A stretch of 64,000 nucleotides of DNA from Anaerolineales bacterium. GTDB lineage: Bacteria > Chloroflexota > Anaerolineae > Anaerolineales > Villigracilaceae. Below are positions 1 to 64,000 of the stretch, piece after piece (positions within the stretch are counted from its first letter, which is position 1; the number at the start of each line of letters is the position of its first letter). The translations under genes were made by a program, and so were the position numbers. The stretch is taken from positions 2,227-66,226 of the forward strand of contig JAFGSI010000011.1 of NCBI GenBank assembly GCA_016934715.1, read 5' to 3'. The notes under the pieces were generated by a model. That model was not told where the DNA came from. It searched no databases and was given only the letters and a program-made list of their open reading frames with translations.

Positions 1-887
1 CGGTCGGGTCCCCAATCGGGAGCACTGCTCAAGGCCACGTACGCATAGCAGATCGAGACATTCAGGTTGTTATAGATCATCAGGCTGGCCACCGGCGGAG
101 GCTGGGTCCGCGTGGCGGTCGGCGTCGGCGGGGCGGCGACGACCGGCAGGTTGTTGACGTTGCCACGGGTCTCGCCGAGGGGGCCATACACCCAGCAGGT
201 TACCCCCTGCTTGACCACCTGGTACCAGAGACCCCATTCCGGCGCGCTGCGGCCGGTGATCTGCACCTCCTCCCCCTGGTTGATACCCGTCCGGATCGAG
301 TACGCGTTAGCCGGTCCAGAACGACAATTGGTGGGCTGACTGGCGATGAATGTTGGGATGGCAGGCGTAAAGGTCAGCGTCGGAGGCGGGATGGGCGTAT
401 TGGTCGGCGGCGGCGGGAAGGTATACGTGGGCAGCGGGGTGTAGGTGGGCTGCGCTTCCTGGGTCGGAGCGGGGGCCGCCGGCGGGGCGACGGCAGCGGT
501 CTGCGAGGCGGCCGGCAGGCGGATCACGAAATCACCCTGGTAGAAGAACAGGAAATAGGCTCCCACCCCCAACCCGACCATGCCCAGCAATGCCAGCAAG
601 ATGCCCAGGAAAATGCAGCCGACCTTGCTTCCCGGCCGATTCGCGGCCGGCGGAACCGCGTAGATGGCCGCCGGGGGTGAGGCGGGGATGCCCTGCAAGC
701 CCGCACCACAGGCCTCGCAAAAACGGGCCCCCGGCCGGATCTGTCCGCCGCAGTTGGGACAGAATCGGGCCGAGGGCGGGGGCGGGCCCGCTGCCGGGGA
801 GGAGATCACCTCCGGAAGCGTGGCGCCGCAATTCTCGCAGAACTTGATGTTGGGGCGATTCTCGAAACCACAGGCTGCGCATTTCAT
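1..887 (-). CDS. Membrane protein with N-terminal double zinc ribbon, one TM helix, Pro/Thr linker and SH3b-like region (C-terminus beyond window)
   Basis: My own translation from the ATG at 887-885 gives MKCAACGFENRPNIKFCENCGATL...ARFCPNCGGQIRPGARFCEACG, i.e. two CxxC..CxxC ribbons. This is followed by the hydrophobic stretch CIFLGILLALLGMVGLGVGAYFLFF, a PT-rich linker, and CRSGPANAYSIRTGINQGEEVQITGRS..WYQVV (SH3b-like). The frame stays open to base 1, so it is absent from the ORF track; the listed 532..882 ORF is a shifted frame. Confidence 0.7.
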   Translation of the reverse strand, partial: MKCAACGFENRPNIKFCENCGATLPEVISSPAAGPPPPSARFCPNCGGQIRPGARFCEACGAGLQGIPASPPAAIYAVPPAANRPGSKVGCIFLGILLALLGMVGLGVGAYFLFFYQGDFVIRLPAASQTAAVAPPAAPAPTQEAQPTYTPLPTYTFPPPPTNTPIPPPTLTFTPAIPTFIASQPTNCRSGPANAYSIRTGINQGEEVQITGRSAPEWGLWYQVVKQGVTCWVYGPLGETRGNVNNLPVVAAPPTPTATRTQPPPVASLMIYNNLNVSICYAYVALSSAPDWGPD

Positions 888-993
888 GGCATGCTCCTTC
901 AACAAGTTACAGCCCCTACGGTGTTGAAATTAATATAGCACACGCAGCAACCGAATACAATACACAAAAAACCGGTGATTGCCCATAACTCAC

Positions 994-1293
994 CTAGCGC
1001 CGAAAAGTTGATGTGGAAAAGGCTGAATTGCCAGCCAGGATAGAGTTGCCATACTTTTCGATCCGTTTCGCACCTGCCCAGCAGCTCGACTCCTGCCGGG
1101 GCGTGCTTTGCGCCATCGCAGCGATCACTGGCGTCTCTTGTGCCAGGATGCCGCGCACGGCCTCTGGCACCACCCGTCGCAGGCTTTCTTCCGGCAGCAA
1201 TTCAGTCATGGGCGAGAGAAACTTCTTCAACGTTTGGTCCAGTTCTTCGATCGGCATTTTGGCGAGGATGTCCATCAGCGGTATATTCAACAT
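994..1293 (-). CDS. Hypothetical small protein in a lower-GC patch; possibly the N-terminal remnant of a transposase-like gene
   Basis: I trimmed ORF 994..1371 to the ATG at 1293, which lies 7 nt downstream of AGGAGG. The product starts MLNIPLMDILAKMPIEELDQTLKKFL. I recognise no domain with confidence. Confidence 0.3.
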   Translation of the reverse strand: MLNIPLMDILAKMPIEELDQTLKKFLSPMTELLPEESLRRVVPEAVRGILAQETPVIAAMAQSTPRQESSCWAGAKRIEKYGNSILAGNSAFSTSTFRR

Positions 1294-1715
1294 GGCTCTG
1301 CCTCCTGGGTAAGGTTTGTGTGGTAACCAATTATTACCACAGTAGGCAGAGCTTTTGTTCTTTCTTCCCACTTATGGGTAATCACCAGCCAATATTTTCA
1401 TATTTTCACTTTTCGGTTGGCCAGGACCTGTGGTGAAAGTCATCCGAACGGGACTGCGGACTGGCATGTCATCGGCGCACTTTTTGCCAGGTCCCGCCGG
1501 AAAGCCCCGGCGTTCACGCCTGGGGATATCAGGCATCGGTGCGCAGCGCCGGATCTTGGGCCTTGCACGCTATGGCTCCAGGCCATAGAAAAGGGAGGCC
1601 TTCTTGATTTCCGGTCCATGATCCTTGTCCGCCCGCACAACTTCAACCCAGCATCCTGTTTTACCAGGACCCATTTTCTACGCCGCTGTCGGCCGATCGC
1701 GGAGGCAGGACTTTG

Positions 1716-1724
1716 TGGTATAAA
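1716..1724 (+). promoter_or_regulatory. Extended -10 element (TGgTATAAA) 8 nt upstream of the GT4 ATG; implies a leaderless transcript
   Basis: The sequence reads tgtggTATAAAgacctgcgATG. There is no Shine-Dalgarno sequence between the box and the start codon. Confidence 0.35.
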
Positions 1725-1732
1725 GACCTGCG

Positions 1733-2890
1733 ATGCGCATTCTCTTTGTCGCCGACGGGCGTTCCCCGATCGCCCTCAACTGGATCCGCTACTGGGCCGA
1801 GCGCGGGGATGAGGTCCACCTGGCCTCAACCTTCGCCTGCGCCCCCGATCTGGCCGTACGCAGTCTGGACCTGGTGCCGGTCGCCTTCAGCGGAGCCGGC
1901 TCCCGCTCCGCACCCGGCCGGAGCGGGGTCCTGCACAGCCCGCACACGGTTCTGCTGCGTGCGACCATCCGCCAGTGGCTCGGCATGCTGACCCTGCCGG
2001 GTGCCGCCCGCCACCTGCGGACGATCGTCGCACGCGTCCGGCCCGACCTGATCCACGCCATGCGCATCCCCTACGAGGGTATCCTGGCCGCCCGGAGCGG
2101 GACCCCGGTGCCGCTGGTCATCTCCAGCTGGGGAAACGACTTCACCCTGCACGCCCGCCTGTCGCCCTGGATCCAGCCCGCCATCCGCCAGACACTGCGC
2201 CGGGCTGCCGGCCTGCACAGCGACTGCCAGCGCGACCTGCGCCTGGCTCACATGTGGGGCCTGGCGGTCGACCGGCCGTCGCTGGTCGTTCCCGGCAACG
2301 GCGGCATCCATACCGAGATCTTCTATCCACCGGCCGAGCCGCCTGGAGAACCGGTGGTAGTCAACCCGCGCGGCTTCCGCGGTTACGTGCGCAACGACAC
2401 CTTCTTCAAATCCATCCCGCTGGTGCTGGCCCGCCAACCGCAAGTGCGCTTCCGCTGCGCGGGGATGGCCGGGCAGCCCGAGGCGCTCGACTGGCTGAAG
2501 CGCCTGGACGTGGAAGCGGCCGTCGAACTGCTGCCTCCCCGGCCGCACGCCGGCATGGCCGACGTCTTCCGCAGTGCCCAGGTGGCCGTCTCTCCAAGCA
2601 CCCACGACGGCACCCCCAATACCCTGCTTGAAGCGATGGCCTGCGGCTGCTTCCCGGTGGCCGGCGACCTCGAATCGATCCGCGAATGGATCGTCCCCGG
2701 CGAGAACGGCCTGTTGATCGACCCGGCCGATCCACAGGCCCTGGCCCAGGCCATCCTGAACGCCCTGGACGATGCCGGCCTGCGCCAGGAGGCGTTAAAA
2801 AAGAACGCCCGCCTGATCGCCAGGCGCGCCGAATATCGACGCTGCATGGCACAGGCGGAGACGTTCTATCGTCAGATCGTGGGCAACTGA
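1733..2890 (+). CDS. Glycosyltransferase family 4 (GT-B, glycosyl transferase group 1)
   Basis: 385 aa. The N-terminus MRILFVADGRSP and the C-terminal motif STHDGTPNTLLEAMACGCFPVAGDLESIREWI are typical of the GT4 EX7E region. Confidence 0.8.
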   Translation: MRILFVADGRSPIALNWIRYWAERGDEVHLASTFACAPDLAVRSLDLVPVAFSGAGSRSAPGRSGVLHSPHTVLLRATIRQWLGMLTLPGAARHLRTIVARVRPDLIHAMRIPYEGILAARSGTPVPLVISSWGNDFTLHARLSPWIQPAIRQTLRRAAGLHSDCQRDLRLAHMWGLAVDRPSLVVPGNGGIHTEIFYPPAEPPGEPVVVNPRGFRGYVRNDTFFKSIPLVLARQPQVRFRCAGMAGQPEALDWLKRLDVEAAVELLPPRPHAGMADVFRSAQVAVSPSTHDGTPNTLLEAMACGCFPVAGDLESIREWIVPGENGLLIDPADPQALAQAILNALDDAGLRQEALKKNARLIARRAEYRRCMAQAETFYRQIVGN

Positions 2891-3106
2891 TCAGGCTTTG
2901 GGAGCCCGCAGAGTATCCAGGCGCTCCTGGAGTTCGATCCGCTTGGAGGAGACCGCCTGGCGAACTTCGCTGCCAAAGGTCGTGGCCCGGTCACGGATCT
3001 GGCCGCGCAGTTCGGCACCTGATTCAGGGGTATACAGTAGGGCCAGGGTCGCACCGACCAGACCGCCAACCAATGCGCCGATAATGAAGCCTAGAGTCTT
3101 TCTCAT
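2891..3106 (-). CDS. YtxH domain-containing small membrane/stress protein
   Basis: 71 aa. MRKTLGFIIGALVGGLVGATLALLYTPESGAELR is the classic YtxH N-terminal motif. Confidence 0.75.
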   Translation of the reverse strand: MRKTLGFIIGALVGGLVGATLALLYTPESGAELRGQIRDRATTFGSEVRQAVSSKRIELQERLDTLRAPKA

Positions 3107-3339
3107 TTTATGACCTCCTCGTCTATGTGAGAGTAAGAACGCATATTCCTGTCCTTATTATAGAGCAAAATGAGACCCGCGGGAAGATTGCCATGGCCTT
3201 CGTTCTGTGGAATAATGGGGAAAGCCGCGCGTATCCACCAGAACGCCACGGCGGGACCATTATCTTTTCCAGCGAGGCTCGTCCGGGCCCCAGGGGGGCA
3301 TCCGTCCGGAACGGCCCCTACCTATTGACGGAGGGTACC

Positions 3340-4224
3340 TTGTCCACGCTTTCCCCTGACGCGCATTCCACATCGGAGCGCAAGAAGATCACCATCCTGG
3401 CCCTGCGCCAGATGAAGGCCCGCGGCGAGCGGATCAGCATGCTGACGGCCTACGACTACCCCACTGCCCAGGCCGTCGATCAGGCCGGGCTGGAGGTCAT
3501 CCTGGTCGGCGATTCGCTCGGGATGGTCGTCCTGGGCTACGAGAACACCCTGCCGGTCACGATGGACGAGATGCTGCACCACTGCCGGGCCGTGCGGCGC
3601 GGGGCCCATGCCGCCCTGCTGGTCGGCGACATGCCCTTCCTGTCCTACCAGGTGTCGGACGAGGAGGCCCTCCGCAACGCCGGGCGCTTCCTGCAGGAGG
3701 CCGGCATGGACGCTGTCAAGCTCGAGGGCGGAGGCAAGCGCAGTGAGACCATCCAGCGCATCGTGGCGGCCGGGATCCCGGTCATGGGCCACCTCGGCCT
3801 GACCCCCCAGTCGGTCCACCAGCTGGGCGGGTTCCGCCCACAGGCCCGCACCGCCGCCGCCGCCCGGCGCCTGGTCGAGGACGCCCGGCTGCTCGAACAG
3901 GTCGGCTGCTTCAGCCTGGTGCTCGAATCGGTCCCCCGCCAGCTGGCGGCATTGATCACCCGCCAGCTGTCCATCCCGACCCTTGGGATCGGCGCCGGAG
4001 CGGAGTGCGATGGGCAGGTGCTGGTCGTCCACGACCTGCTCGGCCTGTTCGAACGCTTCACCCCCCGTTTTGCCAAGCAGTACGCCGGCCTGCACGCCGA
4101 AATGCAGCGCGCCTTCGGCGAATACCTGGCCGAGGTCCGGGAGGGGACCTTCCCGGGACCCGAGCATGCCATCGACATGGCGGACGACGAATGGGCCGCC
4201 CTGCAGGACCTGTTGCGGGAATGA
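3340..4224 (+). CDS. panB: 3-methyl-2-oxobutanoate hydroxymethyltransferase
   Basis: Contains ISMLTAYDYPTAQAVDQAGLEVILVGDSLGMVVLGYENTLPVTMDEM, a strong PanB signature. The ORF opens at 3127, but an in-frame TTG at 3340 follows GGAGGG by 4 nt and gives a typical ~294 aa length. The start is uncertain. Confidence 0.9.
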   Translation: MSTLSPDAHSTSERKKITILALRQMKARGERISMLTAYDYPTAQAVDQAGLEVILVGDSLGMVVLGYENTLPVTMDEMLHHCRAVRRGAHAALLVGDMPFLSYQVSDEEALRNAGRFLQEAGMDAVKLEGGGKRSETIQRIVAAGIPVMGHLGLTPQSVHQLGGFRPQARTAAAARRLVEDARLLEQVGCFSLVLESVPRQLAALITRQLSIPTLGIGAGAECDGQVLVVHDLLGLFERFTPRFAKQYAGLHAEMQRAFGEYLAEVREGTFPGPEHAIDMADDEWAALQDLLRE

Positions 4225-4230
4225 CGGCCG

Positions 4231-5154
4231 ATGAGCGAAATCCTGATCGTCGGCAGCGGAGCCCTGGCAACCCTGTTCGCCGCCCGGTTGGGAGCCGCCG
4301 GGAACGACATCACTCTGCTGGGCAGTTGGGCGCAGGCCCTGGAGGCCCTGAACAATGGGGGAGCGCAGCTGGAGGGGCGGCCCGCGGTACGGGTGCGGGC
4401 CAGCGCGGACCCGGCCGAGTTCCGCGGCGCCCACCAGGCCCTGGTGCTTGTCAAGGCCTGGCAGACCGAACGGGCCGCCGCCCAACTGGCCGAATGCCTG
4501 GCCCCTGACGGACTGGCCGTCAGCCTGCAGAACGGGTTGGGCAACCGGGAGATCCTGGCCAGCTGCCTCGGCCCGCAGCGCGCGACCGCCGGCGTGACCA
4601 CCGGTGGAGCAACCCTGCTTGGGCCGGGACTGGTCCGCCCGGGCGGCGAGGGGATCCTTTCGCTGGAAGCCCACCCGCGCCTGGATTCGCTTGTATCCGC
4701 CCTGCGGGCAGCCGGCTTCCCGGTCCAGGCAGTGGTCGACGCCGTGCCGCTGATCTGGGGGAAGCTGGTCATCAACGCCGCCATCAACCCCCTGACCGCC
4801 CTGCTGCGCCGACCCAACGGCGCCCTGCTCGCCAGCCAGGAAACCCGCCAGTGGATGGGAAATCTGGCCCGCGAGGCTGCCGCAGTTGCCACCGCACTGG
4901 GGATTCGGCTGCCCTACGATGATCCCCCGCAGGCGGTCGAAGAGGTCGCCCGCCAGACGGCCAAAAATCTCTCGTCGATGCTGCAGGATGTCCTGCGCGG
5001 CGCCCCAACCGAGATCGAGGCCATCAACGGCGCAGTCGTCCGCCTGGGAGCAGAGGCCGGGGTCGCAACCCCGCTCAACCGGATCGTCTGGCAGCGGATC
5101 CGCGACCTCAGCCCGAATGCCAACTTTCTTCCCCCAAATTGTCAGGCATGGTAA
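4231..5154 (+). CDS. panE: 2-dehydropantoate 2-reductase (ketopantoate reductase)
   Basis: 307 aa. Has the Rossmann N-terminus ILIVGSGALATLFAARLG and the ApbA/PanE C-terminal SSMLQDVLRGAPTEIEAINGAVV. It lies immediately downstream of panB. Confidence 0.85.
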   Translation: MSEILIVGSGALATLFAARLGAAGNDITLLGSWAQALEALNNGGAQLEGRPAVRVRASADPAEFRGAHQALVLVKAWQTERAAAQLAECLAPDGLAVSLQNGLGNREILASCLGPQRATAGVTTGGATLLGPGLVRPGGEGILSLEAHPRLDSLVSALRAAGFPVQAVVDAVPLIWGKLVINAAINPLTALLRRPNGALLASQETRQWMGNLAREAAAVATALGIRLPYDDPPQAVEEVARQTAKNLSSMLQDVLRGAPTEIEAINGAVVRLGAEAGVATPLNRIVWQRIRDLSPNANFLPPNCQAW

Positions 5155-5185
5155 GATATAACCAGACTCGATCCGGAGGTGATGG

Positions 5186-6112
5186 ATGCGAAAGATTCTC
5201 GTGGTGCTGGCGCTGCTGACGGGGCTGCTGGTCCCGGCCGGGGCACAGGCCCAGGCGGAGGTTTCCTTCAGCAGCGTCGTGGTGCAGTTGTGGCCGGAAT
5301 ATGACCAGCCAGCCATGCTGGTCATCTATGACTTCATGCTCTCCCCAGACATGCCCCTGCCGACAGTTTTGACTATACGCATTCCGGCTGCGGCCGGCCA
5401 GCCCTTCGTGGTGGCAATCGGCCCGACCCCGGCAACCGTCGCCGACCAGGACGTGATCTACGAGACCTCCCCCGCCGGCGACTGGATCGAAGTGGCGATC
5501 AACATCCCGAACGGCAATCTTGCCGTGCGCCTGGAATACTACGACCCGGACCTCGCCAGGGACGGCGCCGCCCGGCACTACCTCTACACCTGGCCTGGCG
5601 ACCACGCTGCCACCTCGTTCCACGTCAGCTTCCAGGTCCCGGTCGGCGCGACCAGCTTGCAACTCTCCCCGGCCCTGCCTGACGTGGCCAGCGGCAACAA
5701 CCAGCTGACTTACTATGAAGGCGAACTCGGCCCACTGGCCGCCGGCCAGACATACACTCTGAGCGTAGATTACCAGAAGAACAGCAACGCCCTGAGCATC
5801 TCGGGGGCCTCGGTCCAACCGGCCGCACCGCTGGATGGAGATACACCCGGGCGCCTTTCGCTGCCCGAGATCCTGCCCTGGGTGCTGGGCATCCTGGGCC
5901 TGCTGCTGATCATCGGCGGGGTGATCCTGATCGGATCCTGGCAGGGTGGCAAACGGAACAGATCCGGGCGGCCCAAACACCGACCTTCCCGCCGCGCGGC
6001 GGAGACCGAGGCCGACGGCGGCCCGATCTACTGTCCGCAGTGCGGCAAGCGCGCACAACCGAACGACGCCTTCTGCCGGACCTGCGGCTCGCGCCTGCGG
6101 CGCGGCGAATAG
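5186..6112 (+). CDS. Secreted/membrane-anchored hypothetical protein with C-terminal cytoplasmic zinc ribbon
   Basis: Signal peptide MRKILVVLALLTGLLVPAGAQAQA, a late TM segment ILPWVLGILGLLLIIGGVILIG, and a C-terminal IYCPQCGKRAQPNDAFCRTCGSRL. Confidence 0.6.
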   Translation: MRKILVVLALLTGLLVPAGAQAQAEVSFSSVVVQLWPEYDQPAMLVIYDFMLSPDMPLPTVLTIRIPAAAGQPFVVAIGPTPATVADQDVIYETSPAGDWIEVAINIPNGNLAVRLEYYDPDLARDGAARHYLYTWPGDHAATSFHVSFQVPVGATSLQLSPALPDVASGNNQLTYYEGELGPLAAGQTYTLSVDYQKNSNALSISGASVQPAAPLDGDTPGRLSLPEILPWVLGILGLLLIIGGVILIGSWQGGKRNRSGRPKHRPSRRAAETEADGGPIYCPQCGKRAQPNDAFCRTCGSRLRRGE

Positions 6113-6145
6113 GCCCCTTCCCCGGCCTGGTCTCGAACAGCGGTC

Positions 6146-7660
6146 ATGACCATTCCTCCGATCATCCTGATCTATTTCTTCTACGGCCTGGCCTTCTTCA
6201 GCATGGGACTGCTGGTACTGGTCGAGGGGGGGCGGGCCCTCGACGCCCGCCTGCGGCGAGCGCTGCGCCCGCTGGCCGCCTTCGGCCTGGTCCACGCACT
6301 GCACGAATGGCTGGAGATGTTCGAGGCGATCGCCAGCCTGGACGGCGATCCCCTGCCCGACTGGCTTTTCGGTGTCCGGCTGGCCATGCTGGCCTTTTCA
6401 TTCCTGTCCCTGGGCGCCTTCGGCAGCTACCTGCTGGCAGTCTCGCGCCAGGCCTGGCGCCTGAGCCTGCTGGCGCCGCTCGGGCTGGAGGCTGTCTGGG
6501 TCTTTGGCATCCTGCTGTTGAAGAACCGCTACCCGATCCCCGACCTTTGGACAGTCGCCGACGTCTGGACCCGCTACGCCCTGGCGATCCCCAGCGCCCT
6601 GTTGGCCGCCGTCGGACTGGTCATGCAGCAGCGGGTCTTCCGCCGGGCCGGGCTGGCGACCTTTGGCCGCGATGCCCTGTGGGCAGCCGTCGCCCTGGGC
6701 TGGTACGGGTTGGTCGGCCAGATCTTCGTCCGGGCCTCGGCCCTGCCCCCCTCGAACGTGCTCAACGAGGAGCTGTTCCTGCAAATGTTTGGCATCCCGG
6801 TGCAGCTCTTCCGGGCGGTGGTGGCCGTGCTGGCCTCGGTGTTCATCATGCGCTTCCTGCGCGCTTTCCAGGTCGAGATCGACGGCCAGATTGCCCGCCT
6901 GCAGGAGGAAAAGCTCAGGGAAGCCGAACAGCGCGAGGCCCTGCGCGGCGAGATGGTCAAGCGGGTCATCGACGCCCAGGAATCTGAACGCCAGCGCATC
7001 GCCCGCGAGCTGCACGACGAAACCGGCCAGGCGCTGACCGCCATCGGCCTGGGCCTGCGCGGCCTGACGACCGCACTGCAGAGTGCCCGGCCCCGCAAGG
7101 GGACTGCAGGTCCGTCGCGCGCCGACCAGACCCTGCACCAGCTCCAGAACCTGACCGCCCATTCGCTGACCGAACTGCAGCGCCTGATCGCCGACCTGCG
7201 CCCCTCGCACCTCGACGACCTGGGCCTGCACTCAGCCCTGCGCTGGTACAGCCACGACCTGGGCGAACGGGCCGCAATCAAGGTCGAGGTGGAGTTCAAG
7301 GGCGAGGAACGCGAGCTCCCACCGCAGGTCAAGACCGCCCTGTTCCGCATCTCCCAGGAGGCCCTGACCAATGCCGTCAAACACGCCCTGGCCGATCATG
7401 TCCGGGTCACCCTGTACTACGCCCCCGAGACGGTCTCCTTGCGCATCACCGACGATGGCCAGGGCTTCGATCTGCCGGCTGCCCGCTTGAGCCAGCGTAT
7501 CTCGTGGGGATTAAAAAACATGGAGGAACGGGCCACCCTGCTGGGCGGCCGGTTCACGATCCGTTCGCGGCCCGGCCAGGGCACGACCGTGGAGATCAGC
7601 ATCCCCATCCAGGCCCCACAGGAGGAGAACGATGACGATCCGTCTGCTGCTGGTGGATGA
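6146..7660 (+). CDS. Sensor histidine kinase (HisKA_3/NarX-type) with polytopic N-terminal membrane sensor domain
   Basis: Multiple TM segments are followed by a coiled coil. The H-box is ERQRIARELHDETGQ and the HATPase_c region is DDGQGF...GLKNMEERATLLGG. It is a paralogue of the kinase at 18668..20209. Confidence 0.85.
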   Translation: MTIPPIILIYFFYGLAFFSMGLLVLVEGGRALDARLRRALRPLAAFGLVHALHEWLEMFEAIASLDGDPLPDWLFGVRLAMLAFSFLSLGAFGSYLLAVSRQAWRLSLLAPLGLEAVWVFGILLLKNRYPIPDLWTVADVWTRYALAIPSALLAAVGLVMQQRVFRRAGLATFGRDALWAAVALGWYGLVGQIFVRASALPPSNVLNEELFLQMFGIPVQLFRAVVAVLASVFIMRFLRAFQVEIDGQIARLQEEKLREAEQREALRGEMVKRVIDAQESERQRIARELHDETGQALTAIGLGLRGLTTALQSARPRKGTAGPSRADQTLHQLQNLTAHSLTELQRLIADLRPSHLDDLGLHSALRWYSHDLGERAAIKVEVEFKGEERELPPQVKTALFRISQEALTNAVKHALADHVRVTLYYAPETVSLRITDDGQGFDLPAARLSQRISWGLKNMEERATLLGGRFTIRSRPGQGTTVEISIPIQAPQEENDDDPSAAGG

Positions 7661-8282
7661 CCACCAGGTAGTGCGTTCGGGCCTGCGCATGCTGCTGGCC
7701 AGCGAGAGCGACGTCGAGATCACCTGCGAGGCCGGGACGGCCAGGGAAGCCATCGCCGCCGTGGAAAACTGCCGCCCCGACGTGGTCCTGATGGACATCG
7801 GCCTGCCCGATATGTCGGGCATCGCGGCCACCCGGGCGATCAAGAGCGCCCACCCGGAGGTGGCCGTGGTGGCCCTGACGATCCACGAGGACGAGGAGTA
7901 TTTCTTCAAGATGCTCGAGGCCGGAGCCGGCGGCTACGTCCCCAAGCGAGCCGCGCCGGAGGAGCTGCTGACCGCCATCCGGGCCGCGGCCCGGGGCGAG
8001 GTCTACCTCTACCCGTCGATGGCCAAGCTGCTGGTCAAGGACTTCCTGGCCCAGGAGCGCCCGGAGGAGGGTGTGACTTCGCTCGATGGCCTGACCGATC
8101 GCGAGCAGGAGGTTCTGCGCCATGTGGCCGAGGGCGCCACCAACGACGAGATCGCCGAGATTCTGGTCATCAGCCCGAAAACGGTCGCCCGGCACCGCGA
8201 GAACATCCTGCAGAAACTCAGCCTGCACTCGCGGGCCGAACTGGTGCGTTACGCCATCCGGAAGGGGATCATCAAGGCCTAG
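7632..8282 (+). CDS. Response regulator, NarL/LuxR family
   Basis: Receiver domain IRLLLVDDHQVV...DVVLMDIGLPDMSG plus a LuxR HTH, LTDREQEVLRHVAEGATNDEIAEILVISPKTVARHRENILQKL. It overlaps the end of the kinase gene. Confidence 0.9.
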   Translation: MTIRLLLVDDHQVVRSGLRMLLASESDVEITCEAGTAREAIAAVENCRPDVVLMDIGLPDMSGIAATRAIKSAHPEVAVVALTIHEDEEYFFKMLEAGAGGYVPKRAAPEELLTAIRAAARGEVYLYPSMAKLLVKDFLAQERPEEGVTSLDGLTDREQEVLRHVAEGATNDEIAEILVISPKTVARHRENILQKLSLHSRAELVRYAIRKGIIKA

Positions 8283-8299
8283 CTCCTCGAATCACCTTT

Positions 8300-8319
8300 A
8301 TTGGGTAGATTTACCCAAT
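8300..8319. promoter_or_regulatory. Perfect 8-4-8 palindrome ATTGGGTA-gatt-TACCCAAT; candidate response-regulator operator
   Basis: Read directly from the sequence, 18 nt downstream of the RR stop. The half-site TACCCAA resembles the NarL heptamer TACYYMT. Related ATTGGGC copies lie at 8324-8330 and 8425-8431. Confidence 0.4.
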
Positions 8320-8343
8320 TTTGATTGGGCATCTTTTCACAAT

Positions 8344-8379
8344 CTCCGGACCCACAGGTAGGGTCCGGAGAGTATTTTT
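8344..8379 (+). terminator. Rho-independent terminator after the first two-component operon
   Basis: A 10-bp stem (ctccggaccc / gggtccggag) with a 7-nt loop, followed by agtattttt. Confidence 0.7.
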
Positions 8380-8503
8380 CCTCCGACAGAAGTTGAAACG
8401 TGGGCTGCGGCTCCCACGGCAAAGATTGGGCACCCGCCGAATTGTCTGCGCAGGACGGATCCCGTACACTATAAGTGAAAATCATAACGAAAGGAGCGCT
8501 GCC

Positions 8504-8623
8504 ATGGAAAGCACACTGATGGTCATCCTATTCACGATCGTCCGCCTGGGGGTCCCGATCGGCCTGCTGCTGGCCATCGGGGAGGCGATCCGCCGCCGCA
8601 ACCGCAAGAGCAGCCTTGTGTGA
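8504..8623 (+). CDS. 39-aa single-TM peptide (MESTL paralogue 1)
   Basis: AAGGAG sits 7 nt upstream of the ATG. The product is MESTLMVILFTIVRLGVPIGLLLAIGEAIRRRNRKSSLV. Its first 15 nt are nearly identical to the start of the next gene. Confidence 0.5.
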   Translation: MESTLMVILFTIVRLGVPIGLLLAIGEAIRRRNRKSSLV

Positions 8624-8629
8624 GACAGT

Positions 8630-8956
8630 ATGGAAAGCACGCTGTTTGTCGTTCTCGGTCTGCTGCTGCGGATCGGACTCCCGCTCGGGTTGACGATCCT
8701 GGTCTTTGCCCTGCTGCGCCGGTTGGACCAGCGCTGGCAGGCAGAGGCCAGGGCCTCCGTCCCGGTGGTCCCCGCCTCGCAGAAACCCTGTTGGGAGGTC
8801 AGGGGATGCCCGGAATGCCAAAGGAAGGATTGCCCGGCGGCGAAAAATGCCAGGACGCCCTGCTGGCAGACCTTCCGTTCCCGGGAAGGGACCTTGAAAG
8901 AGGCCTGTCTGGATTGCGACGTTTTCCGCCAGGCACCGCCTCCGGTGCGGGCGTGA
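8630..8956 (+). CDS. Small membrane-anchored Cys-rich protein (MESTL paralogue 2; two CW motifs, 7 Cys)
   Basis: 108 aa. An N-terminal TM segment MESTLFVVLGLLLRIGLPLGLTILVFALL is followed by PCWEVRGCPECQRKDCPAAKNARTPCWQTFRSREGTLKEACLDCDVF. It starts 6 nt after the stop of paralogue 1. Confidence 0.6.
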   Translation: MESTLFVVLGLLLRIGLPLGLTILVFALLRRLDQRWQAEARASVPVVPASQKPCWEVRGCPECQRKDCPAAKNARTPCWQTFRSREGTLKEACLDCDVFRQAPPPVRA

Positions 8957-8984
8957 TTTTTAGCCAAATGAGGAGATGCCGATT

Positions 8985-9926
8985 ATGAACAAACGCGAAC
9001 GTTTTGCCCTGGCAGCGGTTTTCGCCCTGCTGGCCGCGGGTGTGACCCTGGTGATGGTCCAGGCCAAGGCCGAGGCCCCGGCCCCAGCCGTCCAGGAACA
9101 GGAACCCTTGAACTGCTCCGAATGCCACCAGGACTTCCAGATGGAATGGGCCTCGGGGGCCCACTCATCGGCGACCAACGACCCGATCTTCGCCCAGGCC
9201 TGGGCCGATCAGGGTCAGCCCGGTGCCTGCATGGTCTGCCATGTCACCGGTTACGATCCCGGCACCGGCACCTGGGAACAGGACGGGGTGGCCTGCACAG
9301 CCTGCCACAACCCGGTCCCGACCAATCACCCCGAGGAACCCATGCCGGTGCAGGACACAACCGAACTCTGCGGCCAATGCCACAGCGACGCCCGCTTCGG
9401 ATGGCAGGAATGGCAGACCAGCACCCACTACCAGCGCGGCATGGACTGCACGGTCTGCCACGACCCGCACTCGGCCTCGCTCAAGAACGTCGAGGGCCTC
9501 GAGGCCCAAGGCCCCTCCGGCCTGTGCGTCAACTGCCACCGCGACTACAACATGGACTTCCCCTACTCCAATCATGCGATGGCCGGCCTGAACTGCGTCG
9601 ACTGTCACCTGCGCCACTTCGGCTCCTCTGGCGGCCGCACCATCCATACCATGCCCGATCACAGCTTCACCGCCAGCCTGACCTCCTGCACCTCCTGCCA
9701 CGACCGGGAAATGCACGGCCCGACCGATGCCGCAACCGGGGCCGAGATCACGACCCAGGCGGTTGTCCCGGCGACGAACGGCGCACTGGCCGAAGAACCC
9801 GCCCCGGTCAGCCCATACGGCTTCGCCGGCCTGGCCGGCCTGCTCGGGTTGGCTGGCGGCATGGTCCTGGCGCCCTGGTTGGAGCGAGCCTACCGCAAGC
9901 TGTCCCAAAAGGAAAAGTCGTCATGA
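8985..9926 (+). CDS. Octahaem c-type cytochrome with N-terminal signal/anchor and C-terminal TM helix
   Basis: Eight CxxCH motifs: CSECH, CMVCH, CTACH, CGQCH, CTVCH, CVNCH, CVDCH, CTSCH. The C-terminal hydrophobic stretch is GFAGLAGLLGLAGGMVLAPW. I chose the ATG at 8985, 9 nt after GAGGAG; the ORF opens at 8976. Confidence 0.85.
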   Translation: MNKRERFALAAVFALLAAGVTLVMVQAKAEAPAPAVQEQEPLNCSECHQDFQMEWASGAHSSATNDPIFAQAWADQGQPGACMVCHVTGYDPGTGTWEQDGVACTACHNPVPTNHPEEPMPVQDTTELCGQCHSDARFGWQEWQTSTHYQRGMDCTVCHDPHSASLKNVEGLEAQGPSGLCVNCHRDYNMDFPYSNHAMAGLNCVDCHLRHFGSSGGRTIHTMPDHSFTASLTSCTSCHDREMHGPTDAATGAEITTQAVVPATNGALAEEPAPVSPYGFAGLAGLLGLAGGMVLAPWLERAYRKLSQKEKSS

Positions 9927-10693
9927 GCGAAACCAACCTCAACCGTCGTGATTTCCTGAAACTGGCCGGCGTCAGCGTGGCCGCCATCGGTGGGTTGCAG
10001 ATCTACCGCCGGGCGGAGGCCTCCAGCGGAGGCCCGGAGGGCGAGCACCAGTGGGCAATGGTCGTCGACCAGTCCAGGTGCACCGGCTGCGATTACTGCA
10101 CCCTGGCCTGCCGGGCTCACAACGACATCAACCCCGAGATCTCCTGGAACCAGGTCATCGAAACAGGTGCGATCAGCGGCAAGCAGGTCTACCTCGCCCG
10201 GCCGTGCATGCACTGCGAACACGCCCCGTGTGTGGATGTCTGCCCGGTGCAGGCCAGCACCTACCGCCCGGACGGCATCGTGCAGATGGATTACGATCGC
10301 TGCATCGGCTGCCGCTACTGCGAGGTGGCCTGCCCCTACGGGGCGCGCTCCTTCAACTGGGAGGCCTTCACCGGTCGCAACCCGGCCGTCCCGCAGTGGG
10401 GGCAGCCCGAGGTCGCCCGTCGCCCGCGCGGCGTGGTCGAGAAGTGCTCCTTCTGCTCCCAGCGCATCGACCGCGGCCTGGCGCTCGGCCTGACCCCCGG
10501 CATCGATCCCGACGCCACCCCGGCCTGCGTGGTACGCTGCCCGACCGGGGCGCGCATTTTTGGCGATCTGAAGGACCCCGAATCAAATGTCAGCCAGCTC
10601 CTGCGTGGGCATGCCTCTTTCCGCCTGCGCGAAGACCTGGGCACCAGGCCGCGGGTCTACTACCTGCCGCCCAATGGCTCCCCGGAGGCCTGA
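9923..10693 (+). CDS. 4Fe-4S ferredoxin-type iron-sulfur subunit (NrfC/HmcB/PsrB/DmsB family) with Tat signal
   Basis: MSETNLNRRDFLKLAG is a twin-arginine signal. The Cys clusters are CTGCDYCTLAC, CMHCEHAPCVDVCP, CIGCRYCEVACP and CSFC..CVVRCP. An ATGA overlap links it to the upstream cytochrome stop. Confidence 0.85.
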   Translation: MSETNLNRRDFLKLAGVSVAAIGGLQIYRRAEASSGGPEGEHQWAMVVDQSRCTGCDYCTLACRAHNDINPEISWNQVIETGAISGKQVYLARPCMHCEHAPCVDVCPVQASTYRPDGIVQMDYDRCIGCRYCEVACPYGARSFNWEAFTGRNPAVPQWGQPEVARRPRGVVEKCSFCSQRIDRGLALGLTPGIDPDATPACVVRCPTGARIFGDLKDPESNVSQLLRGHASFRLREDLGTRPRVYYLPPNGSPEA

Positions 10694-10694
10694 G

Positions 10695-11954
10695 ATGAAG
10701 AAGATCGCCAAACTGAAACTGACCCCCTGGATGGCCTGGGTCGGCCTGCTGGTCACGGTCATCGCCGCCGGTGTGGCAGCCGGGCTGATGGTCTTCGTGA
10801 AGGGGCTCTCGCTCACCAATCTGACCGACATGGTGCCCTGGGGCCTGTGGATCACGATCGACCTGTCGTCGATCGCCATCAGTGCCGGCGCCTTCAGCCT
10901 GTGTGCGGCTGTCTACCTGCTGGGCCTCAAGCGCTATCAACCGTTGGCTCGCACGGCGACCTTCATCGGCCTGATCGGCTACACCATGGCCCTGTTGACC
11001 CTGCTGATGGACATTGGCCGCCCCGACCGATTCTGGCACGCGGTGGTCTACTGGAACCGGCACTCGCTGCTCTGGGAAGTGACCATGTGCGTCACGCTTT
11101 ACCTGGCCGTGCTGGCGCTGGAAGCGATGCCGATCTTTGCCCAGTTCGAGTGGCTGCGTACCCGCCTGCCCAGACTGGCCGCCAGGATGGAACGCGTCCA
11201 CCACTACGCACCCTACCTGGCGATCGTCGGGTTGGGGCTGTCGATGCTGCACCAGTCCTCGCTGGGGGCGGTCTACGGCGTGCTCAAGTCACGCCCGTTG
11301 TGGTACCGGCCCGACATCTCGATCCTGTTCATCGTCTCGGCCGTGGCCGGCGGGATGGCCCTGACCGTCTTCGCCTCGATGCTCTCGGCCCGCATCACCC
11401 GGCGTGCCAACATCGACGACGGGCTGCTCGAGCGGGTGGCGTATTTCATCGGCTGGATCCTGGTCGGCTACCTGTATTTCCGCTTCTGGGACGCCCTGTC
11501 AATGACTTACACTTACGAACCCGGCCGGACCGAGGGCCTGCGCATGCTGACCAGCGGCCCGTTCGCCTTCAACTTCTGGATCGGCGAGATGCTGCTGGGG
11601 GCGGTGGTTCCGATCCTCCTGCTGCTGCGCCGCCGGACCCGTCAGGTTCCCTTCTGGCGCATGCTGGCCCTGCTGCTGGTCGTCGGCGGCGTGGTGGCCT
11701 ACCGCTGGGACACCAACCTGTCCGGCCAGTTGATCGTGCTGTCCTATCTGCCGGGTGAACCGGCGGTCGCCTACACCCACTACGTCCCTTCACTGATCGA
11801 GTTCGCCAGCGGGGCGGGCGTGGTGGCCTACGGCCTGCTGGCCTTCTCGCTCGGCGTGCGCTACCTCGGGGTGGTCAACCACGAAGCAGCCGCCGAGGAG
11901 CACTTCGAGGAGATGCCGGCCCGCGAGGCCCTCCCGGCCCCGACCGGAGATTGA
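10695..11954 (+). CDS. NrfD/PsrC/HmcC-family polytopic membrane quinone-interacting subunit
   Basis: 419 aa and highly hydrophobic. VPWGLWITIDLSSIAISAGAF and DIGRPDRFWH are typical NrfD-family motifs. GGAGG lies 6 nt upstream of the ATG. Confidence 0.8.
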   Translation: MKKIAKLKLTPWMAWVGLLVTVIAAGVAAGLMVFVKGLSLTNLTDMVPWGLWITIDLSSIAISAGAFSLCAAVYLLGLKRYQPLARTATFIGLIGYTMALLTLLMDIGRPDRFWHAVVYWNRHSLLWEVTMCVTLYLAVLALEAMPIFAQFEWLRTRLPRLAARMERVHHYAPYLAIVGLGLSMLHQSSLGAVYGVLKSRPLWYRPDISILFIVSAVAGGMALTVFASMLSARITRRANIDDGLLERVAYFIGWILVGYLYFRFWDALSMTYTYEPGRTEGLRMLTSGPFAFNFWIGEMLLGAVVPILLLLRRRTRQVPFWRMLALLLVVGGVVAYRWDTNLSGQLIVLSYLPGEPAVAYTHYVPSLIEFASGAGVVAYGLLAFSLGVRYLGVVNHEAAAEEHFEEMPAREALPAPTGD

Positions 11955-11973
11955 AGTCCCGGATGCACTGACA

Positions 11974-12010
11974 GATCGGGACGCAGCGTCGCTGCGTCCC
12001 GATCTTGTTA
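11974..12010 (+). terminator. Stem-loop terminator between convergent cytochrome operons
   Basis: gatcgggacgcagc / gctgcgtcccgatc forms a ~13-14 bp stem, followed by ttgtta. Confidence 0.6.
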
Positions 12011-12050
12011 CCCTGCTCCTTGCAGAAATCGCTGAACGGATCCAAGAAAA

Positions 12051-13748
12051 CTATTGTTCCGGCGCGCCGGCCAGGATCCATTGGATCACGATGTCCAGCT
12101 CCTCGGGCGACAGGTTGACGAAGTGGCTGCCGCGCTGGACCTGGACCAGCAGGCTGGCGTCAGGATTCCCGGCCAGGATCACCGGCCCGTCGTCCCCGCC
12201 AGCCACCGCACCGGAGTGGGTGCTCAGGTCAAGCCCGGCGTTCGGGGCGGCGGGATTGTGGCAGGCGGCACAGCGCAGGGAAAAGAGCGGACCCACATTC
12301 GCGGCAAAGGTCGGCGTCCCGACCACCGCAGCCAGGGTCGGCTCGGGGGAGGGGGGCGGCAGCTGATCGCGCAGGGTCTCGCGCAGGGCCGGGGCGTCGA
12401 AGGCGGCGTACGTGTAGGCGCTGCCATGACAGGCGCTGTTCGAGCAGAAGGAGGTGTTGGATGTTCCGCCCGGATCGCCGGTGGTGTGGCAGTTGGAGCA
12501 GGTGGCGTCGAAGACCGCGTTGTGCAAGGCGATCCAGTTGGGGTTGAGGTGCGACCCGGGCTCCGGCCCGCGGCTGATCTCGATAGTGGCGACGAAATCG
12601 CCCTCCCCGGCCACGACCGGGATCGAGTGGCACAGGTTGCACTCCAGGCGGATGGCTTCCTGGTCCAGGTTCAGGTGCGTGCCGTCATGGCAGCGGAAGC
12701 AGCCGGGAGCGGTGATGTGGCCAAGGTTGTTCGGATGGGTCGTCCAGTCGACCTGCTGGTCGTGGAAGACCGAGCGGTCATAGATCTCCTGCACGACGAT
12801 CACCGCCGCCGCGAGCTGCTCCTGGTTCCCGGCAAAAAACTCCGGCAGGTTCTGGCGGTAATAATCGGTCAGGCTGGCGATCCCCTCCATGGCCGCAGCC
12901 CGGGATTCGTAGCCAGCCTTGAGCACCCGCAGCGCCTGGCGGCGGATCTGGGGGATGCCGGCATCGATCAACCCCAGGGTCAGGGCCCGGTCGACCGACT
13001 CTTCGGGGGTCAGGAACGCGTGCGTGACCCGGTTGTGACAGGTGATGCAGTCCATCTCGATCAGCTGACTCTCGTCGAGCGTTGCCGGGTCGAAGTCGGA
13101 TTCAATATCGATGTACTCGGTAGAAGTGCCGTCGTTGTTGACCACCCGCACATAAGGGATCTCCTGGCGGGCCAGGTCATTGGCGTAGTAATAGACCGGG
13201 TTCTCGATATGCCAGTGGATGCCGCGTCCCAGCCCCTCGCGGGCGCTGCCGCCCCCGGTGTGCATGATCAGGTAGGTGTCGGCCTGGGTGTTGCCGTTAT
13301 CGTTGCCGAAATGGGTGATCACCCGCAGGCTGTCGTCGGAGAAGGTCTGCGGGGCATGGCAGCGCTCACAGGTCACCTGCGCCGGACGCGAGCGGGTGGC
13401 CCGGATGGGGAATTCATAGGTCTGGAAGACCATGGCGGTGAGCTCGCGCACGTCCTCCGATTTGCGGCGCAGCTGCTCCCCGAGCGAGGCGCGCCCGATG
13501 TGGCACTCGCTGCAATAGACATTGGCATGCGGCGAGAGCAGGTAGGTCACATCCTGGGGCGGCATGGTGTGGCAGGCCGTCCCGCAGAAGGTCGGGGAGT
13601 TGGTGTATTCCCAACCGTACGTGCCGCCGACCACCAACCCGATGGCCAGCAGGCCGAGAATGGCATAGGGCAGGATGGTGACCCAGCGCGGTGAACCCGC
13701 CGGCGGGAAGAAAAAATTCCGGGTCGCCTGCTTGAAGCGTTTGACCAT
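12051..13748 (-). CDS. Membrane-anchored multihaem cytochrome: NapC/NirT-like N-terminus, extra haem sites and a C-terminal PSCyt1-like monohaem module
   Basis: A TM segment ILPYAILGLLAIGLVVGG is followed by CGTACH, CSECH, CERCH, CITCH, CFRCH, CNLCH, CSNCH, CSNSACH (CX4CH) and CAACH. The C-terminus is GPLFSLRCAACH...ILAGNPDASLL...WILAGAPEQ. I chose the ATG at 13748, 8 nt after GGAGG. Confidence 0.8.
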   Translation of the reverse strand: MVKRFKQATRNFFFPPAGSPRWVTILPYAILGLLAIGLVVGGTYGWEYTNSPTFCGTACHTMPPQDVTYLLSPHANVYCSECHIGRASLGEQLRRKSEDVRELTAMVFQTYEFPIRATRSRPAQVTCERCHAPQTFSDDSLRVITHFGNDNGNTQADTYLIMHTGGGSAREGLGRGIHWHIENPVYYYANDLARQEIPYVRVVNNDGTSTEYIDIESDFDPATLDESQLIEMDCITCHNRVTHAFLTPEESVDRALTLGLIDAGIPQIRRQALRVLKAGYESRAAAMEGIASLTDYYRQNLPEFFAGNQEQLAAAVIVVQEIYDRSVFHDQQVDWTTHPNNLGHITAPGCFRCHDGTHLNLDQEAIRLECNLCHSIPVVAGEGDFVATIEISRGPEPGSHLNPNWIALHNAVFDATCSNCHTTGDPGGTSNTSFCSNSACHGSAYTYAAFDAPALRETLRDQLPPPSPEPTLAAVVGTPTFAANVGPLFSLRCAACHNPAAPNAGLDLSTHSGAVAGGDDGPVILAGNPDASLLVQVQRGSHFVNLSPEELDIVIQWILAGAPEQ

Positions 13749-13828
13749 GTGCGCCACCTCCAGAATAAATGGAGCGGGCTTCCAGGCCCTTGGCGCGGCC
13801 TGGAGGCCGGATCCTACCTGTAATTATA

Positions 13829-15055
13829 TTACCGTTCCGGGGCCCCGGCGTCGATCCAGTCGCGGACCCGCTCCAGATCTGCGGAACGCAATGTGGCAGG
13901 ATGGCTGCCCTCTGCCTGGACGAGGACCAGCAGGCTGTTGATGCTGTCACCCGGCAGGATCACCGCTCCGTTACTGCCGCCCTGCAGGGCCTCGGCATAG
14001 CTGGTCAGCGACAGGCCAGTCGGTGCGCGGCTGGCATGGCAGATGCCGCATTGCTGCTGGAACAGGGGCCCGATGGCGGCCTCCCAGGTCAGGGGACCCG
14101 GAGCCGGGGTCGGGAGCGGGGTTGGGGTCTGCGGGACGAAGATCTCGATCTGGGTTTCGGGCGGGGCGATCGTGGCGGTTGTCTCGGCGCCGACGAAGCC
14201 GTAGACGCCGAACAGCATGGCAACCGTCAACAGGCCGGCGATCGGCCAGTAGATGCGCTGGCGACGGCGCAGGGTCCGGGAGTCGACCGGCCGCTCGGCC
14301 AGCCCGGCCTTGATGTCGGCCAGTTCGAGAGGATGCTCGTGCAGCATCTCCTCCTCGCTCAGCCTGCCGGTGAACATGCTCTTGTTGAACCTGCGGATGT
14401 GGACACTGTACATGTGCCAGATGAAGATGGCTGCCACCGCCAGCAGGGCCTCGCCGCCATGGGCCGCCTTGGCTGCCGGGATGGCCTCGCCGGGCAGGAT
14501 CCGGGCAGTGGCGATCGGGTTCCACATCATGAAGCCGGTCAGGCCCATGATGATCGTGCCCCACACCAGGGCCCAGTATTCCAGCTTCTCTTCGAAAGTG
14601 TAGCGGCCCATCTGCGGACGGGTCCTGGCAACCCCCAGGTTGTACAGGAAAGCCTGCCAGGCATCCTTGACATCCTTGATGACGGGCAGCATCGTCAGCG
14701 GGACACGCAGGACGAAGATCTTGGAACCGATGTCGATGATGTGGTAGATGGTCAAAAGCATCAGCACCACGGCGAAAACGTGGTGGAGGCTGCGGGTCAT
14801 TTCGATGCCGCCGAAGAAGCGGATCATCGCCTGGGCCCAGCCGGCCAGCGGAAACTTCTGTGGCAGGCCGGTGAGCCCCAGCAGTGAGAAGGAGGTCAGG
14901 AGCAGGAAGTGGGCAATCCGCTGAGTCCAGTGGAAGCGCGCGTAGACCGCCGGCTGCTTCTTGGCCGGGGCTTTCGTCCTTCCGATCGCCTTCCCCTTGG
15001 CGGTCCCTTTCTTCACTGCCGGGGCCGCCGGTTTGGGAGTGGATTTCTTGCTCAT
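13829..15055 (-). CDS. b-type cytochrome (FdnI/HydC-like membrane dihaem family) fused to a C-terminal PSCyt1-like c-type monohaem module
   Basis: A Lys-rich N-terminus is followed by RFHWTQRIAHFLLLTSFSLLGLTGL and further TM helices with conserved His residues. The C-terminus is GPLFQQQCGICH...ILPGDSINSLL...WIDAGAPER. An ATGA overlap links it to the upstream gene. Confidence 0.75.
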   Translation of the reverse strand: MSKKSTPKPAAPAVKKGTAKGKAIGRTKAPAKKQPAVYARFHWTQRIAHFLLLTSFSLLGLTGLPQKFPLAGWAQAMIRFFGGIEMTRSLHHVFAVVLMLLTIYHIIDIGSKIFVLRVPLTMLPVIKDVKDAWQAFLYNLGVARTRPQMGRYTFEEKLEYWALVWGTIIMGLTGFMMWNPIATARILPGEAIPAAKAAHGGEALLAVAAIFIWHMYSVHIRRFNKSMFTGRLSEEEMLHEHPLELADIKAGLAERPVDSRTLRRRQRIYWPIAGLLTVAMLFGVYGFVGAETTATIAPPETQIEIFVPQTPTPLPTPAPGPLTWEAAIGPLFQQQCGICHASRAPTGLSLTSYAEALQGGSNGAVILPGDSINSLLVLVQAEGSHPATLRSADLERVRDWIDAGAPER

Positions 15056-16212
15056 ACGCGCTTCGCTCCTTTACGACGGTCGATCAACCGGCGGACAAAG
15101 TCGCTGATGACGAAGAGGATCATCGGGCCGAGCACACCAGGGATGAAGAATTTGTAGAACAGGTTGACATAGTAAACCAGCGGGTAATTCTGCGAATCGG
15201 GGATGTAATGGCTCATCCAGGCGTCGGGGAAGTTCGCGCTGGCATCGGGGTGGCACTGCTGGCAGCGAATCAGGATGTTCTCCTTCATTGCCAGGCCGTT
15301 GACCGGATCATCCACCGGGGCGATGGCGTGGATGCCGTGGCAGTCATAGCAGACCGGCTTGTTGGTCGGCTGGTCAGGCGAGGTGCTTTCGAACAGGGTG
15401 ACGGTCGTGCCGTGGAAGTCGGCCACGTAGGTGTTCAGGACCTGGGTCGAGATGCCGTACGGCTGCATGCGCTCGGGATCCGTGTGGCAGCCGGCACACA
15501 ACAGCGGCGAGTTGAGCCGGAATTCGTTGGTCGTCGGATCGCCGATGTCGTGGACGCCGTGGCAGTCCATGCAGGTCGGGACATCGGGATTGCCCTCCCC
15601 GGTCAGGGCCGCGCCGTGTACGCTGTGCGCATACTGATCGTAGATGGTGCTGTGGCAGCGGGCACAGGTCTGCGGAATGTGCAGGCGCGCCTCCGGAAGC
15701 AGGGTGCCACTGCGGTCGGTGATCGGGGTCTGGGTGTGAGGGTTGTGGCAGTCGGTGCAGACGGCGGCGTTGGTGTTCCCGCCCGCCAGGGCTCGCTGGT
15801 GGACCGAGTCGAGGGTCGCGTCGTACTGTTCGGCGTGGCAGGCCTGACAGACAGTGTACATCTCGAGGGTGTATTCGCGCGCGCTGCGGGCAGTCAGTTC
15901 GGGGTGCGGGAACTGGGAAATGGTGGTATGACAATCTGTACAGGGCAGGTTGCTGTGGACCGAGTCGTCGTAGTGGGCCGGGTCGATGGTCAGGACCAGG
16001 GCCCCCCCGTCGGGCAGCGGGCGCTGCTGGCCGGGCCGGCCATGACAGGTCAGGCAGGCCTCGTTCTGGGGCAGGTCCGCCGGGAGGGGAGAGGGGGAGG
16101 CTCCCGCCGGCCTGGTCAGGATCGCCAGGACCGTCCCCAGCAGCGCGATCCCGACCACGAAGATCGGGATGCGCAGCCTGCGGGTGGAAGAATGGGTACC
16201 GGGTGCGTGCAT
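15052..16212 (-). CDS. Nonahaem c-type cytochrome with N-terminal anchor and C-terminal TM helix
   Basis: Nine CxxCH motifs: CLTCH, CTDCH, CQACH, CTDCH, CARCH, CMDCH, CAGCH, CYDCH, CQQCH. The C-terminal hydrophobic stretch is FFIPGVLGPMILFVISDF. I chose the ATG at 16212, 6 nt after GGGAG. Confidence 0.85.
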   Translation of the reverse strand: MHAPGTHSSTRRLRIPIFVVGIALLGTVLAILTRPAGASPSPLPADLPQNEACLTCHGRPGQQRPLPDGGALVLTIDPAHYDDSVHSNLPCTDCHTTISQFPHPELTARSAREYTLEMYTVCQACHAEQYDATLDSVHQRALAGGNTNAAVCTDCHNPHTQTPITDRSGTLLPEARLHIPQTCARCHSTIYDQYAHSVHGAALTGEGNPDVPTCMDCHGVHDIGDPTTNEFRLNSPLLCAGCHTDPERMQPYGISTQVLNTYVADFHGTTVTLFESTSPDQPTNKPVCYDCHGIHAIAPVDDPVNGLAMKENILIRCQQCHPDASANFPDAWMSHYIPDSQNYPLVYYVNLFYKFFIPGVLGPMILFVISDFVRRLIDRRKGAKRV

Positions 16213-16287
16213 TGCGTTCTCCCTTGGGAAATTTGGATCACGAATGAGTGCTGGAAAAACACGGCGGGCCTGGGATGGGCCGTCCCC

Positions 16288-16331
16288 AACCAAAAGAGGA
16301 GAAGCGAGGGCAGGCGGCCTGCCCTCGCTTC
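16288..16331 (-). terminator. Rho-independent terminator after the decahaem lipoprotein gene
   Basis: A near-perfect palindrome gaagcgagggcaggc g gcctgccctcgcttc. On the minus strand it is followed by TCCTCTTTTGG. Confidence 0.65.
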
Positions 16332-16344
16332 CGATCGAACTGGA

Positions 16345-18468
16345 TTACGGCCGGGTCATGGCAGACACGTCGACGTTCATATAGACGAGCGTGTCGTACA
16401 GGACCTGGATCACGTAGCGGCCGTTGTGGGCAAAGGCGCCCGGATCCTTCTGGAAGTACTGGTAGTTGTAAGCCGCGATCAGCAGGCGCGGGGACCAGGT
16501 GGAGTACCCACCCTCGCCCTCGTCGACCAGGCCGTTGGCATTGGCATCCGCAAAGAAGTACGGATAAGCGGTCGGGCTGTAAGCGATCGGTGTGCTAAGC
16601 GTATCCGCCGCATAATCCTGGATGGCCAGGTAGAGCAAGTCGGCCATGGTAGCGATCTCCTGGTCGAGCGGCTCGGCAGCGTCGCCGTCACCGTCGTAAT
16701 CGATGGCATTGGCGGTCATGCGGATCTCGCGCACGTCGCTGATGCCGGTGTGGCAGGTGGCGCAGGTCGAGAGAGCAATTTCCAGGGAGTGGGCATCGTG
16801 GCAGGACAGGCAGGTGTTGAGGTTGCCGCCCATACTGGCCGGGTGATCATTCTGACCGAAGTACGCATTGCCGGCGAACTGGTACATGCCCTGGGCTTCG
16901 TCGCCGAAGAGCGTGGCGCCGGCCGCAAAGTAGTGGATGTTGCGGAAACGGATGGACGCCGAAACCTCATCCGCCGGCGTGCTGCCGATCACACGGTTGA
17001 CGCTGGCCATCGACTCGCGCCCCTGGTGGCAGGTGATGCACAGGTTGCTGTCGGCGCCCTCTCCGAAGGTGACGGACAGGCCGCTCGGCATGCTGACCGA
17101 ATCAACCGTGTAGCGGTTGGGCCAGTTGGTCTCGTCGTGGCAGGTCGAGCATTGGAAGCCGTTGGAGGCCGGCTGGGCGATCGTGCTGCCCGCATTGGCC
17201 AGGAACATGGGCAGGCCGGTGGCGGTGTGACAGCGAACGCAGCCGTTCGGTACGGTGCCGAAATCGGGATCGCCGTCCCAGTGGCGGAAGGGCTCGGTGT
17301 TGCCGGCGAAGTGCCCGGCATCCTGGCGGCGCATGGCGCTCATATCGATCGGGTTGGACAGCTGGGTATTCAGGTCAGCCAGCGAGTCGAACAGCAGCTG
17401 GATGATGTACTTGTTGCCATGGGCGAAAGCCCCTGGGTCCTTGACCGACAACTGGTAGTTGTAGGCGGCGGCAAGCAGGCGCGGGGTCCAGGCAGTGAAC
17501 CGATTGGGGACGGTGGCCTCATCTTCATCCAGTATGCCATTGGCATTGGTGTCGATGAAGAAGTACGGGTAGGCGTCCGGCGAGTAGGCAACCGCCGTGC
17601 CGGCAATCTCAACGGCGTAAGCCTGGATGCCGGCCAGGAGCGCTGCCTGCATGCCCTGGATCTCGTAGTACATGCCTTCCGTGAGGTTGCCGTCGCCATC
17701 GTAGTCGACCGTGGAGGAGGGCTCGCGCACGTCGCGCAGGGCCTCGACCGTATCGACCTCGTGGCAGAACGAGCAGGTCTCGAGCTGGATTTCGAGGGTG
17801 TGCGAATCGTGGCAGTCCACGCAGGTGCTGACGCCCTCGACGTGCTCATAGCGGGAGTCGTAGGACATGCCTTCGTACTGGTAGCCGCCTCTGGCCTGGC
17901 CGCCATAGAGGGTGGCCGCCGCGGCGAAATAGTGGATGTTCAGGAAGCTGAGGTCGGCGCTGACCGTATCAGGAGCCATGCCGGCGGTGGCTTCCGCCAC
18001 GCTCCCGCCAGACTCACGTCCCTGGTGGCAGACCATGCAGCGAGCCTCAGGGCCGAGGCCGGTGACGGTCACGCCGGACGGGAAGGTGACACTGGAGAGA
18101 GTCTGGGTGGCATCATTGTGGCAGGTGGTGCAGGAGATGACGCCGCCGGGTGCCGCAACGTCAGCATCCACCATGCCGGCTGCGCTGCCGTCACCGCCCA
18201 GGAAGTCAACGTAACCAGCCGGGCTGTGGCAGCGGGCGCAGTCCGCCGGAATGACGGCCGGATCGTCCCCATCCCAGTGAACGAAGGCTTCCGCCGAGGC
18301 ATCGGCGTGGGCTGAGCCGGCCCAAGCCGCCAGGAAGGGAGGTTCGGCTGCCGGAGCAGCCACCTGCCCGCCGGTCATCTCTTCGGTGGCGCCGCTTCCG
18401 CAGGCGACCACGACCGTCGCCAAAAGCAGCAAACCACCGATCAGGAAGAGCAGTCTCTTTATGGACAT
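16345..18468 (-). CDS. Decahaem c-type cytochrome lipoprotein built from two pentahaem repeats
   Basis: Signal and lipobox MSIKRLLFLIGGLLLLATVVVAC. Ten CxxCH motifs: CARCH, CTTCH, CMVCH, CVDCH, CSFCH, CVRCH, CSTCH, CITCH, CLSCH, CATCH. The two ~330-aa halves align, e.g. NIHYFAA..., DYDGDG..., YPYFF.D.NANG, AAYNYQ, DPGAFAH. I chose the ATG at 18468, 9 nt after GAGGAG. Confidence 0.85.
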   Translation of the reverse strand: MSIKRLLFLIGGLLLLATVVVACGSGATEEMTGGQVAAPAAEPPFLAAWAGSAHADASAEAFVHWDGDDPAVIPADCARCHSPAGYVDFLGGDGSAAGMVDADVAAPGGVISCTTCHNDATQTLSSVTFPSGVTVTGLGPEARCMVCHQGRESGGSVAEATAGMAPDTVSADLSFLNIHYFAAAATLYGGQARGGYQYEGMSYDSRYEHVEGVSTCVDCHDSHTLEIQLETCSFCHEVDTVEALRDVREPSSTVDYDGDGNLTEGMYYEIQGMQAALLAGIQAYAVEIAGTAVAYSPDAYPYFFIDTNANGILDEDEATVPNRFTAWTPRLLAAAYNYQLSVKDPGAFAHGNKYIIQLLFDSLADLNTQLSNPIDMSAMRRQDAGHFAGNTEPFRHWDGDPDFGTVPNGCVRCHTATGLPMFLANAGSTIAQPASNGFQCSTCHDETNWPNRYTVDSVSMPSGLSVTFGEGADSNLCITCHQGRESMASVNRVIGSTPADEVSASIRFRNIHYFAAGATLFGDEAQGMYQFAGNAYFGQNDHPASMGGNLNTCLSCHDAHSLEIALSTCATCHTGISDVREIRMTANAIDYDGDGDAAEPLDQEIATMADLLYLAIQDYAADTLSTPIAYSPTAYPYFFADANANGLVDEGEGGYSTWSPRLLIAAYNYQYFQKDPGAFAHNGRYVIQVLYDTLVYMNVDVSAMTRP

Positions 18469-18667
18469 TTCGTGATTCTCCTCAAATGTTTTTGGGGGCG
18501 AACAGTGGAAAAGGGGATTGGGTGGGAGCACCTCCTTTTGGGCCAATAGCCCCAAGCAAGATCTTGTGAAGAACAACCATATTGGGTTTATAACCCCAAC
18601 GACGATTAAAATCAAGTTAATTATTAATGACAATCTCGTGACATATATCACTCAATTCGCATGACAA

Positions 18668-20209
18668 ATGGCCATAAATCTTCAGGGAGTTGGTGTAAAA
18701 TACCCAATAGAGTCGCTCCTCATGTCCGGGCAAGCATTCGATCAACTGCTTTACTTCATCTACTTTGTCTATGGACTGGCCTTTTTCGGCATGGGCCTGA
18801 CCATGGCACTCGAATCGGGCCGTTCGCCGGCCCTGGCGGAGGCCCGTCTCCTGCGGCCCCTGGCCGCCTTCGGCCTGATCCACGGCTCCCACGAGTGGCT
18901 GGAGGCCTACCTGCTCCAGGCCCACGCCACCGGGGCTGCTCTGCCGGGCTGGCTGGACTGGGCCCGCTGCACAATCCTGGTGACCTCCTTCCTGTTCCTG
19001 CTCAACTACGGGATCCGCACCTTCCAGACACCCGGGTACAGACCGTTGCTCGGGATGCGCCTGGGAATCGCCGTCCTCGGGATCTACAGCCTGGTCATCC
19101 TGGCCAGCGCCATGCTGACCTACTGGAACGGCGAGGTGCCCTGGGCCCGCCTGCTCGACAGCCTGGCCCGTTACCTGCTGGCCGTGCCGGGAGCGGCCCT
19201 GGCAGCCCTGGCGCTGCGCTTCGAGTCGGACGAAGCCAGGAGCCGCGACCGCCGAACACTGTCGCTCTCCCTGACGGTGGCCGCGGCCGGCTTCGGGGTC
19301 TACAGCCTGACCCAGGTCTTCGTCCCGCCGCTGGAGATGGCCCCGGCCAGCTTCCTCAACACGCTCAGCTTCCAGAGCCTGGCCGGCTTCCCGATCCAAC
19401 TGGTGCGCTCGGCGATGGCGGTCATGATCACCCTCAGCCTGGCCCGTGCCACCCAGGAGGTCGAAAAGGAACGCCAGCAGAAGCTGGTGACCGCCCAGCA
19501 GGCCCGCCTGGAGGCCCTCGAGCAGGTCCAGGCCGAACTGACCGGACGCGAGACCTTGCGGCGTGAACTGCTGCGCCATACCGTCCGGGCCCAGGAAGAG
19601 GAGCGCGGCCGGATCGCTCGCGAGCTGCACGACGAAACCGCCCAGGTCCTGGCCGCCTTCGGCCTCGACCTGGCCACCCTGCAGACCATGCTCCCGGTCC
19701 GTCCGGACGCGCAGGCCCTGGTCGGCAGGCTGCAGGCGCACAGCCGGGAGATATCGCAGAGCCTCTACCGCCTGGTCCACGATCTGCGCCCGGCCCAACT
19801 GGACGATCTGGGTCTGGTCCCCGCCCTGGACTACCTGGGCGAGCGTGCGGCAGCCAAGGGACTGGAGCTCCGCCAGCAGATCGTGGGCGAGGTCCGCCGG
19901 CTGGAGCCCGTGATCGAGACAGTGCTCTTCCGGGTCGCCCAGGAGGCGCTCAACAACGTGGCCCGCCACGCCAGCACGAACCAGGCCGAGATTTGCCTGG
20001 TGTACGAGACTCAGGAAGTGACCCTGTGGGTTCGCGACCCGGGCCGCGGATTCAATCCCACCCAGTCCTTCATTCCACCGCGCGGCTGGGGCCTGGCCGG
20101 GATGCGCGAACGGGTCGAATCAGTCGGCGGACACTTAAAAGTTACCTCCGCCCCAGAGGAGGGAACCACCGTCGAGGTGGCCATCCCGGTCTTTGACTTG
20201 ATTCCCTGA
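18668..20209 (+). CDS. Sensor histidine kinase (HisKA_3 type), paralogue of 6146..7660 with the same membrane sensor domain
   Basis: YGLAFFGMGL...LRPLAAFGLIHGSHEWLE matches YGLAFFSMGL...LRPLAAFGLVHALHEWLE in the first kinase. The H-box is ERGRIARELHDETAQ. The start is uncertain; an alternative ATG lies at 18722. Confidence 0.85.
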   Translation: MAINLQGVGVKYPIESLLMSGQAFDQLLYFIYFVYGLAFFGMGLTMALESGRSPALAEARLLRPLAAFGLIHGSHEWLEAYLLQAHATGAALPGWLDWARCTILVTSFLFLLNYGIRTFQTPGYRPLLGMRLGIAVLGIYSLVILASAMLTYWNGEVPWARLLDSLARYLLAVPGAALAALALRFESDEARSRDRRTLSLSLTVAAAGFGVYSLTQVFVPPLEMAPASFLNTLSFQSLAGFPIQLVRSAMAVMITLSLARATQEVEKERQQKLVTAQQARLEALEQVQAELTGRETLRRELLRHTVRAQEEERGRIARELHDETAQVLAAFGLDLATLQTMLPVRPDAQALVGRLQAHSREISQSLYRLVHDLRPAQLDDLGLVPALDYLGERAAAKGLELRQQIVGEVRRLEPVIETVLFRVAQEALNNVARHASTNQAEICLVYETQEVTLWVRDPGRGFNPTQSFIPPRGWGLAGMRERVESVGGHLKVTSAPEEGTTVEVAIPVFDLIP

Positions 20210-20229
20210 TCACAGGTTGAAGGGAGAAG

Positions 20230-20928
20230 GTGATGAAAAAGATCCGCCTGATGCTGGTCGACGACCACGACGTGGTGCGCGCCGGCCTGAAGTCCTACCT
20301 GCAGACCCAGGAAGACTTCGAGGTCATTGCTGAGGCCAGCAACGGCCAGGAGGCGCTCGAACGCACCCGGGATGCCTGCCCGGATGTGATCCTGATGGAT
20401 ATCACCATGCCCGGAATGGATGGGATGGAGGCCACCCGCCAGATGCGGGCCCGCAACCCGCAGTGCCTGATCCTGGCCCTGACCGTCCACGATGACAAAC
20501 AGTACTTCATGCAGATGCTGGCCGCGGGTGCCTCCGGGTACATCACCAAACAGGCTGCCCCCGACGAACTGATCGCTGCCATCCACACCATCGCCGCTGG
20601 CAACGTTTATCTCCAGCCGGCGCTGGCCCGCTGGCTGCTGGAAGATTACCAGCGCCTGGCCGGCCAGGCCGACCTGGTCGAACCGGCCTCCCCGCTCGCG
20701 GCAGAGCAGGATACCATGGTCGACCTGCAGGTGCTCAGCCAGCGCGAACGCCAGGTGCTCGAACTGGTGGCGGAGGGCCATAACAATAACGAGATCGGCG
20801 ATCGCCTGGGCCTGAGCCCCAAGACGATCGCCCGCCATCGCGAGCGCATCATGAACAAACTCAACATGCACTCGCGCACCGAACTGGTCAAGTTTGCCAT
20901 CCGCACGGGGCTGGTGCAGTTACATTAG
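20230..20928 (+). CDS. Response regulator, NarL/LuxR family
   Basis: Receiver domain IRLMLVDDHDVV...DVILMDITMPGMDG plus a LuxR HTH, LSQRERQVLELVAEGHNNNEIGDRLGLSPKTIARHRERIMNKL. Confidence 0.9.
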   Translation: MMKKIRLMLVDDHDVVRAGLKSYLQTQEDFEVIAEASNGQEALERTRDACPDVILMDITMPGMDGMEATRQMRARNPQCLILALTVHDDKQYFMQMLAAGASGYITKQAAPDELIAAIHTIAAGNVYLQPALARWLLEDYQRLAGQADLVEPASPLAAEQDTMVDLQVLSQRERQVLELVAEGHNNNEIGDRLGLSPKTIARHRERIMNKLNMHSRTELVKFAIRTGLVQLH

Positions 20929-21018
20929 AAAACGCTCATGAGACCACATTCTCACCCCGGTTTAATCTCCATATGGATAATTGACCTTATTCCCTTTCGA
21001 TCGGTAGGAGGAATATCC

Positions 21019-21498
21019 ATGCGACTTAAATTCATCCTGGGCGGAGTTGCCATCCTGGCCGCCATCGTCTTCCTGATCGCCACATCCATGAACGCCAGTG
21101 CCGAATACTTCCTGACGGTCGACGAGGTCCAGGCCCGCCAAAGCGAGATCGTCGGGCGCAATCTGCGCATATCCGGCGCCGTGATTGGTGATACAATTTC
21201 CTATGAGCCGGATTCCCTGACCCTGACCTTCGTGATCGCCCATATCCCGGGCGGCAATCGCGAGATCGAAGCCCAGGGCGGACTGGCCCTGGTGCTGCAT
21301 GAAGCGGTCACAGATCCGACCCGGACCCGCCTGACCGTGGTCTACATCGGTCCGAAGCCGGACCTCCTGCAGGATGAGGCCCAGGCGATCGTCACCGGCC
21401 AGTTGGGCGACGACGGCATCTTCTACGCGGACGAACTCCTGCTCAAGTGCCCGACCCGCTACGAGGAGGCGCTCCCCGAGCAGGCCCTCGAGAACTAG
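21019..21498 (+). CDS. ccmE: Cytochrome c maturation haem chaperone CcmE, Cys variant (CxxxY instead of HxxxY)
   Basis: An N-terminal TM anchor and OB-fold region are followed by FYADELLLKCPTRYEE. This aligns to the canonical ADE(V/L)LAKHDExY with His replaced by Cys. AGGAGG lies upstream of the ATG at 21019. Confidence 0.8.
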   Translation: MRLKFILGGVAILAAIVFLIATSMNASAEYFLTVDEVQARQSEIVGRNLRISGAVIGDTISYEPDSLTLTFVIAHIPGGNREIEAQGGLALVLHEAVTDPTRTRLTVVYIGPKPDLLQDEAQAIVTGQLGDDGIFYADELLLKCPTRYEEALPEQALEN

Positions 21499-21584
21499 TT
21501 TGACAGATGTGACGGCTTTCGAGGTACGAGCGGAACTCCCGCTGGGAACTTCGCGAAGCCGTTCCTTTGTTTTAAGGAGTCGCC

Positions 21585-23591
21585 ATGTTCATTGATTTTG
21601 GCTTCGGCATCCTGGTCCTGACCCTGGCGGTGACGCTGTTCAGCATTGCTGCAGCGCTGTACGGCTTCTACACAGGATCCCCACGCTGGGTCGAAAGCGC
21701 CCGCCGGGCGATGCAATTGACCTTCCCGCTGATCACCCTGGTGGCCCTGGCCCTGATCTACCTGCTCGTCAGCGGCCATTACGAGGTCCAGTTCGTCTAC
21801 TCGGTGACCAGCAACGAGATGCCCCTGTACCTCAAGATCACAGCCCTGTGGGGAGGGCAGGAAGGATCGCTGATCCTGTGGGCCTGGCTGCTGGCAGTTT
21901 TCACCAGCGCCGTGACCCTGCGCAAGTGGGATCGCGACCAGGAGCTGCTGCCCTGGGTGATCATCGTCACGGCGATCACGCTGGCCTTCTTCCTGGCCCT
22001 GGTGATCTTCTTTGAAAATCCCTTCGCCCGCTGGTGGATCCTGCCCGACAACACCCCGGTGGCGGCCATGTTCCAGCCGAGCGGAGCCGTGCCAGCCTTC
22101 CCGAACAACGGCGAGGGCCTCAACCCGCTGCTGCGCCACCCCGGGATGATCATCCACCCGCCGATGCTCTACCTGGGCTTCGTGGCCTTCGTGATCCCCT
22201 ACGCCTTCGCGATTGCCGCCCTGGTCACCGGCCGGACCGATGACCGCTGGCTGCGCCTGACCCGCCGCTGGACCCTGATCGCCTGGCTGTTCCTGTCGAT
22301 CGGCCTGGTGCTGGGTGCCCGCTGGGCCTACGACGTGCTTGGCTGGGGAGGGTACTGGGGATGGGACCCGGTCGAGATCGCCGCCTTCATGCCCTGGCTG
22401 ACCGGCACCGCCTTCCTGCACTCGGTCATGATCCAGGAGAAGCGCGGCCTGTTCAAGCAGTGGAACATGATCCTGGTCATCCTGACCTATTCGCTGGTCC
22501 TCTTCGGCACCTTCCTGACCCGTTCCGGGGTGCTTTCCTCGGTGCACGCCTTCGCCCAGAGCGCCATCGGGCCGATGTTCTTCAGCTTCATCGGAGTCAC
22601 CTTTATCACCTCGCTGGTCCTGCTCTTCCACCGCTGGAAGGACCTGACTGCCACGATTGAGATGAAATCGATGCTCTCACGCGAGGCCCTGTTTCTGCTC
22701 AACAACCTGCTCTTCATCGGCGTCCTGATCATCTGCTTCTGGGGAGTGGTCTCCCCGTTGATCTCCGAGCTGGCCACCGGCCAGAAGATCACCGTCGGGC
22801 CGCCGTTCTACGAGCGGGCCACCTCCCCACTGTGGGGCGCCCTGATGCTGCTGATGGGCGTGGCGCCTCTCTCGGCCTGGGGCAAGTCGACGTTCACCAC
22901 CCTCGGCAAGGCGCTCTGGAAGCCGGCCCTCCTGGCCGCGCTGACCCCTCTTATGCTGGCCGCCCTGGGCATGCGCAACTGGGTCGCCCTGCTCGGCTTC
23001 ACCCTGGTAGCCCTGGTCATCTTCGTCAGCCTGCACGAATACTGGCGCGGCGCCCGCGCCCGCCAGAAGGCCCAGGGCGAGGGCTTCTTGACCGCCCTGG
23101 CGCGCCTGGCTGCCCGCAACCGGCGCCGCTACGGCGGCTACATCATCCACATCAGCATGGTCATCATGGCCATCGGCATCCTGGGCATCGAGATCTTCCA
23201 GACCGAGACCCAGCGCAACATGGCGATCGGCGACCAGGTCGAGCTGGCCGGCTACACCGTGCGCTACGACTCGCTGGCCCAGTTCCCCTACAGCGACGGG
23301 CGCTTCGTCACCCGGGCGGTCATGAGCGTCTTCAAGGCAGGTGAATTCGTGGATGAGATCTACCCGCGCTACGACCTCTACCCGGGCGGCCAGCCCATGA
23401 CCATTCCAGGCGTCCGCAGCACCCTGGTCGATGACCTGTATGTGGTGCTGGTCAACTGGGAGAACGTCTCGGCCACCCAGACCCCCTTCAAGATCTATCA
23501 CAACCCGCTGGTCAACTGGCTGTGGATCGGCAGCGGCATCTTCATTCTCGGCTACCTGCTGGCCGCCTGGCCACAGAAAGAGAATGGTTAG
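21585..23591 (+). CDS. ccmF: Cytochrome c haem lyase subunit CcmF
   Basis: 668 aa and polytopic. The WWD motif is WGGYWGWDPVE. AAGGAG RBS is present. Confidence 0.9.
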   Translation: MFIDFGFGILVLTLAVTLFSIAAALYGFYTGSPRWVESARRAMQLTFPLITLVALALIYLLVSGHYEVQFVYSVTSNEMPLYLKITALWGGQEGSLILWAWLLAVFTSAVTLRKWDRDQELLPWVIIVTAITLAFFLALVIFFENPFARWWILPDNTPVAAMFQPSGAVPAFPNNGEGLNPLLRHPGMIIHPPMLYLGFVAFVIPYAFAIAALVTGRTDDRWLRLTRRWTLIAWLFLSIGLVLGARWAYDVLGWGGYWGWDPVEIAAFMPWLTGTAFLHSVMIQEKRGLFKQWNMILVILTYSLVLFGTFLTRSGVLSSVHAFAQSAIGPMFFSFIGVTFITSLVLLFHRWKDLTATIEMKSMLSREALFLLNNLLFIGVLIICFWGVVSPLISELATGQKITVGPPFYERATSPLWGALMLLMGVAPLSAWGKSTFTTLGKALWKPALLAALTPLMLAALGMRNWVALLGFTLVALVIFVSLHEYWRGARARQKAQGEGFLTALARLAARNRRRYGGYIIHISMVIMAIGILGIEIFQTETQRNMAIGDQVELAGYTVRYDSLAQFPYSDGRFVTRAVMSVFKAGEFVDEIYPRYDLYPGGQPMTIPGVRSTLVDDLYVVLVNWENVSATQTPFKIYHNPLVNWLWIGSGIFILGYLLAAWPQKENG

Positions 23592-23617
23592 GCCAGAACC
23601 CCAAAAGGCAAACCGGC

Positions 23618-24133
23618 ATGGACAAGAAACGTCTCCGCATCTCGATTTTCGTCTTGCTCTTCCTGGGACTGAGCTTCCTGTTTTCCGCCGTCCAGGTCCC
23701 CCCGGCCCTGGCCCAGGAGGCCACGCCCTCCGATGACGAGGTCAACGCCATCGCCCGCCAGTTGTACTGCCCGGTCTGCGAGAACACGCCTCTCGACGTC
23801 TGCCCGACCGAGGCCTGCCGCCAGTGGCGCGACCTGATCCGCCAGATGCTGGCCGAAGGCCGCACGGAAGATGAGATCAAGCAGTACTTCGTCGACAACT
23901 ACGGTGCCCGCGTCCTGGCCGAACCGCCCCGCTCGGGATTCTTCTGGCTGGTCTACATCGTCCCGCCGGCGGCCATCCTGGCGGCGGCCTTCTTTTTCAT
24001 CCGCGCCTTTCGGACCTGGAAGCAGATGGCCCGGGAACCAGCCGGCGGCTCCGCGGCGAGCGACGGCGAAGCGTCCCAAACCCGGGACGATTACGCCGCC
24101 CGCCTGGAAGCAGAGCTCGAGAAACGCAAATAA
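23618..24133 (+). CDS. ccmH: Cytochrome c maturation protein CcmH/NrfF/CycL
   Basis: Signal peptide, then IARQLYCPVCENTPLDVC (the LRCxxC-type motif), EDEIKQYFVDNYGARVL, and a TM helix. Confidence 0.8.
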   Translation: MDKKRLRISIFVLLFLGLSFLFSAVQVPPALAQEATPSDDEVNAIARQLYCPVCENTPLDVCPTEACRQWRDLIRQMLAEGRTEDEIKQYFVDNYGARVLAEPPRSGFFWLVYIVPPAAILAAAFFFIRAFRTWKQMAREPAGGSAASDGEASQTRDDYAARLEAELEKRK

Positions 24134-24141
24134 GGAATCGA

Positions 24142-24732
24142 ATGAACGAAAACAACCCGACACCCCCCGCCCCCCGGCGCGGCGCGCCGCTGTGGGTCCA
24201 GATCCTGGTCTTTGCCGCCCTGCTGGGGCTGCTGGTCCTGGTCGGGCTGGGATTGGCCCGCGCCCAGCAGCCGATCATTGCCGTAGGCGCCGCGGTCCCC
24301 GACTTCACCCTGACCCTCTTTGACGGCTACGCGTACAACGGGGCCGGAGAGGTCAGCCTGACCGATCTGCGCGGCCAGGTGGTGGTGATCAACTTCTGGG
24401 CCTCGTGGTGCAAGCCCTGCGAGGAAGAAGCCGCTGACCTGGAAGCCGCCTGGCGCCATTACGCCGCCCAAGCCCCGGGGAGGGTGATCTTCCTGGGCAT
24501 CGACTATGTCGACACCGAGCCGCAGGCGCGTTCCTATCTGGCCAAGTTCGAAATCAGCTTCCCCAACGGCCCCGACATGGGGACGCGCATCTCGCAGGCC
24601 TTCAACCGCACCATGGGTGTGCCCGAGACCTATATCATCGACCAGAACGGGATCCTGGTCCACGTTCAGATCGGGCCGTTCCTGTCGGTGGCAGAAATCC
24701 AGCGGATCATCGATCCGCTCCTGGGGAGGTAA
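24142..24732 (+). CDS. ccmG: Membrane-anchored thiol:disulfide oxidoreductase (TlpA/ResA/CcmG family)
   Basis: TM anchor plus a thioredoxin fold with VVINFWASWCKPCEEE (WCxxC). It sits inside the ccm cluster. Confidence 0.8.
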   Translation: MNENNPTPPAPRRGAPLWVQILVFAALLGLLVLVGLGLARAQQPIIAVGAAVPDFTLTLFDGYAYNGAGEVSLTDLRGQVVVINFWASWCKPCEEEAADLEAAWRHYAAQAPGRVIFLGIDYVDTEPQARSYLAKFEISFPNGPDMGTRISQAFNRTMGVPETYIIDQNGILVHVQIGPFLSVAEIQRIIDPLLGR

Positions 24733-24735
24733 CTG

Positions 24736-25221
24736 ATGGACCTCGGTGCCATTCTCTTGATTTTGGCGGTGCTCGTCGGGGTGGTCCTTTTCGTCGGTCG
24801 GCCCCTGATGACCCGCTTCCGGATGACCGCCCACCAGGACCAGGAACTCTCCGCCCTGCAGGCCAAACACGAAAGCATCCTGACCGCCCTGCAGGAACTC
24901 GACTTCGACAACAGCCTGGACAAGGTCCCGGCCGAGGATTTTTCCATCCAGCGGGCCGAACTGCTCCAGCACGGCGCCGAGGTCCTGCGCCGGCTCGACG
25001 CTCTGCAGGGCAGACCGGCCGCGATCACCGAGGCCCGGGGCGAAGCCGCCAGCGCTTCCCGCCGCCACAAGAAGGCCCTCACCGACGACGACCTGGAAGA
25101 CCTGATCGCCAACCGCCGCAGGGTCGTCAAGCAGAAGGCCGGTGGATTCTGCCCCCAATGCGGCAAACCCGTCCTGCAGTCCGACAGCTTCTGCCCGGCC
25201 TGCGGGGCCAAACTTGCATAA
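24736..25221 (+). CDS. Membrane protein with CcmI-like N-terminal region and C-terminal zinc ribbon
   Basis: TM + RPL motif (ILLILAVLVGVVLFVGRPLMTR), a helical LSALQAKHESILTALQELDFDNSLDKVPAEDFSIQRAELLQ resembling the CcmI/CycH N-terminal module, and a C-terminal FCPQCGKPVLQSDSFCPACGAKL. Confidence 0.4.
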   Translation: MDLGAILLILAVLVGVVLFVGRPLMTRFRMTAHQDQELSALQAKHESILTALQELDFDNSLDKVPAEDFSIQRAELLQHGAEVLRRLDALQGRPAAITEARGEAASASRRHKKALTDDDLEDLIANRRRVVKQKAGGFCPQCGKPVLQSDSFCPACGAKLA

Positions 25222-25248
25222 ATACGGGATGCTCTCAAGGATTTTTGG

Positions 25249-27183
25249 ATGAACTATCGCCTGATCGCCCTCTTTGCACTGCTGCTCCTGGCCCTGACGG
25301 CCTGCTCGCTGGCCGAGGACATCACCCCACCACCCGGTTACCAGTCCCCCACCCCCGTTGCCACCCTCGGCCAGCTCTACCCGGCCGAGCCGCCCTCCCC
25401 CGCCAGCGGCGCAGCGATCTACGTTGAGAAATGCCAGCCCTGTCACGGCGAGACCGGCCTGGGCAATGGCCCGCTGGCCGGCCAGCTGCCCGTCGCCGTC
25501 CCGGCCATCGGGCTGATCGACATCGCCGGCCAGTCCTCCCCGGCCGACTGGTTCACCCTGCTCACCCAGGGGCGCCTCGAGCGCGGCATGCCGCCCTTCC
25601 AGAGCCTGAGCGCCCGGGAGCGCTGGGACGTGCTGGCCTACACCTACACCCTGAGCGCCAGCCCCGAGGCCCTGGCCCAGGCCGCCGACCTGTACACTGC
25701 CCACTGCGCCGTTTGCCACGGCCTCGCTGGCGACGCCAACCCGGCAGCGGACCTGACCGACCAGCAGTACAACGCCGCCGTCACCGGCACCCGCCTGTAT
25801 CGGGCCATTGCCGAGGGCATGCCCCCGTCGATGCCCGCCTACGCCGGTCAGTTCAGCGAAGACCAGATCTGGAGCCTGACAGTCCACCTGCGAACCCTGG
25901 CCTATGCCCCGGCCGCTCAGCCGACCGCCACCCCGGTCCCCACGGCGACCCCCGAACCGGCGGCCAGCGAAATCCCTGCCGCGCAGATCACCGCCGAAGG
26001 GGCCACGGACGAAACCCCCGTGGGCGAGGAGACCCTCACCGCCGGAGCCACTGAATTGGTGAACCCGGAAACGGCCGCACCGACGGAGACCACCGCCTTC
26101 GTGTCCGGCCGCGTGATCCATGGCGCCGGCGGGGTTCTGCCGGCCGACATGACCGCCGTCCTGCACATTTACGATACCGCCCAGGAGGTCAGCTCGATCA
26201 CCGCCTTCCTGGCCAGCGACGGCTCCTTCGCGTTCGGCGACGTTCCCCTGGCCCCCCAGGGTGCCTACCAGGTTCAGGTCGAATACGGCGGCGTGACCTA
26301 CTTCTCGGAGCCGGGCTTCGACGACGGCGCCACGACCGAGTTCGACCTGCCGGTGATCGTCTACGAGTCGACCACCGACGCCTCGGCGATCCTCCTCCTG
26401 CAGGCCCACGTCATCGTCAACCCGCCCTCCAACGGCATGCTGCCGGTGATCGAGATCTTCATCTTCACCAACCCGTCCGACCGCAGCGTTATCTTCGAGG
26501 TCGGCGACCAGGGTCTTTCCTTCCTGCCCGCTCCGCAGGGCGCCACCATCCAGAGCCTGCAGTACTCCGAATCCAGCCTGCCCTTCGTCCCGGCCGGGGA
26601 CGAAAGCTACGCCCTGATCCCCAGCCCCGAAGGCCAGTACGGGATCGTGGCCGTCTATGCCCTGCCCTACGAGGCAGACGAACTGGCCTTCGAGCAGAGC
26701 CTCGGCCTGGAGACAGCCGATCTGACCCTGCTGGTCCCGGATGGGATGCGCCTGCGCGACCACGGCCTGACGGACGCCGGACCGACCGATTTCCAGGGCC
26801 AGCCCTTCCAGCAGTACGGGGCCAGCAACCTGCCGGCCGGCGGGACGCTCGCCTTCACCATCCAGGGCGTTCCTGGCGGGACCGGTGGCTTCAGCCTGGA
26901 CTCGCAGAGCGGACTGGTGATCGGCATGGGCGTCCTGGGGGTGGTCTTCATCGCTGCCGGGGTCTATTTGTACCTGCGCGACCGCTCCAGAGCGAAAGAG
27001 GAGGAGGGGGAGGGGGGCGACGAAGACAGCCTTGAGACCGAGGACGCCCTTGGCGACGACCCGCAGGCGATCATGGATGCCATCATCAGCCTTGATGACC
27101 AGTTCAAGGCCGGCCAGATCGCCGAGGAAGCCTACCAGGAACGGCGCGCCGAACTTAAAGCGCGGCTCAAGCAGCTGAGTTGA
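25249..27183 (+). CDS. Dihaem c-type cytochrome lipoprotein with a large extracytoplasmic domain, late TM helix and SHOCT-like tail
   Basis: Lipobox LLLALTAC. Two class-I cytochrome c domains (CQPCH...MPPF, CAVCH...MPAY). A TM segment LVIGMGVLGVVFIAAGVYLYL, an acidic stretch, then IISLDDQFKAGQIAEEAYQERRAELKARL. Confidence 0.75.
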   Translation: MNYRLIALFALLLLALTACSLAEDITPPPGYQSPTPVATLGQLYPAEPPSPASGAAIYVEKCQPCHGETGLGNGPLAGQLPVAVPAIGLIDIAGQSSPADWFTLLTQGRLERGMPPFQSLSARERWDVLAYTYTLSASPEALAQAADLYTAHCAVCHGLAGDANPAADLTDQQYNAAVTGTRLYRAIAEGMPPSMPAYAGQFSEDQIWSLTVHLRTLAYAPAAQPTATPVPTATPEPAASEIPAAQITAEGATDETPVGEETLTAGATELVNPETAAPTETTAFVSGRVIHGAGGVLPADMTAVLHIYDTAQEVSSITAFLASDGSFAFGDVPLAPQGAYQVQVEYGGVTYFSEPGFDDGATTEFDLPVIVYESTTDASAILLLQAHVIVNPPSNGMLPVIEIFIFTNPSDRSVIFEVGDQGLSFLPAPQGATIQSLQYSESSLPFVPAGDESYALIPSPEGQYGIVAVYALPYEADELAFEQSLGLETADLTLLVPDGMRLRDHGLTDAGPTDFQGQPFQQYGASNLPAGGTLAFTIQGVPGGTGGFSLDSQSGLVIGMGVLGVVFIAAGVYLYLRDRSRAKEEEGEGGDEDSLETEDALGDDPQAIMDAIISLDDQFKAGQIAEEAYQERRAELKARLKQLS

Positions 27184-27214
27184 ACCGTTCCGCCCGTCGA
27201 AAATCGTTGCTCTC

Positions 27215-27906
<692 letters not shown>

Positions 27907-27910
<4 letters not shown>

Positions 27911-28623
27911 GCAGCGATCGCAAGGGACCCACGCCCTCCAGCCGTCCGCCGGCCAGTTTTTCCCGGGCCGTCTTCGCGGTGGCCTGGAAGGACCTGGCTG
28001 CCGAACTGCGCTCACGCGAGCTGCTCTCGGCCATGCTGGTCTTCGCCCTGCTGGTGATCCTGATCTTCAACTTTGCCATCGAACTGGCCCCCAGCCTGCG
28101 TCCGACCGTCACCCCCGGTGTGCTGTGGGTCACCTTCGCCTTCGCCGGGACCCTGGGCCTGAACCGCTCGATGGCCATCGAGAAGGACCGCGGCTGCCTT
28201 GACGGCCTGCTGCTCGCCCCGGTGGACCGGGCGGCGATCTACTTCGGCAAGATGCTCAGCAACCTGACCTTCATGCTGATCGTCGAGATCGTCGTCCTGC
28301 CAGTCTACAGCCTGCTGTACAACACCAACCTGTTCGTCCCCGGCCTGCTGGGTGTGATCCTGCTCGGCTCGATCGGCTACGTCGCCGTCGGGACGCTGCT
28401 GGCCAGCATGGCCGTCCAGACCCGCACGCGGGACGTCCTGCTGCCCATCCTGCTCTTCCCGGTCATCGTGCCGGTCCTGCTTTCGGCAGTGCGGGCCAGT
28501 GGCGGGTTCCTGCAGGGCCTGCCCATGGAACAGATCCGGCCCTGGATCAACCTGCTGGCCGCCTATGACGTCATCTTCCTGGCAGTCGCCTACATGGTCT
28601 TCGACCAGGTGGTCGAAGAATAA
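27907..28623 (+). CDS. ccmB: Haem exporter membrane protein CcmB
   Basis: 238 aa and polytopic. It overlaps the ccmA stop. The position and hydrophobicity pattern fit CcmB. Confidence 0.75.
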
Positions 28624-28675
28624 CCTGCCGCCGATCCAATTATTGGTCGTTCCTCCCCCCTACGAAAGGATGCTG

Positions 28676-29374
28676 ATGAAACCGCAACCCAAAGCCCTTA
28701 CCTTTCTGACCCTGCTCTCCGCCCTGTTCTTGGCCGGGGCGCTGGCGATGGTCTTCCTGTATGCCCCGCTGGAAGCAGTGATGAACTACGTCCAGAAGAT
28801 CTTCTACTTCCACGTCGCCACCGCCTGGGTCGGCATGCTCGGCTTCATCGTCGCTGCCGTGGCCGGGGTACTCTACCTGATCAGGAAAGACCTGAAGTGG
28901 GACATCGTCGAGCTGGCCGCCGTGGAGATCAGCCTGGTCTTCTTCCTGATCGCCATCGTCAGCGGTTCGATCTGGGCCCGCCCATCCTGGGGCACCTGGT
29001 GGACCTGGGACGCCCGCCTGACCACCGCCGCCATCCTGGAACTGGTCTACCTGGCCTACCTGCTCCTGCGCCAGGGCATCGAGGACCCCGAGCGGCGCGC
29101 CCGCTTTGGGGCGGTCTACACCCTGATCGGCGGGATCAGCGTTCCGGTCACTTTCCTGTCGATCCGCCTCTGGCAGACCATCCACCCGGCCATCATCGGC
29201 ACCGCCAGCGCCGAGGCCCAGGGCGGCTTCGACATGGCCCCGGCCATGCTCCATACCATGTTCTTCGCCCTGATCGCCTTCTCGGTCATCTTCGCCACCC
29301 TGCTCTGGCAGCGCATCCGTCTGGGCAAACTGGCCGAGCAGGTCGAGCAGATGAAACTGAAAATCAGCGAATAA
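28676..29374 (+). CDS. ccmC: Haem exporter/haem-handling protein CcmC
   Basis: WWD motif WGTWWTWDARL. The ORF opens earlier; ATG codons at 28670 and 28676 both follow AAGGA, and the second has the better spacing. Confidence 0.85.
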   Translation: MKPQPKALTFLTLLSALFLAGALAMVFLYAPLEAVMNYVQKIFYFHVATAWVGMLGFIVAAVAGVLYLIRKDLKWDIVELAAVEISLVFFLIAIVSGSIWARPSWGTWWTWDARLTTAAILELVYLAYLLLRQGIEDPERRARFGAVYTLIGGISVPVTFLSIRLWQTIHPAIIGTASAEAQGGFDMAPAMLHTMFFALIAFSVIFATLLWQRIRLGKLAEQVEQMKLKISE

Positions 29375-29385
29375 ACGAGGCTTCC

Positions 29386-29541
29386 ATGATCCCATACGCG
29401 ATTTCCATCAAGTACATGATCGGTGGTTACGCCGTGATCTTCAGCATCCTGGCGATCTACCTGGTCAGCTTCTTCGTCCGCTTCCGCAGCCTGCAGCGCG
29501 ACCTGGAAACCCTGCAGGAATTGGAATCTGAAGATAAGTAG
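29386..29541 (+). CDS. ccmD: Small single-TM protein in the CcmD position
   Basis: 51 aa: MIPYAISIKYMIGGYAVIFSILAIYLVSFFVRFRSLQRDLETLQELESEDK. GAGG RBS. It lies immediately after ccmC. Confidence 0.55.
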   Translation: MIPYAISIKYMIGGYAVIFSILAIYLVSFFVRFRSLQRDLETLQELESEDK

Positions 29542-29557
29542 TTGTAAAATGCCCCGA

Positions 29558-29596
29558 GAGTCCGCTATGCTATAATGTAAGCGGACTCCTTTTTTT
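29558..29596 (+). terminator. Rho-independent terminator closing the ccm operon
   Basis: A 9-bp stem (gagtccgct / agcggactc) with a 13-nt loop, followed by c + ttttttt. Confidence 0.8.
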
Positions 29597-29609
29597 CAGG
29601 AACAGGGCA

Positions 29610-31238
29610 TTGAGACCGCGACTCCGGGCCGGCTGGACGGCCATCACGCTCGTCATCGTACTGGGGCTGGCCCTGGCGCCCGCCACCGGGACCCGGCGCG
29701 CCCGCGCCCTCGGCGACGAACCGCCCGGCCCCGACCGGGCTGCAGGAATCACGGTCTACTACACCGCTTACGAATGGCTGCTGATCAGTTGGGCCTTCAA
29801 CGAGGTCGCCTGTCACGTCGTCGTCGACCACGAAGGCCTGCCGACGTACGGAGAGGTCTATTACGCCTGCGGGGAAGACATTTACGACAGGTGGGTCACC
29901 ACGGCAGCCTGTGACGACGCCGAAAGTTCCAACCCCCAGATCTGCCGGGGGTATTACCTGCAACTGTGGGACACCTTTCCGGCCCACCGCGAGGTCGCCG
30001 TGGCCCTGCCGCCGCCGGTCGTGTGGGTCACCCTTGACGGCTGCACCTCCGTCGATTCCACCCACCTGTGCGGCCGGAATGCCTCCCTGGTGCTGACCGC
30101 CGAAGAGCCGCTGCCCAACGAGACCATCGACCGCCTGGAAGGGACGATCGACGGCGAGCCGTTCGTCTGCGACCCGGCCTGCCTGATCGACCTGTTCCCG
30201 ACCGGTGCGCAGGGCGTCCCGATCGAATTCTGGGCCTACTCCAGCTACGGCGACAGCAGCCTGGTCTACCAGGCCCAGGTGCGGATGGTGGAGGTCGTGA
30301 GCGAGATCCCCGGCGAAGGGCTCCAGTGGTACGTCGACGTGCTCAGCACGCAGTGGCGCGGCACCCCGCTGGCCGGCTGTTCACAGGTCTGGGAGGCCTT
30401 CCCGCCCATCGGCGGCCCGCCCGGCTGGCTGCTGACCCCCGAGACTCCCGCCGAACTGGCCACCGAAATCCCCTACGAATACCTGGCCTCCAACCTGCTC
30501 CTGCAGGGCATGGCGGACGCCGGCGATTGTCCCAACAACGGGCTGCTGCCCGGCGGGCAGATCAGCCCCTGCGGTCTGGAGGCGGCCCTCCCGGCCGTCA
30601 CCGACTGGCAGAATCGCTTCGATGAACTGATCTTCGAGGTCGCCCTCGACACCGGTGTCCCGGCCCAGCTGCTCAAGAACCTGTTCAGCCGCGAGAGTCA
30701 GTTCTGGCCGGGAGTCTTCACCGGCCGGCCCGAGGTCGGGCTGGGGCAGCTGACCGACAACGGCGCCGACACAACCCTGCTGTGGAACCCGTCCTTCTAC
30801 GAACAGTTCTGCCCGCTGGTGCTCGAAGCCGAGACCTGCGAGACCGGCTACCCCCTGCTCGACGAAGAGACCCAGGAGATGCTGCGCGGCGCCCTGGTGC
30901 GCAGCGTGGACGCCTTCTGCCCCGACTGCCCGTTGAGCATCGACCTGCAGCAGGCGGACTTCAGCGTGGCGATCTTCGCCGAGACGATCCTGGCCAACTG
31001 CGAGCAGACCGGCATGGTACTCTACAACGTCTACGGCCTCCCCCCCGGCGAAGTGGCCAGCTACGAGGACCTGTGGCGTTTCACCCTGGTCAACTACAAC
31101 GCCGGTCCCGGCTGCCTGGGACTGGCAATCAACGAAACCGATCGGGCCGGCGAGCCGCTCGACTGGGAGCACGTCTCGGCCCACCTGACCCCGGTCTGCG
31201 ATGGGGCCCGCGACTACGTCGCCGACATCACCCGTTAG
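29610..31238 (+). CDS. Secreted Cys-rich protein with C-terminal lytic transglycosylase (SLT)-like domain
   Basis: TTG start and a signal-like N-terminus. The C-terminal part has LLKNLFSRESQFWP (catalytic Glu context), GLGQLT and VNYNAGPGCL, which are typical SLT motifs. Confidence 0.6.
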   Translation: MRPRLRAGWTAITLVIVLGLALAPATGTRRARALGDEPPGPDRAAGITVYYTAYEWLLISWAFNEVACHVVVDHEGLPTYGEVYYACGEDIYDRWVTTAACDDAESSNPQICRGYYLQLWDTFPAHREVAVALPPPVVWVTLDGCTSVDSTHLCGRNASLVLTAEEPLPNETIDRLEGTIDGEPFVCDPACLIDLFPTGAQGVPIEFWAYSSYGDSSLVYQAQVRMVEVVSEIPGEGLQWYVDVLSTQWRGTPLAGCSQVWEAFPPIGGPPGWLLTPETPAELATEIPYEYLASNLLLQGMADAGDCPNNGLLPGGQISPCGLEAALPAVTDWQNRFDELIFEVALDTGVPAQLLKNLFSRESQFWPGVFTGRPEVGLGQLTDNGADTTLLWNPSFYEQFCPLVLEAETCETGYPLLDEETQEMLRGALVRSVDAFCPDCPLSIDLQQADFSVAIFAETILANCEQTGMVLYNVYGLPPGEVASYEDLWRFTLVNYNAGPGCLGLAINETDRAGEPLDWEHVSAHLTPVCDGARDYVADITR

Positions 31239-31307
31239 TCCTTGAAATCCATGGAACTTTTCAACCCGCTTTGGCGTCTTGCCTCCAGAGGAATAAGGAG
31301 GATGAGA

Positions 31308-31709
31308 ATGAACGCCAAACTGCAGACCACGATCGTCTTGATGGCCTTCCTGACCCTGATCATCGTCATTTCGGGCTGCGGCCCGCAGCAGGTCACCCTG
31401 GACGCCGCGCACAACGGCGGGCAGGTGTCGGTCAGGGACAACGGCCTGATCGTCATCCGCCTGCCGGCCAACCCGTCGACCGGCTACACCTGGGAGCCCC
31501 AGGATCTGGACAGCGGGCTCTTCGCCCAGACCGGCGAACCCGTCTTCACCAGCGACAACCCCGACCTGCTCGGCTCGGGTGGAATCCAGGTGCTGACCTT
31601 CCGGGCCCTGCGCCCCGGCACCGCCACCCTGACCCTGGTCCACCACCGCCCCTGGGAGACCGACGTTGCACCGCTGGAGACCTTCACGGTCACCGTGACC
31701 GTGAAGTGA
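31308..31709 (+). CDS. Chagasin-family (I42) cysteine peptidase inhibitor, lipoprotein
   Basis: Lipobox IIVISGC. The motifs LPANPSTGYTW and TLTLVHHRPWE are characteristic of chagasin/ICP. AAGGAGG lies 6 nt upstream of the ATG at 31308. Confidence 0.8.
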   Translation: MNAKLQTTIVLMAFLTLIIVISGCGPQQVTLDAAHNGGQVSVRDNGLIVIRLPANPSTGYTWEPQDLDSGLFAQTGEPVFTSDNPDLLGSGGIQVLTFRALRPGTATLTLVHHRPWETDVAPLETFTVTVTVK

Positions 31710-31819
31710 TCCACGCGGCGCGCAGGACACGAGGGGGACCAGCGTGTCCTGCCGCTGCACAGGGGGGAGAAGGTCCGGCGGATGTGCCTGCATCCGCCTT
31801 TGTCATATATAATAGCTCC

Positions 31820-33118
31820 ATGCTCGCCCAGACCTTCCACCTCCCTTACGGCAGGGCGCATCTCACTTTCCGCCTGCCAGATTCGATCCAGACCGATCTG
31901 GCCGTCTCCCAGCCGGCCGTCCCACAGACCGACCCGGCCGCCGCCATCCGCCAGGCCCTGGCCGCTCCGATCGGGAGCCCGCCGCTGGCCGATCTCGCCC
32001 GGCCCGGGCAGCGGGTCTGCATCGCCTTCACCGACATCACCCGCGCCTGCCCCGACCAGCTGCTGGTCCCGGCGCTGCTGGCTGAGCTGGAGAAGGCCGG
32101 GGTGAGCGACACGGACATCACCCTGCTGTGTGCCGTCGGCATGCACCGCCCATCCACACGTCAGGAAAAGATCGCCAAGCTGGGCGCCGCCGTCGTCGAC
32201 CGTTACCGGGTCAGCGACCACGAGCCGCAGAATCCCGACGCGCTGGTCGACCTGGGAGCAACCAGGAGCGGGGTCCCGATCCTGCTCAACCGGGCAGCGA
32301 TCGAGGCCGACCTGCTCCTGTCCACCGGGATCGTCGAGCCGCACCAGTACGCCGGCTACTCAGGCGGGCGCAAGACGGTCGCGATTGGCGCGGCCGGCGA
32401 GGCCCTGATCGCCCACACCCACGGCCCGGCCTTCCTCGACCACCCGGCCACACGCCTGGGGCAGATCGCGGGCAACCCCTTCCACGCAGCGATCAGCGAG
32501 GCCGCCCGGCGGGCCGGGCTGGCCTTCATCCTCAACGTCATCCTGGACGACGAGCGGCGCCTGCTGCGGGTCGCCGCCGGGGAGCCGGAATCCGCCTTCC
32601 TGGACCTGGTGGCCTTTGCGCGCTCCGTCTACGAGGTCCCGATCGACCGGCAGTACGATCTGGCCATCGGCGGGGTCGGCTATCCCAAGGACACCAACCT
32701 GTACCAGGCCAGCCGGGCGCCGTCCTACCTGTTCTTCGCCCCCACGCCGGTGGTGCGCCCCGGCGGCTTTTTCATCATCCCGGCCCGCTGCCAGGAGGGC
32801 GCCGGGGCCGGGGTCGGCGAGCAGCGCTTCCTGCAGGCCATGCGCGCCGCAGTGGACGTCCCATCGATCCTGTCTGACGCCCGCCGCAACGGCTACCCGC
32901 CCGGGGGCCAGCGGGCCTTCGTCCTGGCCAAGGTCCTGGAGCAGAACCAGGTGATCATCGTCGCCAGCGAACACCCCGATCTGGTATCCGACTGCAAGAT
33001 GATCCCGGCCGCCACGCCGGACGAAGCCCTGGCCATCGCAGTGGAAGCCCTCGGCCCGGACCTGCGGGCCCTGGTCGTGCCGCATGCACTGCTGACCCTG
33101 CCGGTCCTGCGCGGGTAA
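31820..33118 (+). CDS. LarA-like (DUF2088, nickel-dependent lactate racemase family) protein
   Basis: I trimmed the 778-aa ORF to the ATG at 31820. The sequences FTDITRACPDQ, LLCAVGMHRP, IVEPHQYAGYSGGRK and GYPKDTNLYQA match the LarA family layout. TATAAT at 31808-31813 sits 6 nt upstream, which suggests a leaderless transcript. Confidence 0.65.
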   Translation: MLAQTFHLPYGRAHLTFRLPDSIQTDLAVSQPAVPQTDPAAAIRQALAAPIGSPPLADLARPGQRVCIAFTDITRACPDQLLVPALLAELEKAGVSDTDITLLCAVGMHRPSTRQEKIAKLGAAVVDRYRVSDHEPQNPDALVDLGATRSGVPILLNRAAIEADLLLSTGIVEPHQYAGYSGGRKTVAIGAAGEALIAHTHGPAFLDHPATRLGQIAGNPFHAAISEAARRAGLAFILNVILDDERRLLRVAAGEPESAFLDLVAFARSVYEVPIDRQYDLAIGGVGYPKDTNLYQASRAPSYLFFAPTPVVRPGGFFIIPARCQEGAGAGVGEQRFLQAMRAAVDVPSILSDARRNGYPPGGQRAFVLAKVLEQNQVIIVASEHPDLVSDCKMIPAATPDEALAIAVEALGPDLRALVVPHALLTLPVLRG

Positions 33119-33478
33119 GGCGGGGGGGGGATCCCATTCCGCCCCTCCCAACGGACAGTTTCCGCTCGAGACTTTCGCGCCAGGAGAGGGTCCTAACTAT
33201 CCGGACCCTATCCCTTGGCTATCCGTTCGCTATCGGATCGGGATCCCGACCCTTTTGGGGTTATAATCATCGACAACTGCTGACACAACACCACATCCGC
33301 TTCCACACCCAGACCAGGAAGCCCGAGGCGGGGGAAAGACGGACCAGCGTTCGTCAACGCCATATCACACTGCGGAGACCACCGACCGGCACGCGATCTT
33401 GCCCGGTTGGCCCTTGCATACTTGAAGGCGCCGGACAGGCCAAAGAACGGCGCCCGCCATCCCAGATTGGAGGCTGAG

Positions 33479-34957
33479 ATGAAGATCCTGTTGCTCTACC
33501 CCGAGTTCCCCGATACGTTCTGGAGTTTTAAGCACGCCCTGCCCTTCATCCGCAAGAAAGCCTCCACGCCGCCGCTCGGCCTGCTGACCGTGGCCGCCAT
33601 GCTGCCCTCGCACTGGGAGCTGCGCCTGGTGGACCTGAACGTGCGGCCGCTCCGGGACCAGGATCTGGCCTGGGCGGATTACGCCTTCCTAAGCGCCATG
33701 GCAGTCCAGCAGGCCTCCGCCCACCAGCTGATCGCCCGCTGCAAGGCTGCCGGGTTGAAGATCGTCGCCGGCGGGCCGCTCTTCACCGCCGAGCATAGCC
33801 AATTCCCCGATGTGGACCACTTCGTGCTCAACGAGGCCGAGATGACCCTGCCCCCCTTCCTGCGGGACCTGGCACTCGGCCACCCCCGCCGGGTCTACAC
33901 CTCGACCACCTTCCCCGACATCTGCCAGACCCCTGCCCCGCTGTGGCAGCTGGCCGATCTGAAGCACTATGCCAGCATGGCGATCCAGTATTCGCGCGGC
34001 TGCCCCTTTGACTGCGAGTTCTGCAACATCACCTCGCTGTTCGGACACCGGCCGCGGGTCAAGAACGCGGCCCAGATCATCGCCGAACTGGACGGGTTGT
34101 ACCGCCTTGGCTGGCGCCAAAGCGTCTTCTTCGTCGACGATAACCTGATGGGCAACAAGAAGCAGCTCAAGGCCGACCTGCTGCCGGCCCTGATCGCCTG
34201 GCGCAAGGGCAAGAAGGGCATGCCGTTCAACACCGAGATCTCGATCAACCTCGCCGATGACGAGGAACTGATGGACCTGTTGGCCGAGGCCGGCTTCATC
34301 ACGGTCTTCATCGGCGTCGAAACCCCCGACGACAACAGCCTGGCCGAGTGCAACAAGAAACAGAACCTGGGCCGCGACCTGGTCGCAGATATCAAGCGCA
34401 TCCAGCGCGCCGGGCTGCAGGTCCAGGGCGGGTTCATCATCGGCTTCGACAGCGACACGCCGTCGATCTTCCAGAGGCAGATCGACTTCATCCAGAAAAG
34501 CGGGATCGTGACCGCCATGGTCGGGTTGTTGCAGGCTCCGACCGGCACCCGCCTGTACGAGCGTTTACAGCGCGAAAAACGCCTGGTCAGTTCGTTCTCC
34601 GGCGACAACGTCGACGGGGAGACCAACATCAAACCCCGGATGAGCCTCGAAACCCTGCAGAAGGGTTACCGGGCGGTGATCAGGCACCTGTATGCGCCCA
34701 GGAACTATTATGCCCGCCTGAAGACCTTCCTGAAGGAATACAAGGCCCCCCGGATCACCATCCCGGTCAACGCCGAATATATCCGGGCCTTCTTCCGTTC
34801 AGTGCTGCGGCTGGGCATCCTGGGCAAGGAGCGCCTGCATTACTGGGGGCTGGTCGTCTGGACCCTGGTCCGCCGCCCGCGCCTGTTCCCGCTGGCGATC
34901 ACGCTCTCGATCTACGGCTATCACTTCCGCCGGGTCTGCGAACTGCATATTGCCTGA
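33479..34957 (+). CDS. B12-binding domain-containing radical SAM protein (with DUF4070-like C-terminus)
   Basis: MKILLLYPEFPDTFWSF...PPLGLLTVAAML is the B12-binding-like N-terminus. The radical SAM motif is YSRGCPFDCEFCN (CxxxCxxC). GGAGG lies 5 nt upstream of the ATG. Confidence 0.85.
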   Translation: MKILLLYPEFPDTFWSFKHALPFIRKKASTPPLGLLTVAAMLPSHWELRLVDLNVRPLRDQDLAWADYAFLSAMAVQQASAHQLIARCKAAGLKIVAGGPLFTAEHSQFPDVDHFVLNEAEMTLPPFLRDLALGHPRRVYTSTTFPDICQTPAPLWQLADLKHYASMAIQYSRGCPFDCEFCNITSLFGHRPRVKNAAQIIAELDGLYRLGWRQSVFFVDDNLMGNKKQLKADLLPALIAWRKGKKGMPFNTEISINLADDEELMDLLAEAGFITVFIGVETPDDNSLAECNKKQNLGRDLVADIKRIQRAGLQVQGGFIIGFDSDTPSIFQRQIDFIQKSGIVTAMVGLLQAPTGTRLYERLQREKRLVSSFSGDNVDGETNIKPRMSLETLQKGYRAVIRHLYAPRNYYARLKTFLKEYKAPRITIPVNAEYIRAFFRSVLRLGILGKERLHYWGLVVWTLVRRPRLFPLAITLSIYGYHFRRVCELHIA

Positions 34958-35033
34958 AGGCCGCTCCAGCCGCCTGCGGCGCCCAAGGTCCACATCCTAA
35001 CAGGAATGTAAGGGCAAAAAAACGGCAAATCGC

Positions 35034-35062
35034 TTGCCAATTCCACCGCCCGCCGTTACAAT
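35034..35062 (+). promoter_or_regulatory. Near-consensus sigma-70-type promoter (TTGCCA-17 nt-TACAAT) with no ORF behind it
   Basis: Read directly: -35 at 35034-35039, -10 at 35057-35062, with an exact 17-nt spacer. Confidence 0.5.
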
Positions 35063-35068
35063 GTGCCC

Positions 35069-35182
35069 AGGTTCACAAACATCGCCCGATCGCAAGCATC
35101 CCGGCCCACACCGCAGCGGTTGATTGATCGCCACCTGTGATCCACCATCTCCTGCGGGACTTCGTGTCCCGCAGGATTTTTT
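35069..35182 (+). ncRNA. Candidate small RNA (~110 nt) delimited by the orphan promoter and a strong intrinsic terminator
   Basis: Promoter at 35034-35062 and terminator at 35151-35182. There is no credible ORF or RBS in between, and I do not recognise a known RNA family. Confidence 0.3.
35151..35182 (+). terminator. Rho-independent terminator
   Basis: A 10-bp stem (cctgcgggac / gtcccgcagg) with loop ttcgt, followed by a + tttttt. Confidence 0.8.
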
Positions 35183-35218
35183 ACCCCCCCCAGGCCCCGA
35201 CCCGCTCCTGTAGCGCTT

Positions 35219-35250
35219 CCTGGGCGGCTGCCAGCCGCTCAGGGTTTTTT
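35219..35250 (+). terminator. Second rho-independent terminator, 37 nt after the first
   Basis: cctgggcggc / gccgctcagg forms a 10-bp stem including one G-U pair, with loop tgcca, followed by g + tttttt. Confidence 0.7.
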
Positions 35251-35311
35251 AATCCAAAATCGATCGTTTCATCTTATAATCAGACCAACTCTGTCCTATA
35301 AGGCTTGGGAG

Positions 35312-37729
35312 ATGGCAAAAAAGACAGCGACCAACCTGCTCCTGCCCCCTGAGGAGATCCTTTTCGACTATCGCCTGGCCTACCGATCACGCCAGGTATC
35401 GGTCATCGGCCGGCGCGAGGTGTTGAGCGGCAAGGCCAAATTCGGCATCTTCGGCGACGGCAAGGAGCTGCCCCAGGTGGTCATCGCCCGGGCCTTCCTG
35501 AAAGGCGACTGGCGCTCGGGCTACTACCGCGACCAGACCTGGGTCCATGCCCTGGGAGTGCTGCAGTTCCAGGACTTCTTCGCCCAGCTCTATGCCCACG
35601 CCGACCAGGAAGCTGACCCCGCAACGGCCGGCCGCTCGATGGTCGGCCATTTCGTTTCGCCCACCATCAATCCCGACGGCAGCTGGAAGGATCAGACCGA
35701 AATGTACAACGTCGCTGCCGACGTCTCGCCGACCGGGGCCCAGATGCCGCGCCTGGTCGGATTGGCCTACGCTTCGGTCCTGTACCGCCAGCTGGCCGAA
35801 CTCAAACCCTTCGTCCAGTTCTCGCGTAACGGCGACGAGGTCGCCTGGGCGACGATCGGCAACGCCTCCACCGCCGAGGGTGTGTTCTGGGAGGCAGTCA
35901 ACGCCATCGGCGTCCTGCAGGCCCCGGCGATCATCACCGTCTTCGACGACGGGTACGGCATCTCGGTCCCCAACCAGTTCCAGATGGTCAAGGAGAACAT
36001 CCACGCCATCCTGAAAGGCTTCGAGCGCATCCCCTGCCCGGCCGAGGAGTGCGACCGCGGCTACGACCTGTACTCCGTCCCGGCCTGGGACTACCCGGCC
36101 CTGCTGGAAACCTACGCCCAGGCGGCCGGGATCACCCGTCGTTACCACGTCCCGGCCCTGGTACACGTCACCGAGGTCACCCAGCCCTTGGGGCACTCGA
36201 CCTCCGGTTCGCATGAGCGCTACAAATCCCCCGAACGCCTGGCCTGGGAGGCCGAGTGGGACTGCCTCAAGAAATTCAGGGAGTGGATCGCCGGGTGCGG
36301 GGTGGCAGATGAGGAGACACTGGTCCGGATGGAAGACGAAGAGCGCCAGGCCGTGGAGGAGTCGCGCAGGCAGGCCTGGGAGGCGTATCAGGCCCCGCTG
36401 CTGCGCGAGCGCTCCGAGACCGCGGCCCTGCTGGCCGAGACAGCCCGGGGATCGCGCCACGCCAATGGGCTGGAGCAGATCCGGGTGGGGCTCGAGGCGC
36501 TCCCGGCTCCCGTCCGCAAGGACATGGTCACCGCCGTCCACGCGGCCCTGGTCCTGACCCGTGACGAATCCCCCGCACGGCGGGAGAAGCTGCTCGCATG
36601 GCAGGGCGCCCTTTCGCCGCTGCAGGCCGACCGCTACGCCAGCTTCCTGACCTCCCCGCGCAGCGACTCGGTCCTGCGGGTCGAGGCGGTCGAACCGGCC
36701 TACACCCCCGATGCCCCGCTGGTAATGGGCTTCGAGGTGGTCAACGCCGCCTTCGATGCGGCGCTGGAACGCGAGCCGCGCCTGGTGGCCTTCGGTGAGG
36801 ACCTCGGCCAGTTGGGGGATGTCAACCAGGGCTTCCGCGGCCTGCAGGAGAAGTACGGCGCCCTGCGGGTGACCGACACCGGCATCCGCGAGGCGACCAT
36901 CCTGGGGCAGGCGATCGGCCTGGCGATGCGCGGCCTGCGCCCGGTGGCCGAGATCCAGTACCTCGACTACCTGCTCTACGCCCTGCAGATCATGTCCGAT
37001 GACCTGGCGACCCTGCTCTGGCGCACCAAGGGCGTGCAGAAGGCTCCGGTCATCGTGCGGACGCGCGGCCACCGCCTGGAGGGCATCTGGCATTCAGGCT
37101 CACCGATGGCCGGGATCATCCACCTGGTGCGCGGGATGCATGTCCTGGTGCCGCGCGACATGACCCGGGCCGCCGGGTTCTACAACGCACTGCTCAAGGC
37201 CGAGGAGCCGGCCATTGTGGTCGAGGTGCTCAACGGCTACCGGGTCAAGGAGCGCATGCCGGCCAACATCGGCGAGCTGACCATCGTGCCGGGCGTGCCG
37301 GAGGTTCTGCGCCCCGGGACGGAAGCCACGATCGTCACCTACGGCGCCTGCGTCCGCATCGCCCTGGAGGCAGCTGAAAAACTGGCCGCGGTCGGGATCC
37401 AGGCCGAGGTGATCGACGTCCAGTCGCTGCTCCCGTTCGATATCCATGGCCGGATCGTCGAATCGGTGAAGCAGACCGCCCGGATCCTGTTCGTCGACGA
37501 AGATGTCCCCGGCGGGACGACGGCCACCATGCTCCGGGAAGTGCTCGAGGTGCAGGGCGGCTACCAGTGGCTCGACTCGGCCCCCCGCACCCTGCCCGGC
37601 TCGGCCCACCGCCCGGCCTACGGCAGCGACGGCGATTACTGGTCGAAGCCAAATGCCGAGGCGATCTTCGATGCAGTTTATGAAATGATGCACGAAGCGA
37701 AACCCGCCTCGTATCCGGCGATCCGCTAG
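35312..37729 (+). CDS. 2-oxoacid (branched-chain type) dehydrogenase E1 component, fused alpha/beta subunits
   Basis: 805 aa. The N-terminal half is a TPP-binding E1 alpha. The C-terminal half is E1 beta / transketolase-like (DTGIREATILGQAIGLAMRGLRPVAEIQYLDY). E2 and E3 follow. Confidence 0.85.
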   Translation: MAKKTATNLLLPPEEILFDYRLAYRSRQVSVIGRREVLSGKAKFGIFGDGKELPQVVIARAFLKGDWRSGYYRDQTWVHALGVLQFQDFFAQLYAHADQEADPATAGRSMVGHFVSPTINPDGSWKDQTEMYNVAADVSPTGAQMPRLVGLAYASVLYRQLAELKPFVQFSRNGDEVAWATIGNASTAEGVFWEAVNAIGVLQAPAIITVFDDGYGISVPNQFQMVKENIHAILKGFERIPCPAEECDRGYDLYSVPAWDYPALLETYAQAAGITRRYHVPALVHVTEVTQPLGHSTSGSHERYKSPERLAWEAEWDCLKKFREWIAGCGVADEETLVRMEDEERQAVEESRRQAWEAYQAPLLRERSETAALLAETARGSRHANGLEQIRVGLEALPAPVRKDMVTAVHAALVLTRDESPARREKLLAWQGALSPLQADRYASFLTSPRSDSVLRVEAVEPAYTPDAPLVMGFEVVNAAFDAALEREPRLVAFGEDLGQLGDVNQGFRGLQEKYGALRVTDTGIREATILGQAIGLAMRGLRPVAEIQYLDYLLYALQIMSDDLATLLWRTKGVQKAPVIVRTRGHRLEGIWHSGSPMAGIIHLVRGMHVLVPRDMTRAAGFYNALLKAEEPAIVVEVLNGYRVKERMPANIGELTIVPGVPEVLRPGTEATIVTYGACVRIALEAAEKLAAVGIQAEVIDVQSLLPFDIHGRIVESVKQTARILFVDEDVPGGTTATMLREVLEVQGGYQWLDSAPRTLPGSAHRPAYGSDGDYWSKPNAEAIFDAVYEMMHEAKPASYPAIR

Positions 37730-37828
37730 CCGTGGAGAACCTGCACCGGGAGCGTGCGTTTCCGGAAAAGGGTCCTGCGCGCTTTTTCTGCGCGCAGCGC
37801 GTGGCTCTGTGGCTGATCAGGAGGAAGA

Positions 37829-39040
37829 ATGACAACCAAGCTGCTTGTTCCCCGCCTGGGCGAAGGCGTCGACGAACTGACCGTCGTCAAATGGCTGAAG
37901 GCCGAGGGCGACTCGGTCCACGAACTCGAACCACTGCTGGAGGTCGAGACCGACAAGGTCGTGACCGAGATCCCCAGTCCGGCCAGCGGCATCCTGCTCC
38001 GAATCGAGGTGGGCGAGAACACCGCCGTCGAGGTGGGAAGGGTCCTGGCCTGGATCGGGCAGCCTGGCGAGCTCCTCGCCGAAGCGGGGCCCGCCCGCCC
38101 TGAGGCAGCCGCAAAAGTGGATCCGCTCCCAGAAAGAACGAAAAGCGTGGCGCAGCGCGAGCCCGTCGATCGCCAACCGGGATTCCTGTCGCCGGTGGTG
38201 CGCAAGATCGCCGCCGAACACAACCTGGACCTGAGGCAGGTGCGCGGCAGCGGCCTGAACGGGCGCATCACCAAGCAGGACGTGCTCGCGCACCTCGCCG
38301 GCCGCCCGGCGGCTCCCGTCGCCAGCGGATCGGATACCGAAGCCCGCGGCACGCTCCTACCGATCACCACCGTGCGCAGCCAGATCGCCGAACGGATGCT
38401 GGCCTCCAAGCAGACCTCCCCGCACGTGATGACCGTCATGGAAGCCGACCTGCACCGGATCGCCGCCCACCGCGCGGCCAACAAGGCCGCTTACGAGGCC
38501 GACGGGGTCAACCTGACCTACACGGTCTATTTCATGGCCGCCATCGCCGCTGCCCTCAAGGTCCATCCGCTGGCCAACGCCTCCTGGACGGACGAAGGCC
38601 TCCTCCTGCACGCCGAGATCAACATCGGCATGGCGACCTCGCTTGGCGAGCAGGGATTGATCGTCCCGGTCCTGCAGCGGGTTGACGAACTGTCGCTGCT
38701 GGGCATCGCCCGCGGGGTCAACGACCTGGCCCACCGCGCCCGGACCAAGCGCCTGCGCCCATTTGAGGTCCGCGGCGGAACCTTCACCCTGACCAACCAC
38801 GGCATCGGCGGGTCGCTGTTCGCCATGCCGATCATCAACCAGCCGCAGTGTGGCATCCTGGGCACCGGAGCGATCCAGAAGCGCCCGGTGGTGGTCAGCG
38901 ACGGGGCCGGGAATGACGCCCTCGCCATCCGCCCGATGGTCTATCTCTCCTTCGTCTTCGACCACCGCATCCTGGACGGTGCCTCCGCCGATGCCTTCCT
39001 GAGCCAGGTCCAGGAACGGCTTGAAAACTGGAGCGCGTAG
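37829..39040 (+). CDS. Dihydrolipoamide acyltransferase (E2)
   Basis: Lipoyl domain LLEVETDKVVTEIPSPASG, a peripheral subunit-binding domain (SPVVRKIAAEHNLDL), and a catalytic FDHRILDGA. AGGAGG RBS. Confidence 0.9.
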   Translation: MTTKLLVPRLGEGVDELTVVKWLKAEGDSVHELEPLLEVETDKVVTEIPSPASGILLRIEVGENTAVEVGRVLAWIGQPGELLAEAGPARPEAAAKVDPLPERTKSVAQREPVDRQPGFLSPVVRKIAAEHNLDLRQVRGSGLNGRITKQDVLAHLAGRPAAPVASGSDTEARGTLLPITTVRSQIAERMLASKQTSPHVMTVMEADLHRIAAHRAANKAAYEADGVNLTYTVYFMAAIAAALKVHPLANASWTDEGLLLHAEINIGMATSLGEQGLIVPVLQRVDELSLLGIARGVNDLAHRARTKRLRPFEVRGGTFTLTNHGIGGSLFAMPIINQPQCGILGTGAIQKRPVVVSDGAGNDALAIRPMVYLSFVFDHRILDGASADAFLSQVQERLENWSA

Positions 39041-39135
39041 GCGCCCGCTGCCCGGAGCATAGTACAATTACCGGGTAAGGGCGAAATCCTGCCCGTATGC
39101 ATCCAATCAACACGATCTCTTTTTTTGGGAGTCCA

Positions 39136-40542
39136 ATGATCATGTCTGAAATGTATGATGTCGTTGTCATCGGCGCCGGACCCGGCGGGTACGTGGCCGC
39201 CATCCGGGCTGCACAACTGGGGCTGAAGACCGCCATCGTCGACAAGCAGTGGATGGGCGGCGTATGCCTGAACATCGGCTGCATCCCCTCCAAGGCCCTG
39301 CTCAAGAACGCCGAAGTGGCCCACACGCTGCGCGAGCGCGGCAAGGAGTTCGGCTTCGCGTTCGAGAACCTGCGCCTCGACTACCCGGCGGCGGTCAAAC
39401 GCTCACGGCAGGTTTCCAACCGGCTGGTCAAAGGCGTCGAGTTCCTGATGAAGAAGAACAAGATCGACGTCCAGATGGGCACGGCCCGACTGACCGCCAA
39501 GGATACGGTCGTTGTCACAGACAAAGATGGCAAAGAGGCCATTCTCAAGGCCAGGAACATCATCCTCGCCACCGGTGCCAGCCCGGCCATCCCGGGGGCC
39601 TGGAAGGTCGACGGCCAAAAGGTCGTCACCTACCACGAAGCCATCCTGCAGGAGAGACTGCCCAAGCGCGTGGTCATCATCGGTGCGGGTGCGATCGGGA
39701 TGGAGTTCGCCACCGTCTGGAACGCGTACGGCGTGGAGGTGACCGTGGTCGAGATGCTGCCCCATGTCCTGCCGCTGGAGGACGAGGAGGCCGCCGGCGA
39801 GGTGGCCAAGGCCTATGCCAAGCGCGGCATCAAGGTCCTGGCCGGGCACAAGGTCGAGGCGGTCACGGCGACCAAGAACGGGGTCACGGTGACGGTGTCC
39901 GCCGAAGGGACCGAAAAGATCCTCGAGGCCGAGCAGGCCCTGGTGGCGATCGGCTTCAAGCCCAACTCGTCCGGCCTGGGGCTGGAGGAGGTCGGCGTCA
40001 AGCTCTCGGAGCGCGGGGCGGTCGAGATCGACGAACGCATGGCGACCAACGTACCGGGAATCTGGGCCATCGGCGACGTGACCGCCAAGCTGATGCTGGC
40101 CCATGTCGGCTCGGCGATGGGCATGGTCTGCGCCGAGCACATCGCTGGCCACGAGACGGTCAGGCTGGATTACGAATCCATGCCGCGGGCGACCTACTGC
40201 TCGCCGCAGGTGGCCTCCTTCGGGATCACCGAGGCCCAGGCCCAGGAGCGCGGCCTGAAGACCAAGGTCGGGCGCTTTCCCTTCCAGGCCAACGGCAAGG
40301 CCCTCGGCATGGGTGATTACGCCGGTTGGGTCAAGCTGGTGGTCGACGAACAATACGGCGAGATCCTGGGCGCGACGATGGTCGGCCCGGAGGTCACCGA
40401 ACTGCTGCCCGAACTGACCCTGGCCCGGATGATGGAGCTGACTCCCCTTGAGATCGCCCGCAACGTCCACGCCCACCCGACGCTCTCGGAGGTGCTGATG
40501 GAAGCCGCCCACGCCGCCGAGGGCAGCCCGATCCACCTTTAA
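39136..40542 (+). CDS. lpdA: Dihydrolipoyl dehydrogenase (E3)
   Basis: YDVVVIGAGPGGYVAAIRAAQLG, the redox disulfide GGVCLNIGCIPSK, and a C-terminal HAHPTLSE. The start could be 39136 or 39142. Confidence 0.9.
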   Translation: MIMSEMYDVVVIGAGPGGYVAAIRAAQLGLKTAIVDKQWMGGVCLNIGCIPSKALLKNAEVAHTLRERGKEFGFAFENLRLDYPAAVKRSRQVSNRLVKGVEFLMKKNKIDVQMGTARLTAKDTVVVTDKDGKEAILKARNIILATGASPAIPGAWKVDGQKVVTYHEAILQERLPKRVVIIGAGAIGMEFATVWNAYGVEVTVVEMLPHVLPLEDEEAAGEVAKAYAKRGIKVLAGHKVEAVTATKNGVTVTVSAEGTEKILEAEQALVAIGFKPNSSGLGLEEVGVKLSERGAVEIDERMATNVPGIWAIGDVTAKLMLAHVGSAMGMVCAEHIAGHETVRLDYESMPRATYCSPQVASFGITEAQAQERGLKTKVGRFPFQANGKALGMGDYAGWVKLVVDEQYGEILGATMVGPEVTELLPELTLARMMELTPLEIARNVHAHPTLSEVLMEAAHAAEGSPIHL

Positions 40543-40572
40543 ATTCCATAAGATGTAGGCGATGACGAAACC

Positions 40573-40605
40573 GGCCCCGCATGCGCATGCGGGGCCTTCT
40601 TATTT
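40573..40605 (+). terminator. Rho-independent terminator after lpdA
   Basis: Perfect palindrome ggccccgcatgc/gcatgcggggcc followed by ttcttattt. Confidence 0.75.
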
Positions 40606-40676
40606 GGGATGGCTATCACCTGCTACTTGCAGAAAGAGCTGAACTGAATTGGCACGAAGCAGGTGGTAGTAAGAAA

Positions 40677-40742
40677 CTACAGAGTGCTGCGTAAATATCT
40701 AAACCAACCCCTTTCGTTTCATGGGGAAATTGGGTTTCATCT
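40677..40742 (+). repeat. 66-bp repeat, copy A (exact inverted copy at 51371..51436)
   Basis: CTACAGAGTGCTGCGTAAATATCTAAACCAACCCCTTTCGTTTCATGGGGAAATTGGGTTTCATCT. I compared it by eye with the reverse complement of 51371-51436 and found 66/66 identity. It is about 42% G+C by my count, in a GC-rich background. Confidence 0.9.
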
Positions 40743-40936
40743 AGGCGGTTTATGCAAGAAGCAGTAAATTCCACTCATCTTTTCCTCTTCCCACTGATCT
40801 CACCGCCCAAAGCGGGCAAGAAGAACCCGCATGCCGACCGCGAGCAGTTGGTGTGCTGTGGGATTGGGCTGGAGTTTCTGGTGCCCTGCGCTGGACGGAT
40901 TGGCACCATGCGGGTCCATCCAGCGCCGGACGAATG

Positions 40937-41503
40937 TCATTCGCGAGCGAATTCCACCGTGGCCAGGATGTCCAATACGTAGTCCCGTCCAAAACCGGAC
41001 CAGAGATTCGGGTCTGACGAGATATCCGCCACGCCATAGCCAAGGAAGAAGTGTTCGTCGTCGAGCGTAACCCCGACCAGGATCCCCTCCACAGGCGTGC
41101 CGCTCAGGAAGCCGGTCAACTCGATCGCCAGACCATCCAGCCCGCCCACCACGATCGCCGCGGAATCCCCGAGGTACACCTCATCCCCCTCTCCTGCAGA
41201 CAACTGCAACGCATCACGGATCAAGGACACCTGATCCCGGCCCCGGGTGTCTACCAACCAGATGTTGGTCACCAGGCCGACCCCTCCGGAGGGATAGGTG
41301 ATCTGAACAGTCCGATCACTCACAGCATAGACCGCCTCGAGGGGAATGATCAGGCTGTAACCGCCGCCCGGAACGGAGATCCGCTGGCCTTCCGGCGTGG
41401 GTGTCGGGATGGGCGTCGGCGTCGCAAACAGGTTCGCTCCGCTGCAAGACATGCTGAAGCAGACCAGCACGAGCCAAACAAGGATCATCTTTTTCCTGTT
41501 CAT
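40937..41503 (-). CDS. Hypothetical lipoprotein
   Basis: Starts at the ATG at 41503, 7 nt after AAAGGAG. The product begins MNRKKMILVWLVLVCFSMSCSG (lipobox). I recognise no domain. Confidence 0.6.
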   Translation of the reverse strand: MNRKKMILVWLVLVCFSMSCSGANLFATPTPIPTPTPEGQRISVPGGGYSLIIPLEAVYAVSDRTVQITYPSGGVGLVTNIWLVDTRGRDQVSLIRDALQLSAGEGDEVYLGDSAAIVVGGLDGLAIELTGFLSGTPVEGILVGVTLDDEHFFLGYGVADISSDPNLWSGFGRDYVLDILATVEFARE

Positions 41504-41730
41504 GAGCATTCTCCTTTGCCTTGATGGAAGAAACGAAGGTCCCTGTACCATTCTGCTCTCATTATAGAAGGGAAAATAAAAATCGAAGCAGCAATCGGCC
41601 TGCGAGTTATCCGAACTCACCGTGATGTCCGTCAGGCCGCAATTGAACCAGCAGGCCAGGAAGAGCTGGAGTACAATCCTGGGCAGGGCCTTGCAGCGAT
41701 GGAACCGGTTGCCGGCCCAAAGGAGCGCCC

Positions 41731-42618
41731 ATGCCCACCTATCCCTTCCTGCAGGCCGATGCCTTCACCGACCGCCCGCTGGGCGGCAATCCGTGTGCCA
41801 TCGTCTTCGACTGCCCGGACCTGGCACCCGAGACCATGCTGGCGGTCGCCAGAGAAATGAACCTCTCCGAGACCGCTTTCGTCTGGCGCAAGCCCGGCGG
41901 GACCTTCCGGGCCCGCTACTTCACGCCGGCCGAGGAAATCCCCCTGGCGGGACACCCGACCATCGCCACTGTCTTCGCCCTGGTTGAGACCGGGCGCCTG
42001 TCCCTGCCCGGCGATTATCTCAAGATGCCTCTCGAGCTGCGCGACGGGCCGATCGAGGTGGAGATCTTCGCCCGCCACGGCCGGGTGGACCGGGTCGTCA
42101 TGGCCCAGCGCAAGCCACAGTTCCTGCGGACCTACTCCCCCACCCAGGTCCTGCCCGTTTTCGGCCTGGACCCCGCTGGCCTGCTCCCCGGAACGATCGT
42201 CCAGACGGTCAGCACCGGGACCCCGCAGCTGTTCGCTGCGCTCCGCGATCTGGAGACCCTGCGGCGGGCCGCCGTCGACCAGGCCCGGTACGCCGTCCTG
42301 CGCGGGAAGGGGGATTTTTTCAGCACCCATCTCTTCTGCCTGCAGGGGTTCGAACGCGGCCAGACCTTCGCCCGTCACTTTGCCCTGCTGCCCGACATCA
42401 TCGAAGACCCCTTCACCGGGTCGGCCAGCGGCGGGATGGGCGCCTACCTGTGGCATTACGGCCTGATCGAGCAGCCATCCTTTCTGGCCGAGCAGGGACA
42501 CTGGCTGGGGCGCCCGGGGATCGGCAGCGTTGAAGTCGTCGGCCCGCCGGACGACATCCAGACCGTCAAGGTCGGCGGCGGGGCGGTCACCGTCCTGCGC
42601 GGGGAACTGACCCTCTAG
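41731..42618 (+). CDS. PhzF-family isomerase-like protein
   Basis: 295 aa. FLQADAFTDRPLGGNPCAIV, NLSETAFV and GHPTIAT are typical PhzF motifs. Confidence 0.85.
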   Translation: MPTYPFLQADAFTDRPLGGNPCAIVFDCPDLAPETMLAVAREMNLSETAFVWRKPGGTFRARYFTPAEEIPLAGHPTIATVFALVETGRLSLPGDYLKMPLELRDGPIEVEIFARHGRVDRVVMAQRKPQFLRTYSPTQVLPVFGLDPAGLLPGTIVQTVSTGTPQLFAALRDLETLRRAAVDQARYAVLRGKGDFFSTHLFCLQGFERGQTFARHFALLPDIIEDPFTGSASGGMGAYLWHYGLIEQPSFLAEQGHWLGRPGIGSVEVVGPPDDIQTVKVGGGAVTVLRGELTL

Positions 42619-42676
42619 GCGAAAAACGTCCCGCAAGTCAGCGGGAGGTTCAGGTTCCGGGAGCAGGCCGGCAGGA

Positions 42677-43411
42677 TCAGGTCTTTTCGATCACCCAGAA
42701 ATGCGACAGGCCGAGCCCTCTCAGGGGAGTCCGCTCCAGGAACTGCAGGAAGCCGCGCAGGGCCTTCCCCAGCGGGCCGAAACGGGCGATGAGGTTGTCG
42801 TAGGCGCCGAAGATGATGGTGCGTTCGACCAGGGAAATCGGGAAATTGGCCAGAAGGGCTTCGAGGTCACGCCGCGAATAGACCCGCACATGCGGGGCAA
42901 GTTTATCCCGCCAGGCGCGCGGCAGCCAGTTGACCAGCGGGATATTGCCGAACCTGTAATTTCCTTTCCAATAAATTCCGTGCGTCTCGAACGGGTAACC
43001 CCGGTTGGGAACGAACAGGACCAGCCGTCCGCCCGGCCTGAGGACCCGGACCATCTCGGCAACGGCGCGGTGGTCGTCCTGGACATGCTCGAGGACCTCG
43101 TGGCTGAGGATCAGGTCGAAGATCCCGGGTGGGCAGGGCAGGGCCTCCCCGGCGGCGTTGACCACCAGGGGGGCGTGGACATGGGCCTCCCGGACACGCT
43201 CGAAGTCGAACTCCAGTCCGAAGACCTGCCCGCCGAAGGGCTGCAGATGCCGGACGTACATCCCCACCCCACAACCGTTCTCGAGGATCCGGCCCGCGAT
43301 CCGCTCGCCGGCAGCCCGGGCGATCATCTGCAGACGCCGTTCCTGGCCCGCCCGCCAGACGTAAGAGGGTTCGCCACACTGGGCGGCTTTGTTGAGATCG
43401 CGGTGTTCCAT
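42677..43411 (-). CDS. Class I SAM-dependent methyltransferase
   Basis: Motif I is RILENGCGVGMY, and FDLILSHEVLEHV is Methyltransf_11-like. I chose the ATG at 43411 because TATAAT lies 7 nt upstream, which suggests a leaderless transcript. The ORF opens at 43435. Confidence 0.75.
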   Translation of the reverse strand: MEHRDLNKAAQCGEPSYVWRAGQERRLQMIARAAGERIAGRILENGCGVGMYVRHLQPFGGQVFGLEFDFERVREAHVHAPLVVNAAGEALPCPPGIFDLILSHEVLEHVQDDHRAVAEMVRVLRPGGRLVLFVPNRGYPFETHGIYWKGNYRFGNIPLVNWLPRAWRDKLAPHVRVYSRRDLEALLANFPISLVERTIIFGAYDNLIARFGPLGKALRGFLQFLERTPLRGLGLSHFWVIEKT

Positions 43412-43427
43412 GATCGTAATTATAACC

Positions 43428-43456
43428 TTGCACATCTGCCGCTTGTATGCTAGAAT
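43428..43456 (+). promoter_or_regulatory. Promoter of the nusA-infB operon (TTGCAC-17 nt-TAGAAT)
   Basis: -35 at 43428-43433, -10 at 43451-43456, with a 17-nt spacer. This leaves a ~95-nt leader before the nusA ATG at 43557. Confidence 0.5.
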
Positions 43457-43556
43457 CCCGTCCGTACGAAACCCAATACTGCACGCACCGAAAAGTGGGC
43501 AACCCCCACTTTTCTGCTTCTACCCAATATCAGTCACACACGGAGCAAGGAAAGCG

Positions 43557-45473
43557 ATGAAGAACGAGTTTGCCCTGGCCTTCAACGAGGTGCTGGAAGA
43601 GAAACAACTGCCCAAGGAGATCATCCTGTCGGCGATCGAGTCGGCGATGGTTTCGGCCTACCGGCGGGCGGTCAATGCCTCCAATGCCCAGCACGTCGAA
43701 GCCAAAGTTGACCCGGAAACGGGTCAGGTGCTGGTCTACGCCGAAAAGGAAGTCGTCGAAGACATCCAGGACGAGCGCACCGAAGTGCTGCTCGAGGTGG
43801 CCCGCGCGATCTACCCGGAGGTCAACCTGGGTGACATGGCGATCGTTGAGACGACGCCCAAGGACTTCGGACGCGTCGCCGCCCAGACCGCCCGGCAGGT
43901 CATCCAGCAGCGCATCCGCGAGGCCGAGCGCCAGGTCCAGACCGATTACTACGCCAAGCAGGTCGGCGAGATCATCAGCGGTGTGGTCCAGGCGGTCAGC
44001 ATGACCCAGGGCGTCACTGTCGGCCTGGACATGAAGGCCGAAGGCATCATGCCACCCAACCAGAAGATCCCCGGCGAGCGGTTCCGGGTCCATGACCGCG
44101 TGCGGGCCATCGTCCTGGAGGTCAAGGACAGCCCGCGTGGCCCGCAGATCATCCTGTCGCGCTCGCACCGCAATTTCCTGCGCCGCCTGCTCGAGAACGA
44201 GGTCCCCGAAATCTACCACGGAGTGGTCGAGATCCGGGCCATCTCGCGCGAGCCCGGCCAGCGTGCCAAGGTGGCCGTCTCGGCCGCCCAGCCCAACGTC
44301 GACCCGGTGGGGGCCTGCGTGGGCATCCGCGGCGTGCGCATCCAGGCGATCGTCAAGGAGCTGCACGACGAGAAGATCGACATCATCGAGTGGAACCCCG
44401 ACACGGTGATGTACATTTCAAAGGCCATCAGCCCGGCCCGCGTCGCCGGCGTCTACCTGAACGAAGCCGACAAGACCGCCACCGTCGTCGTCCAGGAGGA
44501 CCAGTTAAGCCTGGCCATCGGCCGGGACGGGCAGAACGCCCGTCTGGCAGCCAAGTTGACCGGCTGGCGGATCGACATCAAGTCGCTGGTCGAGGCCACC
44601 GCGGACTCGCTGGCCAAACTGCAGAGCGATACGACCCTGGAGGCGGTTGCCGAAAAGGAAAAGGATACTATTCCAGCCATGGAGGCGATCCTGGTCAAGA
44701 AGGACGAAGGCCGCCCACTGACGCCGGAAGAATACACCTCCATGCACCAGTTCGTCGAGCGGGTCGAACGCCGTTCGATGGAAAAGATCGCCGCCGAGGT
44801 CGCCGCGGAGGAAGAGCGCCTCTCCACCGCCCGGGCCGAAATCCCAGCGATCGCTTTCGAAACCGACGGCGAGACGCTCGGCCTGCCCGAACACGTCTAC
44901 AATATCCTGACCGAGGCCGAACTGCGCACCGTCGGTGACCTGATGCTGACGATGAAGCTCGACCCCGACAGCGTCCTGGGCCTGGCCGGTATCGGCCCCA
45001 AGGCGATGCAGGCCATCGCAGCAGCCCTGGCCGCAGTCTCCTTCCCCGAGCCCGAACCCGAGCCTGAACCGGTCGCCGAGGCTGCCGCAGTTGAGACCGC
45101 CGAAGCGCCCGCTGCAGTGACCGCTGAAGCGCCCCCCGAAGCGACCGCCGAAATCACCCCCGAAACCGCCATCGAAGCGCCTGTCGAAGTTCCCGCCGAG
45201 GCCGCGCCAGCCGTCGCGGCCGAAGAGCTCGACGACAAGGCCACCGCCGTGGAACAGCTGGAAGAGAAAGAGGAAGAATTCGAGAAGTTGTTCACGATGG
45301 AGACCGTGACCCAGGTCGCCCCGGCCAGCGAGGAAGAAGAGTCCGACGATAAAAAGAAGGACAAGAAGAAAAAGAAGAAAGACCGCCAGCTCGAATTCGA
45401 CGAAGCTCTCGGCGAAGTCGTCGCCCGCAAGAAGCACAAGCGCGGCGAAGAAGGCTGGGAAGAAGAGTGGTAA
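43557..45473 (+). CDS. nusA: Transcription termination/antitermination factor NusA with a long low-complexity C-terminal extension
   Basis: [27 protein letters not shown] is the NusA N-terminal domain, followed by S1 and KH domains ([24 protein letters not shown]). A helix-hairpin-helix region is followed by PEPEPEP and Ala/Glu repeats and a [11 protein letters not shown] tail. 638 aa in total. Confidence 0.9.
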
Positions 45474-45521
45474 TCCTACGTTAGGTCGGAGCATTCCTCC
45501 GCCCGGACGGATTGGAAGAAG

Positions 45522-45833
45522 GTGTCTGGCAAACCTGCAAAACGACCCAAGCACGTCCCGCAGCGTACCTGCGTGGGCTGCCGAACTGTGCAGCCCAAAC
45601 GAACCTTGATTCGCTTGGTACGCCGCCCCGAAGGCGTGCAGATCGATCCGACCGGCAAACTGGCCGGACGGGGAGCCTATCTGCACAATCTGCGTCCCTG
45701 CTGGGAGAAAGGCCTGCGCGGGCCTCTCGCCCATGCCCTGAAAGCCACCCTGACGCCCGAAGACCTCGAACGCCTGCAGCAGTTCAGTACCAGCCTGCCG
45801 GAGGCGGAAGATGCCACAGGCCAGGACCGGTAG
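45522..45833 (+). CDS. ylxR: YlxR/DUF448 family RNA-binding protein
   Basis: RTCVGCRTVQPKRTLIRLV...GRGAYLH. It occupies the conserved position between nusA and infB. Confidence 0.85.
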   Translation: MSGKPAKRPKHVPQRTCVGCRTVQPKRTLIRLVRRPEGVQIDPTGKLAGRGAYLHNLRPCWEKGLRGPLAHALKATLTPEDLERLQQFSTSLPEAEDATGQDR

Positions 45834-45938
45834 ACCCTTATGGGCTGATAGCTTCACCTTTTGCTCAGCAGGCACCCGCAACCGGCTCCAGACCCACCCC
45901 GCTCCCACGAGCGGAACTCTAGACACAGGAGGTGCCAC

Positions 45939-47729
<1,791 letters not shown>

Positions 47730-47817
47730 GCTCACGACTCACCCGGCCCGCTCAGCCAGCAAACCACCTTTCAGGATTGTAATTGCCTGAATCTGTTTTA
47801 TTGGGTATAAGTAAAAT

Positions 47818-48168
47818 ATGCCATCCGGTACCCGTCTCCAGCGCATTGCGGACCGTATCCGCCAGGAACTCTCGGAAATGCTGATCCAGGAGGTCAGTGA
47901 CCCGCGCCTGCACATGATCTACATCACCGATGCACGCGTGGATCGTGAACTGGCCTTCGCTGACATCTATGTTTCGGCGATCGAGGGCGCAACCCGCAGC
48001 GCCGAAATCTTGGAGGGACTGGAATCTGCCAGCGGCTTCCTGCGCCGCCTACTGGCCGCTCGTATCGAACTGCGCACCATGCCGCGCCTGCGCTTCCATT
48101 GGGACCCTACACCCGAGAACGCAGACCACATCGAGCGATTGCTGGCATCTTTACGGAAGAATGACTGA
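47818..48168 (+). CDS. rbfA: Ribosome-binding factor A
   Basis: 116 aa. RLQRIADRIRQELSEMLIQEVSDPRL is a typical RbfA N-terminus. Confidence 0.9.
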   Translation: MPSGTRLQRIADRIRQELSEMLIQEVSDPRLHMIYITDARVDRELAFADIYVSAIEGATRSAEILEGLESASGFLRRLLAARIELRTMPRLRFHWDPTPENADHIERLLASLRKND

Positions 48169-49117
48169 TCTGCAGACTGCCATTCGAGAGAAATTCCAGG
48201 CCGCCAGCCGCATCTTGATCGCCTCCCACGTCCGACCGGACGGAGACGCGATCGGTTCGCTGCTGGCCCTCGGCCTGGCCCTGCAGGATTCCGGCAAAAC
48301 GGTCCAGATGGTCCTGGCCGACGGCGTCCCGGCGACGTTCAGGCACCTGCCCGGCAGCGACCAGATCGTCCATCGCTCTGAGGGGGCCTTCGACCTGGCG
48401 GTCACAGTCGACTGCTCGGACCTGAAGCGGGTCGGCAGCGCCCTGGACGGTTACGGATCCCCAGATATCGTCATTGACCACCACGTGACCACTGAACCGT
48501 TCGGGATCCTCAACCTGGTCGAGCCGGAGGCCGTCGCCACCGCCTCGGTGCTGATCCGTTACATGCCAGCCTGGGGATTGGTCATCACGCCCCCGATCGC
48601 CGCCAGCCTGATGACCGGCCTGGTGACCGATACGCTCGGCTTTCGCACCTCCAACATCACTTCCGAGGCCCTGCGCCAGGCCGCCGACCTGCTCGACCTG
48701 GGCGTGGACATGAGCGCCCTGTACTTTCGCAGCCTGGTGCGGCGCACCTTCGCGGCCGCGCGCTACTGGGGGGCCGGCCTGTCCAGCCTGGAGCAGGCCA
48801 ACGGGATCGTCTCGGTTACCATGACCCTGGCCGATCGCAAGAGCGCCGGTTACACCGGCAACGACGATGCCGACCTGATCAACGTCGTCTCGTCGATCGA
48901 TGCCAACGAGGTCGCGATCATCTTCGTCGAACAAAACGCAGAGCACGTCAAGGTCTCATGGCGCGGACTCAAGCCTGAAATCGATGTGGCAAGGATTGCC
49001 AAGCAGTTTGGCGGCGGCGGCCACCGGGCCGCGGCCGGGGCCGAGGTGCGCGGCGGCCTGGACGAGGTCCGCGAGCGCGTCCTGCGGATCACCCGCCGGG
49101 CACTGAATGATATGTGA
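48161..49117 (+). CDS. nrnA: DHH/DHHA1 family phosphoesterase (NrnA-like oligoribonuclease/pAp phosphatase)
   Basis: ILIASHVRPDGDAIGS, VIDHH and a C-terminal GGGGHRAAAGA. It overlaps the rbfA stop. Confidence 0.8.
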   Translation: MTDLQTAIREKFQAASRILIASHVRPDGDAIGSLLALGLALQDSGKTVQMVLADGVPATFRHLPGSDQIVHRSEGAFDLAVTVDCSDLKRVGSALDGYGSPDIVIDHHVTTEPFGILNLVEPEAVATASVLIRYMPAWGLVITPPIAASLMTGLVTDTLGFRTSNITSEALRQAADLLDLGVDMSALYFRSLVRRTFAAARYWGAGLSSLEQANGIVSVTMTLADRKSAGYTGNDDADLINVVSSIDANEVAIIFVEQNAEHVKVSWRGLKPEIDVARIAKQFGGGGHRAAAGAEVRGGLDEVRERVLRITRRALNDM

Positions 49118-49176
49118 ACAACCCGCCAGCGCCCACCCTGGCGCTGGACGGTCAGATCATCAGGAGGAATTTGAAA

Positions 49177-50100
49177 ATGGAAAGTCAAGATATCAAGAAT
49201 GCCATTTCCGGGATCCTGGTCGTGGACAAGCCGATCGGGATGACCTCCCACGATGTGGTCGAGGTCATTCGGAAGGGCACCAACATCCGCCGCGCCGGCC
49301 ACACCGGTACGCTCGACCCGCGCGCCTCGGGTGTGCTCGTCGTCCTGATCGGGCCGGCGGTGCGCCTGAGCGAGTTCGTCTCGGCCTCCGACAAACGCTA
49401 CCAGGCCATCCTGCGCCTGGGCGGCACGACCGACACCTACGATGCCGACGGACGCTTCACCCGCCCGAACAGCGAGACCCCGGTGGACGTGAGCGAGGAT
49501 CAGTTCGAAGAGGTCCTGAAAGGCTTTATCGGTGAGATCGAGCAGACTCCCCCGCCCTACTCGGCGGTCAAGGTCAAGGGTCGCCGGGCCTACGACATGG
49601 CCCGCAAGGGGGAAGAGGTCGAGCTCGAACCACGCAAGATCAATGTCTACCACCTGGAGGTGCTCGAGTGGGCCCCGCCCGAGGTGGTCATCGATGTGCA
49701 CTGCTCGTCGGGCACCTATGTCCGTTCGCTGGCCAACGATCTCGGGGCAGTCCTGGGCTGCGGGGCCTACCTGGTCGGCCTGCGGCGGACCAAGTCAGGC
49801 CGCTTCAGCCTGCGCGACGCCGTGCCGCTGCGCAAGCTGCAGGAGGCCTTCACGGTCGGCAACTGGTACCAGTTCCTGATCCCGGCAGCCGAGGCCCTCA
49901 GCGATTGGGAAGCCATCGAACTCGGCCCCGATGAGGTCGAGGAGGTCAAACACGGCCACCGCGTCAAGGCTGCAGCCGATACCAAGCCCGGGCTGGTGCG
50001 CGGCGTCAGCATGGCCGGCGAACTGATCGCCATCCTGGAACTGGCCGAAGGCCAGGATGGCGCGCCGGAGTGGCAGCCCAAGAAGGTGTTCTTCTCTTAA
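49177..50100 (+). CDS. truB: tRNA pseudouridine(55) synthase
   Basis: GILVVDKPIGMTSHDVV, GHTGTLDPRASGVL. AGGAGG lies 9 nt upstream of the ATG at 49177. Confidence 0.9.
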   Translation: MESQDIKNAISGILVVDKPIGMTSHDVVEVIRKGTNIRRAGHTGTLDPRASGVLVVLIGPAVRLSEFVSASDKRYQAILRLGGTTDTYDADGRFTRPNSETPVDVSEDQFEEVLKGFIGEIEQTPPPYSAVKVKGRRAYDMARKGEEVELEPRKINVYHLEVLEWAPPEVVIDVHCSSGTYVRSLANDLGAVLGCGAYLVGLRRTKSGRFSLRDAVPLRKLQEAFTVGNWYQFLIPAAEALSDWEAIELGPDEVEEVKHGHRVKAAADTKPGLVRGVSMAGELIAILELAEGQDGAPEWQPKKVFFS

Positions 50101-50172
50101 CCCAACTTCCTCCGGAGGACGCAAAAGACACCAGGGGGCCTTGCGTTCTTCGAGACCCTGGTGTCACCGGTT

Positions 50173-51114
50173 ATGCCTCATTATCGCTTCCTCGACGCAG
50201 TCAAGCGCCAGGATACCTGGCTGACCATCGGCGTCTTCGACGGCCTCCATCGCGGCCACCGGGTCCTGTTGCAGCACCTGGTCGATGGAGCCCGGGCAGC
50301 CCACCCCGTCGGCCACCCGGTCGTGCTGACCTTCTACCCGCACCCGGCAGTCGTACTCGGCGGGCAATCCGATTTCGTCTACCTGAGCCTGCCCGACGAG
50401 AAGGCTGCCCTGCTGGAAGAAATGGGCATCGAAACGGTCATCACCATTCCCTTCGACCTCAATCTGGCCGCCGAAACCGCCCAAGCCTTTATGCAGCGCG
50501 TCTCGACCCACCTCGGGCTGCGCCATCTGCTGATCGGCCATGATTTCGCCCTCGGCCGCGGCCGGGATGGCGATGCCGCCCGCCTGGCCGAGATCGGCCG
50601 GCATTTGGGCTATACCGTCGAGGTCCTGCCGGCGGTCCATGCGCAGGACCTGGTCATTTCCTCAACCGCGATCCGCAACCTGATCCAGCGCGGCCAGGTG
50701 GCCGCAGCGGCCGCCCTGCTCGGGCGCCCGTATGCTGTCTCCGGCCCGGTCGTCCACGGCGACGGACGCGGGCGGCACATCAACATTCCCACCGCCAACA
50801 TCGCCTATCCGGCGGAAAAACTCGTCCCCGCCCACGGCATCTACGCCACCTGGGCCCTTGTCGCGGGGGTCCGCCATCCATCAGCCACCAACATCGGCAT
50901 CAACCCGACCTTCACGCCCGAGCGGCAGGGGGCCAGCCTGGAAACCCATCTCCTCGACTTCCAGGGTGACCTGTACGGGCAGACCGTGCAGATCGAATTC
51001 GTCGAGCGGCTGCGTGACGAGATGAAATTCCCATCGGTCGAGGCCCTGATCGCCCAGATCCGCAGCGACATCCAGCTGGCGAGGAAGATCCTGGGCGACA
51101 GACCCGGGGGATAA
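50173..51114 (+). CDS. ribF: Bifunctional riboflavin kinase / FMN adenylyltransferase
   Basis: LTIGVFDGLHRGHRVL, and the kinase part has GRGRHINIPTANI...THLLDF. The start could be the GTG at 50161 or the ATG at 50173. Confidence 0.9.
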   Translation: MPHYRFLDAVKRQDTWLTIGVFDGLHRGHRVLLQHLVDGARAAHPVGHPVVLTFYPHPAVVLGGQSDFVYLSLPDEKAALLEEMGIETVITIPFDLNLAAETAQAFMQRVSTHLGLRHLLIGHDFALGRGRDGDAARLAEIGRHLGYTVEVLPAVHAQDLVISSTAIRNLIQRGQVAAAAALLGRPYAVSGPVVHGDGRGRHINIPTANIAYPAEKLVPAHGIYATWALVAGVRHPSATNIGINPTFTPERQGASLETHLLDFQGDLYGQTVQIEFVERLRDEMKFPSVEALIAQIRSDIQLARKILGDRPGG

Positions 51115-51370
51115 TACCCGTCCGGAGAGATCCCCTGTGCAGGTACGACGACAAGATACCACCAGACAGGAACCTGGAAGAACCGCACGGCCAAGACCAT
51201 AGTTCCCCTTTCAGGGTCCTGTATGGTGGCTGCGGGTCCGGCGCCGGCACTTTCCAGAGGCCCCCGCAGGCGACAAAACGACACCCCTTCCGTCTGCTGA
51301 ACTGGCTCAGGTCCAGGCGCTCCCCAAGAGAAACAGAAAACTACTGCTGCTTGCATAAATCGCTTAACGA

Positions 51371-51436
51371 GATGAAACCCAATTTCCCCATGAAACGAAA
51401 GGGGTTGGTTTAGATATTTACGCAGCACTCTGTAGA
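51371..51436 (-). repeat. 66-bp repeat, copy B (exact reverse complement of 40677..40742)
   Basis: The plus strand reads agatgaaacccaatttccccatgaaacgaaaggggttggtttagatatttacgcagcactctgtag. It lies in the ribF-thyX intergenic gap. Confidence 0.9.
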
Positions 51437-51549
51437 TCGGAGCCCCACCCGCCCCGGCCCCATCCGGGGTGGTCTCTTTGACCGAATGGAAACCTGCCGC
51501 AGGCCTCGTTCAATCGTACTTGTTGCACGATCCCCGTCCAAATGCCCGG

Positions 51550-51578
51550 TTGACGTGCAGGGCATTTTCGTCTATAGT
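51550..51578 (+). promoter_or_regulatory. Near-consensus promoter (TTGACG-17 nt-TATAGT) giving a leaderless thyX mRNA
   Basis: The -10 box ends at 51578 and the ATG is at 51586, 7 nt later, with no RBS. Confidence 0.55.
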
Positions 51579-51585
51579 ACGGGCC

Positions 51586-53001
51586 ATGCCAACCCGTTCC
51601 ATTTACCTGCTTTCCCCCAAGCAACTGCCCCCCGAGACGATCGCGGTTGCCTTCGCCAAGACTTCCCGCTCGCCCGAGTCCTTCGGCGAGATCGCCGCCC
51701 AGTTGAGCGAGGAGTCCAGCGCCGCGTTCCACGAAAAATGGGTCGTCGGCTACGGGCACGCCTCGGTGGCCGAACACGCCGTCCTGCACGTGGCGATCGA
51801 GAACGTCTCCCGTCTGGCGGTCGAGTGCATCGAGTCCAACCGTCTGGCCTCGTATACCGAAAAGTCGACCCGCTACCAGAAATGGAGCCCCGACGACTTC
51901 CACATCCCGCCCGAACTGGAGAGCCATCCACTGCGGGAAACCTATCTGCGGACCTGCCGCCTGCTGTTCGATGCCTACGCGCAGTCCCTGGCGCCAGTCA
52001 AGGCCCTGGTCGAAACCCGGCTCCCGCGCCGGGACGGGGAAAGCCACGAGGCCCATGATCGGCGCATCCGCTCGCAGTACGTCGACACCTGCCGTTTCCT
52101 GCTCCCGGCCGCCTCCTTGGCCAACCTGGGCGTGACCGCCAACGCCCGGATCTTCGAGGGTGCCATTCGCAAGATGCTCTCGCACCCGCTGGCCGAGGTG
52201 CGCCAGATCGGGGCCGAGATCAAGCGCGTCGCCCGGGAGGAAACCCCCACCCTGATCAAGTATGCCGACGCCGTACCGTACCTGCTGGAGACCTGCGAAG
52301 AACTCAGCCGCGCAGGGCACGAGGAACGCGAAGAGGAGCGCGGCGATTGGTGCCAGCTGATCGACCATGATCCAGAGGGTGAGAAACGGGTCCTGGCTGC
52401 CGCGTTGTACCGCTTCGGGAACATGTCCTACGCGCAAGCCATGCAGACGATGCACGCCGCCCCCGAGGCCGAGCAGACCAGATTGGCCGAGTCCCTGCTC
52501 GGGCGGCTCGGCGAGCACGACCTGCCGCTGCGTGAACTGGAATACACCTCCTACACCTTCGACCTGCTGCTCGACCAGGGCGCTTACGCCGAGTTCAAAC
52601 GTCACCGCATGATGACCCAGACCCCCCAGAGGCTGACCACCCGCCTCGGCTACGCCGTCCCCCAGCAGATCGCCGCAGCCGGCTTCGAACTCCCCTACCG
52701 CTCGGCAATGGCGGCGGCCGCCGCGGCCTACGAAGAACTGCAGGCCTGGAATCCCCACGTCGCCTCTTACCTGGTCCCCAACGGCTTCCACCGACGGGTC
52801 CTGTTCAGCCTGAACCTGCGCCAGGCCTTCCACTTCTGCCAGCTACGGGCGGCTCCCAACGCCCACTTCTCGATCCGCCGGGTGGCCCAGCGGGTCGGGG
52901 CGGAGATCCGCCGCGTCCATCCCCGGCTGGGAAAATACCTGCACCTGCCGGAAACGGAAACCTGGCAGGCGATCGACCAGGAGTATTTCCGCCCAGGATA
53001 A
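51586..53001 (+). CDS. thyX: FAD-dependent thymidylate synthase, tandem (double) ThyX-domain form
   Basis: 471 aa. The first half has GHASVAEHAVLHVAIENVSRLAVECIESNRLASYTEKSTRY (ThyX fold, degenerate RHR motif). The second half has YAEFKRHRMMTQTPQRL (RHR motif retained). Confidence 0.75.
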   Translation: MPTRSIYLLSPKQLPPETIAVAFAKTSRSPESFGEIAAQLSEESSAAFHEKWVVGYGHASVAEHAVLHVAIENVSRLAVECIESNRLASYTEKSTRYQKWSPDDFHIPPELESHPLRETYLRTCRLLFDAYAQSLAPVKALVETRLPRRDGESHEAHDRRIRSQYVDTCRFLLPAASLANLGVTANARIFEGAIRKMLSHPLAEVRQIGAEIKRVAREETPTLIKYADAVPYLLETCEELSRAGHEEREEERGDWCQLIDHDPEGEKRVLAAALYRFGNMSYAQAMQTMHAAPEAEQTRLAESLLGRLGEHDLPLRELEYTSYTFDLLLDQGAYAEFKRHRMMTQTPQRLTTRLGYAVPQQIAAAGFELPYRSAMAAAAAAYEELQAWNPHVASYLVPNGFHRRVLFSLNLRQAFHFCQLRAAPNAHFSIRRVAQRVGAEIRRVHPRLGKYLHLPETETWQAIDQEYFRPG

Positions 53002-53009
53002 AACTTACC

Positions 53010-53035
53010 GCCCTGCCGATCTGGCAGGGCTTTTT
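53010..53035 (+). terminator. Rho-independent terminator after thyX
   Basis: An 8-bp stem (gccctgcc / ggcagggc) with loop gatct, followed by ttttt. Confidence 0.7.
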
Positions 53036-53380
53036 CCGGCTCCTTGCAGGAAACCCTGAACGGAAGTTGCCGCGAAGCGGGTGGCCGCAAGGATTTCGAT
53101 TCGGCTCCATACGCAGCATTCCCCAATCCCGGGATCCCTGGTCGTGAAAGGCGGGGTCCGGAGGAGCGAAACCCGCCAGAATGCCGAAGCCGATGAGCGC
53201 AGGATCGCCAGCCGGAACAGTCCCCTGAAGACCTGCCCCAGAATCCCGGACGATTCCCCTGACCTACTACCGGACAACTGTGAGATGCCCGGCACCCTGA
53301 CCGTGACCGGGGTCAGGCAGGATTGGATCGCCTCCAGGGTCCAGGCACTTGGAGCGACGGGCCTGGGTTCGCGATCGAGA

Positions 53381-53791
53381 TCAGTACGAATATGCGGAGA
53401 GGGCCGCCGCCACAATCCCAAAGATGAGAATCATGAAGAGGCAGAAGCCGATCAGGAGCAGGCTGCTGAACACCAGGCCGATGATCCCAAAGGTCTTGTT
53501 GGTCCCCTTCTGCACGATACCGGCAATCCCCAGCCCGATCCCGGCCAGGCAGCCGATGGCCGTCAGGCAGATGAAGACCCAGGCGACGATGGAGAGCCCG
53601 GTCGAGGTCGCACTATAGGAAGACCCGCTGCCAGCCACATAGGCGAACAGGAAGAAGGCGCAGATCGACAGCATGGCGACAATCGAGGCGACGAAGGAGG
53701 CGATCCCCAGCGGGGAATGCCTGGGCGACTCAGGCGGCTCGAGTGGATAAGGTGCGCGGTTGGACAACTGGTCAGGACTCGGATCGTACAT
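53381..53791 (-). CDS. Small polytopic membrane protein (DUF4190-like), the intact member of a tandem array
   Basis: AAGGAG lies upstream of the ATG at 53791. The product begins MYDPSPDQLSNRAPYPLEPPESP, followed by hydrophobic segments IASFVASIVAMLSICAFFLFAY, IVAWVFICLTAIGCLAGIGLGIAGI and IIGLVFSSLLLIGFCLFMILIFGIV. Confidence 0.65.
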   Translation of the reverse strand: MYDPSPDQLSNRAPYPLEPPESPRHSPLGIASFVASIVAMLSICAFFLFAYVAGSGSSYSATSTGLSIVAWVFICLTAIGCLAGIGLGIAGIVQKGTNKTFGIIGLVFSSLLLIGFCLFMILIFGIVAAALSAYSY

Positions 53792-53804
53792 TTTGTTCTC
53801 CTTT

Positions 53805-54266
53805 TCATGATTCAGACATGCGCTTCCCCGAGGCAGGCTCAGGTTGCCCATCTCTGCAGAACGATTGATCGCAGGGGGCCTGGTACAGGATGACGGCGAA
53901 CAAGCCGAAGAGCACGACCAGCAGGCCGCAAAACAGGATCCTGAGCAGGCTGCTTACACCCGGCCGATAGGGGCGAAGGTTTTGTCGGTCTGCAGCTGTG
54001 TGGCCACAAAGATCCGGCCCGATCCCGCCCAGACAGGCCAGCGCCGTCAGGCAGATGCAGGCCCTGGCCACCCGAAGAGAACTCTGCGCGACCAGACTCG
54101 ACGAACTGAAGAGCGCCTATCCCCAGGGGCCCCAAAAAGCGCATGCTGACAGGACGCCAATGACCGAGGCGCGCATCGAAGCGCTCCCCGCCGGCGAATA
54201 GCCGGAGGCCTCGCGCGGACCCGGTTCCACGGATGCGCGCTGCCGGTCAGGGTTGAAATCACGCAA
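53805..54266 (-). pseudogene. Degraded paralogue of 53381..53791 interrupted by an in-frame TAG
   Basis: My own translation from the TTG at 54266 gives RDFNPDRQRASVEP...SVIGVLSACAFWGPWG*ALFSSSSLVAQSSLRVARACICLTALACLGGIG. The TAG at 54119-54117 is in the same frame as the listed ORF 53805..54071. Hydrophobic segments are eroded compared with the intact copy. Confidence 0.45.
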
Positions 54267-54347
54267 CAGAAATCCCTGTCGCGCCAGCGATGGAAGTATT
54301 ATAGCCGCAAAGGACGATCCGCAATATCAGGCGACAGCCGTCTTCGA

Positions 54348-54959
54348 TCACGGGAACACCCAGTAATCGAAGACGATGCCCGTGGATGGGCCCGGGCCCT
54401 GGTAGGCGCGCACGACGATGAAACCGGGGATGCCCTGACTGGTGATCAGGCACATGTACTGTCCGGTCTGGACGGCCAGGTCACCGGGTTCGTAGCGTCC
54501 GCCCAGGCAGTCAGCCCGCCTGGGCGGGTCGAGGGTCACGTAGCCAGACAGCTGGGCCCCGTTGACCTGGCGGAACAGGGCTGCCTCGGCCAGCCAGACG
54601 TCGCACTGCCCGTCCAGGGCGGTCACCAGGCCGTTGTCGAAGTCGAAACACTCGCCGTTGTTGAGAAGCACGCCGGTTGTGTTGACCGGCAGGGGATCGG
54701 GGGCGGTCTCGGCCAGGGCGGGGGTTTCATCCACCGCGACCACGGCGGTCCGGGTCAGGGCCGCGGCGACCGTCTGGGCGGCGGCGGTGGCGACCTCGTC
54801 GACCGGCGCCGGCCCGACCGGGTCGCGCAGGGCAGCCATGGTCTGGCTGACGATGACATTGACGTCCGGCATCGGCGCGGCAGGGATGGCCCCCCCGCAG
54901 CCCAGCAAGACAAGGGTCACAAGGAAGGCGATGCTCAGGGCTGCGAACGGTTTGCGCAT
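54348..54959 (-). CDS. Hypothetical lipoprotein
   Basis: MRKPFAALSIAFLVTLVLLGCGG is a lipobox signal. The C-terminal domain contains four Cys. I recognise no family. Confidence 0.6.
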   Translation of the reverse strand: MRKPFAALSIAFLVTLVLLGCGGAIPAAPMPDVNVIVSQTMAALRDPVGPAPVDEVATAAAQTVAAALTRTAVVAVDETPALAETAPDPLPVNTTGVLLNNGECFDFDNGLVTALDGQCDVWLAEAALFRQVNGAQLSGYVTLDPPRRADCLGGRYEPGDLAVQTGQYMCLITSQGIPGFIVVRAYQGPGPSTGIVFDYWVFP

Positions 54960-54974
54960 GGGACCTTCCCGGGC

Positions 54975-55544
54975 CTACTCATGGAACTCCTCAACCTGGT
55001 AGGTCAGGACGGTCAGGAGACGCAGGCGCCAGGTGTCGGGCCGGGCACCCATCTTGGAGCACAGATTGGACAAGAACTCCTGCGGGTCGGGGATCTTCTC
55101 CCAGACCTGCGGCAGGAAAGTAGCCCGCCGGACGCCGTCGCGCAGGATGACCCCGTCCACGCCGGGGCGCAATTTTTCCAGCAGGTCGCCAGGCTGGCGG
55201 TATGCGAGCGGGACCGGGACCGTCAGCCGCGAGACCTCGACCTCGATCCCAGCCAGCTCGGATTCCTGCACGGGCGGGAAACGGTAGTCCTCCAACGCAG
55301 CCGCGCGAGCGTGTTCGCGCACGTCCTCGGCCAGCGGCTGGTAGGGCTCCAGGGCCCCGATGCAGCCGCGCAGGGCACCGCCCCTGGTCAGGGTGACAAA
55401 GGAGGCTCCCTCGGCGCGCAGGGCCGGGGTCAGGCCCTCCAGGTCGAGCGGAGGCAGCGCCTGACCGCGCACCCCGGCCTCAAGCGCCTGGCGGGCCAGC
55501 TGCAGCAGGGTCTGTTTCTCTTCGGGAGTCAATCGATCGCTCAC
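54975..55544 (-). CDS. AMMECR1 domain-containing protein
   Basis: GTG start at 55544 after GGAGG. GASFVTLTRGGALRGCIGALEP and ATFLPQVWE are the AMMECR1 signatures. Confidence 0.8.
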   Translation of the reverse strand: MSDRLTPEEKQTLLQLARQALEAGVRGQALPPLDLEGLTPALRAEGASFVTLTRGGALRGCIGALEPYQPLAEDVREHARAAALEDYRFPPVQESELAGIEVEVSRLTVPVPLAYRQPGDLLEKLRPGVDGVILRDGVRRATFLPQVWEKIPDPQEFLSNLCSKMGARPDTWRLRLLTVLTYQVEEFHE

Positions 55545-55554
55545 GGATCCTCCC

Positions 55555-56040
55555 TCAGCCACACAATTCCTGGTAATCACGGTTGAAGTAGACCAGCGGT
55601 TCACCGTCCTCCCGGTCCCAGGCCGCCTGGACCTCGCCCAGGTACAGGTTGGTCTTCCCGGCCGGGATGATCTGCACCAGCCGGCAGTCGAAGTAGGCCA
55701 GCCCGCCGCAGATGAACGGCACGCCGCTCTCCAGGGTCTCGGTGGTGATGCCGGCGAAACGGGCCTGGCCATCCGGGATGCGCCCGGCGAAGATCTCGGA
55801 GATCTCCTGCTGGTCGGCGGCCAGGAGGGTGACGCCGAAATCCCCCGAGGCGCGCACCAGGGCGCCCGTACGAGTGGTGCCGGCCAGTGCGACCAGCACC
55901 AGCGGCGGGTCGAGCGCGACCGAGGCGAACGAACTGGCGGTCATCCCATGGACCTGGTCCCCGTCCCGGGTGGTGACGATGGTCACACCGCTGGCCCACC
56001 TGCGCATGGCCCGCCGTAAGGTTTCCGGTTGTACTGGCAT
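55555..56040 (-). CDS. Flavin reductase family protein (FMN-binding split barrel)
   Basis: ATG at 56040, 5 nt after GGAGG. RRWASGVTIVTT..HGMTASSFASVALDPPLVLVAL is typical of the Flavin_Reduct domain. Confidence 0.8.
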   Translation of the reverse strand: MPVQPETLRRAMRRWASGVTIVTTRDGDQVHGMTASSFASVALDPPLVLVALAGTTRTGALVRASGDFGVTLLAADQQEISEIFAGRIPDGQARFAGITTETLESGVPFICGGLAYFDCRLVQIIPAGKTNLYLGEVQAAWDREDGEPLVYFNRDYQELCG

Positions 56041-56107
56041 GGCTTCCTCCGCATTCATCATACAATCTGGAGAGGTTCCAGTCAAGCAGCAATCCAACTC
56101 CGGCCCT

Positions 56108-56134
56108 TAAAACAGAGACGGCCCGGTTGGGCCG
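56108..56134 (-). terminator. Weak intrinsic terminator after the ferritin gene
   Basis: On the minus strand, cggccc aacc gggccg forms a 6-bp stem, followed by tctctgtttt. Confidence 0.4.
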
Positions 56135-56156
56135 CCTGTGTGGATTGCAGGGAGCG

Positions 56157-56651
56157 TTAGTCTTCGCTGCGCTTGCCGAGAGTCTTGTCGATCATCAGCA
56201 CGGCCGTGCCGTGGGCATCGACCATCTCCAACTGGGCAACGATGGCGGCCGCGTTGGCCTCCTCTTCGACCTGTTCGCTGATGAACCAATGCAGCAGCAC
56301 CTGGGCTGGATAATCCTTTTCCGCCAGGGCCAGTTCGTAGAGGGCGTTGATCGAGGCCGTGACCTTGGCTTCGTGGGCCTGGACCTCCAGGAAGGCCTCC
56401 AGGTTGGACTTCCATTCCTTCTGGGGGGCATCGATGGCCTTCAGTTCGACCCGTCCGCCGCGCTCGACCAGGTGGTCGAAAAACTTCATCCCGTGCTCGC
56501 GCTCCTCGTCGGCCTGCATGCGCAGCCATTTGGCAAAGCCAGGCAGGTTCTTGTCTTCGAAATCGGCGGCCATCGACAGGTACAGGTAGGCGGAAAAGAA
56601 TTCCTTGTTGATCTGTTCGTTGATCGCATCCTGCATTTTCTTGGAAATCAT
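56157..56651 (-). CDS. ftn: Ferritin (non-haem, Ftn type)
   Basis: MQDAINEQINKEFFSAYLYLSMAADF..FAKWLRMQADEEREHGMKFFDHL..HEAKVT..EQVEEE contains the di-iron ligand pattern. Confidence 0.9.
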   Translation of the reverse strand: MISKKMQDAINEQINKEFFSAYLYLSMAADFEDKNLPGFAKWLRMQADEEREHGMKFFDHLVERGGRVELKAIDAPQKEWKSNLEAFLEVQAHEAKVTASINALYELALAEKDYPAQVLLHWFISEQVEEEANAAAIVAQLEMVDAHGTAVLMIDKTLGKRSED

Positions 56652-56691
56652 AAGGGGATCCTCCTTCAGAAATCGGATATTTGATAGCCTG

Positions 56692-56719
56692 ATTATACTG
56701 TTTCTTTGTTAACGATCAA
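56692..56719 (-). promoter_or_regulatory. Ferritin promoter (TTGATC-16 nt-TATAAT on the minus strand)
   Basis: Reverse complement of 56714-56719 (gatcaa) and 56692-56697 (attata). GAAGGAGG RBS lies downstream. Confidence 0.5.
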
Positions 56720-56764
56720 TAAGATCGGCGCGAAAGACACCGCTGAGCCCGCCCTGCAGGGTCC

Positions 56765-57199
56765 TCATTCGCCTCCGCCATCGCCCCCCTCGTCGGCCGC
56801 CGCCGGCTGGTCGAGGCGCACGACCTGGCCGTGGATGTCGACCACGACCTTGAAGCCGGCCATGCCCAGATAGGCTCGCGCGTCCTCGGGAATGCCGACC
56901 GCGAACAGGTTCTCGAACTGCTGCTCGATGTTCTTGAACTGCTGCTGGAGCATGGCCACCGAGAAGATGTCGTCGGTGCCGAGCATCTTGGCCGCCTGTT
57001 CGGAAAGCAGGTCCTCGTTGCCTCTGATCTGCTCGCGCATCTTTTCGAGCACCTGGCGGTCGACCTGTTCAGAGGGGATGTGACGGCGGAATCCGGCATC
57101 ATCGACCACGTAGCAGGGCTCGTCGCCCACATAGGCAGTGTCCACGGGGCGATCGAATTCGTCGATCACCAGGCCGGCGAAGAGGGGGTAGCGGGGCAT
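56765..57199 (-). CDS. Hypothetical acidic cytoplasmic protein
   Basis: 144 aa: MPRYPLFAGLVIDEFDRPVDTAYVGDEPCYVVDDAGFRRHIP... I recognise no domain. It begins 2 nt downstream of the stop of the preceding gene (57202..57783). Confidence 0.55.
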   Translation of the reverse strand: MPRYPLFAGLVIDEFDRPVDTAYVGDEPCYVVDDAGFRRHIPSEQVDRQVLEKMREQIRGNEDLLSEQAAKMLGTDDIFSVAMLQQQFKNIEQQFENLFAVGIPEDARAYLGMAGFKVVVDIHGQVVRLDQPAAADEGGDGGGE

Positions 57200-57201
57200 G
57201 A

Positions 57202-57783
57202 TCAGCTCTGCTGCTTTCCCTCGATGACCGCCAGCAGGACGGCCGCGGCGATCCCCAGGCGGTGGTCGAGCCGGTTGGCTGTGTCCATGCTGAAATCGAC
57301 CAGCATCTGGTAGCCGAAGAGAGTAAATTTCTGGCGCAGGTCAGCAACCCGCATTTCGCCGACCGTCAGGTCATAGTCCTGGGGCAGGAACGACCCCAGC
57401 AGCAGGCGGCGCAGGAGCGCCCGGGCGACGCTGTCCTCGAAGAGCATGCCGATCGGCTGGTCGCTGGCGTCCAGCACCTCCCACTCATCGCGCATCATCG
57501 ACCGCCAACCCTTGCGGCGCAGCACGCCGACCTTCTGGTTGTAGACCGGGTCGACCACGTCGTAGGCCGCCGCCCAGTCAATGATGTTGCGGGCCTTGAT
57601 CAGCAGCAGTTCCTGGCCCTTGGCCTCGTCGCCGTAGATGCGGATATCCTCGCGCAGGCGGAACATCTTCTGCTGGGCGAACAGGACCAGGTTGCCGTCC
57701 GGGTTGTAGAAGCGCAGCTTGCCGGTCAGGGCCAGCACCTGGCGCTTGAGCAGGTAACTCGAATACTGGAAAGCAGGGTTCAT
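57202..57783 (-). CDS. LURP-one-related / scramblase-fold (tubby C-terminal-like) family protein
   Basis: 193 aa. The periodic beta pattern YLLKRQVLALTGKLRFYNPDGNLVLFAQQKMFRLREDIRIY..ELLLIKARNI resembles bacterial LOR/DUF567 proteins. An ATGA overlap links it to the upstream L,D-transpeptidase gene. Confidence 0.4.
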   Translation of the reverse strand: MNPAFQYSSYLLKRQVLALTGKLRFYNPDGNLVLFAQQKMFRLREDIRIYGDEAKGQELLLIKARNIIDWAAAYDVVDPVYNQKVGVLRRKGWRSMMRDEWEVLDASDQPIGMLFEDSVARALLRRLLLGSFLPQDYDLTVGEMRVADLRQKFTLFGYQMLVDFSMDTANRLDHRLGIAAAVLLAVIEGKQQS

Positions 57784-58820
57784 CGCATTCTCCTTCGGGG
57801 AACAGGCTGGGTGGTTTCGAGGACACGCACGAACGTGCCCTGTGACTCTTCAAGGATGTAGTGCTGACCGGGCGGGACCTGGGGCATGGTCCAGCGGTAG
57901 ATCCACAGGGCATCCTGCGGGCGCAGGTTGATGCAGCCGTGGCTGCGCGGAGCACCGTAATCATTATGCCAGAAAGTGCCGTGGAAGGAAATCCCGTTGT
58001 CGGTGATGTAGGTGTTCCAGGGAACCCCGGCCAGGTCGTAGAAGGTGGTCGAACCATCGCCGCCGACCATGTGGGCGGTCGGGCGCTTATGGAAGGTCCG
58101 GAACCAGCCGGAGGGGGTGAAGAACTCATTCTTGCCGGTGGCAGTACGGGCCGAGAAGACCAGCTCGTCGCCTTCGAAGGCCAGCACCAACTGCGAGTCC
58201 AGGCGGACTTCGATGTACTTGTCCTCCGGCGGGACGTGCGCCGATAGGGGGAACAGTTCCTCGGACGCCAGGATGCGCACGTGCTCCGGCCGGACGTAGT
58301 AATAGGCCGGATAGAGGTGGTCGTAGGCCTTGTACCACAGGCTGCCGTCGCGTTCGTCGATAACGGTCTCTTCGATGTAATGGCTGGTGGCATAGTACAA
58401 CTTCGGGCCGGCGAACGGACGTCGGTTGATCGCCCACCACGACTCGGTCCACGGGACGGTCACCTCGCCGATCAGGCCCCCCGCGGGGATCTCGGCCAGG
58501 GCGCGGTTAAGGACGTTGTCAACCGGCTGGACGCCGCCCGAGTGGACGTAGCCCTGTTCCCCGATCCGGTACCAGGTCCGGTTGGTATCATCCCATTCCC
58601 CGCCGGGGAGCTGTTCGCTGACCTCGAGCAGGGTGTCAAAGCGAAAGGTTCCCAGGCGGCCGGCGTCCCGGTGTGGGGCGCTGTACAAGCGGATGCTGCT
58701 GTAGGCCACCCGGCCCAGCATGGCGGTCCCTTCGGCGTGCGCCGGGAAGGCATGTTCGGCAAGCAGGGCTGCCAGCATCCCGGCCCCGCTGAGTTTGAGG
58801 AAATCACGTCGTGTCAGCAT
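57780..58820 (-). CDS. L,D-transpeptidase (YkuD domain) with Tat signal and SH3-like N-terminal domain
   Basis: MLTRRDFLKLSGAGMLAAL is a Tat-type signal. The catalytic region is ISFHGTFWHNDYGAPRSHGCINL. Confidence 0.85.
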   Translation of the reverse strand: MLTRRDFLKLSGAGMLAALLAEHAFPAHAEGTAMLGRVAYSSIRLYSAPHRDAGRLGTFRFDTLLEVSEQLPGGEWDDTNRTWYRIGEQGYVHSGGVQPVDNVLNRALAEIPAGGLIGEVTVPWTESWWAINRRPFAGPKLYYATSHYIEETVIDERDGSLWYKAYDHLYPAYYYVRPEHVRILASEELFPLSAHVPPEDKYIEVRLDSQLVLAFEGDELVFSARTATGKNEFFTPSGWFRTFHKRPTAHMVGGDGSTTFYDLAGVPWNTYITDNGISFHGTFWHNDYGAPRSHGCINLRPQDALWIYRWTMPQVPPGQHYILEESQGTFVRVLETTQPVPRRRMR

Positions 58821-58832
58821 ATCCCTACTCTC

Positions 58833-59849
58833 TCATACATGGATGTCGACCGCTGTCCCGGTGCCGGGCCGGTAGACCGACTGGGTCTGCGGGGTGAGCA
58901 CCGGCTCGGTCCACAGGTAGAGCCACTTGGCCGCCTGGGGGGTCAGGTTGATGCAGCCGTGGCTGCGCGGCCGGCCGTAGTCGTTGTGCCAGTAGGTGCC
59001 ATGGAACGAGACCCCATTGTCATTGATATAGCTCACCCACGGGACCCCCGGCAGGTCATAGCCAGTACCGGCCATGTGCCGGGATGGTCGCTTGCGAAAG
59101 GTCGTGAAGCGTCCGGCCGGGGTGGCGTAGACTCCTTCACGAACGCGAAAGCCGGACGAAGCCCGGGCGAAGAAGACCATCCGCTCGCCCTCGTAGGCGT
59201 AGACGATCTGTTCGCCCAGAGAGACTTCGATGCGCTTCTGGGCGTTGGGGACCTCCGGGGCGAGCGGGGCCAGCTCCTCGGGCGGGATCAGGCGCAGGTG
59301 TTCGGCCGGCAGGTAGGAATAAGTGCTCCACTTGTCGTCATAGATCTTGTAGTAAACCTGACCTTCCCGGTCTTCGACCGCCTCCATGACCCAGTGGGTG
59401 GTGGCGTAGTACATCCGGTAGGTCACCGCCGAGCCCGGGGAGGGCCCCCGGCGGGCGTCGCTGAAGGGCACGGTCATCTCGGCCAGCTGGCCGCCGCGCG
59501 GCAGGTCGCTGACCGGCGTGTTGAGGTGGGTCGCCACCGGCTGGACGCCGCCGGAAAAGACGTAGCCCTCCGCTCCCAGGCGGTACCAGACCCGGTTGTA
59601 GGCCTGCAGGTCAGCGCTGATGACGATCTCGCTGACCGCCAGCAGGCTGTCCCGGCTGCAGGTATGGAGCACAGGCGCCTGGCTGGAAGGTTCGCTGCGG
59701 ACCTCGACCTGGCTCTCTGCGACGCGGCCCAGCAGGAGATCCTCGGCCCGGGCCGGGGCGGCCAGCGCGGCGGGCAGGCACAAGCCGAGCAGCCCCGCGC
59801 CGCTCACTTTCAGGAAATCGCGCCGGGAGAAGGGGGATGCGGGAACCAT
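58833..59849 (-). CDS. L,D-transpeptidase (YkuD domain) with Tat signal, paralogue of 57780..58820
   Basis: ATG at 59849. The N-terminus is SRRDFLKVSGAGLLGL and the catalytic region is VSFHGTYWHNDYGRPRSHGCINL. The architecture is collinear with the neighbouring paralogue. Confidence 0.85.
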   Translation of the reverse strand: MVPASPFSRRDFLKVSGAGLLGLCLPAALAAPARAEDLLLGRVAESQVEVRSEPSSQAPVLHTCSRDSLLAVSEIVISADLQAYNRVWYRLGAEGYVFSGGVQPVATHLNTPVSDLPRGGQLAEMTVPFSDARRGPSPGSAVTYRMYYATTHWVMEAVEDREGQVYYKIYDDKWSTYSYLPAEHLRLIPPEELAPLAPEVPNAQKRIEVSLGEQIVYAYEGERMVFFARASSGFRVREGVYATPAGRFTTFRKRPSRHMAGTGYDLPGVPWVSYINDNGVSFHGTYWHNDYGRPRSHGCINLTPQAAKWLYLWTEPVLTPQTQSVYRPGTGTAVDIHV

Positions 59850-59851
59850 GG

Positions 59852-61039
59852 TCAGTAATGAACCGTCACCCGGGTACCGACCGAGGCAAAATCGAACAGC
59901 CAGGCCGCATCGGGTGTGCGCATGTTGACACAGCCGTGGCTCATCGGCGTCCCGAAGTTGTTGTGCCAGTAGGTGCCATGGATGCCGTACCCTTCGTAGA
60001 AATACATGGTATAGGGCACATTGGGCAGGTAATAGCCCGGTCCCCACATGTTGGCGGAGACATACTTGACATAAATATAGAATGTCCCGGTGACGGTCGG
60101 GGTCTGGTAGGTTCCGGTCGAGACGACGAAACTGGCGATCAAGGTGTTCCCCTCCCAGGCGTACAGGCGCTGATCGGAGAGGTCGATCTCGATCCAGCGC
60201 TCGCCGCCGGAGGAGACCGGGGGGGCCTCGGTCGGAGGGACATAGGGCAGCCCGGTGGAGGTTGGCCAGGGAGTAAGAGTCTCGGTCGGGGTATCGGTGA
60301 TCGTCGGCGTGAGAGTGGCCGTGGGCGTCTCGGTCGGGGTGAAAGTCGCCGTGGCCGTGGCGGTCGCCGTGGGCGTGGCGGTCGGGGTGGCGGTGGGGGT
60401 TTCCGTGAGGGTCGGGGTATAGGTTGGTTTGGCCACCTCGGCGTAACCCCCGGGCAGGGTCGCCGTGGCCTCGACCGGGACGCCGCTGCCCAGCAGGACG
60501 GCCAGGGCCGTGGAGGCATTGCCCGGCCAGAAGGCCCAGACGGCCGCCAGGCAGGCGATGGTCAACAGCAGGATCGGCCACCAGGTGAGCTTGCGCCCTG
60601 TCACGCTGCGGGCCGGGGCCTGCCGGGGAACCGCCACCCCCTGGAGGTCACGGCCCCGGGATGGTGGCTGCCCGGAGGGAGGGGCGACGGGTCGCGCCGG
60701 CGGTTGGGTCCGAACCGGCTGGGTGGAGGCCGGCACAACCTTGCGCGGCTGGGTATCCTGCTCCTGGCGAGATTCCTCTGCACGCAGGCGTTCGAGGGCC
60801 CAGGCCATCCCCTGGTGCGCGCGGGCACTGTTTGGGTCGATGCGCAACGCCCGCTCGATGCAGGCCACGCTGACGCGCGGGTTGGAGACCACCGCCATGA
60901 TCAGCCAGGGGTCTACCAGATCAGGGGCCAGGGAGGCCGCCTGCTCGGCCCAGCGCCGGGCAGCCTGAGAATCGCCGCGCTGCAAGGCCTGACGGGCGTT
61001 GTGGAGGGCCTGCTGGGCGGTAGACACTTCGGGGATCAT
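59852..61039 (-). CDS. Membrane-anchored L,D-transpeptidase with cytoplasmic TPR-like N-terminus and PT-repeat linker
   Basis: TM segment LTWWPILLLTIACLAAVWAF, linker TPTATPTATPTATATATATFTPTETPTA, and catalytic region GIHGTYWHNNFGTPMSHGCVNM. Confidence 0.85.
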   Translation of the reverse strand: MIPEVSTAQQALHNARQALQRGDSQAARRWAEQAASLAPDLVDPWLIMAVVSNPRVSVACIERALRIDPNSARAHQGMAWALERLRAEESRQEQDTQPRKVVPASTQPVRTQPPARPVAPPSGQPPSRGRDLQGVAVPRQAPARSVTGRKLTWWPILLLTIACLAAVWAFWPGNASTALAVLLGSGVPVEATATLPGGYAEVAKPTYTPTLTETPTATPTATPTATATATATFTPTETPTATLTPTITDTPTETLTPWPTSTGLPYVPPTEAPPVSSGGERWIEIDLSDQRLYAWEGNTLIASFVVSTGTYQTPTVTGTFYIYVKYVSANMWGPGYYLPNVPYTMYFYEGYGIHGTYWHNNFGTPMSHGCVNMRTPDAAWLFDFASVGTRVTVHY

Positions 61040-61818
61040 GGATTAAGAGGCGGGGTTGCTTCGACGCTCTCGACGTTGACGTAGCACAGGATCCCGGCCA
61101 CGATGCCGTCGGCAATCAGGTCGGGACGCTGCGTGAGGATTTCGAAGTCCATATTCAAGAAGCCGGTCTCGATGATCGCGGCGCTGGTGTTCGGGCCGAT
61201 CTCGTCGAAAGCATGGTATTCGGTCATATCGAGGGTGATGCTGCCGGTGTGGAACGGCAGGCCGGTAACACGCTGGTAACGATCGTACAGGCAGGCGACC
61301 AGGCGGGCGGTCAGGTTCTGGTCACGGCTGCCGACCGCTGCCGCCACCTTGAAACCGGTGGCCTCCGTCCCGTAATCGGCGCACGAGTCATTGTGGATCG
61401 AGAGCAGGACCGCGGCCTGGTATCCATCCAGACGAGGGTCGAACTCCTGCAGCAGGTCGACCTGGAATCCCTGGGCAGTCAATTTCTGCTGGACCAGGCT
61501 GGCGATCGACAGGTTGACCTCGACCTCGGTCGTGCCGTTGTCGCAGACCGAGCCGGAATCGTTGCCCCAGTGACCCGCGACGATCCCGATCCGCACCATG
61601 CGCTGCGAGGTCGGCACGGCCTGGCTGTCGACGACCACCTCCGAATTCTGGATGCGCGCGAGCAACTGGCGCAGGTCGAACAGGGAGAAGAAACTCGGTG
61701 TGATGCAGGTGAACAGGGTCGCCAGGACGATGGCCACACTGAAGGTGGTCTGCAGGATCCGTCCAGTACCGAGCCCATTTCGGCGACGTGGGGACGAAAA
61801 AGGAGGTGGCGATTCCAT
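61036..61818 (-). CDS. N-acetylmuramoyl-L-alanine amidase (Amidase_3 family)
   Basis: VRIGIVAGHWGNDSGSV..TEVEVNLSIA..LLSIHNDS..AAIIETGFL is the zinc amidase_3 pattern. The start is uncertain (61818 or 61854). Confidence 0.8.
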   Translation of the reverse strand: MESPPPFSSPRRRNGLGTGRILQTTFSVAIVLATLFTCITPSFFSLFDLRQLLARIQNSEVVVDSQAVPTSQRMVRIGIVAGHWGNDSGSVCDNGTTEVEVNLSIASLVQQKLTAQGFQVDLLQEFDPRLDGYQAAVLLSIHNDSCADYGTEATGFKVAAAVGSRDQNLTARLVACLYDRYQRVTGLPFHTGSITLDMTEYHAFDEIGPNTSAAIIETGFLNMDFEILTQRPDLIADGIVAGILCYVNVESVEATPPLNP

Positions 61819-61983
61819 ATTGTAATGGTACCCTATTTCGGGAGCAAATAGCAAGGTTTTTTTGGAGTGATTTGGGGGGATTAAAGAGGGGCCGGCAGGT
61901 GGTCAAAAAACAGCGACCGGGATCAGCCCTCCACCTGCCAGTTAGGCTATAATAGCGGGGAACCATGTCTGCGGGAGATTGAT

Positions 61984-63348
61984 ATGTTGATCATCATGAG
62001 TGACCTCCACCTGGCTGACGGGAGTTGCGCCCAACCGGTCTCGACCTCTGCCTTCCGCCTCTTTGCCGATCGGGTCGAGGAGATGGCCTTCAACGCTTCC
62101 TGGCGCAGCAACGGCCGCTACCGCCCCGTGGAGAGCATCGAGATCATCATGCTCGGCGACGTGCTCGAGACTCTTCACTCGACCCTGTGGCTGGACAAAG
62201 AAGAAGGCGAACCCGGCTACGTGCGCCCCTGGACAAAATCCAAGGCCCCGGAATTCGCTGCCAAGGTGCAGGAGATCACGCGCGCCATCCTGCGCAACAA
62301 CGCCCCCGGCATCCGGATCATGAAGGAGTTGACCCAGACCGGCCTGCGCATGCGCCCGGCCAACCGCAGGGACGAACCGGCCGCCTACGCCCTCAAACAG
62401 GTCCCGGTGCCAGTGCGGTTGTATTACATGGTCGGCAACCATGATTGGTATTACCATCTCCCGGGTCCGGCCTTCGACGCCATCCGCCAGGAGATCATCA
62501 CCGCCTTCGGCCTGGCCAACGATCCCGGACCGTTCCCGCACGAAGCACGCGAGTCCGACCGGCTGCTGGCCCTGCTCGACCAATACGAGATCTACGCCCA
62601 GCACGGCGACCTGTACGATACGTTCAACTATTGCAAGGCCAAGGGCCGCAATGCGGCCAGCCTGGCCGACGCCCTGGGGGTGGAGGTCTTCAACAAATAC
62701 CCGGTCGAGGTCGAACGGCGCATGGACGGCGAGATCCCGGCGGCGATCATCGACTCCTTGCGCGAACTGGTCAACGTCCGCCCGATACTGGCCGTCCCGT
62801 TGTGGATCAGCGGCCATCTGCGCCAGAACAACGTCGGCAAGGTGCAGCAGAAGAAACTCAAGGCCATCTGGGACGAACTGTGCGACAACTTCCTGAAGCT
62901 GCCCCTGGTGCGGGAAGCCGACAGGCGCTTCAAGTTCGACATCGTTGACGCCATGGAGGTGGCCATCAAACTGACCGACGCCTTCTCCTTCAAGACCCTC
63001 GACGACATCGTCGTCTGGGCCCGCAAGAAAATCGGCGACGACATCTCTTTCAGCCATTTCGCCCTGCAGGAAGAAGCCTTCCTAAAACGCAAGGCCCGCT
63101 TCATCGTCTACGGACACACCCATCACCACGAGATCGTCTCGCTGGATACCCTGCCCGCCGTTTCGCCCCTCACCAGCCAGCTGTACCTGAATTCGGGCAC
63201 CTGGCACACCTACTACGACCTGGCGGTCTACAAGCCCAAGGAACAGAAGTTCATCCCCTACCAGGTGCTGACCTACCTGTGCTTCTACAAGGACGACGAG
63301 CGCGGCGGCCGGCACTTCGAGACCTGGTCGGGAGCCTACTCCGATTAA
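61984..63348 (+). CDS. Metallophosphoesterase (calcineurin-like) with a long internal insertion
   Basis: Motifs IIMSDLHLADG, IMLGDVLE, MVGNHDWY, QHGDLYD and VYGHTHHHE. At 454 aa it is much larger than the minimal fold. Confidence 0.75.
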   Translation: MLIIMSDLHLADGSCAQPVSTSAFRLFADRVEEMAFNASWRSNGRYRPVESIEIIMLGDVLETLHSTLWLDKEEGEPGYVRPWTKSKAPEFAAKVQEITRAILRNNAPGIRIMKELTQTGLRMRPANRRDEPAAYALKQVPVPVRLYYMVGNHDWYYHLPGPAFDAIRQEIITAFGLANDPGPFPHEARESDRLLALLDQYEIYAQHGDLYDTFNYCKAKGRNAASLADALGVEVFNKYPVEVERRMDGEIPAAIIDSLRELVNVRPILAVPLWISGHLRQNNVGKVQQKKLKAIWDELCDNFLKLPLVREADRRFKFDIVDAMEVAIKLTDAFSFKTLDDIVVWARKKIGDDISFSHFALQEEAFLKRKARFIVYGHTHHHEIVSLDTLPAVSPLTSQLYLNSGTWHTYYDLAVYKPKEQKFIPYQVLTYLCFYKDDERGGRHFETWSGAYSD

Positions 63349-63351
63349 CCC

Positions 63352-63660
63352 ATGCCTGATTACCTTTACCTCATTCACCCCTTGCGGGATGGATTCTTCG
63401 AGCAGCCCACGCCCGCAGAATCCATCATGATGGAGCAGCATTTCGCCTATCTGAAACAGGCGGCCGAGGCCGGGCAGGTGCTGCTCGCCGGTCCCTGCCT
63501 CGACGACACCTTCGGCCTGGTGGTCTTCCGGGCCGAGAACGACGAGGCCGCCAACGCCTTCATGTTCGCCGATCCGTCGGTCAGGCAGAACGTGATGGTC
63601 GCCGAACTGCACCCGCTGCGCATCTCCCTGCTCGGCAAACCCCGGCCCACCGGTGACTAG
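63352..63660 (+). CDS. YciI family protein
   Basis: 102 aa. YLYLIHP...HFAYLKQAAEAGQVLLAGPC...FRAENDEAANAFMFADP is the typical YciI-like layout. Confidence 0.8.
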   Translation: MPDYLYLIHPLRDGFFEQPTPAESIMMEQHFAYLKQAAEAGQVLLAGPCLDDTFGLVVFRAENDEAANAFMFADPSVRQNVMVAELHPLRISLLGKPRPTGD

Positions 63661-63666
63661 CGAAGG

Positions 63667-64000
63667 ATGCCAACCTACCCGGCGCACGCCCTGCGCACCC
63701 TGGCCCTGGTCACCCAGGGGCTGCACACTCCCCATGGTTCCCAGACCGCCACGACCGCGGAACGCATCCTGGCCACCGTCAACCAGATCGGCTGCGTACA
63801 GATCGACACCCTGCAGATGGTCGCCCGCAGCCAGTACCTGGTCCTGTGGTCGCGCCTGGGCACCTACGACCCGCTCGCCTTCGACCGGCTGATCTACGGG
63901 CCCGACCGGCGCCTGTTCGAGGGCTGGCAGCACGCTGCCTGCATCATCCCCCTGGACGAGTACCGCTACCAGATGCCCCATCAGCGCAGCCTGCGTGAGG
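63667..64000 (+). CDS. YcaQ-like (DUF1006) winged-helix DNA glycosylase family protein, N-terminal part (continues beyond window)
   Basis: My own translation gives MPTYPAHALRTLALVTQGLHTP...ILATVNQIGCVQIDTLQMVARSQYLVLWSRLGTYDP..LFEGWQHAACIIP. The frame is open to base 64000, so it is absent from the ORF track. Confidence 0.65.
   Translation, partial: MPTYPAHALRTLALVTQGLHTPHGSQTATTAERILATVNQIGCVQIDTLQMVARSQYLVLWSRLGTYDPLAFDRLIYGPDRRLFEGWQHAACIIPLDEYRYQMPHQRSLRE

Follow-up and report, generated by a model that had tools for sequence, protein, structure and literature searches.

Sediments, soils, digesters and anammox reactors harbour abundant Anaerolineae, whose cells are thought to be without an outer membrane; how their respiratory chains are linked to insoluble or external electron acceptors is poorly understood. 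In Geobacter a single protein, CbcL, connects cytochromes outside the membrane with the quinone pool. The 64,000-nucleotide stretch of an Anaerolineales genome analysed here (the window) raises the question of whether the same task could be divided between two adjacent genes, one for a nonahaem cytochrome c and the other for a cytochrome b of the FdnI/HydC type, as a preliminary description of this DNA had proposed.

Anatomy of the gene pair

Both open reading frames of the proposed pair were found on the minus strand, where the gene for the nonahaem cytochrome c subunit (15052..16212, 386 aa) runs into that for a cytochrome b subunit with a c-haem tail (13829..15055, 408 aa). The claimed overlap is also present: the TGA stop codon of the former and the ATG start codon of the latter share ATGA (15052..15055, minus strand, read as GTATGAGC), and the two genes are translationally coupled through it. 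Inspection of the sequence places AAGGAG 10 nt 5′ of the overlap, ahead of the cytochrome b start, and the nonahaem gene has a ribosome-binding site of its own (AGGGAG, 6 nt ahead of the ATG at 16212). The arrangement is not a product of chance, since homologues of both proteins number in the thousands, at 60–70% identity, and, of 80 related loci, all those with upstream DNA have the nonahaem gene immediately 5′ of the b gene.

The nonahaem protein begins with a signal peptide (approximately residues 1-38; 16099-16212, minus strand), continues with a region of nine CxxCH motifs (residues 53-321; 15250-16056, minus strand) at residues 53, 91, 122, 152, 183, 214, 239, 288 and 317, and ends with a membrane helix (approximately residues 343-371; 15100-15186, minus strand) followed by a basic cytoplasmic tail. 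In an alignment of 28 homologues all nine motifs are invariant and nine further histidines are conserved, with no conserved methionine, so that all nine c haems are apparently bis-His. The PDB entry that matches best, 28pb_A ('Cytochrome c'), does so with E 1e-7 and has a motif spacing (33,23,22,24,29) different from that of CbcL; no solved structure of the CbcL type was found in the PDB search.

The cytochrome b subunit contains an FdnI/HydC-type dihaem domain of four helices (residues 38-253; 14297..14944, minus strand), which passes Pfam PF01292 (Ni_hydr_CYTB / FdnI-HydC cytochrome b) with 46.5 bits against a gathering threshold of 30.1. Residue alignment with FdnI (1kqf_C, E 1.5e-8) pairs H49, H91, H199 and H214 with FdnI H18, H57, H155 and H169; the four b-haem ligands, which the preliminary description had singled out for checking, are thus all present, and they are invariant across 23 homologues. 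The AlphaFold2 single-chain model is poor (pLDDT 59), and its helices (43-67, 84-115, 154-178, 194-217 and 259-290) and its sole significant Foldseek match, again 1kqf_C (TM 0.67), are to be read at that low confidence. The fifth helix (residues 259-290; 14186..14281, minus strand) aligns with the last, sixth, helix of the single-chain forms described below and brings the C-terminal end of the chain to the membrane's outer face. Beyond it lie a Pro/Thr-rich linker with pLDDT <50 (residues 291-322; 14090..14185, minus strand), in which a PQTPTP stretch is conserved, and a PSCyt1-type monohaem c domain (PF07635; residues 323-408; 13832..14089, minus strand). This last domain, the additional c-type haem module anticipated for the b subunit, scores marginally (22.2 bits against a cut-off of 22.0) and is 47% identical to the tail of an NrfH-like neighbour that scores 37.9 bits. 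It holds the subunit's single CxxCH, at residue 336; C336, C339, H340 and H385 are invariant, the first three binding the haem and H385 likely serving as its distal ligand.

Relationship to single-chain cytochromes

The closest relatives of the pair, at 46–49% identity over both parts, are natural fusions from Anaerolineae, Planctomycetota and other groups, among them MGD1992183.1 (P0281) and MBK8975337.1 (P0409). By BLASTP, the nonahaem protein matches the Anaerolineae fusion P0281 with 49% identity (E 1e-132, residues 2-374) and the cytochrome b matches it with 46% identity (E 4e-83, residues 359-641). Both proteins also match, collinearly, a 19-haem fusion (P0460; E 5e-33 and 5e-32) that has the length of KKN60529.1 and agrees with it within 1 residue at all 19 motif positions; KKN60529.1 appears in a published table of CbcL/MtoC/MtrH homologues (PMC6295460). 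Haem spacing in the natural fusions (38,31,30,23,31,25,49,28) is close to that of the pair (38,31,30,31,31,25,49,29). These collinear alignments bear out the proposal of one functional unit encoded as two genes, in that the pair is the split equivalent of single-chain proteins joining a nonahaem c to an FdnI-type b domain, with the break falling in the cytoplasmic loop that joins the first two helices of the fused form. The fusions, which are uncharacterised, are single chains without the PSCyt1 tail, whereas the pair consists of two chains and possesses it.

A tree of the b domains contains at least nine switches between split and fused forms. Since our cytochrome b groups with b subunits that end in c-haem tails, in a clade separate from the one that holds the fused forms matching published CbcL/MtoC/MtrH homologues, narrow orthology of the pair to CbcL appears unlikely. 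The tails themselves vary from 0 to 12 motifs, an undescribed design feature of the family. Another c-b fusion encoded in the same genome (contig C48) was considered as a paralogue of the pair and rejected, the relation being distant (E only 4e-4 and 5e-7). Further nine-haem fusions, in the small GTDB phylum (93 genomes) of a MAG labelled 'Deltaproteobacteria', have a spacing (26,21,30,28,30,25,30,28) unlike that of CbcL. NCBIfam holds no CbcL model, and the fused relatives match generic families only.

These fusions also bear on the name given to such b proteins by metagenome annotators, namely the gamma membrane anchor of a formate dehydrogenase or hydrogenase, in which case the nonahaem gene would be an unrelated neighbour. 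The NCBIfam formate-dehydrogenase gamma models do match, at E 5e-13 to 4e-12, and a probable selenocysteine formate dehydrogenase is encoded on another contig; however, the scores of 46.5 (TIGR01583) and 49.2 (NF007558) compare with curated cut-offs of 115.85 and 339, FdnG/FdnH-type genes are absent from the cluster, and the nonahaem gene is ATGA-coupled to the b gene, adjacent to it in related loci and, in many lineages, part of one chain with the b domain. Synteny and fusions effectively refute this identity, to which we attach a very small probability.

The b subunit was found in 111 of the 301 sampled genomes of the class, and the pair in approximately 40% of its good genomes. The pair is real and common in Anaerolineae, a variant of a known module and not a new type of system. 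In 2018, a survey of quinol oxidases for extracellular electron transfer reported no CbcL relatives from Chloroflexi, probably as a result of recovering single-chain forms. The claim of a CbcL-like unit in a phylum distant from Geobacter holds, but it is less striking than originally put, given this frequency within the class and the split clusters noted in Geobacter itself (CbcBA, discussed below). Together with the repeated switches between split and fused forms, the same frequency recommends the combination of an ATGA-coupled nonahaem gene and an FdnI-type b gene as a sequence marker by which to predict quinone-linked cytochrome chains in uncultured Chloroflexota.

Proposed electron path and genomic setting

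Alongside the anatomy, haem-ligand conservation, homology to fused forms, synteny and distribution observed for the pair, we infer its quinone reactivity, direction of electron flow, redox partners and physiological acceptor. Probably, the pair forms a two-subunit bc cytochrome of the cytoplasmic membrane, with the layout of CbcL, MtoC and MtrH, that connects the quinone pool with extracytoplasmic multihaem cytochromes. The first subunit would be exported, carry nine low-spin bis-His c haems and be held in the membrane by its C-terminal helix. The second would be a four-helix cytochrome b of the FdnI type, which holds one b haem close to each membrane face and ends in the fifth helix, a flexible Pro/Thr linker and an external PSCyt1 domain with one His/His-ligated haem. 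The b subunit would be the site of menaquinol oxidation or menaquinone reduction; electrons would cross the membrane via the two b haems, move along the nine-haem chain and reach extracytoplasmic multihaem cytochromes, for example the decahaem lipoprotein encoded nearby, either directly or through the tethered monohaem. The low-potential electron exit envisaged in the preliminary description may be the function of the pair. Nine bis-His haems are expected to have low potentials, as in CbcL at −194 mV, and would suit electron output from menaquinol.

The genes around the pair supply possible partners. Downstream, in the window and in most related loci, lies a gene for an NrfH/NapC-type membrane multihaem cytochrome (12051..13748, minus strand; NrfH 2j7a_C, E 3e-10), which starts at ATG 13748 with GGAGG and encodes seven CxxCH, one CxxxCH and one CxxxxCH motif together with the same PSCyt1 tail; its product is a second quinol-dehydrogenase-like module. 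Upstream lies the gene for the decahaem lipoprotein (16345..18468, minus strand; two pentahaem repeats, lipobox VVAC), present in only some related loci and with no relative found in a PDB sequence search; this lipoprotein is a candidate for receiving electrons from the module. A stable GC-rich stem-loop with a 15-bp stem and a T-rich tail (16300..16332, minus strand; −31.1 kcal/mol, z −4.65) separates the decahaem and nonahaem genes, and another stable stem-loop (13777..13808, minus strand; −27.8 kcal/mol, z −3.62) lies between the cytochrome b and NrfH-like genes. A convergent operon (8976..11954, plus strand), often syntenic with the module in related loci, encodes an octahaem cytochrome c (8976-9926), an NrfC/DsrO-like 4Fe-4S protein with a Tat signal (9923-10693) and an NrfD/QrcD-like membrane subunit (10695-11954), which together make up a third quinone-pool module. 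On the other side, a divergent two-component system (18668..20928, plus strand) comprises a multi-pass membrane histidine kinase (HisKA_3) and a NarL/LuxR-type response regulator, with a paralogous pair at 6146-8282; many related loci have such a two-component pair close to the module, as does the 'Deltaproteobacteria'-labelled MAG of another phylum. It is followed by System I cytochrome c maturation genes for CcmE, CcmF and CcmH and a gene for a thioredoxin-like protein (20938..24732, plus strand).

The NrfH-like and NrfC/NrfD-like neighbours, the NarX/NarL-type regulators and a genome poor in multihaem cytochromes would also be compatible with a quinol dehydrogenase that works in the manner of NrfH/NrfBCD or CymA, serving a soluble or membrane-bound extracytoplasmic reductase of a dissolved substrate (nitrite, hydroxylamine, sulfur or selenium oxyanions, or organohalides) and not extracellular electron transfer. 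We regard this as improbable: neither the cluster nor the conserved synteny was found to contain a haem site of the catalytic kind (CxxCK, or one left pentacoordinate by the lack of a distal His) or a molybdo- or other catalytic subunit, and a distal His is conserved for all nine haems. The neighbours in the cluster, where no catalytic subunit was found, are multihaem cytochromes, a quinol-dehydrogenase-like protein and Ccm genes. Genome-wide, the multihaem cytochromes number only nine, and one haem-copper oxidase adjoins an ACIII-like set to make up an aerobic chain; hence the organism is not a Geobacter-like specialist, a point against the proposed role of the bc cytochrome.

The same two-subunit complex could instead work mainly inward, with extracytoplasmic donors (reduced cytochromes, Fe(II), humics or a partner cell) supplying electrons for menaquinone reduction on the cytoplasmic side, as in FdnI, and thereby forming a proton-motive redox loop of the kind proposed for MtoC. 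FdnI, the relative of the b domain, is a quinone reductase, and the resemblance extends over the whole length of the domain, including the conserved loop before helix 3 (RYTFEEKxEYW), which aligns with FdnI GKYNAGQKMMFW. The CbcL/MtoC/MtrH family takes in MtoC of Fe(II) oxidisers, and its published survey reported no feature that separates quinol oxidases from quinone reductases (PMC6295460). The oxidase and ACIII-like set of the organism could accept the electrons. Conversely, no Cyc2 or MtoAB-type Fe(II)-oxidation genes were seen in the window, and the low potential expected of the nine bis-His haems fits output from menaquinol. Direction is unreadable from sequence, and we consider predominantly inward flow unlikely.

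For the bc cytochrome described above, a more ambitious role may be put forward as a speculation that we think will probably not hold. In Anaerolineae, the menaquinone pool would connect with extracytoplasmic multihaem cytochromes mainly through this so far unrecognised gateway, the pair together with its tethered bis-His monohaem. On its Pro/Thr tether, the PSCyt1 domain would swing as a shuttle that docks both the b subunit and the NrfH-like module to one common partner, e.g. the decahaem lipoprotein, and the b haem on the cytoplasmic side would be tuned or gated by H105, a family-specific extra invariant His located one helix face below H91.

Comparison with CbcL, CbcBA and FdnI

CbcL, MtoC and MtrH stand for a family of inner-membrane bc cytochromes with 3-23 CxxCH motifs N-terminal of the b domain (PMC6295460; PMC9129911). 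CbcL of Geobacter sulfurreducens (GSU0274, Cbc1) has nine CxxCH motifs and six helices and ends at residue 619, just past the sixth; published biochemistry describes its periplasmic domain as containing nine low-spin bis-His haems (−194 mV), which the ligand pattern of the nonahaem subunit matches. Nine outer-face CxxCH motifs, all apparently bis-His, six helices (one on the nonahaem subunit and five on the b subunit), an FdnI/HydC-type dihaem b domain with conserved His, the lack of a catalytic subunit and a location among other multihaem cytochrome genes are common to CbcL, as known from published data, and the pair. They differ in that CbcL is one polypeptide and the pair two, in motif spacing (23,25,23,24,29,28,43,28 in CbcL), in host (Geobacter versus a Chloroflexota bacterium), and in that CbcL stops after the sixth helix whereas the b subunit of the pair runs on into the linker and monohaem domain. 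Machine-read and unreliable CbcL fragments align with the pair at homologous places, weakly (E 0.008 and 0.48 in a five-sequence database); from the same unreliable OCR text (PMC9129911 supplement), one fragment (frag1) aligns to b residues 37-68 with 42% identity and another (frag3) to P0460 with 53% identity (E 1e-14). No Geobacter or Desulfuromonadales protein was found in the homologue, representative and cluster searches, and the CbcL motif spacing is absent from every protein collected in the analysis. The pair shares with the CbcL/MtoC/MtrH family a multihaem c on the N-terminal side, six helices and conserved b-haem His, but strict membership calls for c and b domains in one polypeptide; because they occupy two open reading frames with an ATGA overlap, we file the pair as a split variant.

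CbcBA of G. sulfurreducens (GSU0593-0594), a putative quinol oxidoreductase, is a split b and multihaem-c cluster, known and here compared by description. It likewise has a separate multihaem c with a C-terminal membrane helix, whose gene immediately precedes that of a separate dihaem b, and an adjacent dedicated regulator, which is the sigma-54 dependent BccR there and of the NarL type in our locus. CbcA, however, has seven haems and the c subunit of the pair nine. CbcB, reported to lack sequence homology to CbcL, has four helices and only three of the ligand His, CbcA being credited with the fourth, whereas the b subunit of the pair has all four FdnI His.

FdnI, the gamma subunit of Escherichia coli formate dehydrogenase-N (PDB 1KQF chain C), has the same four-helix dihaem fold and the four His ligands. 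Its partner is an FeS/molybdoenzyme, in place of which the b subunit described here has a nonahaem cytochrome. In formate dehydrogenase-N, a single helix of the partner subunit FdnH joins the FdnI bundle, and the anchor helix of the nonahaem subunit would do likewise. Beyond FdnI, the b subunit of the pair possesses the fifth helix and the c-haem tail, as well as H92, H105 and H219, which are invariant throughout its family and absent from FdnI.

The gene pair and its surroundings

The preliminary description had placed a nine-CxxCH protein and an overlapping cytochrome b of the FdnI/HydC type on this DNA, and the reading frames, the ATGA overlap and the Pfam domain bear it out at the positions given. 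The first minus-strand frame spans 15052-16293, with translation probably starting from the ATG at 16212, behind an AGGGAG; the 386-residue product (15052-16212) carries nine CxxCH motifs (residues 53, 91, 122, 152, 183, 214, 239, 288 and 317), an N-terminal signal-like segment, and a C-terminal hydrophobic helix followed by a basic tail. The ATG of the second frame (13829-15055, minus strand) overlaps the TGA that stops the first (…CGC GTA TGA GCA…), with AAGGAG 10 nt 5′ of that ATG. The 408-residue product matches PF01292 (46.5 bits; cut-off 30.1) and ends in a PSCyt1 domain (22.2 bits; cut-off 22.0) with one CxxCH, the additional c-type haem module previously claimed for the b subunit.

The pair belongs to a minus-strand cluster that begins with a decahaem lipoprotein gene (16345-18468) and ends with a gene for an NrfH/NapC-like multihaem protein (12051-13748). 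Very stable GC-rich stem-loops flank the bicistron on both sides: a strong one with a T-rich tail between the decahaem and nonahaem genes (16300-16332, minus strand; -31.1 kcal/mol, z -4.65), and a second between the b and NrfH-like genes (13777-13808, minus strand; -27.8 kcal/mol, z -3.62). They could serve to set stoichiometry in the cluster as attenuators, terminators or mRNA-stabilising elements. The PSCyt1 tails of the b subunit (13832-14089) and the NrfH-like protein (12051-13748) are 47% identical (E 2e-22). That two different quinol-dehydrogenase-like membrane proteins have a Pro-rich linker and PSCyt1 monohaem tail in common suggests that they also share one docking partner.

An octahaem/NrfC-like/NrfD-like operon converges on the cluster. 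Beside each cytochrome operon lies one of two paralogous plus-strand two-component systems (6146-8282 and 18668-20928), in both of which a HisKA_3 kinase, a multi-pass membrane protein, is paired with a NarL/LuxR-type regulator; Ccm maturation genes lie beyond. Just 3′ of the Ccm genes, a 644-residue lipoprotein-like product (25249-27183, plus strand) has two class I cytochrome c domains (PF13442, PF00034). Two small plus-strand ORFs with similar hydrophobic N-termini (MESTL…) sit between regulator and octahaem operon (8321-8623 and 8630-8956); the second encodes a Cys-rich protein of 108 residues (CPECQRKDC…C…CLDC) without a Pfam match.

The host genome (4.09 Mb, 97.8% complete) holds only nine frames with at least four CxxCH, four of them in this window, and one haem-copper oxidase adjoining a pentahaem gene and a molybdopterin-like gene (an ACIII-like set); the host is therefore probably a facultative aerobe with this island as its main multihaem equipment. 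On another contig (G000:C48:174927-179296), an 8-haem gene precedes a 974-residue frame that has seven CxxCH and, at its C-terminus, a PF01292 domain (90 bits). This might be the cbcB-cbcA-type fusion noted for Chloroflexi in the CbcBA paper; it is no more than a distant relative of the pair (E 4e-4 and 5e-7). A third contig (G000:C60:31347-32711) carries a probable selenocysteine formate dehydrogenase, a 989-residue molybdopterin-family frame with one in-frame TGA.

Predicted haem ligation and membrane topology

FdnI of E. coli formate dehydrogenase-N (1kqf_C) was the only match to the b subunit in a phmmer search of PDB sequences (E 1.5e-8). The same chain was the sole significant Foldseek match in the PDB (E 1.6e-4, target-normalised TM 0.67) for an AF2 model that is itself poor (pLDDT 59), built from a shallow alignment. 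H49, H91, H199 and H214 align with FdnI H18, H57, H155 and H169, which in the formate dehydrogenase-N structure bind the b haems on the cytoplasmic and periplasmic sides; a check of these four positions found all of them present and invariant among 23 homologues. Identity as a formate dehydrogenase gamma subunit was rejected: the NCBIfam models score far under their cut-offs and there are no FdnG/H genes near the cytochrome b gene; the protein therefore has an FdnI-like fold and is not part of a formate dehydrogenase. Four further histidines are invariant family-wide (H92, H105, H219 and H241). H105 is in helix 2, 14 residues below H91 and level with the cytoplasm-side haem. It occurs in fused forms, the 19-haem type included, is lacking in FdnI, and might contribute to the quinone site or serve as an alternative ligand of haem.

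The model contains five long helices (43-67, 84-115, 154-178, 194-217 and 259-290). Residues 1-35 are very basic and Lys/Arg-rich, which argues for a cytoplasmic N-terminus; with five helices, the C-terminus would therefore lie outside. A c-type haem domain must sit on the outer side of the membrane, and helix 5 is followed by a conserved Pro/Thr linker and then the PSCyt1 domain, whose invariant C336, C339, H340 and H385 make His/His ligation of its haem likely.

Among 28 homologues of the nonahaem protein, all nine CxxCH motifs are invariant, as are eight extra histidines (H86, H138, H159, H199, H221, H267, H295 and H335); H103 is conserved at ≥90%, and there is no conserved Met. The nine haems have nine candidate distal histidines, which indicates an electron-transfer chain in which every haem is bis-His and none is open for catalysis.

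Split and fused forms across genomes

An exhaustive HMMER search for the isolated b domain yielded 2092 matches, some of them single chains with a nonahaem domain at the N-terminus. The pair aligns collinearly, end to end, with one such Anaerolineae fusion, P0281 (MGD1992183.1): the nonahaem protein covers its residues 2-374 (49% identity, 384 aa, E 1e-132) and the b subunit residues 359-641 (46% identity, 283 aa, E 4e-83), which places the break in the cytoplasmic loop between helices 1 and 2 of the fused form. As a bridge to the published CbcL/MtoC/MtrH table we used P0460, a 924-residue 19-haem fusion equal in length to KKN60529.1 (PMC6295460 Table S2), with all 19 motif positions equal or off by one residue. 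The nonahaem protein matches P0460 residues 268-647 (E 5e-32), and the b subunit residues 655-924 (E 5e-33), reaching the last helix.

Of 110 near-full b-domain representatives, 44 lack c motifs, 52 carry 1-12 CxxCH in a C-terminal tail, and 14 are N-terminal multihaem fusions. In a maximum-likelihood tree of b domains the fused state changes at least nine times; our b subunit falls in a clade of 58 (support 96/87), 47 of them c-tailed, with the fused P0281 and P0316 nested inside, and the sister group holds P0460 and other forms resembling published family members. Split and fused forms are thus interchangeable states of one family, and position in the c-tailed clade, apart from the P0460-like forms, makes narrow orthology of the b gene to Geobacter CbcL unlikely.

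Each protein has thousands of metagenome homologues at 60-70% identity, and when one genome was scanned for each species, at least 344 genomes encoded a relative. The best 80 of these are all labelled Anaerolineae, Anaerolineales, Chloroflexia or other Chloroflexota MAGs; in their loci the nonahaem gene lies directly 5′ of the b gene in all cases with upstream DNA, an NrfH-like gene comes next in most, and the decahaem gene, NrfCD/octahaem operon and HisKA_3/NarL-type pair are frequent but variable. Across an even sample of the class, the b domain (E <= 1e-40) occurred in 111 of 301 genomes (90 of 217 high-quality genomes; 63 of 176 genera). In a 'Deltaproteobacteria' MAG of another phylum (locus L085), a split pair that lacks the c tail sits beside a kinase and regulator of the same type. 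The 'Deltaproteobacteria' MAG GCA_016210045.1 has, besides a split pair, a 625-residue nine-haem and b fusion (locus L089, G001:C19; motif spacing 26,21,30,28,30,25,30,28) adjoining a NapC/NirT-like multihaem gene; the pairing of CbcL-like and NapC-like genes thus recurs outside Chloroflexota.

Proposed electron transfer and comparison with CbcL

In the mechanism we propose, quinol or quinone would react at the b subunit, electrons would cross the membrane via the two b haems, and the nine-haem chain and tethered monohaem would relay them to cytochromes on the extracytoplasmic side. Were the quinone site cytoplasm-side, as it is in FdnI, the membrane potential would drive outward flow and energy would not be conserved, in keeping with the low-yield, low-potential role that has been proposed for Geobacter CbcL and CbcBA; inward flow would create a redox loop. 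A published survey found no feature that tells quinol oxidases from quinone reductases.

The idea that the pair represents a CbcL unit encoded as two genes holds for the layout and the collinearity with fusions, and is weakened for narrow orthology by the b-domain tree. CbcL (GSU0274; PMC6295460 Table S2) has 619 residues, nine CxxCH (34, 57, 82, 105, 129, 158, 186, 229 and 257) and six helices, and nothing follows the last one (589-611); the pair likewise has nine motifs and, with 1+5 helices, the same layout, whereas its tail after the last helix is absent from CbcL. Motif spacing in the pair (38,31,30,31,31,25,49,29) is unlike that of CbcL overall; the long seventh gap is common to both, and the pair has 31,31,25 and a final spacing of ~28 in common with MtoC. 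Two of four CbcL fragments, taken from a clearly unreliable machine-read alignment (PMC9129911 supplement), give weak support by aligning at homologous positions: fragment 1 with b residues 37-68 (42% identity, E 0.008, five-sequence database), and fragment 3 with P0460 (53%, E 1e-14) and b residues 126-166 (32%, E 0.48). The bis-His ligation predicted here for all nine haems has been demonstrated for the CbcL periplasmic domain, whose nine haems are low-spin, with an apparent midpoint of -194 mV and electron donation to PpcA (PMC9129911). Split clusters of b and multihaem c genes, CbcBA among them, are on record in Geobacter, and the fused CbcL/MtoC/MtrH family has been described, with none listed in Chloroflexi in the 2018 survey; new here is that the ATGA-coupled split form is recognised as a module common among Anaerolineae, and that its b subunit is recognised to have a variable c-haem tail.

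Follow-up and report, generated by a model that had tools for sequence, protein, structure and literature searches.

Can a haem chaperone CcmE with cysteine in place of its haem-binding histidine belong, together with CcmH, to one coherent System I (Ccm) operon, or does a locus encoding both join the parts of two systems? The question is raised by a ccm locus in the window, the whole 64,000-nucleotide stretch of Anaerolineales DNA analysed here, which an initial annotation took for a hybrid of the canonical and the variant System I on the grounds that the variant had been reported to lack CcmH. That report exists: in the passages of PMC3601427 and PMC9084895 that relay it, CXXXY-type CcmE goes without CcmH (Allen et al. 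2006; Goddard et al. 2010), and the rule is still repeated for archaea (PMC9084895). The same group has since dropped it, however, revising the rule with more genomes in a review section on 'System I*' (Stevens et al. 2011, FEBS J 278:4170, PMC3601427), in which Cys-type CcmE is found mostly in delta-proteobacteria, with chloroflexi and firmicutes among its carriers too, and about one-third of the bacteria with a Cys-type CcmE have CcmH. A CcmH homologue has also been described in one archaeon, Ferroglobus placidus (Kletzin et al. 2015). Both the combination of Cys-type CcmE with CcmH and the phylum concerned have been on record since 2011, and the absence of CcmH that belonged to the original definition of System I* (Allen et al. 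2006) does not hold for this locus, where CcmH is encoded in the operon.

The window encodes a complete ccm operon

Ten tightly spaced genes on the + strand (21019–29541) make up one ccm operon, with the gene order ccmE(Cys)-ccmF-ccmH-ccmG-znr-X-ccmA-B-C-D. Its features are as follows.

21019–21498, + strand: ccmE, Cys-type haem chaperone; 159 aa, with N-terminal membrane anchor, OB-fold domain and C-terminal KCPTRY; PF03100
21448–21450, + strand: TGC codon for Cys144, the positional counterpart of the haem-attaching His130 in E. coli CcmE
21460–21462, + strand: codon for Tyr148, the positional counterpart of E. coli Tyr134, which ligates the haem iron in holo-CcmE
21585–23591, + strand: ccmF, haem lyase; 668 aa; CcmF_C 178.5 bits, Cytochrom_C_asm 142.5 bits
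23618–24133, + strand: ccmH; 171 aa, with signal/anchor helix, periplasmic three-helix domain with LYCPVC, C-terminal transmembrane (TM) helix and cytoplasmic tail
23768–23818, + strand: four-cysteine segment of CcmH, C51-PV-C54-ENTPLDV-C62-PTEA-C67
24142–24732, + strand: ccmG-like thioredoxin of the TlpA/ResA family; 196 aa, WCKPC; AhpC-TSA, Redoxin and Thioredoxin_8 matches
24736–25221, + strand: zinc-ribbon membrane protein (znr); 161 aa, with N-terminal TM helix and C-terminal CPQC...CPAC; Zn_Ribbon_1 match
25249–27183, + strand: lipoprotein X; 644 aa, with c-type haem sites CQPCH and CAVCH, beta-rich middle, TM helix and cytoplasmic helical tail
27215–27910, + strand: ccmA, ABC ATPase; TIGR01189 142.5 bits against a cut-off of 131.6
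27907–28623, + strand: ccmB, ABC permease; PF03379 (CcmB) 102.7 bits
28670–29374, + strand: ccmC, which loads haem onto CcmE; TIGR01191 132 bits; start at ATG 28670 or 28676
29386–29541, + strand: ccmD-like ORF; 51 aa, single TM helix

Pfam and NCBIfam name CcmE, CcmF, CcmH, CcmA, CcmB and CcmC in this operon, while the remaining products are placed by other means. The thioredoxin in the ccmG position carries WCKPC at Cys90/Cys93 and falls below the NCBIfam cut-offs for both DsbE (48 versus 123 bits) and ResA (75 versus 170 bits); it is best called TlpA/ResA-like, with a probable CcmG role suggested by its position in the operon. The 51-aa ORF in the ccmD position gave no match in Pfam or NCBIfam, PF04995 included, and is probably ccmD-like, as it directly follows ccmC, consists of one TM helix and then a charged tail, and has homologous small ORFs after ccmC elsewhere. 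The operon showed no TPR-type CcmI. The zinc-ribbon protein and lipoprotein X are conserved operon members by synteny, with zinc-ribbon homologues holding the same operon place in many Chloroflexota loci; in Pfam, X matches Cytochrome_CBB3 twice and, weakly, the EMC7 beta-sandwich and GvpG.

A search of the genome, which is 97.8% complete in 88 contigs, returned one CcmE, one CcmF and one CcmH above cut-off, together with two DsbD_TM/CcdA candidates outside the operon. No second CcmE, canonical HxxxY or other, was found in the genome at E ≤ 1, so the Cys-type protein is not a spare copy beside a canonical one. System II is ruled out as an alternative pathway, no ResB having been found in the genome, and an NrfEFG-type dedicated lyase is ruled out by the single CcmF and single CcmH. 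With one CcmE, one CcmF, one CcmH and no ResB, the organism thus has no recognisable cytochrome c maturation system besides this operon.

The haem-handling motifs of this system are preserved. CcmF aligns over its full length to T. thermophilus CcmF (6zmq, E = 8.7e-94), keeping the WWD motif as WGGYWGWDPVE and histidines in 'IIHPP', 'FLHSV', 'SVHAF' and 'IIHIS', each over a Thermus histidine. These conserved histidines are presumably the P-His and TM-His ligands of the family. Compared with E. coli CcmC (7f02), the window CcmC conserves the WWD motif, WGTWWTWDARLT, and both histidines (FHV, IHP). Catalytic signatures are intact in CcmE (Cys144, Tyr148), CcmF, CcmC, CcmH (CPVC) and the CcmG-like protein (WCKPC), and, judged by its sequence, the locus is real, probably functional and ordinary for its clade.

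Cys144 occupies the haem-binding position of CcmE

The stop-free translation of 21019–21498 (+ strand; C-terminus ...FYADELLLKCPTRYEEALPEQALEN / ...DELLLKCPTRYEEALPEQALEN) matches PF03100 with 82.1 bits (cut-off 24.6) over residues 29–150, with a hydrophobic N-terminus, LKFILGGVAILAAIVFLIA, ahead of the domain. An insert of ~24 aa inside the domain splits the NCBIfam equivalog matches, and the start at 21019 is backed by homologues of 159–162 aa at 97–100% coverage. In phmmer alignments, 'ade-lllkcptry' of the window lies over 'ake-vlakhdeny' of E. coli CcmE (8ce8_E, 1sr3_A) and 'vlakhdeny' of Shewanella CcmE (1j6q), and its KCP lies over 'lmtkcp' of the Cys-type CcmE of D. vulgaris (2kct). 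Cys144, the sole cysteine of the protein, falls in the His130 column and Tyr148 in the Tyr134 column; a jackhmmer alignment likewise puts the histidine of other, His-type CcmEs from Chloroflexota (KHDENY, KHGPEF) in the column of Cys144. The only histidines of the window CcmE are residues 75 and 94, both inside the OB domain.

Since Cys144 aligns over His130 of the solved CcmEs, it occupies the haem-binding position, and the replacement of the haem-binding histidine by cysteine, as proposed in the initial annotation, is upheld by the comparison with E. coli, Shewanella, D. vulgaris and other Chloroflexota, none of which displaces the cysteine from that column. The window protein has the CxxxY of System I* and not the HxxxY of canonical CcmE, and its KCPTRY fits the System I* type to which it had been assigned. 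The feature is stable among relatives: KCPT[KR]Y occurs in 120 of 120 close homologues (69–77% identity), and cysteine in all 94 motif-readable CcmEs among the 150 representatives of 50% clusters listed.

In the mechanism that we propose, the CcmABCD proteins would export haem and load it onto CcmE, with CcmC loading Cys144, and CcmAB together with CcmD would release holo-CcmE, both roles being drawn from what is known of these families. By analogy with D. desulfuricans, CcmE would hold haem through Cys144 as a thioether, with Tyr148 as the iron ligand, before handing it to the CcmF/CcmH lyase and then to the apocytochromes. A relay from CcdA, encoded elsewhere, through the CcmG-like thioredoxin to the CPVC of CcmH would keep the CXXCH thiols of the apocytochromes reduced for ligation. 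The multihaem cytochromes of the neighbouring upstream genes would be among the substrates.

A different way for CcmE to work would be as a non-covalent chaperone, in which the thiolate of Cys144 serves, together with Tyr148, solely as a ligand of the haem iron, and CcmF/H takes haem from this non-covalent complex. Such a mode has a precedent in the Cys-type CcmE of D. vulgaris, which, unlike that of D. desulfuricans, binds ferric haem non-covalently via the conserved cysteine (reviewed in PMC3884852), and it would avoid a thioether to CcmE, a bond described as difficult to cleave (Stevens et al. 2011, PMC3601427). In vivo, however, haem has been found covalently attached to Cys-type CcmE in both D. 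desulfuricans and M. acetivorans (PMC9084895, PMC3601427), and we regard the non-covalent mode as unlikely here, though worth keeping in mind, and retain the thioether as the preferred reading. The sequence of CcmE itself does not discriminate between the covalent and the non-covalent mode.

CcmH is genuine and carries a second cysteine pair

The open reading frame at 23618–24133, two genes downstream of ccmE, had been annotated as a CcmH/NrfF homologue with the motif LYCPVCENTP, and every comparison agrees. Its product matches PF03918 with 85.7 bits (cut-off 25) and aligns to the E. coli (2kw0) and P. aeruginosa (2hl7) proteins over LYCPVCEN / LRCPKCQN, with the conserved arginine of the motif changed to tyrosine in the window (LYCPVC versus LRCPKC). 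An AF2 model (pLDDT 77.5) gave 2hl7 and 2kw0 as its best Foldseek matches, with TM scores of 0.66 and 0.63 on the target, a probability of 1.00 and an rmsd of 2.3 Å to 2hl7; the helices predicted in this model at residues 3–24 and 108–139 suit membrane anchors.

Additionally, this CcmH contains a second cysteine pair, spaced CPVC-x7-C-x4-C, in which C62 and C67 take the place of the serine and alanine of the canonical 'ADSxxxxA'. E. coli and P. aeruginosa CcmH have the CXXC pair only, with Ser and Ala at the positions of C62 and C67, whereas all four cysteines are invariant in a 32-sequence alignment of relatives of the window protein. In a literature search of limited coverage we found no description of a multi-cysteine CcmH, and the invariant second pair of Anaerolineae CcmH may be an undescribed feature. 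Among the sampled loci, four-cysteine CcmH occurs in five Anaerolineae families and two others, and in a quick maximum-likelihood tree of this short protein the window CcmH is one of 13 four-cysteine sequences that group together (SH-aLRT 94), of which 11 are from Anaerolineae and the others from two other Chloroflexota families. Its distribution may reflect few evolutionary events, perhaps only one to three.

Four-cysteine CcmH was seen only with Cys-type CcmE (13 sampled loci and about 78 named loci), and all 14 His-type loci in the sample have two-cysteine CcmH, with four cysteines in none of them. A strict coupling between multi-cysteine CcmH and Cys-type CcmE is excluded, since the association runs in one direction only: many Cys-type lineages have the two-cysteine form, which is found in at least 13 Cys-CcmE families, while 12 Cys-CcmE families are without CcmH. 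The occurrence of two-cysteine CcmH in many Cys-type families also means that the extra pair is not required for Cys-type chemistry.

The restriction of four-cysteine CcmH to Cys-type loci, its single group in the CcmH tree and the joint absence of CcmH, CcmG and X from the operons of CcmH-less relatives (where the zinc-ribbon gene is also absent in two of three) could be read as signs of a distinct subtype, confined to Anaerolineae and two further Chloroflexota families. Its second cysteine pair would then work specifically with Cys-type CcmE, resolving the CcmE-Cys-haem thioether or mixed disulfides with the CcmE thiol, or forming a four-cysteine metal site, and CcmH, CcmG, the zinc-ribbon protein and X would constitute one module gained and lost together. 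We consider this reading improbable as a whole and put it forward as speculation.

In most typed Chloroflexota genomes, Cys-type CcmE occurs with CcmH

The initial annotation had called for a survey of CcmH among genomes with Cys-type CcmE, which we carried out for Chloroflexota. In an even sample of 401 genomes of this phylum, CcmE is encoded in 283 and CcmH in 219, and both are present in all 25 sampled genomes of the GTDB family to which the window belongs. Judged by its named homologues, the window belongs to Anaerolineales, close to MAGs of the Candidatus Villigracilis type. The haem-binding motif was read in 97 of the sampled genomes, which divide as follows.

Cys-type CcmE, CcmH present: 62 genomes in 31 GTDB families
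Cys-type CcmE, CcmH absent: 17 genomes in 12 GTDB families
His-type CcmE, CcmH present: 18 genomes in 10 GTDB families
His-type CcmE, CcmH absent: 0 genomes in 0 families

CcmH accompanies Cys-type CcmE in 62 of 79 genomes, a proportion that is indicative only, the typed genomes being a non-random set of best Pfam scorers and deliberately chosen families, and that is clear in direction: the combination seen in the window is the majority state in Chloroflexota. A back-translated pattern search for relatives of the window CcmH, with one genome per species, gave 495 matches, of which the best 80 are all from Chloroflexota, mostly Anaerolineales. Among these best 80 of 495, Cys-type ccmE is found in 72 of the 72 named Anaerolineales/Chloroflexota loci that have both genes.

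The operon was probably inherited as a unit

We compared the histories of the components in trees which, like that of CcmH, are quick maximum-likelihood searches, CcmE again being a short protein. The window falls in a 13-row clade with an SH-aLRT support of 99 in both the CcmE and the CcmF tree, and the CcmE, CcmF and CcmH trees each set it among Anaerolineae sequences, which argues for co-inheritance and not for a recombinant origin. In the CcmF tree, two CcmH-less loci of the sister family (L121 and L123) are nested in a CcmH-bearing clade with a support of 100, indicating that their lack of CcmH results from secondary loss; these loci lack ccmH, ccmG, the zinc-ribbon gene and X alike, and what comes after ccmF is either ccmA itself or a run of unrelated genes.

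Across the phylum, the picture is less tidy. A single clade of His-type systems is rejected on the CcmF data (AU p = 2.7e-7), in a test weakened because inspection of the quick tree preceded the choice of group, whereas the short CcmE alignment is compatible with such a clade (p = 0.56). These results imply repeated changes of the haem-binding residue within Chloroflexota, or else transfer of ccmE from one operon to another. The type of CcmE does not strictly follow the lineage of CcmF, and components have therefore been mixed to some extent in this phylum.

Such mixing, together with the existence of CcmH-less Cys-type operons in two genera of the same order, is what could be said for a true hybrid, in which a System I* operon that once lacked CcmH would have gained it recently, with CcmG, through recombination or horizontal transfer. 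It is the weakness of the AU test noted above, the placement of the window among Anaerolineae in all three trees, the presence of the pair in all 72 related loci among the best 80 of 495 and in every sampled genome of the window's family, and the position of CcmH-less relatives as losses inside a CcmH-bearing clade that make a recent gain very hard to credit. The designation of the locus as a hybrid of canonical and variant System I is accordingly not sustained, being contradicted by Stevens et al. (2011), by the survey of typed genomes, by the related loci and by the three trees. We conclude that the locus is very probably a single, complete System I (Ccm) operon of the Cys type ('System I*'), in which Cys-type CcmE and CcmH are ancestral and vertically inherited in the clade, and not a recombinant of two systems. 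That CcmH might instead be an NrfF-like specialist, reserved for a lyase that handles an unusual haem motif, and not a general partner of CcmE and CcmF, can be dismissed as highly implausible, since its only NCBIfam match, to NrfF (TIGR03147), reaches 37 bits, far under the cut-off of 159, since the genome holds only one CcmF/NrfE homologue and one CcmH, and hence no second lyase to serve, and since ccmH lies between ccmF and ccmG in the sole ccm operon.

Relation to known systems

Of the described systems, the CcmH-retaining Cys-CcmE bacteria of PMC3601427 have exactly the combination found in the window, with chloroflexi named; that paper gives the combination one sentence, without a locus, a list of organisms, an experiment, the extra cysteine pair of CcmH or the operon layout. 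With the System I* of Desulfovibrio desulfuricans and D. vulgaris (2KCT), the window shares the K-C-P-x-x-Y motif of CcmE and an operon that opens with ccmE-ccmF ahead of ccmABCD. Unlike the Desulfovibrio operon, which is without CcmH and CcmG (PMC9084895, PMC3601427), the window has both, as well as two further genes between ccmG and ccmA, for the zinc-ribbon protein and dihaem lipoprotein X; its CcmE motif is CPTRY, as opposed to the commonest form, CPSKY.

Canonical System I (CcmABCDEFGH(I) of E. coli, Rhodobacter and Thermus; 8CE8, 7F02, 6ZMQ, 2KW0, 2HL7) resembles the window in all core components, the WWD motifs, the histidine ligands and CXXC. The window differs from it in its Cys-type CcmE, in the LYCPVC and two extra cysteines of CcmH, in having no CcmI detected in the operon and in the order E-F-H-G-...-A-B-C-D. 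The archaeal Ccm system (Methanosarcina acetivorans CcmABCEF, PMC9084895) also has a Cys-type CcmE, whose cysteine is required for haem attachment; in archaea CcmF is split and CcmD, CcmH and CcmI are lacking, whereas the window has a single CcmF together with CcmH, CcmG and a CcmD-like ORF.

Because coexistence of Cys-type CcmE and CcmH was already known to the field, finding it here changes little, and the main value of the locus lies in the four-cysteine CcmH and in the series of natural variants to which it belongs. Chloroflexota offer, as near relatives, Cys-type CcmE with four-cysteine CcmH, with two-cysteine CcmH and without CcmH, as well as His-type CcmE with CcmH, and some of the CcmH losses are nested in the window's own order. 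These variants would allow parts to be swapped between near relatives, and not between E. coli and Desulfovibrio, in addressing how haem leaves the cysteine thioether of CcmE and what CcmH adds alongside a Cys-type CcmE, questions raised in PMC9084895 and PMC3601427.

The operon would also matter to anyone expressing the upstream multihaem cytochromes, its proposed substrates, whose genes lie just upstream of it on the opposite strand. Directly upstream of the operon (18668–20928), the window encodes a histidine kinase and a LuxR-type response regulator.

CcmH cysteines and loss of CcmH

In the CcmH of the window, residues 51–67 (23768–23818) contain a second invariant cysteine pair (CPVC-x7-C-x4-C), whereas canonical CcmH carries Ser and Ala at these two positions. 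Across our Chloroflexota sample, this four-cysteine CcmH was found only in genomes with Cys-type CcmE, in which Cys (CxxxY) takes the place of the haem-binding His (HxxxY); nevertheless, the normal two-cysteine CcmH is present in many lineages with Cys-type CcmE. In three other Chloroflexota loci (L091, L107 and L112, in genomes G071, G325 and G095), the CcmH-domain reading frame overlaps the ccmF frame and stays open over 826–961 codons, a figure that describes the extent of the open frame and not of a delimited gene.

Downstream of ccmH, two conserved, unnamed genes occupy the slot between ccmG and ccmA:

24736–25221, + strand, protein with a transmembrane segment and a zinc ribbon
25249–27183, + strand, dihaem lipoprotein X, with a beta-rich domain, a transmembrane helix and a cytoplasmic tail

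Homologues of both are found in this slot in many Chloroflexota ccm operons, Cys-type and His-type alike. The cytoplasmic tails of the zinc-ribbon protein, X and CcmH have in common a D-x-Y...R.E.EL-like helix, and profile searches with these proteins therefore cross-hit.

Two ccm loci from sister-family Anaerolineales, L121 (G076:C1:154001-174000) and L123 (G202:C76), retain Cys-type ccmE and ccmF, but the whole block made up of ccmH, ccmG and the genes for the zinc-ribbon protein and X is missing. No CcmH was found at E ≤ 1e-5 in either genome. Because their CcmF sequences nest inside the CcmH-bearing clade, these loci are natural CcmH-loss variants.

CcmE type across Chloroflexota

On a quick maximum-likelihood tree of CcmF, systems with His-type CcmE (KHDENY, KHGPEF, KHSxxY) are interspersed among Cys-type ones (Chloroflexota loci L085–L120), and well-supported branches force at least four changes of CcmE type. 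A single His clade, with the group chosen after inspection of the tree, was rejected on the CcmF data (AU test, p = 2.7e-7) and was not rejected on the CcmE alignment. Within Chloroflexota, either the haem-binding residue has switched repeatedly, or ccmE has been exchanged between operons. In three loci of one GTDB family (f29; L007, L008 and L012), ccmF is preceded by a tandem pair of Cys-type ccmE genes with the motifs KCPHSY and KCPSKY.

Regulators and insert at ccmE

Two further features lie at ccmE in the window:

18668–20928, histidine kinase and LuxR-type response regulator, immediately upstream of ccmE
21253–21330, + strand, insert of ~24 residues inside the OB-fold domain of CcmE (residues ~79–104), GNREIEAQGGLALVLHEAVTDPTRTR

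A kinase/regulator pair also lies immediately upstream of ccmE in L123 (4222–6116, opposite strand), which suggests that regulation of the ccm operon is conserved. The insert is found in CcmE of both the window's own family and the sister family; the Pfam match on CcmE spans 366 nt in the window, compared to ~290 nt in other Chloroflexota, and NCBIfam model matches to the window CcmE are split because of the insert.

Follow-up and report, generated by a model that had tools for sequence, protein, structure and literature searches.

Inverted repeats flanking the nusA-infB operon of an Anaerolineales bacterium are probably copies of a dispersed MITE-like element

We report that the exact 66-bp inverted repeats on either side of the nusA-infB operon, in the 64,000-nucleotide window analysed here (the whole stretch of DNA, from an Anaerolineales bacterium), are very probably the arms of two independent insertions of a non-autonomous, MITE-like element of ~92 bp, and that they flank the operon incidentally. 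Both copies belong to a family with terminal inverted repeats that is dispersed over many contigs; this dispersal, together with presence and absence at orthologous sites, nesting, decayed copies and the absence of RNA-type signals, leads us to regard the family as a non-autonomous mobile element. The incidental placement is the most likely one because a ~92-bp repeat of this kind occurs dispersed between the genes of Anaerolineales genomes. An apparent oddity of the window then disappears: no special device for inversion or regulation surrounds the essential transcription/translation operon, which has two copies of a common repeat in the gaps next to it.

The family is abundant across uncultured Anaerolineales of sediments and wetlands, and it appears to be undescribed, though of a known kind, none of the papers searched containing its sequence. 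The repeat marks rearrangement breakpoints, can provide neighbouring genes with stop codons and Shine-Dalgarno sequences, and is usable as a strain-typing marker. It also breaks short-read assemblies, an example being a Logan contig carrying thyX that begins within the repeat. Its insertion signature, a TA-flanked site but nested copies without duplication, poses a small puzzle as to which enzyme mobilises it.

Results

A repeat search and direct string comparison established that the sequence at 40677-40742, once reverse-complemented, is identical to 51370-51435 (66/66). The perfect match claimed in the earlier note is therefore real, with its right arm, placed at 51371-51436, shifted by one base; the weaker inward similarity it described is likewise real, and after correction of the 1-nt offset amounts to 19/22 matches between 40749-40770 and the reverse complement of 51338-51359, rather than about 20/22 at 51339-51360. 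No other pair comes near this one, the next-best inverted pair in the window reaching 44 nt at 73%, and 100 shuffles give an expectation of 0 chance matches for the 37-nt core of the repeat. The 66-mer has 42.4% G+C against 64.9% for the window, in agreement with the ~42% first reported for the core, and it contains the imperfect hairpin AAACCAACCCC/GGGGAAATTGGGTTT that had been pointed out. As also described before, the two copies are directed inward and occupy gaps that hold no credible gene, ahead of the 3′ ends of convergent genes: the left copy is 169 nt before the stop of a lipoprotein gene (40937) and the right copy 227 nt before the ribF stop (51114).

Each 66-bp arm makes up, counted from the 5′ end, the first two-thirds of an element that is ~92 nt long when complete. 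A family profile of length 97, built from 113 unique copies, identified the following copies and remnants in the window:

40677..40768, + strand: left copy, full-length element (profile positions 2-96 of 97, E = 2.2e-15)
51341..51435, - strand: right copy, full-length element, strict unit 51433-51343 (profile positions 2-95, E = 2.9e-17)
53035..53118, - strand: full-length copy, old and decayed, immediately downstream of thyX (nhmmer, profile positions 10-94, E = 0.01)
40620..40659, - strand: remnant, 3′ half of another copy (nhmmer, positions 53-92, E = 3e-4 in the window)
12013..12043, - strand: short remnant of a 3′ inverted-repeat arm, TTTCTGCAAGGAGCAG (nhmmer, positions 62-92, E = 9e-4)

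The 64 kb thus hold two intact copies, one decayed full copy and two fragments. The left copy has the lpd terminator (40573-40596) on one side and the lipoprotein gene, with its 3′ end, on the other. Its strict mobile unit probably corresponds to ACAG...CAGT at 40679-40765, with T and A as flanks; the 5′ and 3′ inverted-repeat arms span ~40679-40705 and ~40738-40765, and the centre carries the subfamily-specific hairpin AAACCAACCCC...GGGGAAATTGGGTTT. The right copy, located between the ribF stop and a promoter-like site of thyX (51550-51578), equals the left one over its first 66 nt (51435-51370) and departs from it in the 3′ arm by an insertion of TCGT and three substitutions. All four differences between the 66-mer and the end of the element, the 4-nt indel included, fall within the last 30 nt; such clustering has a chance probability of ~0.01 under uniformity, which hints at mosaicism or gene conversion over simple divergence. 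The flanks of both copies (AAC-TA...TA-AAT on the left, ATC-TA...TA-GTT on the right) agree with the family target consensus WWY-TA-RWW.

The decayed copy at 53035..53118 is the weakest assignment of the set; its alignment runs TGCTGCGTA...GAATCGAAATCC...GTTCAGGGTTTCCTGCAAGGAGC, and at 60.7% G+C its composition has drifted toward that of the genome. The remnant at 40620..40659 (AGTTCAGCTCTTTCTGCAAGTAGCAG) reaches E = 4.9e-7 when the target is restricted to 214 nt and lies ~18 nt upstream of the left copy, in opposite orientation to it; in silico removal of the left copy did not extend the match. The assignment at 12013..12043 is weak; a regular expression matches there as well.

In a single scan of metagenomes, the pattern CTGCGTAAATAT-N35-65-TTTATGCAAG was present in at least 120 contigs, and the matched span was exactly 75 nt in 98 of 126 among the matches listed. 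In copy number, this agrees with the dozens of scattered copies that the earlier note had listed among the signs arguing against a special role for the pair. The family consists of AT-rich intergenic repeats of 91-95 nt with imperfect terminal inverted repeats of ~27 bp and the consensus TTACAGrGTACTGCGTAAATATyTGAACC-(~38 variable nt)-AGTTCAGAnATTTATGCAAGrAGCAGTAa. When 111 unique copies are aligned, the arms are nearly invariant and the edges sharp, conservation fading within about four bases on either side, and the centre resolves into several unrelated subfamilies. Pairing between columns 12-28 and 69-85 holds in 89% of cells and that of the termini ACAG/CAGT in 94%, the imperfection consisting of a fixed A:G mismatch and a fixed G:T pair. 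No start codon with a ribosome-binding site is found in the element, and two of three frames per strand are closed by stops within the first ~30 nt.

Copies occur between tandem, convergent and divergent genes, and their orientation is close to random with respect to them (downstream gene on the strand of the element in 60 cases and on the opposite one in 38; upstream gene, 52 and 46). The flanking DNA holds one additional full copy per 31 kb. Searches of phage and plasmid collections returned no match to the family. In one sequence, L010, the 3′ arm supplies an AAGGAG located 8 nt ahead of the start codon of the gene that follows.

Comparison of orthologous sites reveals the element as a presence/absence polymorphism. 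L010 carries a copy where L011, whose flanks are 100% identical, and L114 have none (empty site AAAT-TA-ATCATG, filled site AAAT-TA-CAGGG...GCAG-TA-ATCATG), and L035 is filled where L084 is empty (CAATCT-TA-ATAAGA). Both of these clean pairs fit a duplication of TA, and no target-site duplication longer than TA was found. The target preference is symmetric, AT-rich and roughly palindromic (WWY-T^A-RWW).

Copies also insert into one another: in L100 a copy is nested in a second copy that is uninterrupted in L066. At least 13 nested structures combine varied inner and host subfamilies, all at one host position, the junction of the 5′ arm and the centre (that is, the foot of the hairpin), and the nested copy always takes the orientation of its host. 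The left border of about 13 nested insertions is CA and the right border TA. With C in place of T on the left, these insertions are consistent with entry of ACAG...CAGT between Y and A and no duplication, a behaviour that is atypical for DDE-type MITEs.

Discussion

Among the three readings put forward in the earlier note, the evidence favours dispersed MITE-like copies: occurrence in at least 120 contigs, end-to-end profile matches, presence and absence, nesting and decay. That mobilisation is due to an enzyme acting in trans is an inference, as is the kind of enzyme. An enzyme encoded elsewhere would recognise the arms ACAGrGTACTGCGTAAATATyTGAAC and GTTCAGAnATTTATGCAAGrAGCAGT and insert the unit at the AT-rich, roughly palindromic target; the left copy would have entered the gap that follows lpd, and the right copy the one between ribF and thyX, as independent events. 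Both window copies would stem from one young subfamily, which would account for the 66/66 identity of independent copies, with an element density in Anaerolineales genomes of roughly one copy per 30 kb.

The 684 kb of flanking DNA contained no autonomous copy or transposase with matching ends, no arm pairs 0.5-3 kb apart and no enrichment of a transposase family, the search space being so small that the missing autonomous element is not strong evidence of absence. The rve-type insertion sequence adjoining the element in L031 and L101 is bounded by inverted repeats of a different, unrelated sequence, and the ends of nearby IS110-type copies differ from those of the element.

A variant of the preferred explanation, differing from it in mechanism only, is a system akin to REPINs or TIR repeats, in which the hairpin is moved as single-stranded DNA by a HUH/Y1 tyrosine transposase (RAYT- or TIRYT-like) that is present in single copy and inherited vertically, where the alternative is a DDE transposase acting on duplex DNA. 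Nested insertions without target duplication, always host-oriented and at the foot of the hairpin, speak for this variant, as do the orientation of neighbouring copies on the same contig (shared in 16 cases, opposite in 5) and the persistence of the family, decayed copies included, across the whole order. There is also precedent, Y1 transposase genes with long flanking inverted repeats and moderately abundant repeat families having been described (PMC3733652). We nevertheless consider it unlikely, given that the symmetric flank preference (WWY T|A RWW) is that expected of a dimeric enzyme on duplex DNA, that neighbours in opposite orientation exist, that no Y1 transposase or RAYT gene was identified in the limited search made, and that the arms lack the form of REPs, which are palindromes tagged 5′ by GTAG (PMC3733652). 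It is similarly doubtful that the family represents a Chloroflexota counterpart of REPINs, meaning a hairpin repeat persisting order-wide, moved single-stranded by a resident HUH/Y1-type enzyme, inserting between Y and A without duplication, nesting in one orientation at the hairpin foot and serving as a frequent rearrangement breakpoint, possibly also behind the differing lpd-thyX gene content of related genomes.

Multicopy small RNA genes, or a cis-acting RNA motif whose closing stem is conserved while its loop region varies, might explain why the arms are so strongly conserved across genomes whose ThyX is only ~70-75% identical to that of the window. The copies within the nusA operon of L026 and L091 are in sense orientation and must therefore be transcribed there, and the AAGGAG of L010 would fit a role in RNA. 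Against this, neither the window copies nor typical family members matched Rfam 15 at gathering or permissive thresholds in the covariance-model search that the earlier note had proposed. Minimum free energy folding is not significant relative to shuffled sequence (z-scores of -0.2 to -0.9, among them -0.5 and -0.9), and RNAalifold detected no consensus fold in 111 members (-1.5 kcal/mol, three trivial pairs). Column composition alone accounts for the pairing of the arms, which are 90.0% pairable against 89.7% with shuffled columns and have a covariation score of 0.059 against 0.056, so that it is their sequence that is conserved, not a helix. The left copy has no promoter-like site, the right-hand gap holds candidates upstream of thyX only, and the terminator-like sites near the copies all belong to neighbouring genes. 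With gene-relative orientation close to random, and with presence and absence between near-identical strains, nesting and decay being properties of mobile DNA, the proposal that the two repeats are paralogous regulatory RNA genes finds no backing, and we regard an RNA function as very improbable.

We give similarly little credence to the proposal that the two copies are substrates for homologous or site-specific inversion of the 10.6-kb segment, with regulated or recurrent flipping of nusA-infB. The length of the repeat would permit it, 66 identical inverted bases exceeding the minimum usually quoted for RecA-dependent exchange, and a rare RecA-dependent inversion between them may take place. 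Family copies also coincide with rearrangement breakpoints in relatives: a mosaic between two copies distinguishes L035 from L103, L031 and L101 have a copy and a truncated insertion sequence in common but different left flanks, and L010 and L132 have lpd or thyX beside other genes instead of the nusA block, with breakpoints near the positions of the two window copies. The block itself, nonetheless, offers no positive evidence of inversion. The order nusA..ribF followed by thyX has one orientation in the window and in five relatives (L007, L009, L133, the P0006 contig and L091), and none of these six genomes has the block inverted. The segment encodes a lipoprotein, a PhzF-like protein, a methyltransferase, NusA, IF2, RbfA, a DHH protein, TruB and RibF; a Pfam scan of all its genes but ribF, whose translation aligns with the FAD_syn/Flavokinase gene of relatives, detected no recombinase. 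The element is moreover a generic dispersed repeat, and at the observed density chance alone would be expected to place two copies in inverted orientation at a distance of 10 kb.

Nor does the idea that the repeats bracket the operon (nusA-infB-rbfA-nrnA-truB-ribF) as a unit find support, since relatives have copies elsewhere in or around it (in the nusA-infB and infB-rbfA spacers of L026, in the DHH-truB spacer of L091, upstream of the methyltransferase gene in L012) or none, no element being present in 15-21 kb of L007, L009 and L133, which share the gene order, or in L132, which is without the nusA block.

Comparison with known systems

The MITE-like element resembles the Correia elements (CREE/NEMIS) of Neisseria, which are non-coding, ~100-150 bp long, have ~26-bp terminal inverted repeats and TA flanks, and occur in at least 100 intergenic copies with internal subtypes and presence or absence among strains; to our knowledge, no cognate transposase has been identified for them. 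The Anaerolineales family shares the short non-coding format, terminal inverted repeats of ~26-27 bp, TA flanks, at least 100 intergenic copies (here counted over many contigs), internally differing subtypes, presence/absence polymorphism and, within the 684 kb of flanks searched, the absence of a cognate transposase. It differs in belonging to Chloroflexota, in its unrelated sequence and in nested copies without TA on the left.

With RUP of pneumococcus and MITEs derived from IS630/Tc1-mariner elements it has in common a size of ~100 bp, a TA on each side that is single when the site is empty, and an AT-rich palindromic target. The ends of RUP match IS630-Spn1, whereas the 684 kb of flanks hold no insertion sequence matching the Anaerolineales element, and its C^A insertions, which keep TA on the right only, do not fit strict TA duplication.

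Unlike REPs and REPINs, the element has arms that are not individually self-complementary, and it carries GTAr/yTAC at the outer 3′ side of each arm, where REPs have their tag 5′ of the stem (PMC3733652). In common with REPIN/REP-RAYT systems and the Y1-associated TIR repeats (PMC3733652), it lacks an obvious target duplication in its nested insertions, forms hairpins, is intergenic and abundant, has persisted for long in its lineage, and tends to cluster.

Sequence and context of the inverted repeat

A repeat search of the window and direct comparison confirm the perfect 66-bp inverted repeats described in the earlier note: positions 40677-40742 and 51370-51435 are 100% complementary over 66 nt (66/66), the left arm (+) lying exactly where it had been placed and the right arm (-) one base away from the 51371-51436 first assigned to it. 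The pair is by far the best in the window, the runner-up of the repeat search being 44 nt long at 73%, and its 37-nt core is found at two window sites only, with 0 expected by chance. The weaker similarity noted further inward is real, continuing over some 30 nt in which one 4-nt indel and three substitutions occur, and corresponds to the 3' arm of a longer element. The low G+C content of the core was likewise borne out (42.4% for the 66-mer, 64.9% for the window, 42-43% for the two intact copies of the element), as was the location of both repeats in gaps with no credible gene. The left gap runs from the lpd terminator to the 3' end of the lipoprotein gene, and the right one from the ribF stop to a promoter-like site upstream of thyX.

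Gene order around the two repeats (Pfam)
Left of the left copy: lpd
From the left copy inward: hypothetical lipoprotein (-), PhzF-like protein (+), methyltransferase (-)
Remaining Pfam-scanned genes of the block: NusA, IF2, RbfA, DHH-family protein, TruB
After TruB: RibF, then ThyX

An exact-protein look-up of RibF with two alternative start codons returned no record, and the ThyX proteins next closest to that of the window, those of relatives, are ~74% identical to it. Short-read assemblies usually break at repeats, and the thyX-bearing Logan contig from run SRR13394437, which starts within the repeat, follows this usual behaviour.

The window holds further repeats. Direct repeats D3, D5 and D12 stem from a tandem array of three YkuD-type (L,D-transpeptidase) paralogues at 57813-60235 (-), and this cluster next to thyX is kept in relatives. 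The paralogous stretches 6263-7367 and 18851-19843 (+), which share 78-94% identity across 30-100 nt (repeats D7, D8 and D17), are probably two related genes, and a GT-rich, GTGGCGGTCGGG-like run with a 12-nt period (60279-60434, + strand coordinates), which also resembles 110-432, is likely to encode low-complexity sequence on one of the strands.

A dispersed element family with conserved arms

BLAST of the window copies against related contigs (L-numbers and P0006) identified a third element on L010 (13062-13155, -), with conserved ends and a different middle. The pattern derived from these shared ends, CTGCGTAAATAT-N35-65-TTTATGCAAG, was scanned over the metagenome collection and matched at least 120 contigs, the matched span being exactly 75 nt in 98 of the 126 cases among the matches listed. 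Alignment of 111 unique copies, again among the matches listed, yields the consensus TTACAGAGTACTGCGTAAATATyTGAACC-(about 38 variable nt)-AGTTCAGAnATTTATGCAAGrAGCAGTAa, in which positions outside the search pattern are also >85-95% conserved. Flank comparison shows sharp edges; the outer ~27 nt on each side form imperfect inverted repeats (TGCGTAAATATCTGAAC / GTTCAGAGATTTATGCA), and the centre splits into several unrelated subfamilies. A hairpin pattern, AACCAACCCC-N9-13-GGGGAAATTGG, describes only the subfamily of the window copies and is too narrow for the family; its five matches in Paenibacillus and Anabaenopsis genomes share the pattern and nothing beyond, and were discarded as chance.

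Copies and fragments of the element in the window
40677-40768, + strand: left copy, covered end to end by the nhmmer family profile (E = 2.2e-15)
51435-51341, - strand: right copy, covered end to end by the nhmmer family profile (E = 2.9e-17)
53035-53118, - strand: third window copy, full but decayed, downstream of thyX, G+C 60.7%
40620-40659: fragment of the element, family profile match
12013-12043: fragment of the element, family profile match

Since both intact window copies match the profile end to end, the 66-mer comprises the 5' arm and central part of a complete element. The risen G+C of the decayed copy suggests that the family has long been resident in the lineage. We also considered that the left copy might be nested in an older one, and set this aside when its in-silico removal failed to extend the neighbouring remnant. 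Among the matches listed, flanking DNA carries a further full copy every 31 kb or so, a density comparable to that of the window.

Many of the 111 aligned copies are traversed by an open frame (TAC AGA GTA CTG CGT AAA ...) that runs to the TAA/TAG at the terminus; stops within the 5' arm close the other two frames, and the reverse strand behaves likewise. In 49 of the 111, one frame is open throughout, whereas shuffling of the centre gives 33 ± 4, a comparison in which the copies are not independent. Coding potential was set aside on the like behaviour of the reverse strand, the absence of a start signal and this non-independence. Because its frames close or end at stops, the element can terminate any gene that it clips, as on L091, where the DHH gene takes its stop codon from it.

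Insertion polymorphism and target site

Evidence of mobility comes from empty and filled sites. The L010 site is filled (AAAT-TA-CAGGG...GCAG-TA-ATCATG) and its counterpart on L011, with flanks 100% identical, is empty (AAAT-TA-ATCATG), and L114 likewise lacks the element; the site CAATCT-TA-ATAAGA is filled on L035 and empty on L084. On L100 a second copy has inserted into a first that is intact on L066, and there are at least 13 such nested structures, with inner and host subfamilies differing between cases. All nested copies lie at a single point of the host, immediately behind its 5' arm (...GAACC^AAAAT...), and share its orientation.

Two side observations concern individual copies. L103 carries a 20-nt, internally deleted mini-derivative within a TA of another copy's 3' arm. 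On L010 (13062-13155, -, versus L011 7656-7658) a conserved 143-aa gene has lost its native ribosome-binding region to the insertion, and the 3' arm of the element supplies AAGGAG 8 nt before the ATG; on L011, without the element, the gene uses a GGAG further upstream.

The flank preference is symmetric and AT-rich (WWY-T|A-RWW), and both window copies fit it (left AAC-TA...TA-AAT, right ATC-TA...TA-GTT). Formally, TA duplication, a feature of the IS630/Tc1-mariner type, would account for the two clean empty/filled pairs. Nested insertions keep the host C on the left and TA on the right only, which fits an ACAG...CAGT unit placed between a pyrimidine and A without duplication. Target duplications of greater length are absent. 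Whether TA is duplicated bears on the type of enzyme, DDE transposase or HUH-type.

The flanks of the copies contain no arm pairs at IS-like spacing nor, over 684 kb, any enriched transposase family. An rve-type (integrase-core) IS abuts the 3' end of copies on L031 (280-1535) and L101 (1665-2117). It was rejected as the parent element, since an intact relative (L051 6425-7700) has its own inverted repeats, GTATCGTTGCCTCAAA, unrelated to the element, and the IS homology begins exactly at the element border, with differing left flanks on L031 and L101. The element marks a truncation or rearrangement there and not the end of the IS. IS110 elements target palindromic repeats, and IS110-family (DEDD) transposase genes lie ~0.1-1.2 kb from copies on L086 (4274-5533) and L108 (694-1854); they were rejected as partners for want of a consistent junction on either contig.

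The bracket around the nusA-infB operon

The earlier note had raised inversion of the bracketed segment as one reading. Rare RecA-dependent inversion between 66 identical bases is possible; against a block inversion, no inverted nusA block occurs among the relatives compared and Pfam detects no recombinase gene in the segment, and the element lacks the marks of an inversion switch. The order nusA to ribF and then thyX has the window's orientation on L007, L009, L133, the P0006 contig and L091, and the nusA block is not next to thyX on L010, L011 and L132. Copies are absent over 15-21 kb on L007, L009, L132 and L133, and lie elsewhere in or near the operon on other contigs.

Copies in or near the operon in Anaerolineales relatives
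L026, 826-919, 3157-3251 and 5347-5395, all - strand: include the nusA-infB and infB-rbfA spacers, co-oriented with the operon
L091, 1108-1202, + strand: between the DHH gene and truB, co-oriented with the operon
L012, 5337-5430, + strand: upstream of the methyltransferase gene

With relatives carrying copies elsewhere or none, the two copies in the window go back to separate insertions, each into a permissive gap, and the idea of a special bracket around the operon finds no support; at the density observed for the element, two inverted copies 10 kb apart are nothing unusual. The nusA-infB-rbfA-DHH-truB operon received ~3 independent scan matches in ~100, against ~0.3 expected, an enrichment that is uncertain in a post hoc test.

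Copies do appear to be rearrangement breakpoints, coinciding with them between L035 and L103 and between L031 and L101. The lpd and thyX borders of the window block are also those at which L010 differs, a coincidence only suggestive of a tie to element breakpoints. The orthologous loci L035 1764-2251 and L103 6478-6771 differ by a mosaic, one having a single copy and the other two copies, first one of another subfamily and then the original, with 107 nt of unrelated DNA in between.

Assessment as an RNA gene or regulatory site

The reading of the repeats as paralogous sRNA genes found no support. Rfam 15 gave no match, whether the query was the window (gathering thresholds), the left-copy gap (permissive E-values) or typical family members. 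Single-sequence folds are no better than shuffled ones (z = -0.5, -0.9, -0.2), and RNAalifold on 111 copies finds no consensus structure. Arm-to-arm pairing comprises 90.0% standard pairs, versus 89.7% with the 3' letters shuffled among sequences, and the covariation score is 0.059 versus 0.056 shuffled, so that the arms are conserved as sequence and not as a helix maintained by compensation, much as protein-binding terminal repeats would be. By these tests the element does not qualify as a structured RNA family.

A cis-regulatory 5' leader was considered because the L010 element abuts the start of the 143-aa gene, and rejected because the orthologue in the window (57199-56804) and those on L007 and L009 are without the element and L011 has the empty site. 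Among the matches listed, the downstream gene is co-oriented with the element in 60 cases versus 38 opposite, and the upstream gene in 52 versus 46, a near-random orientation that excludes a leader. An integron attC-like site, considered for AAC...GTT motifs and cluster-like arrangements, was dismissed, since these motifs lie at the inner arm ends, not the outer ones, and copies in either orientation are found among housekeeping genes.

Comparison with known systems

The remaining reading of the earlier note, a MITE-like dispersed element, proved correct: the family is dispersed over at least 120 contigs, has terminal inverted repeats and shows empty and filled sites. Rfam has no entry for it, plasmid and phage collections gave no BLAST match to a typical copy, and a literature search by sequence strings and by topic (MITEs in Anaerolineae) found no description of it in the papers covered; the family thus appears undescribed, although of a kind already known.

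The element works like a bacterial MITE, being one in the generic sense by its size, terminal inverted repeats, dispersal and insertion polymorphism. As regards other MITE hallmarks, its target duplication is ambiguous and a cognate transposase was not found in the 684 kb of flanks. In contrast to REPs, neither of its arms is a palindrome by itself, and the tag is placed differently. It comes closest to the Correia elements (Neisseria) and RUP (pneumococcus), and after these to REPINs and the TIR repeats that accompany Y1 transposases.
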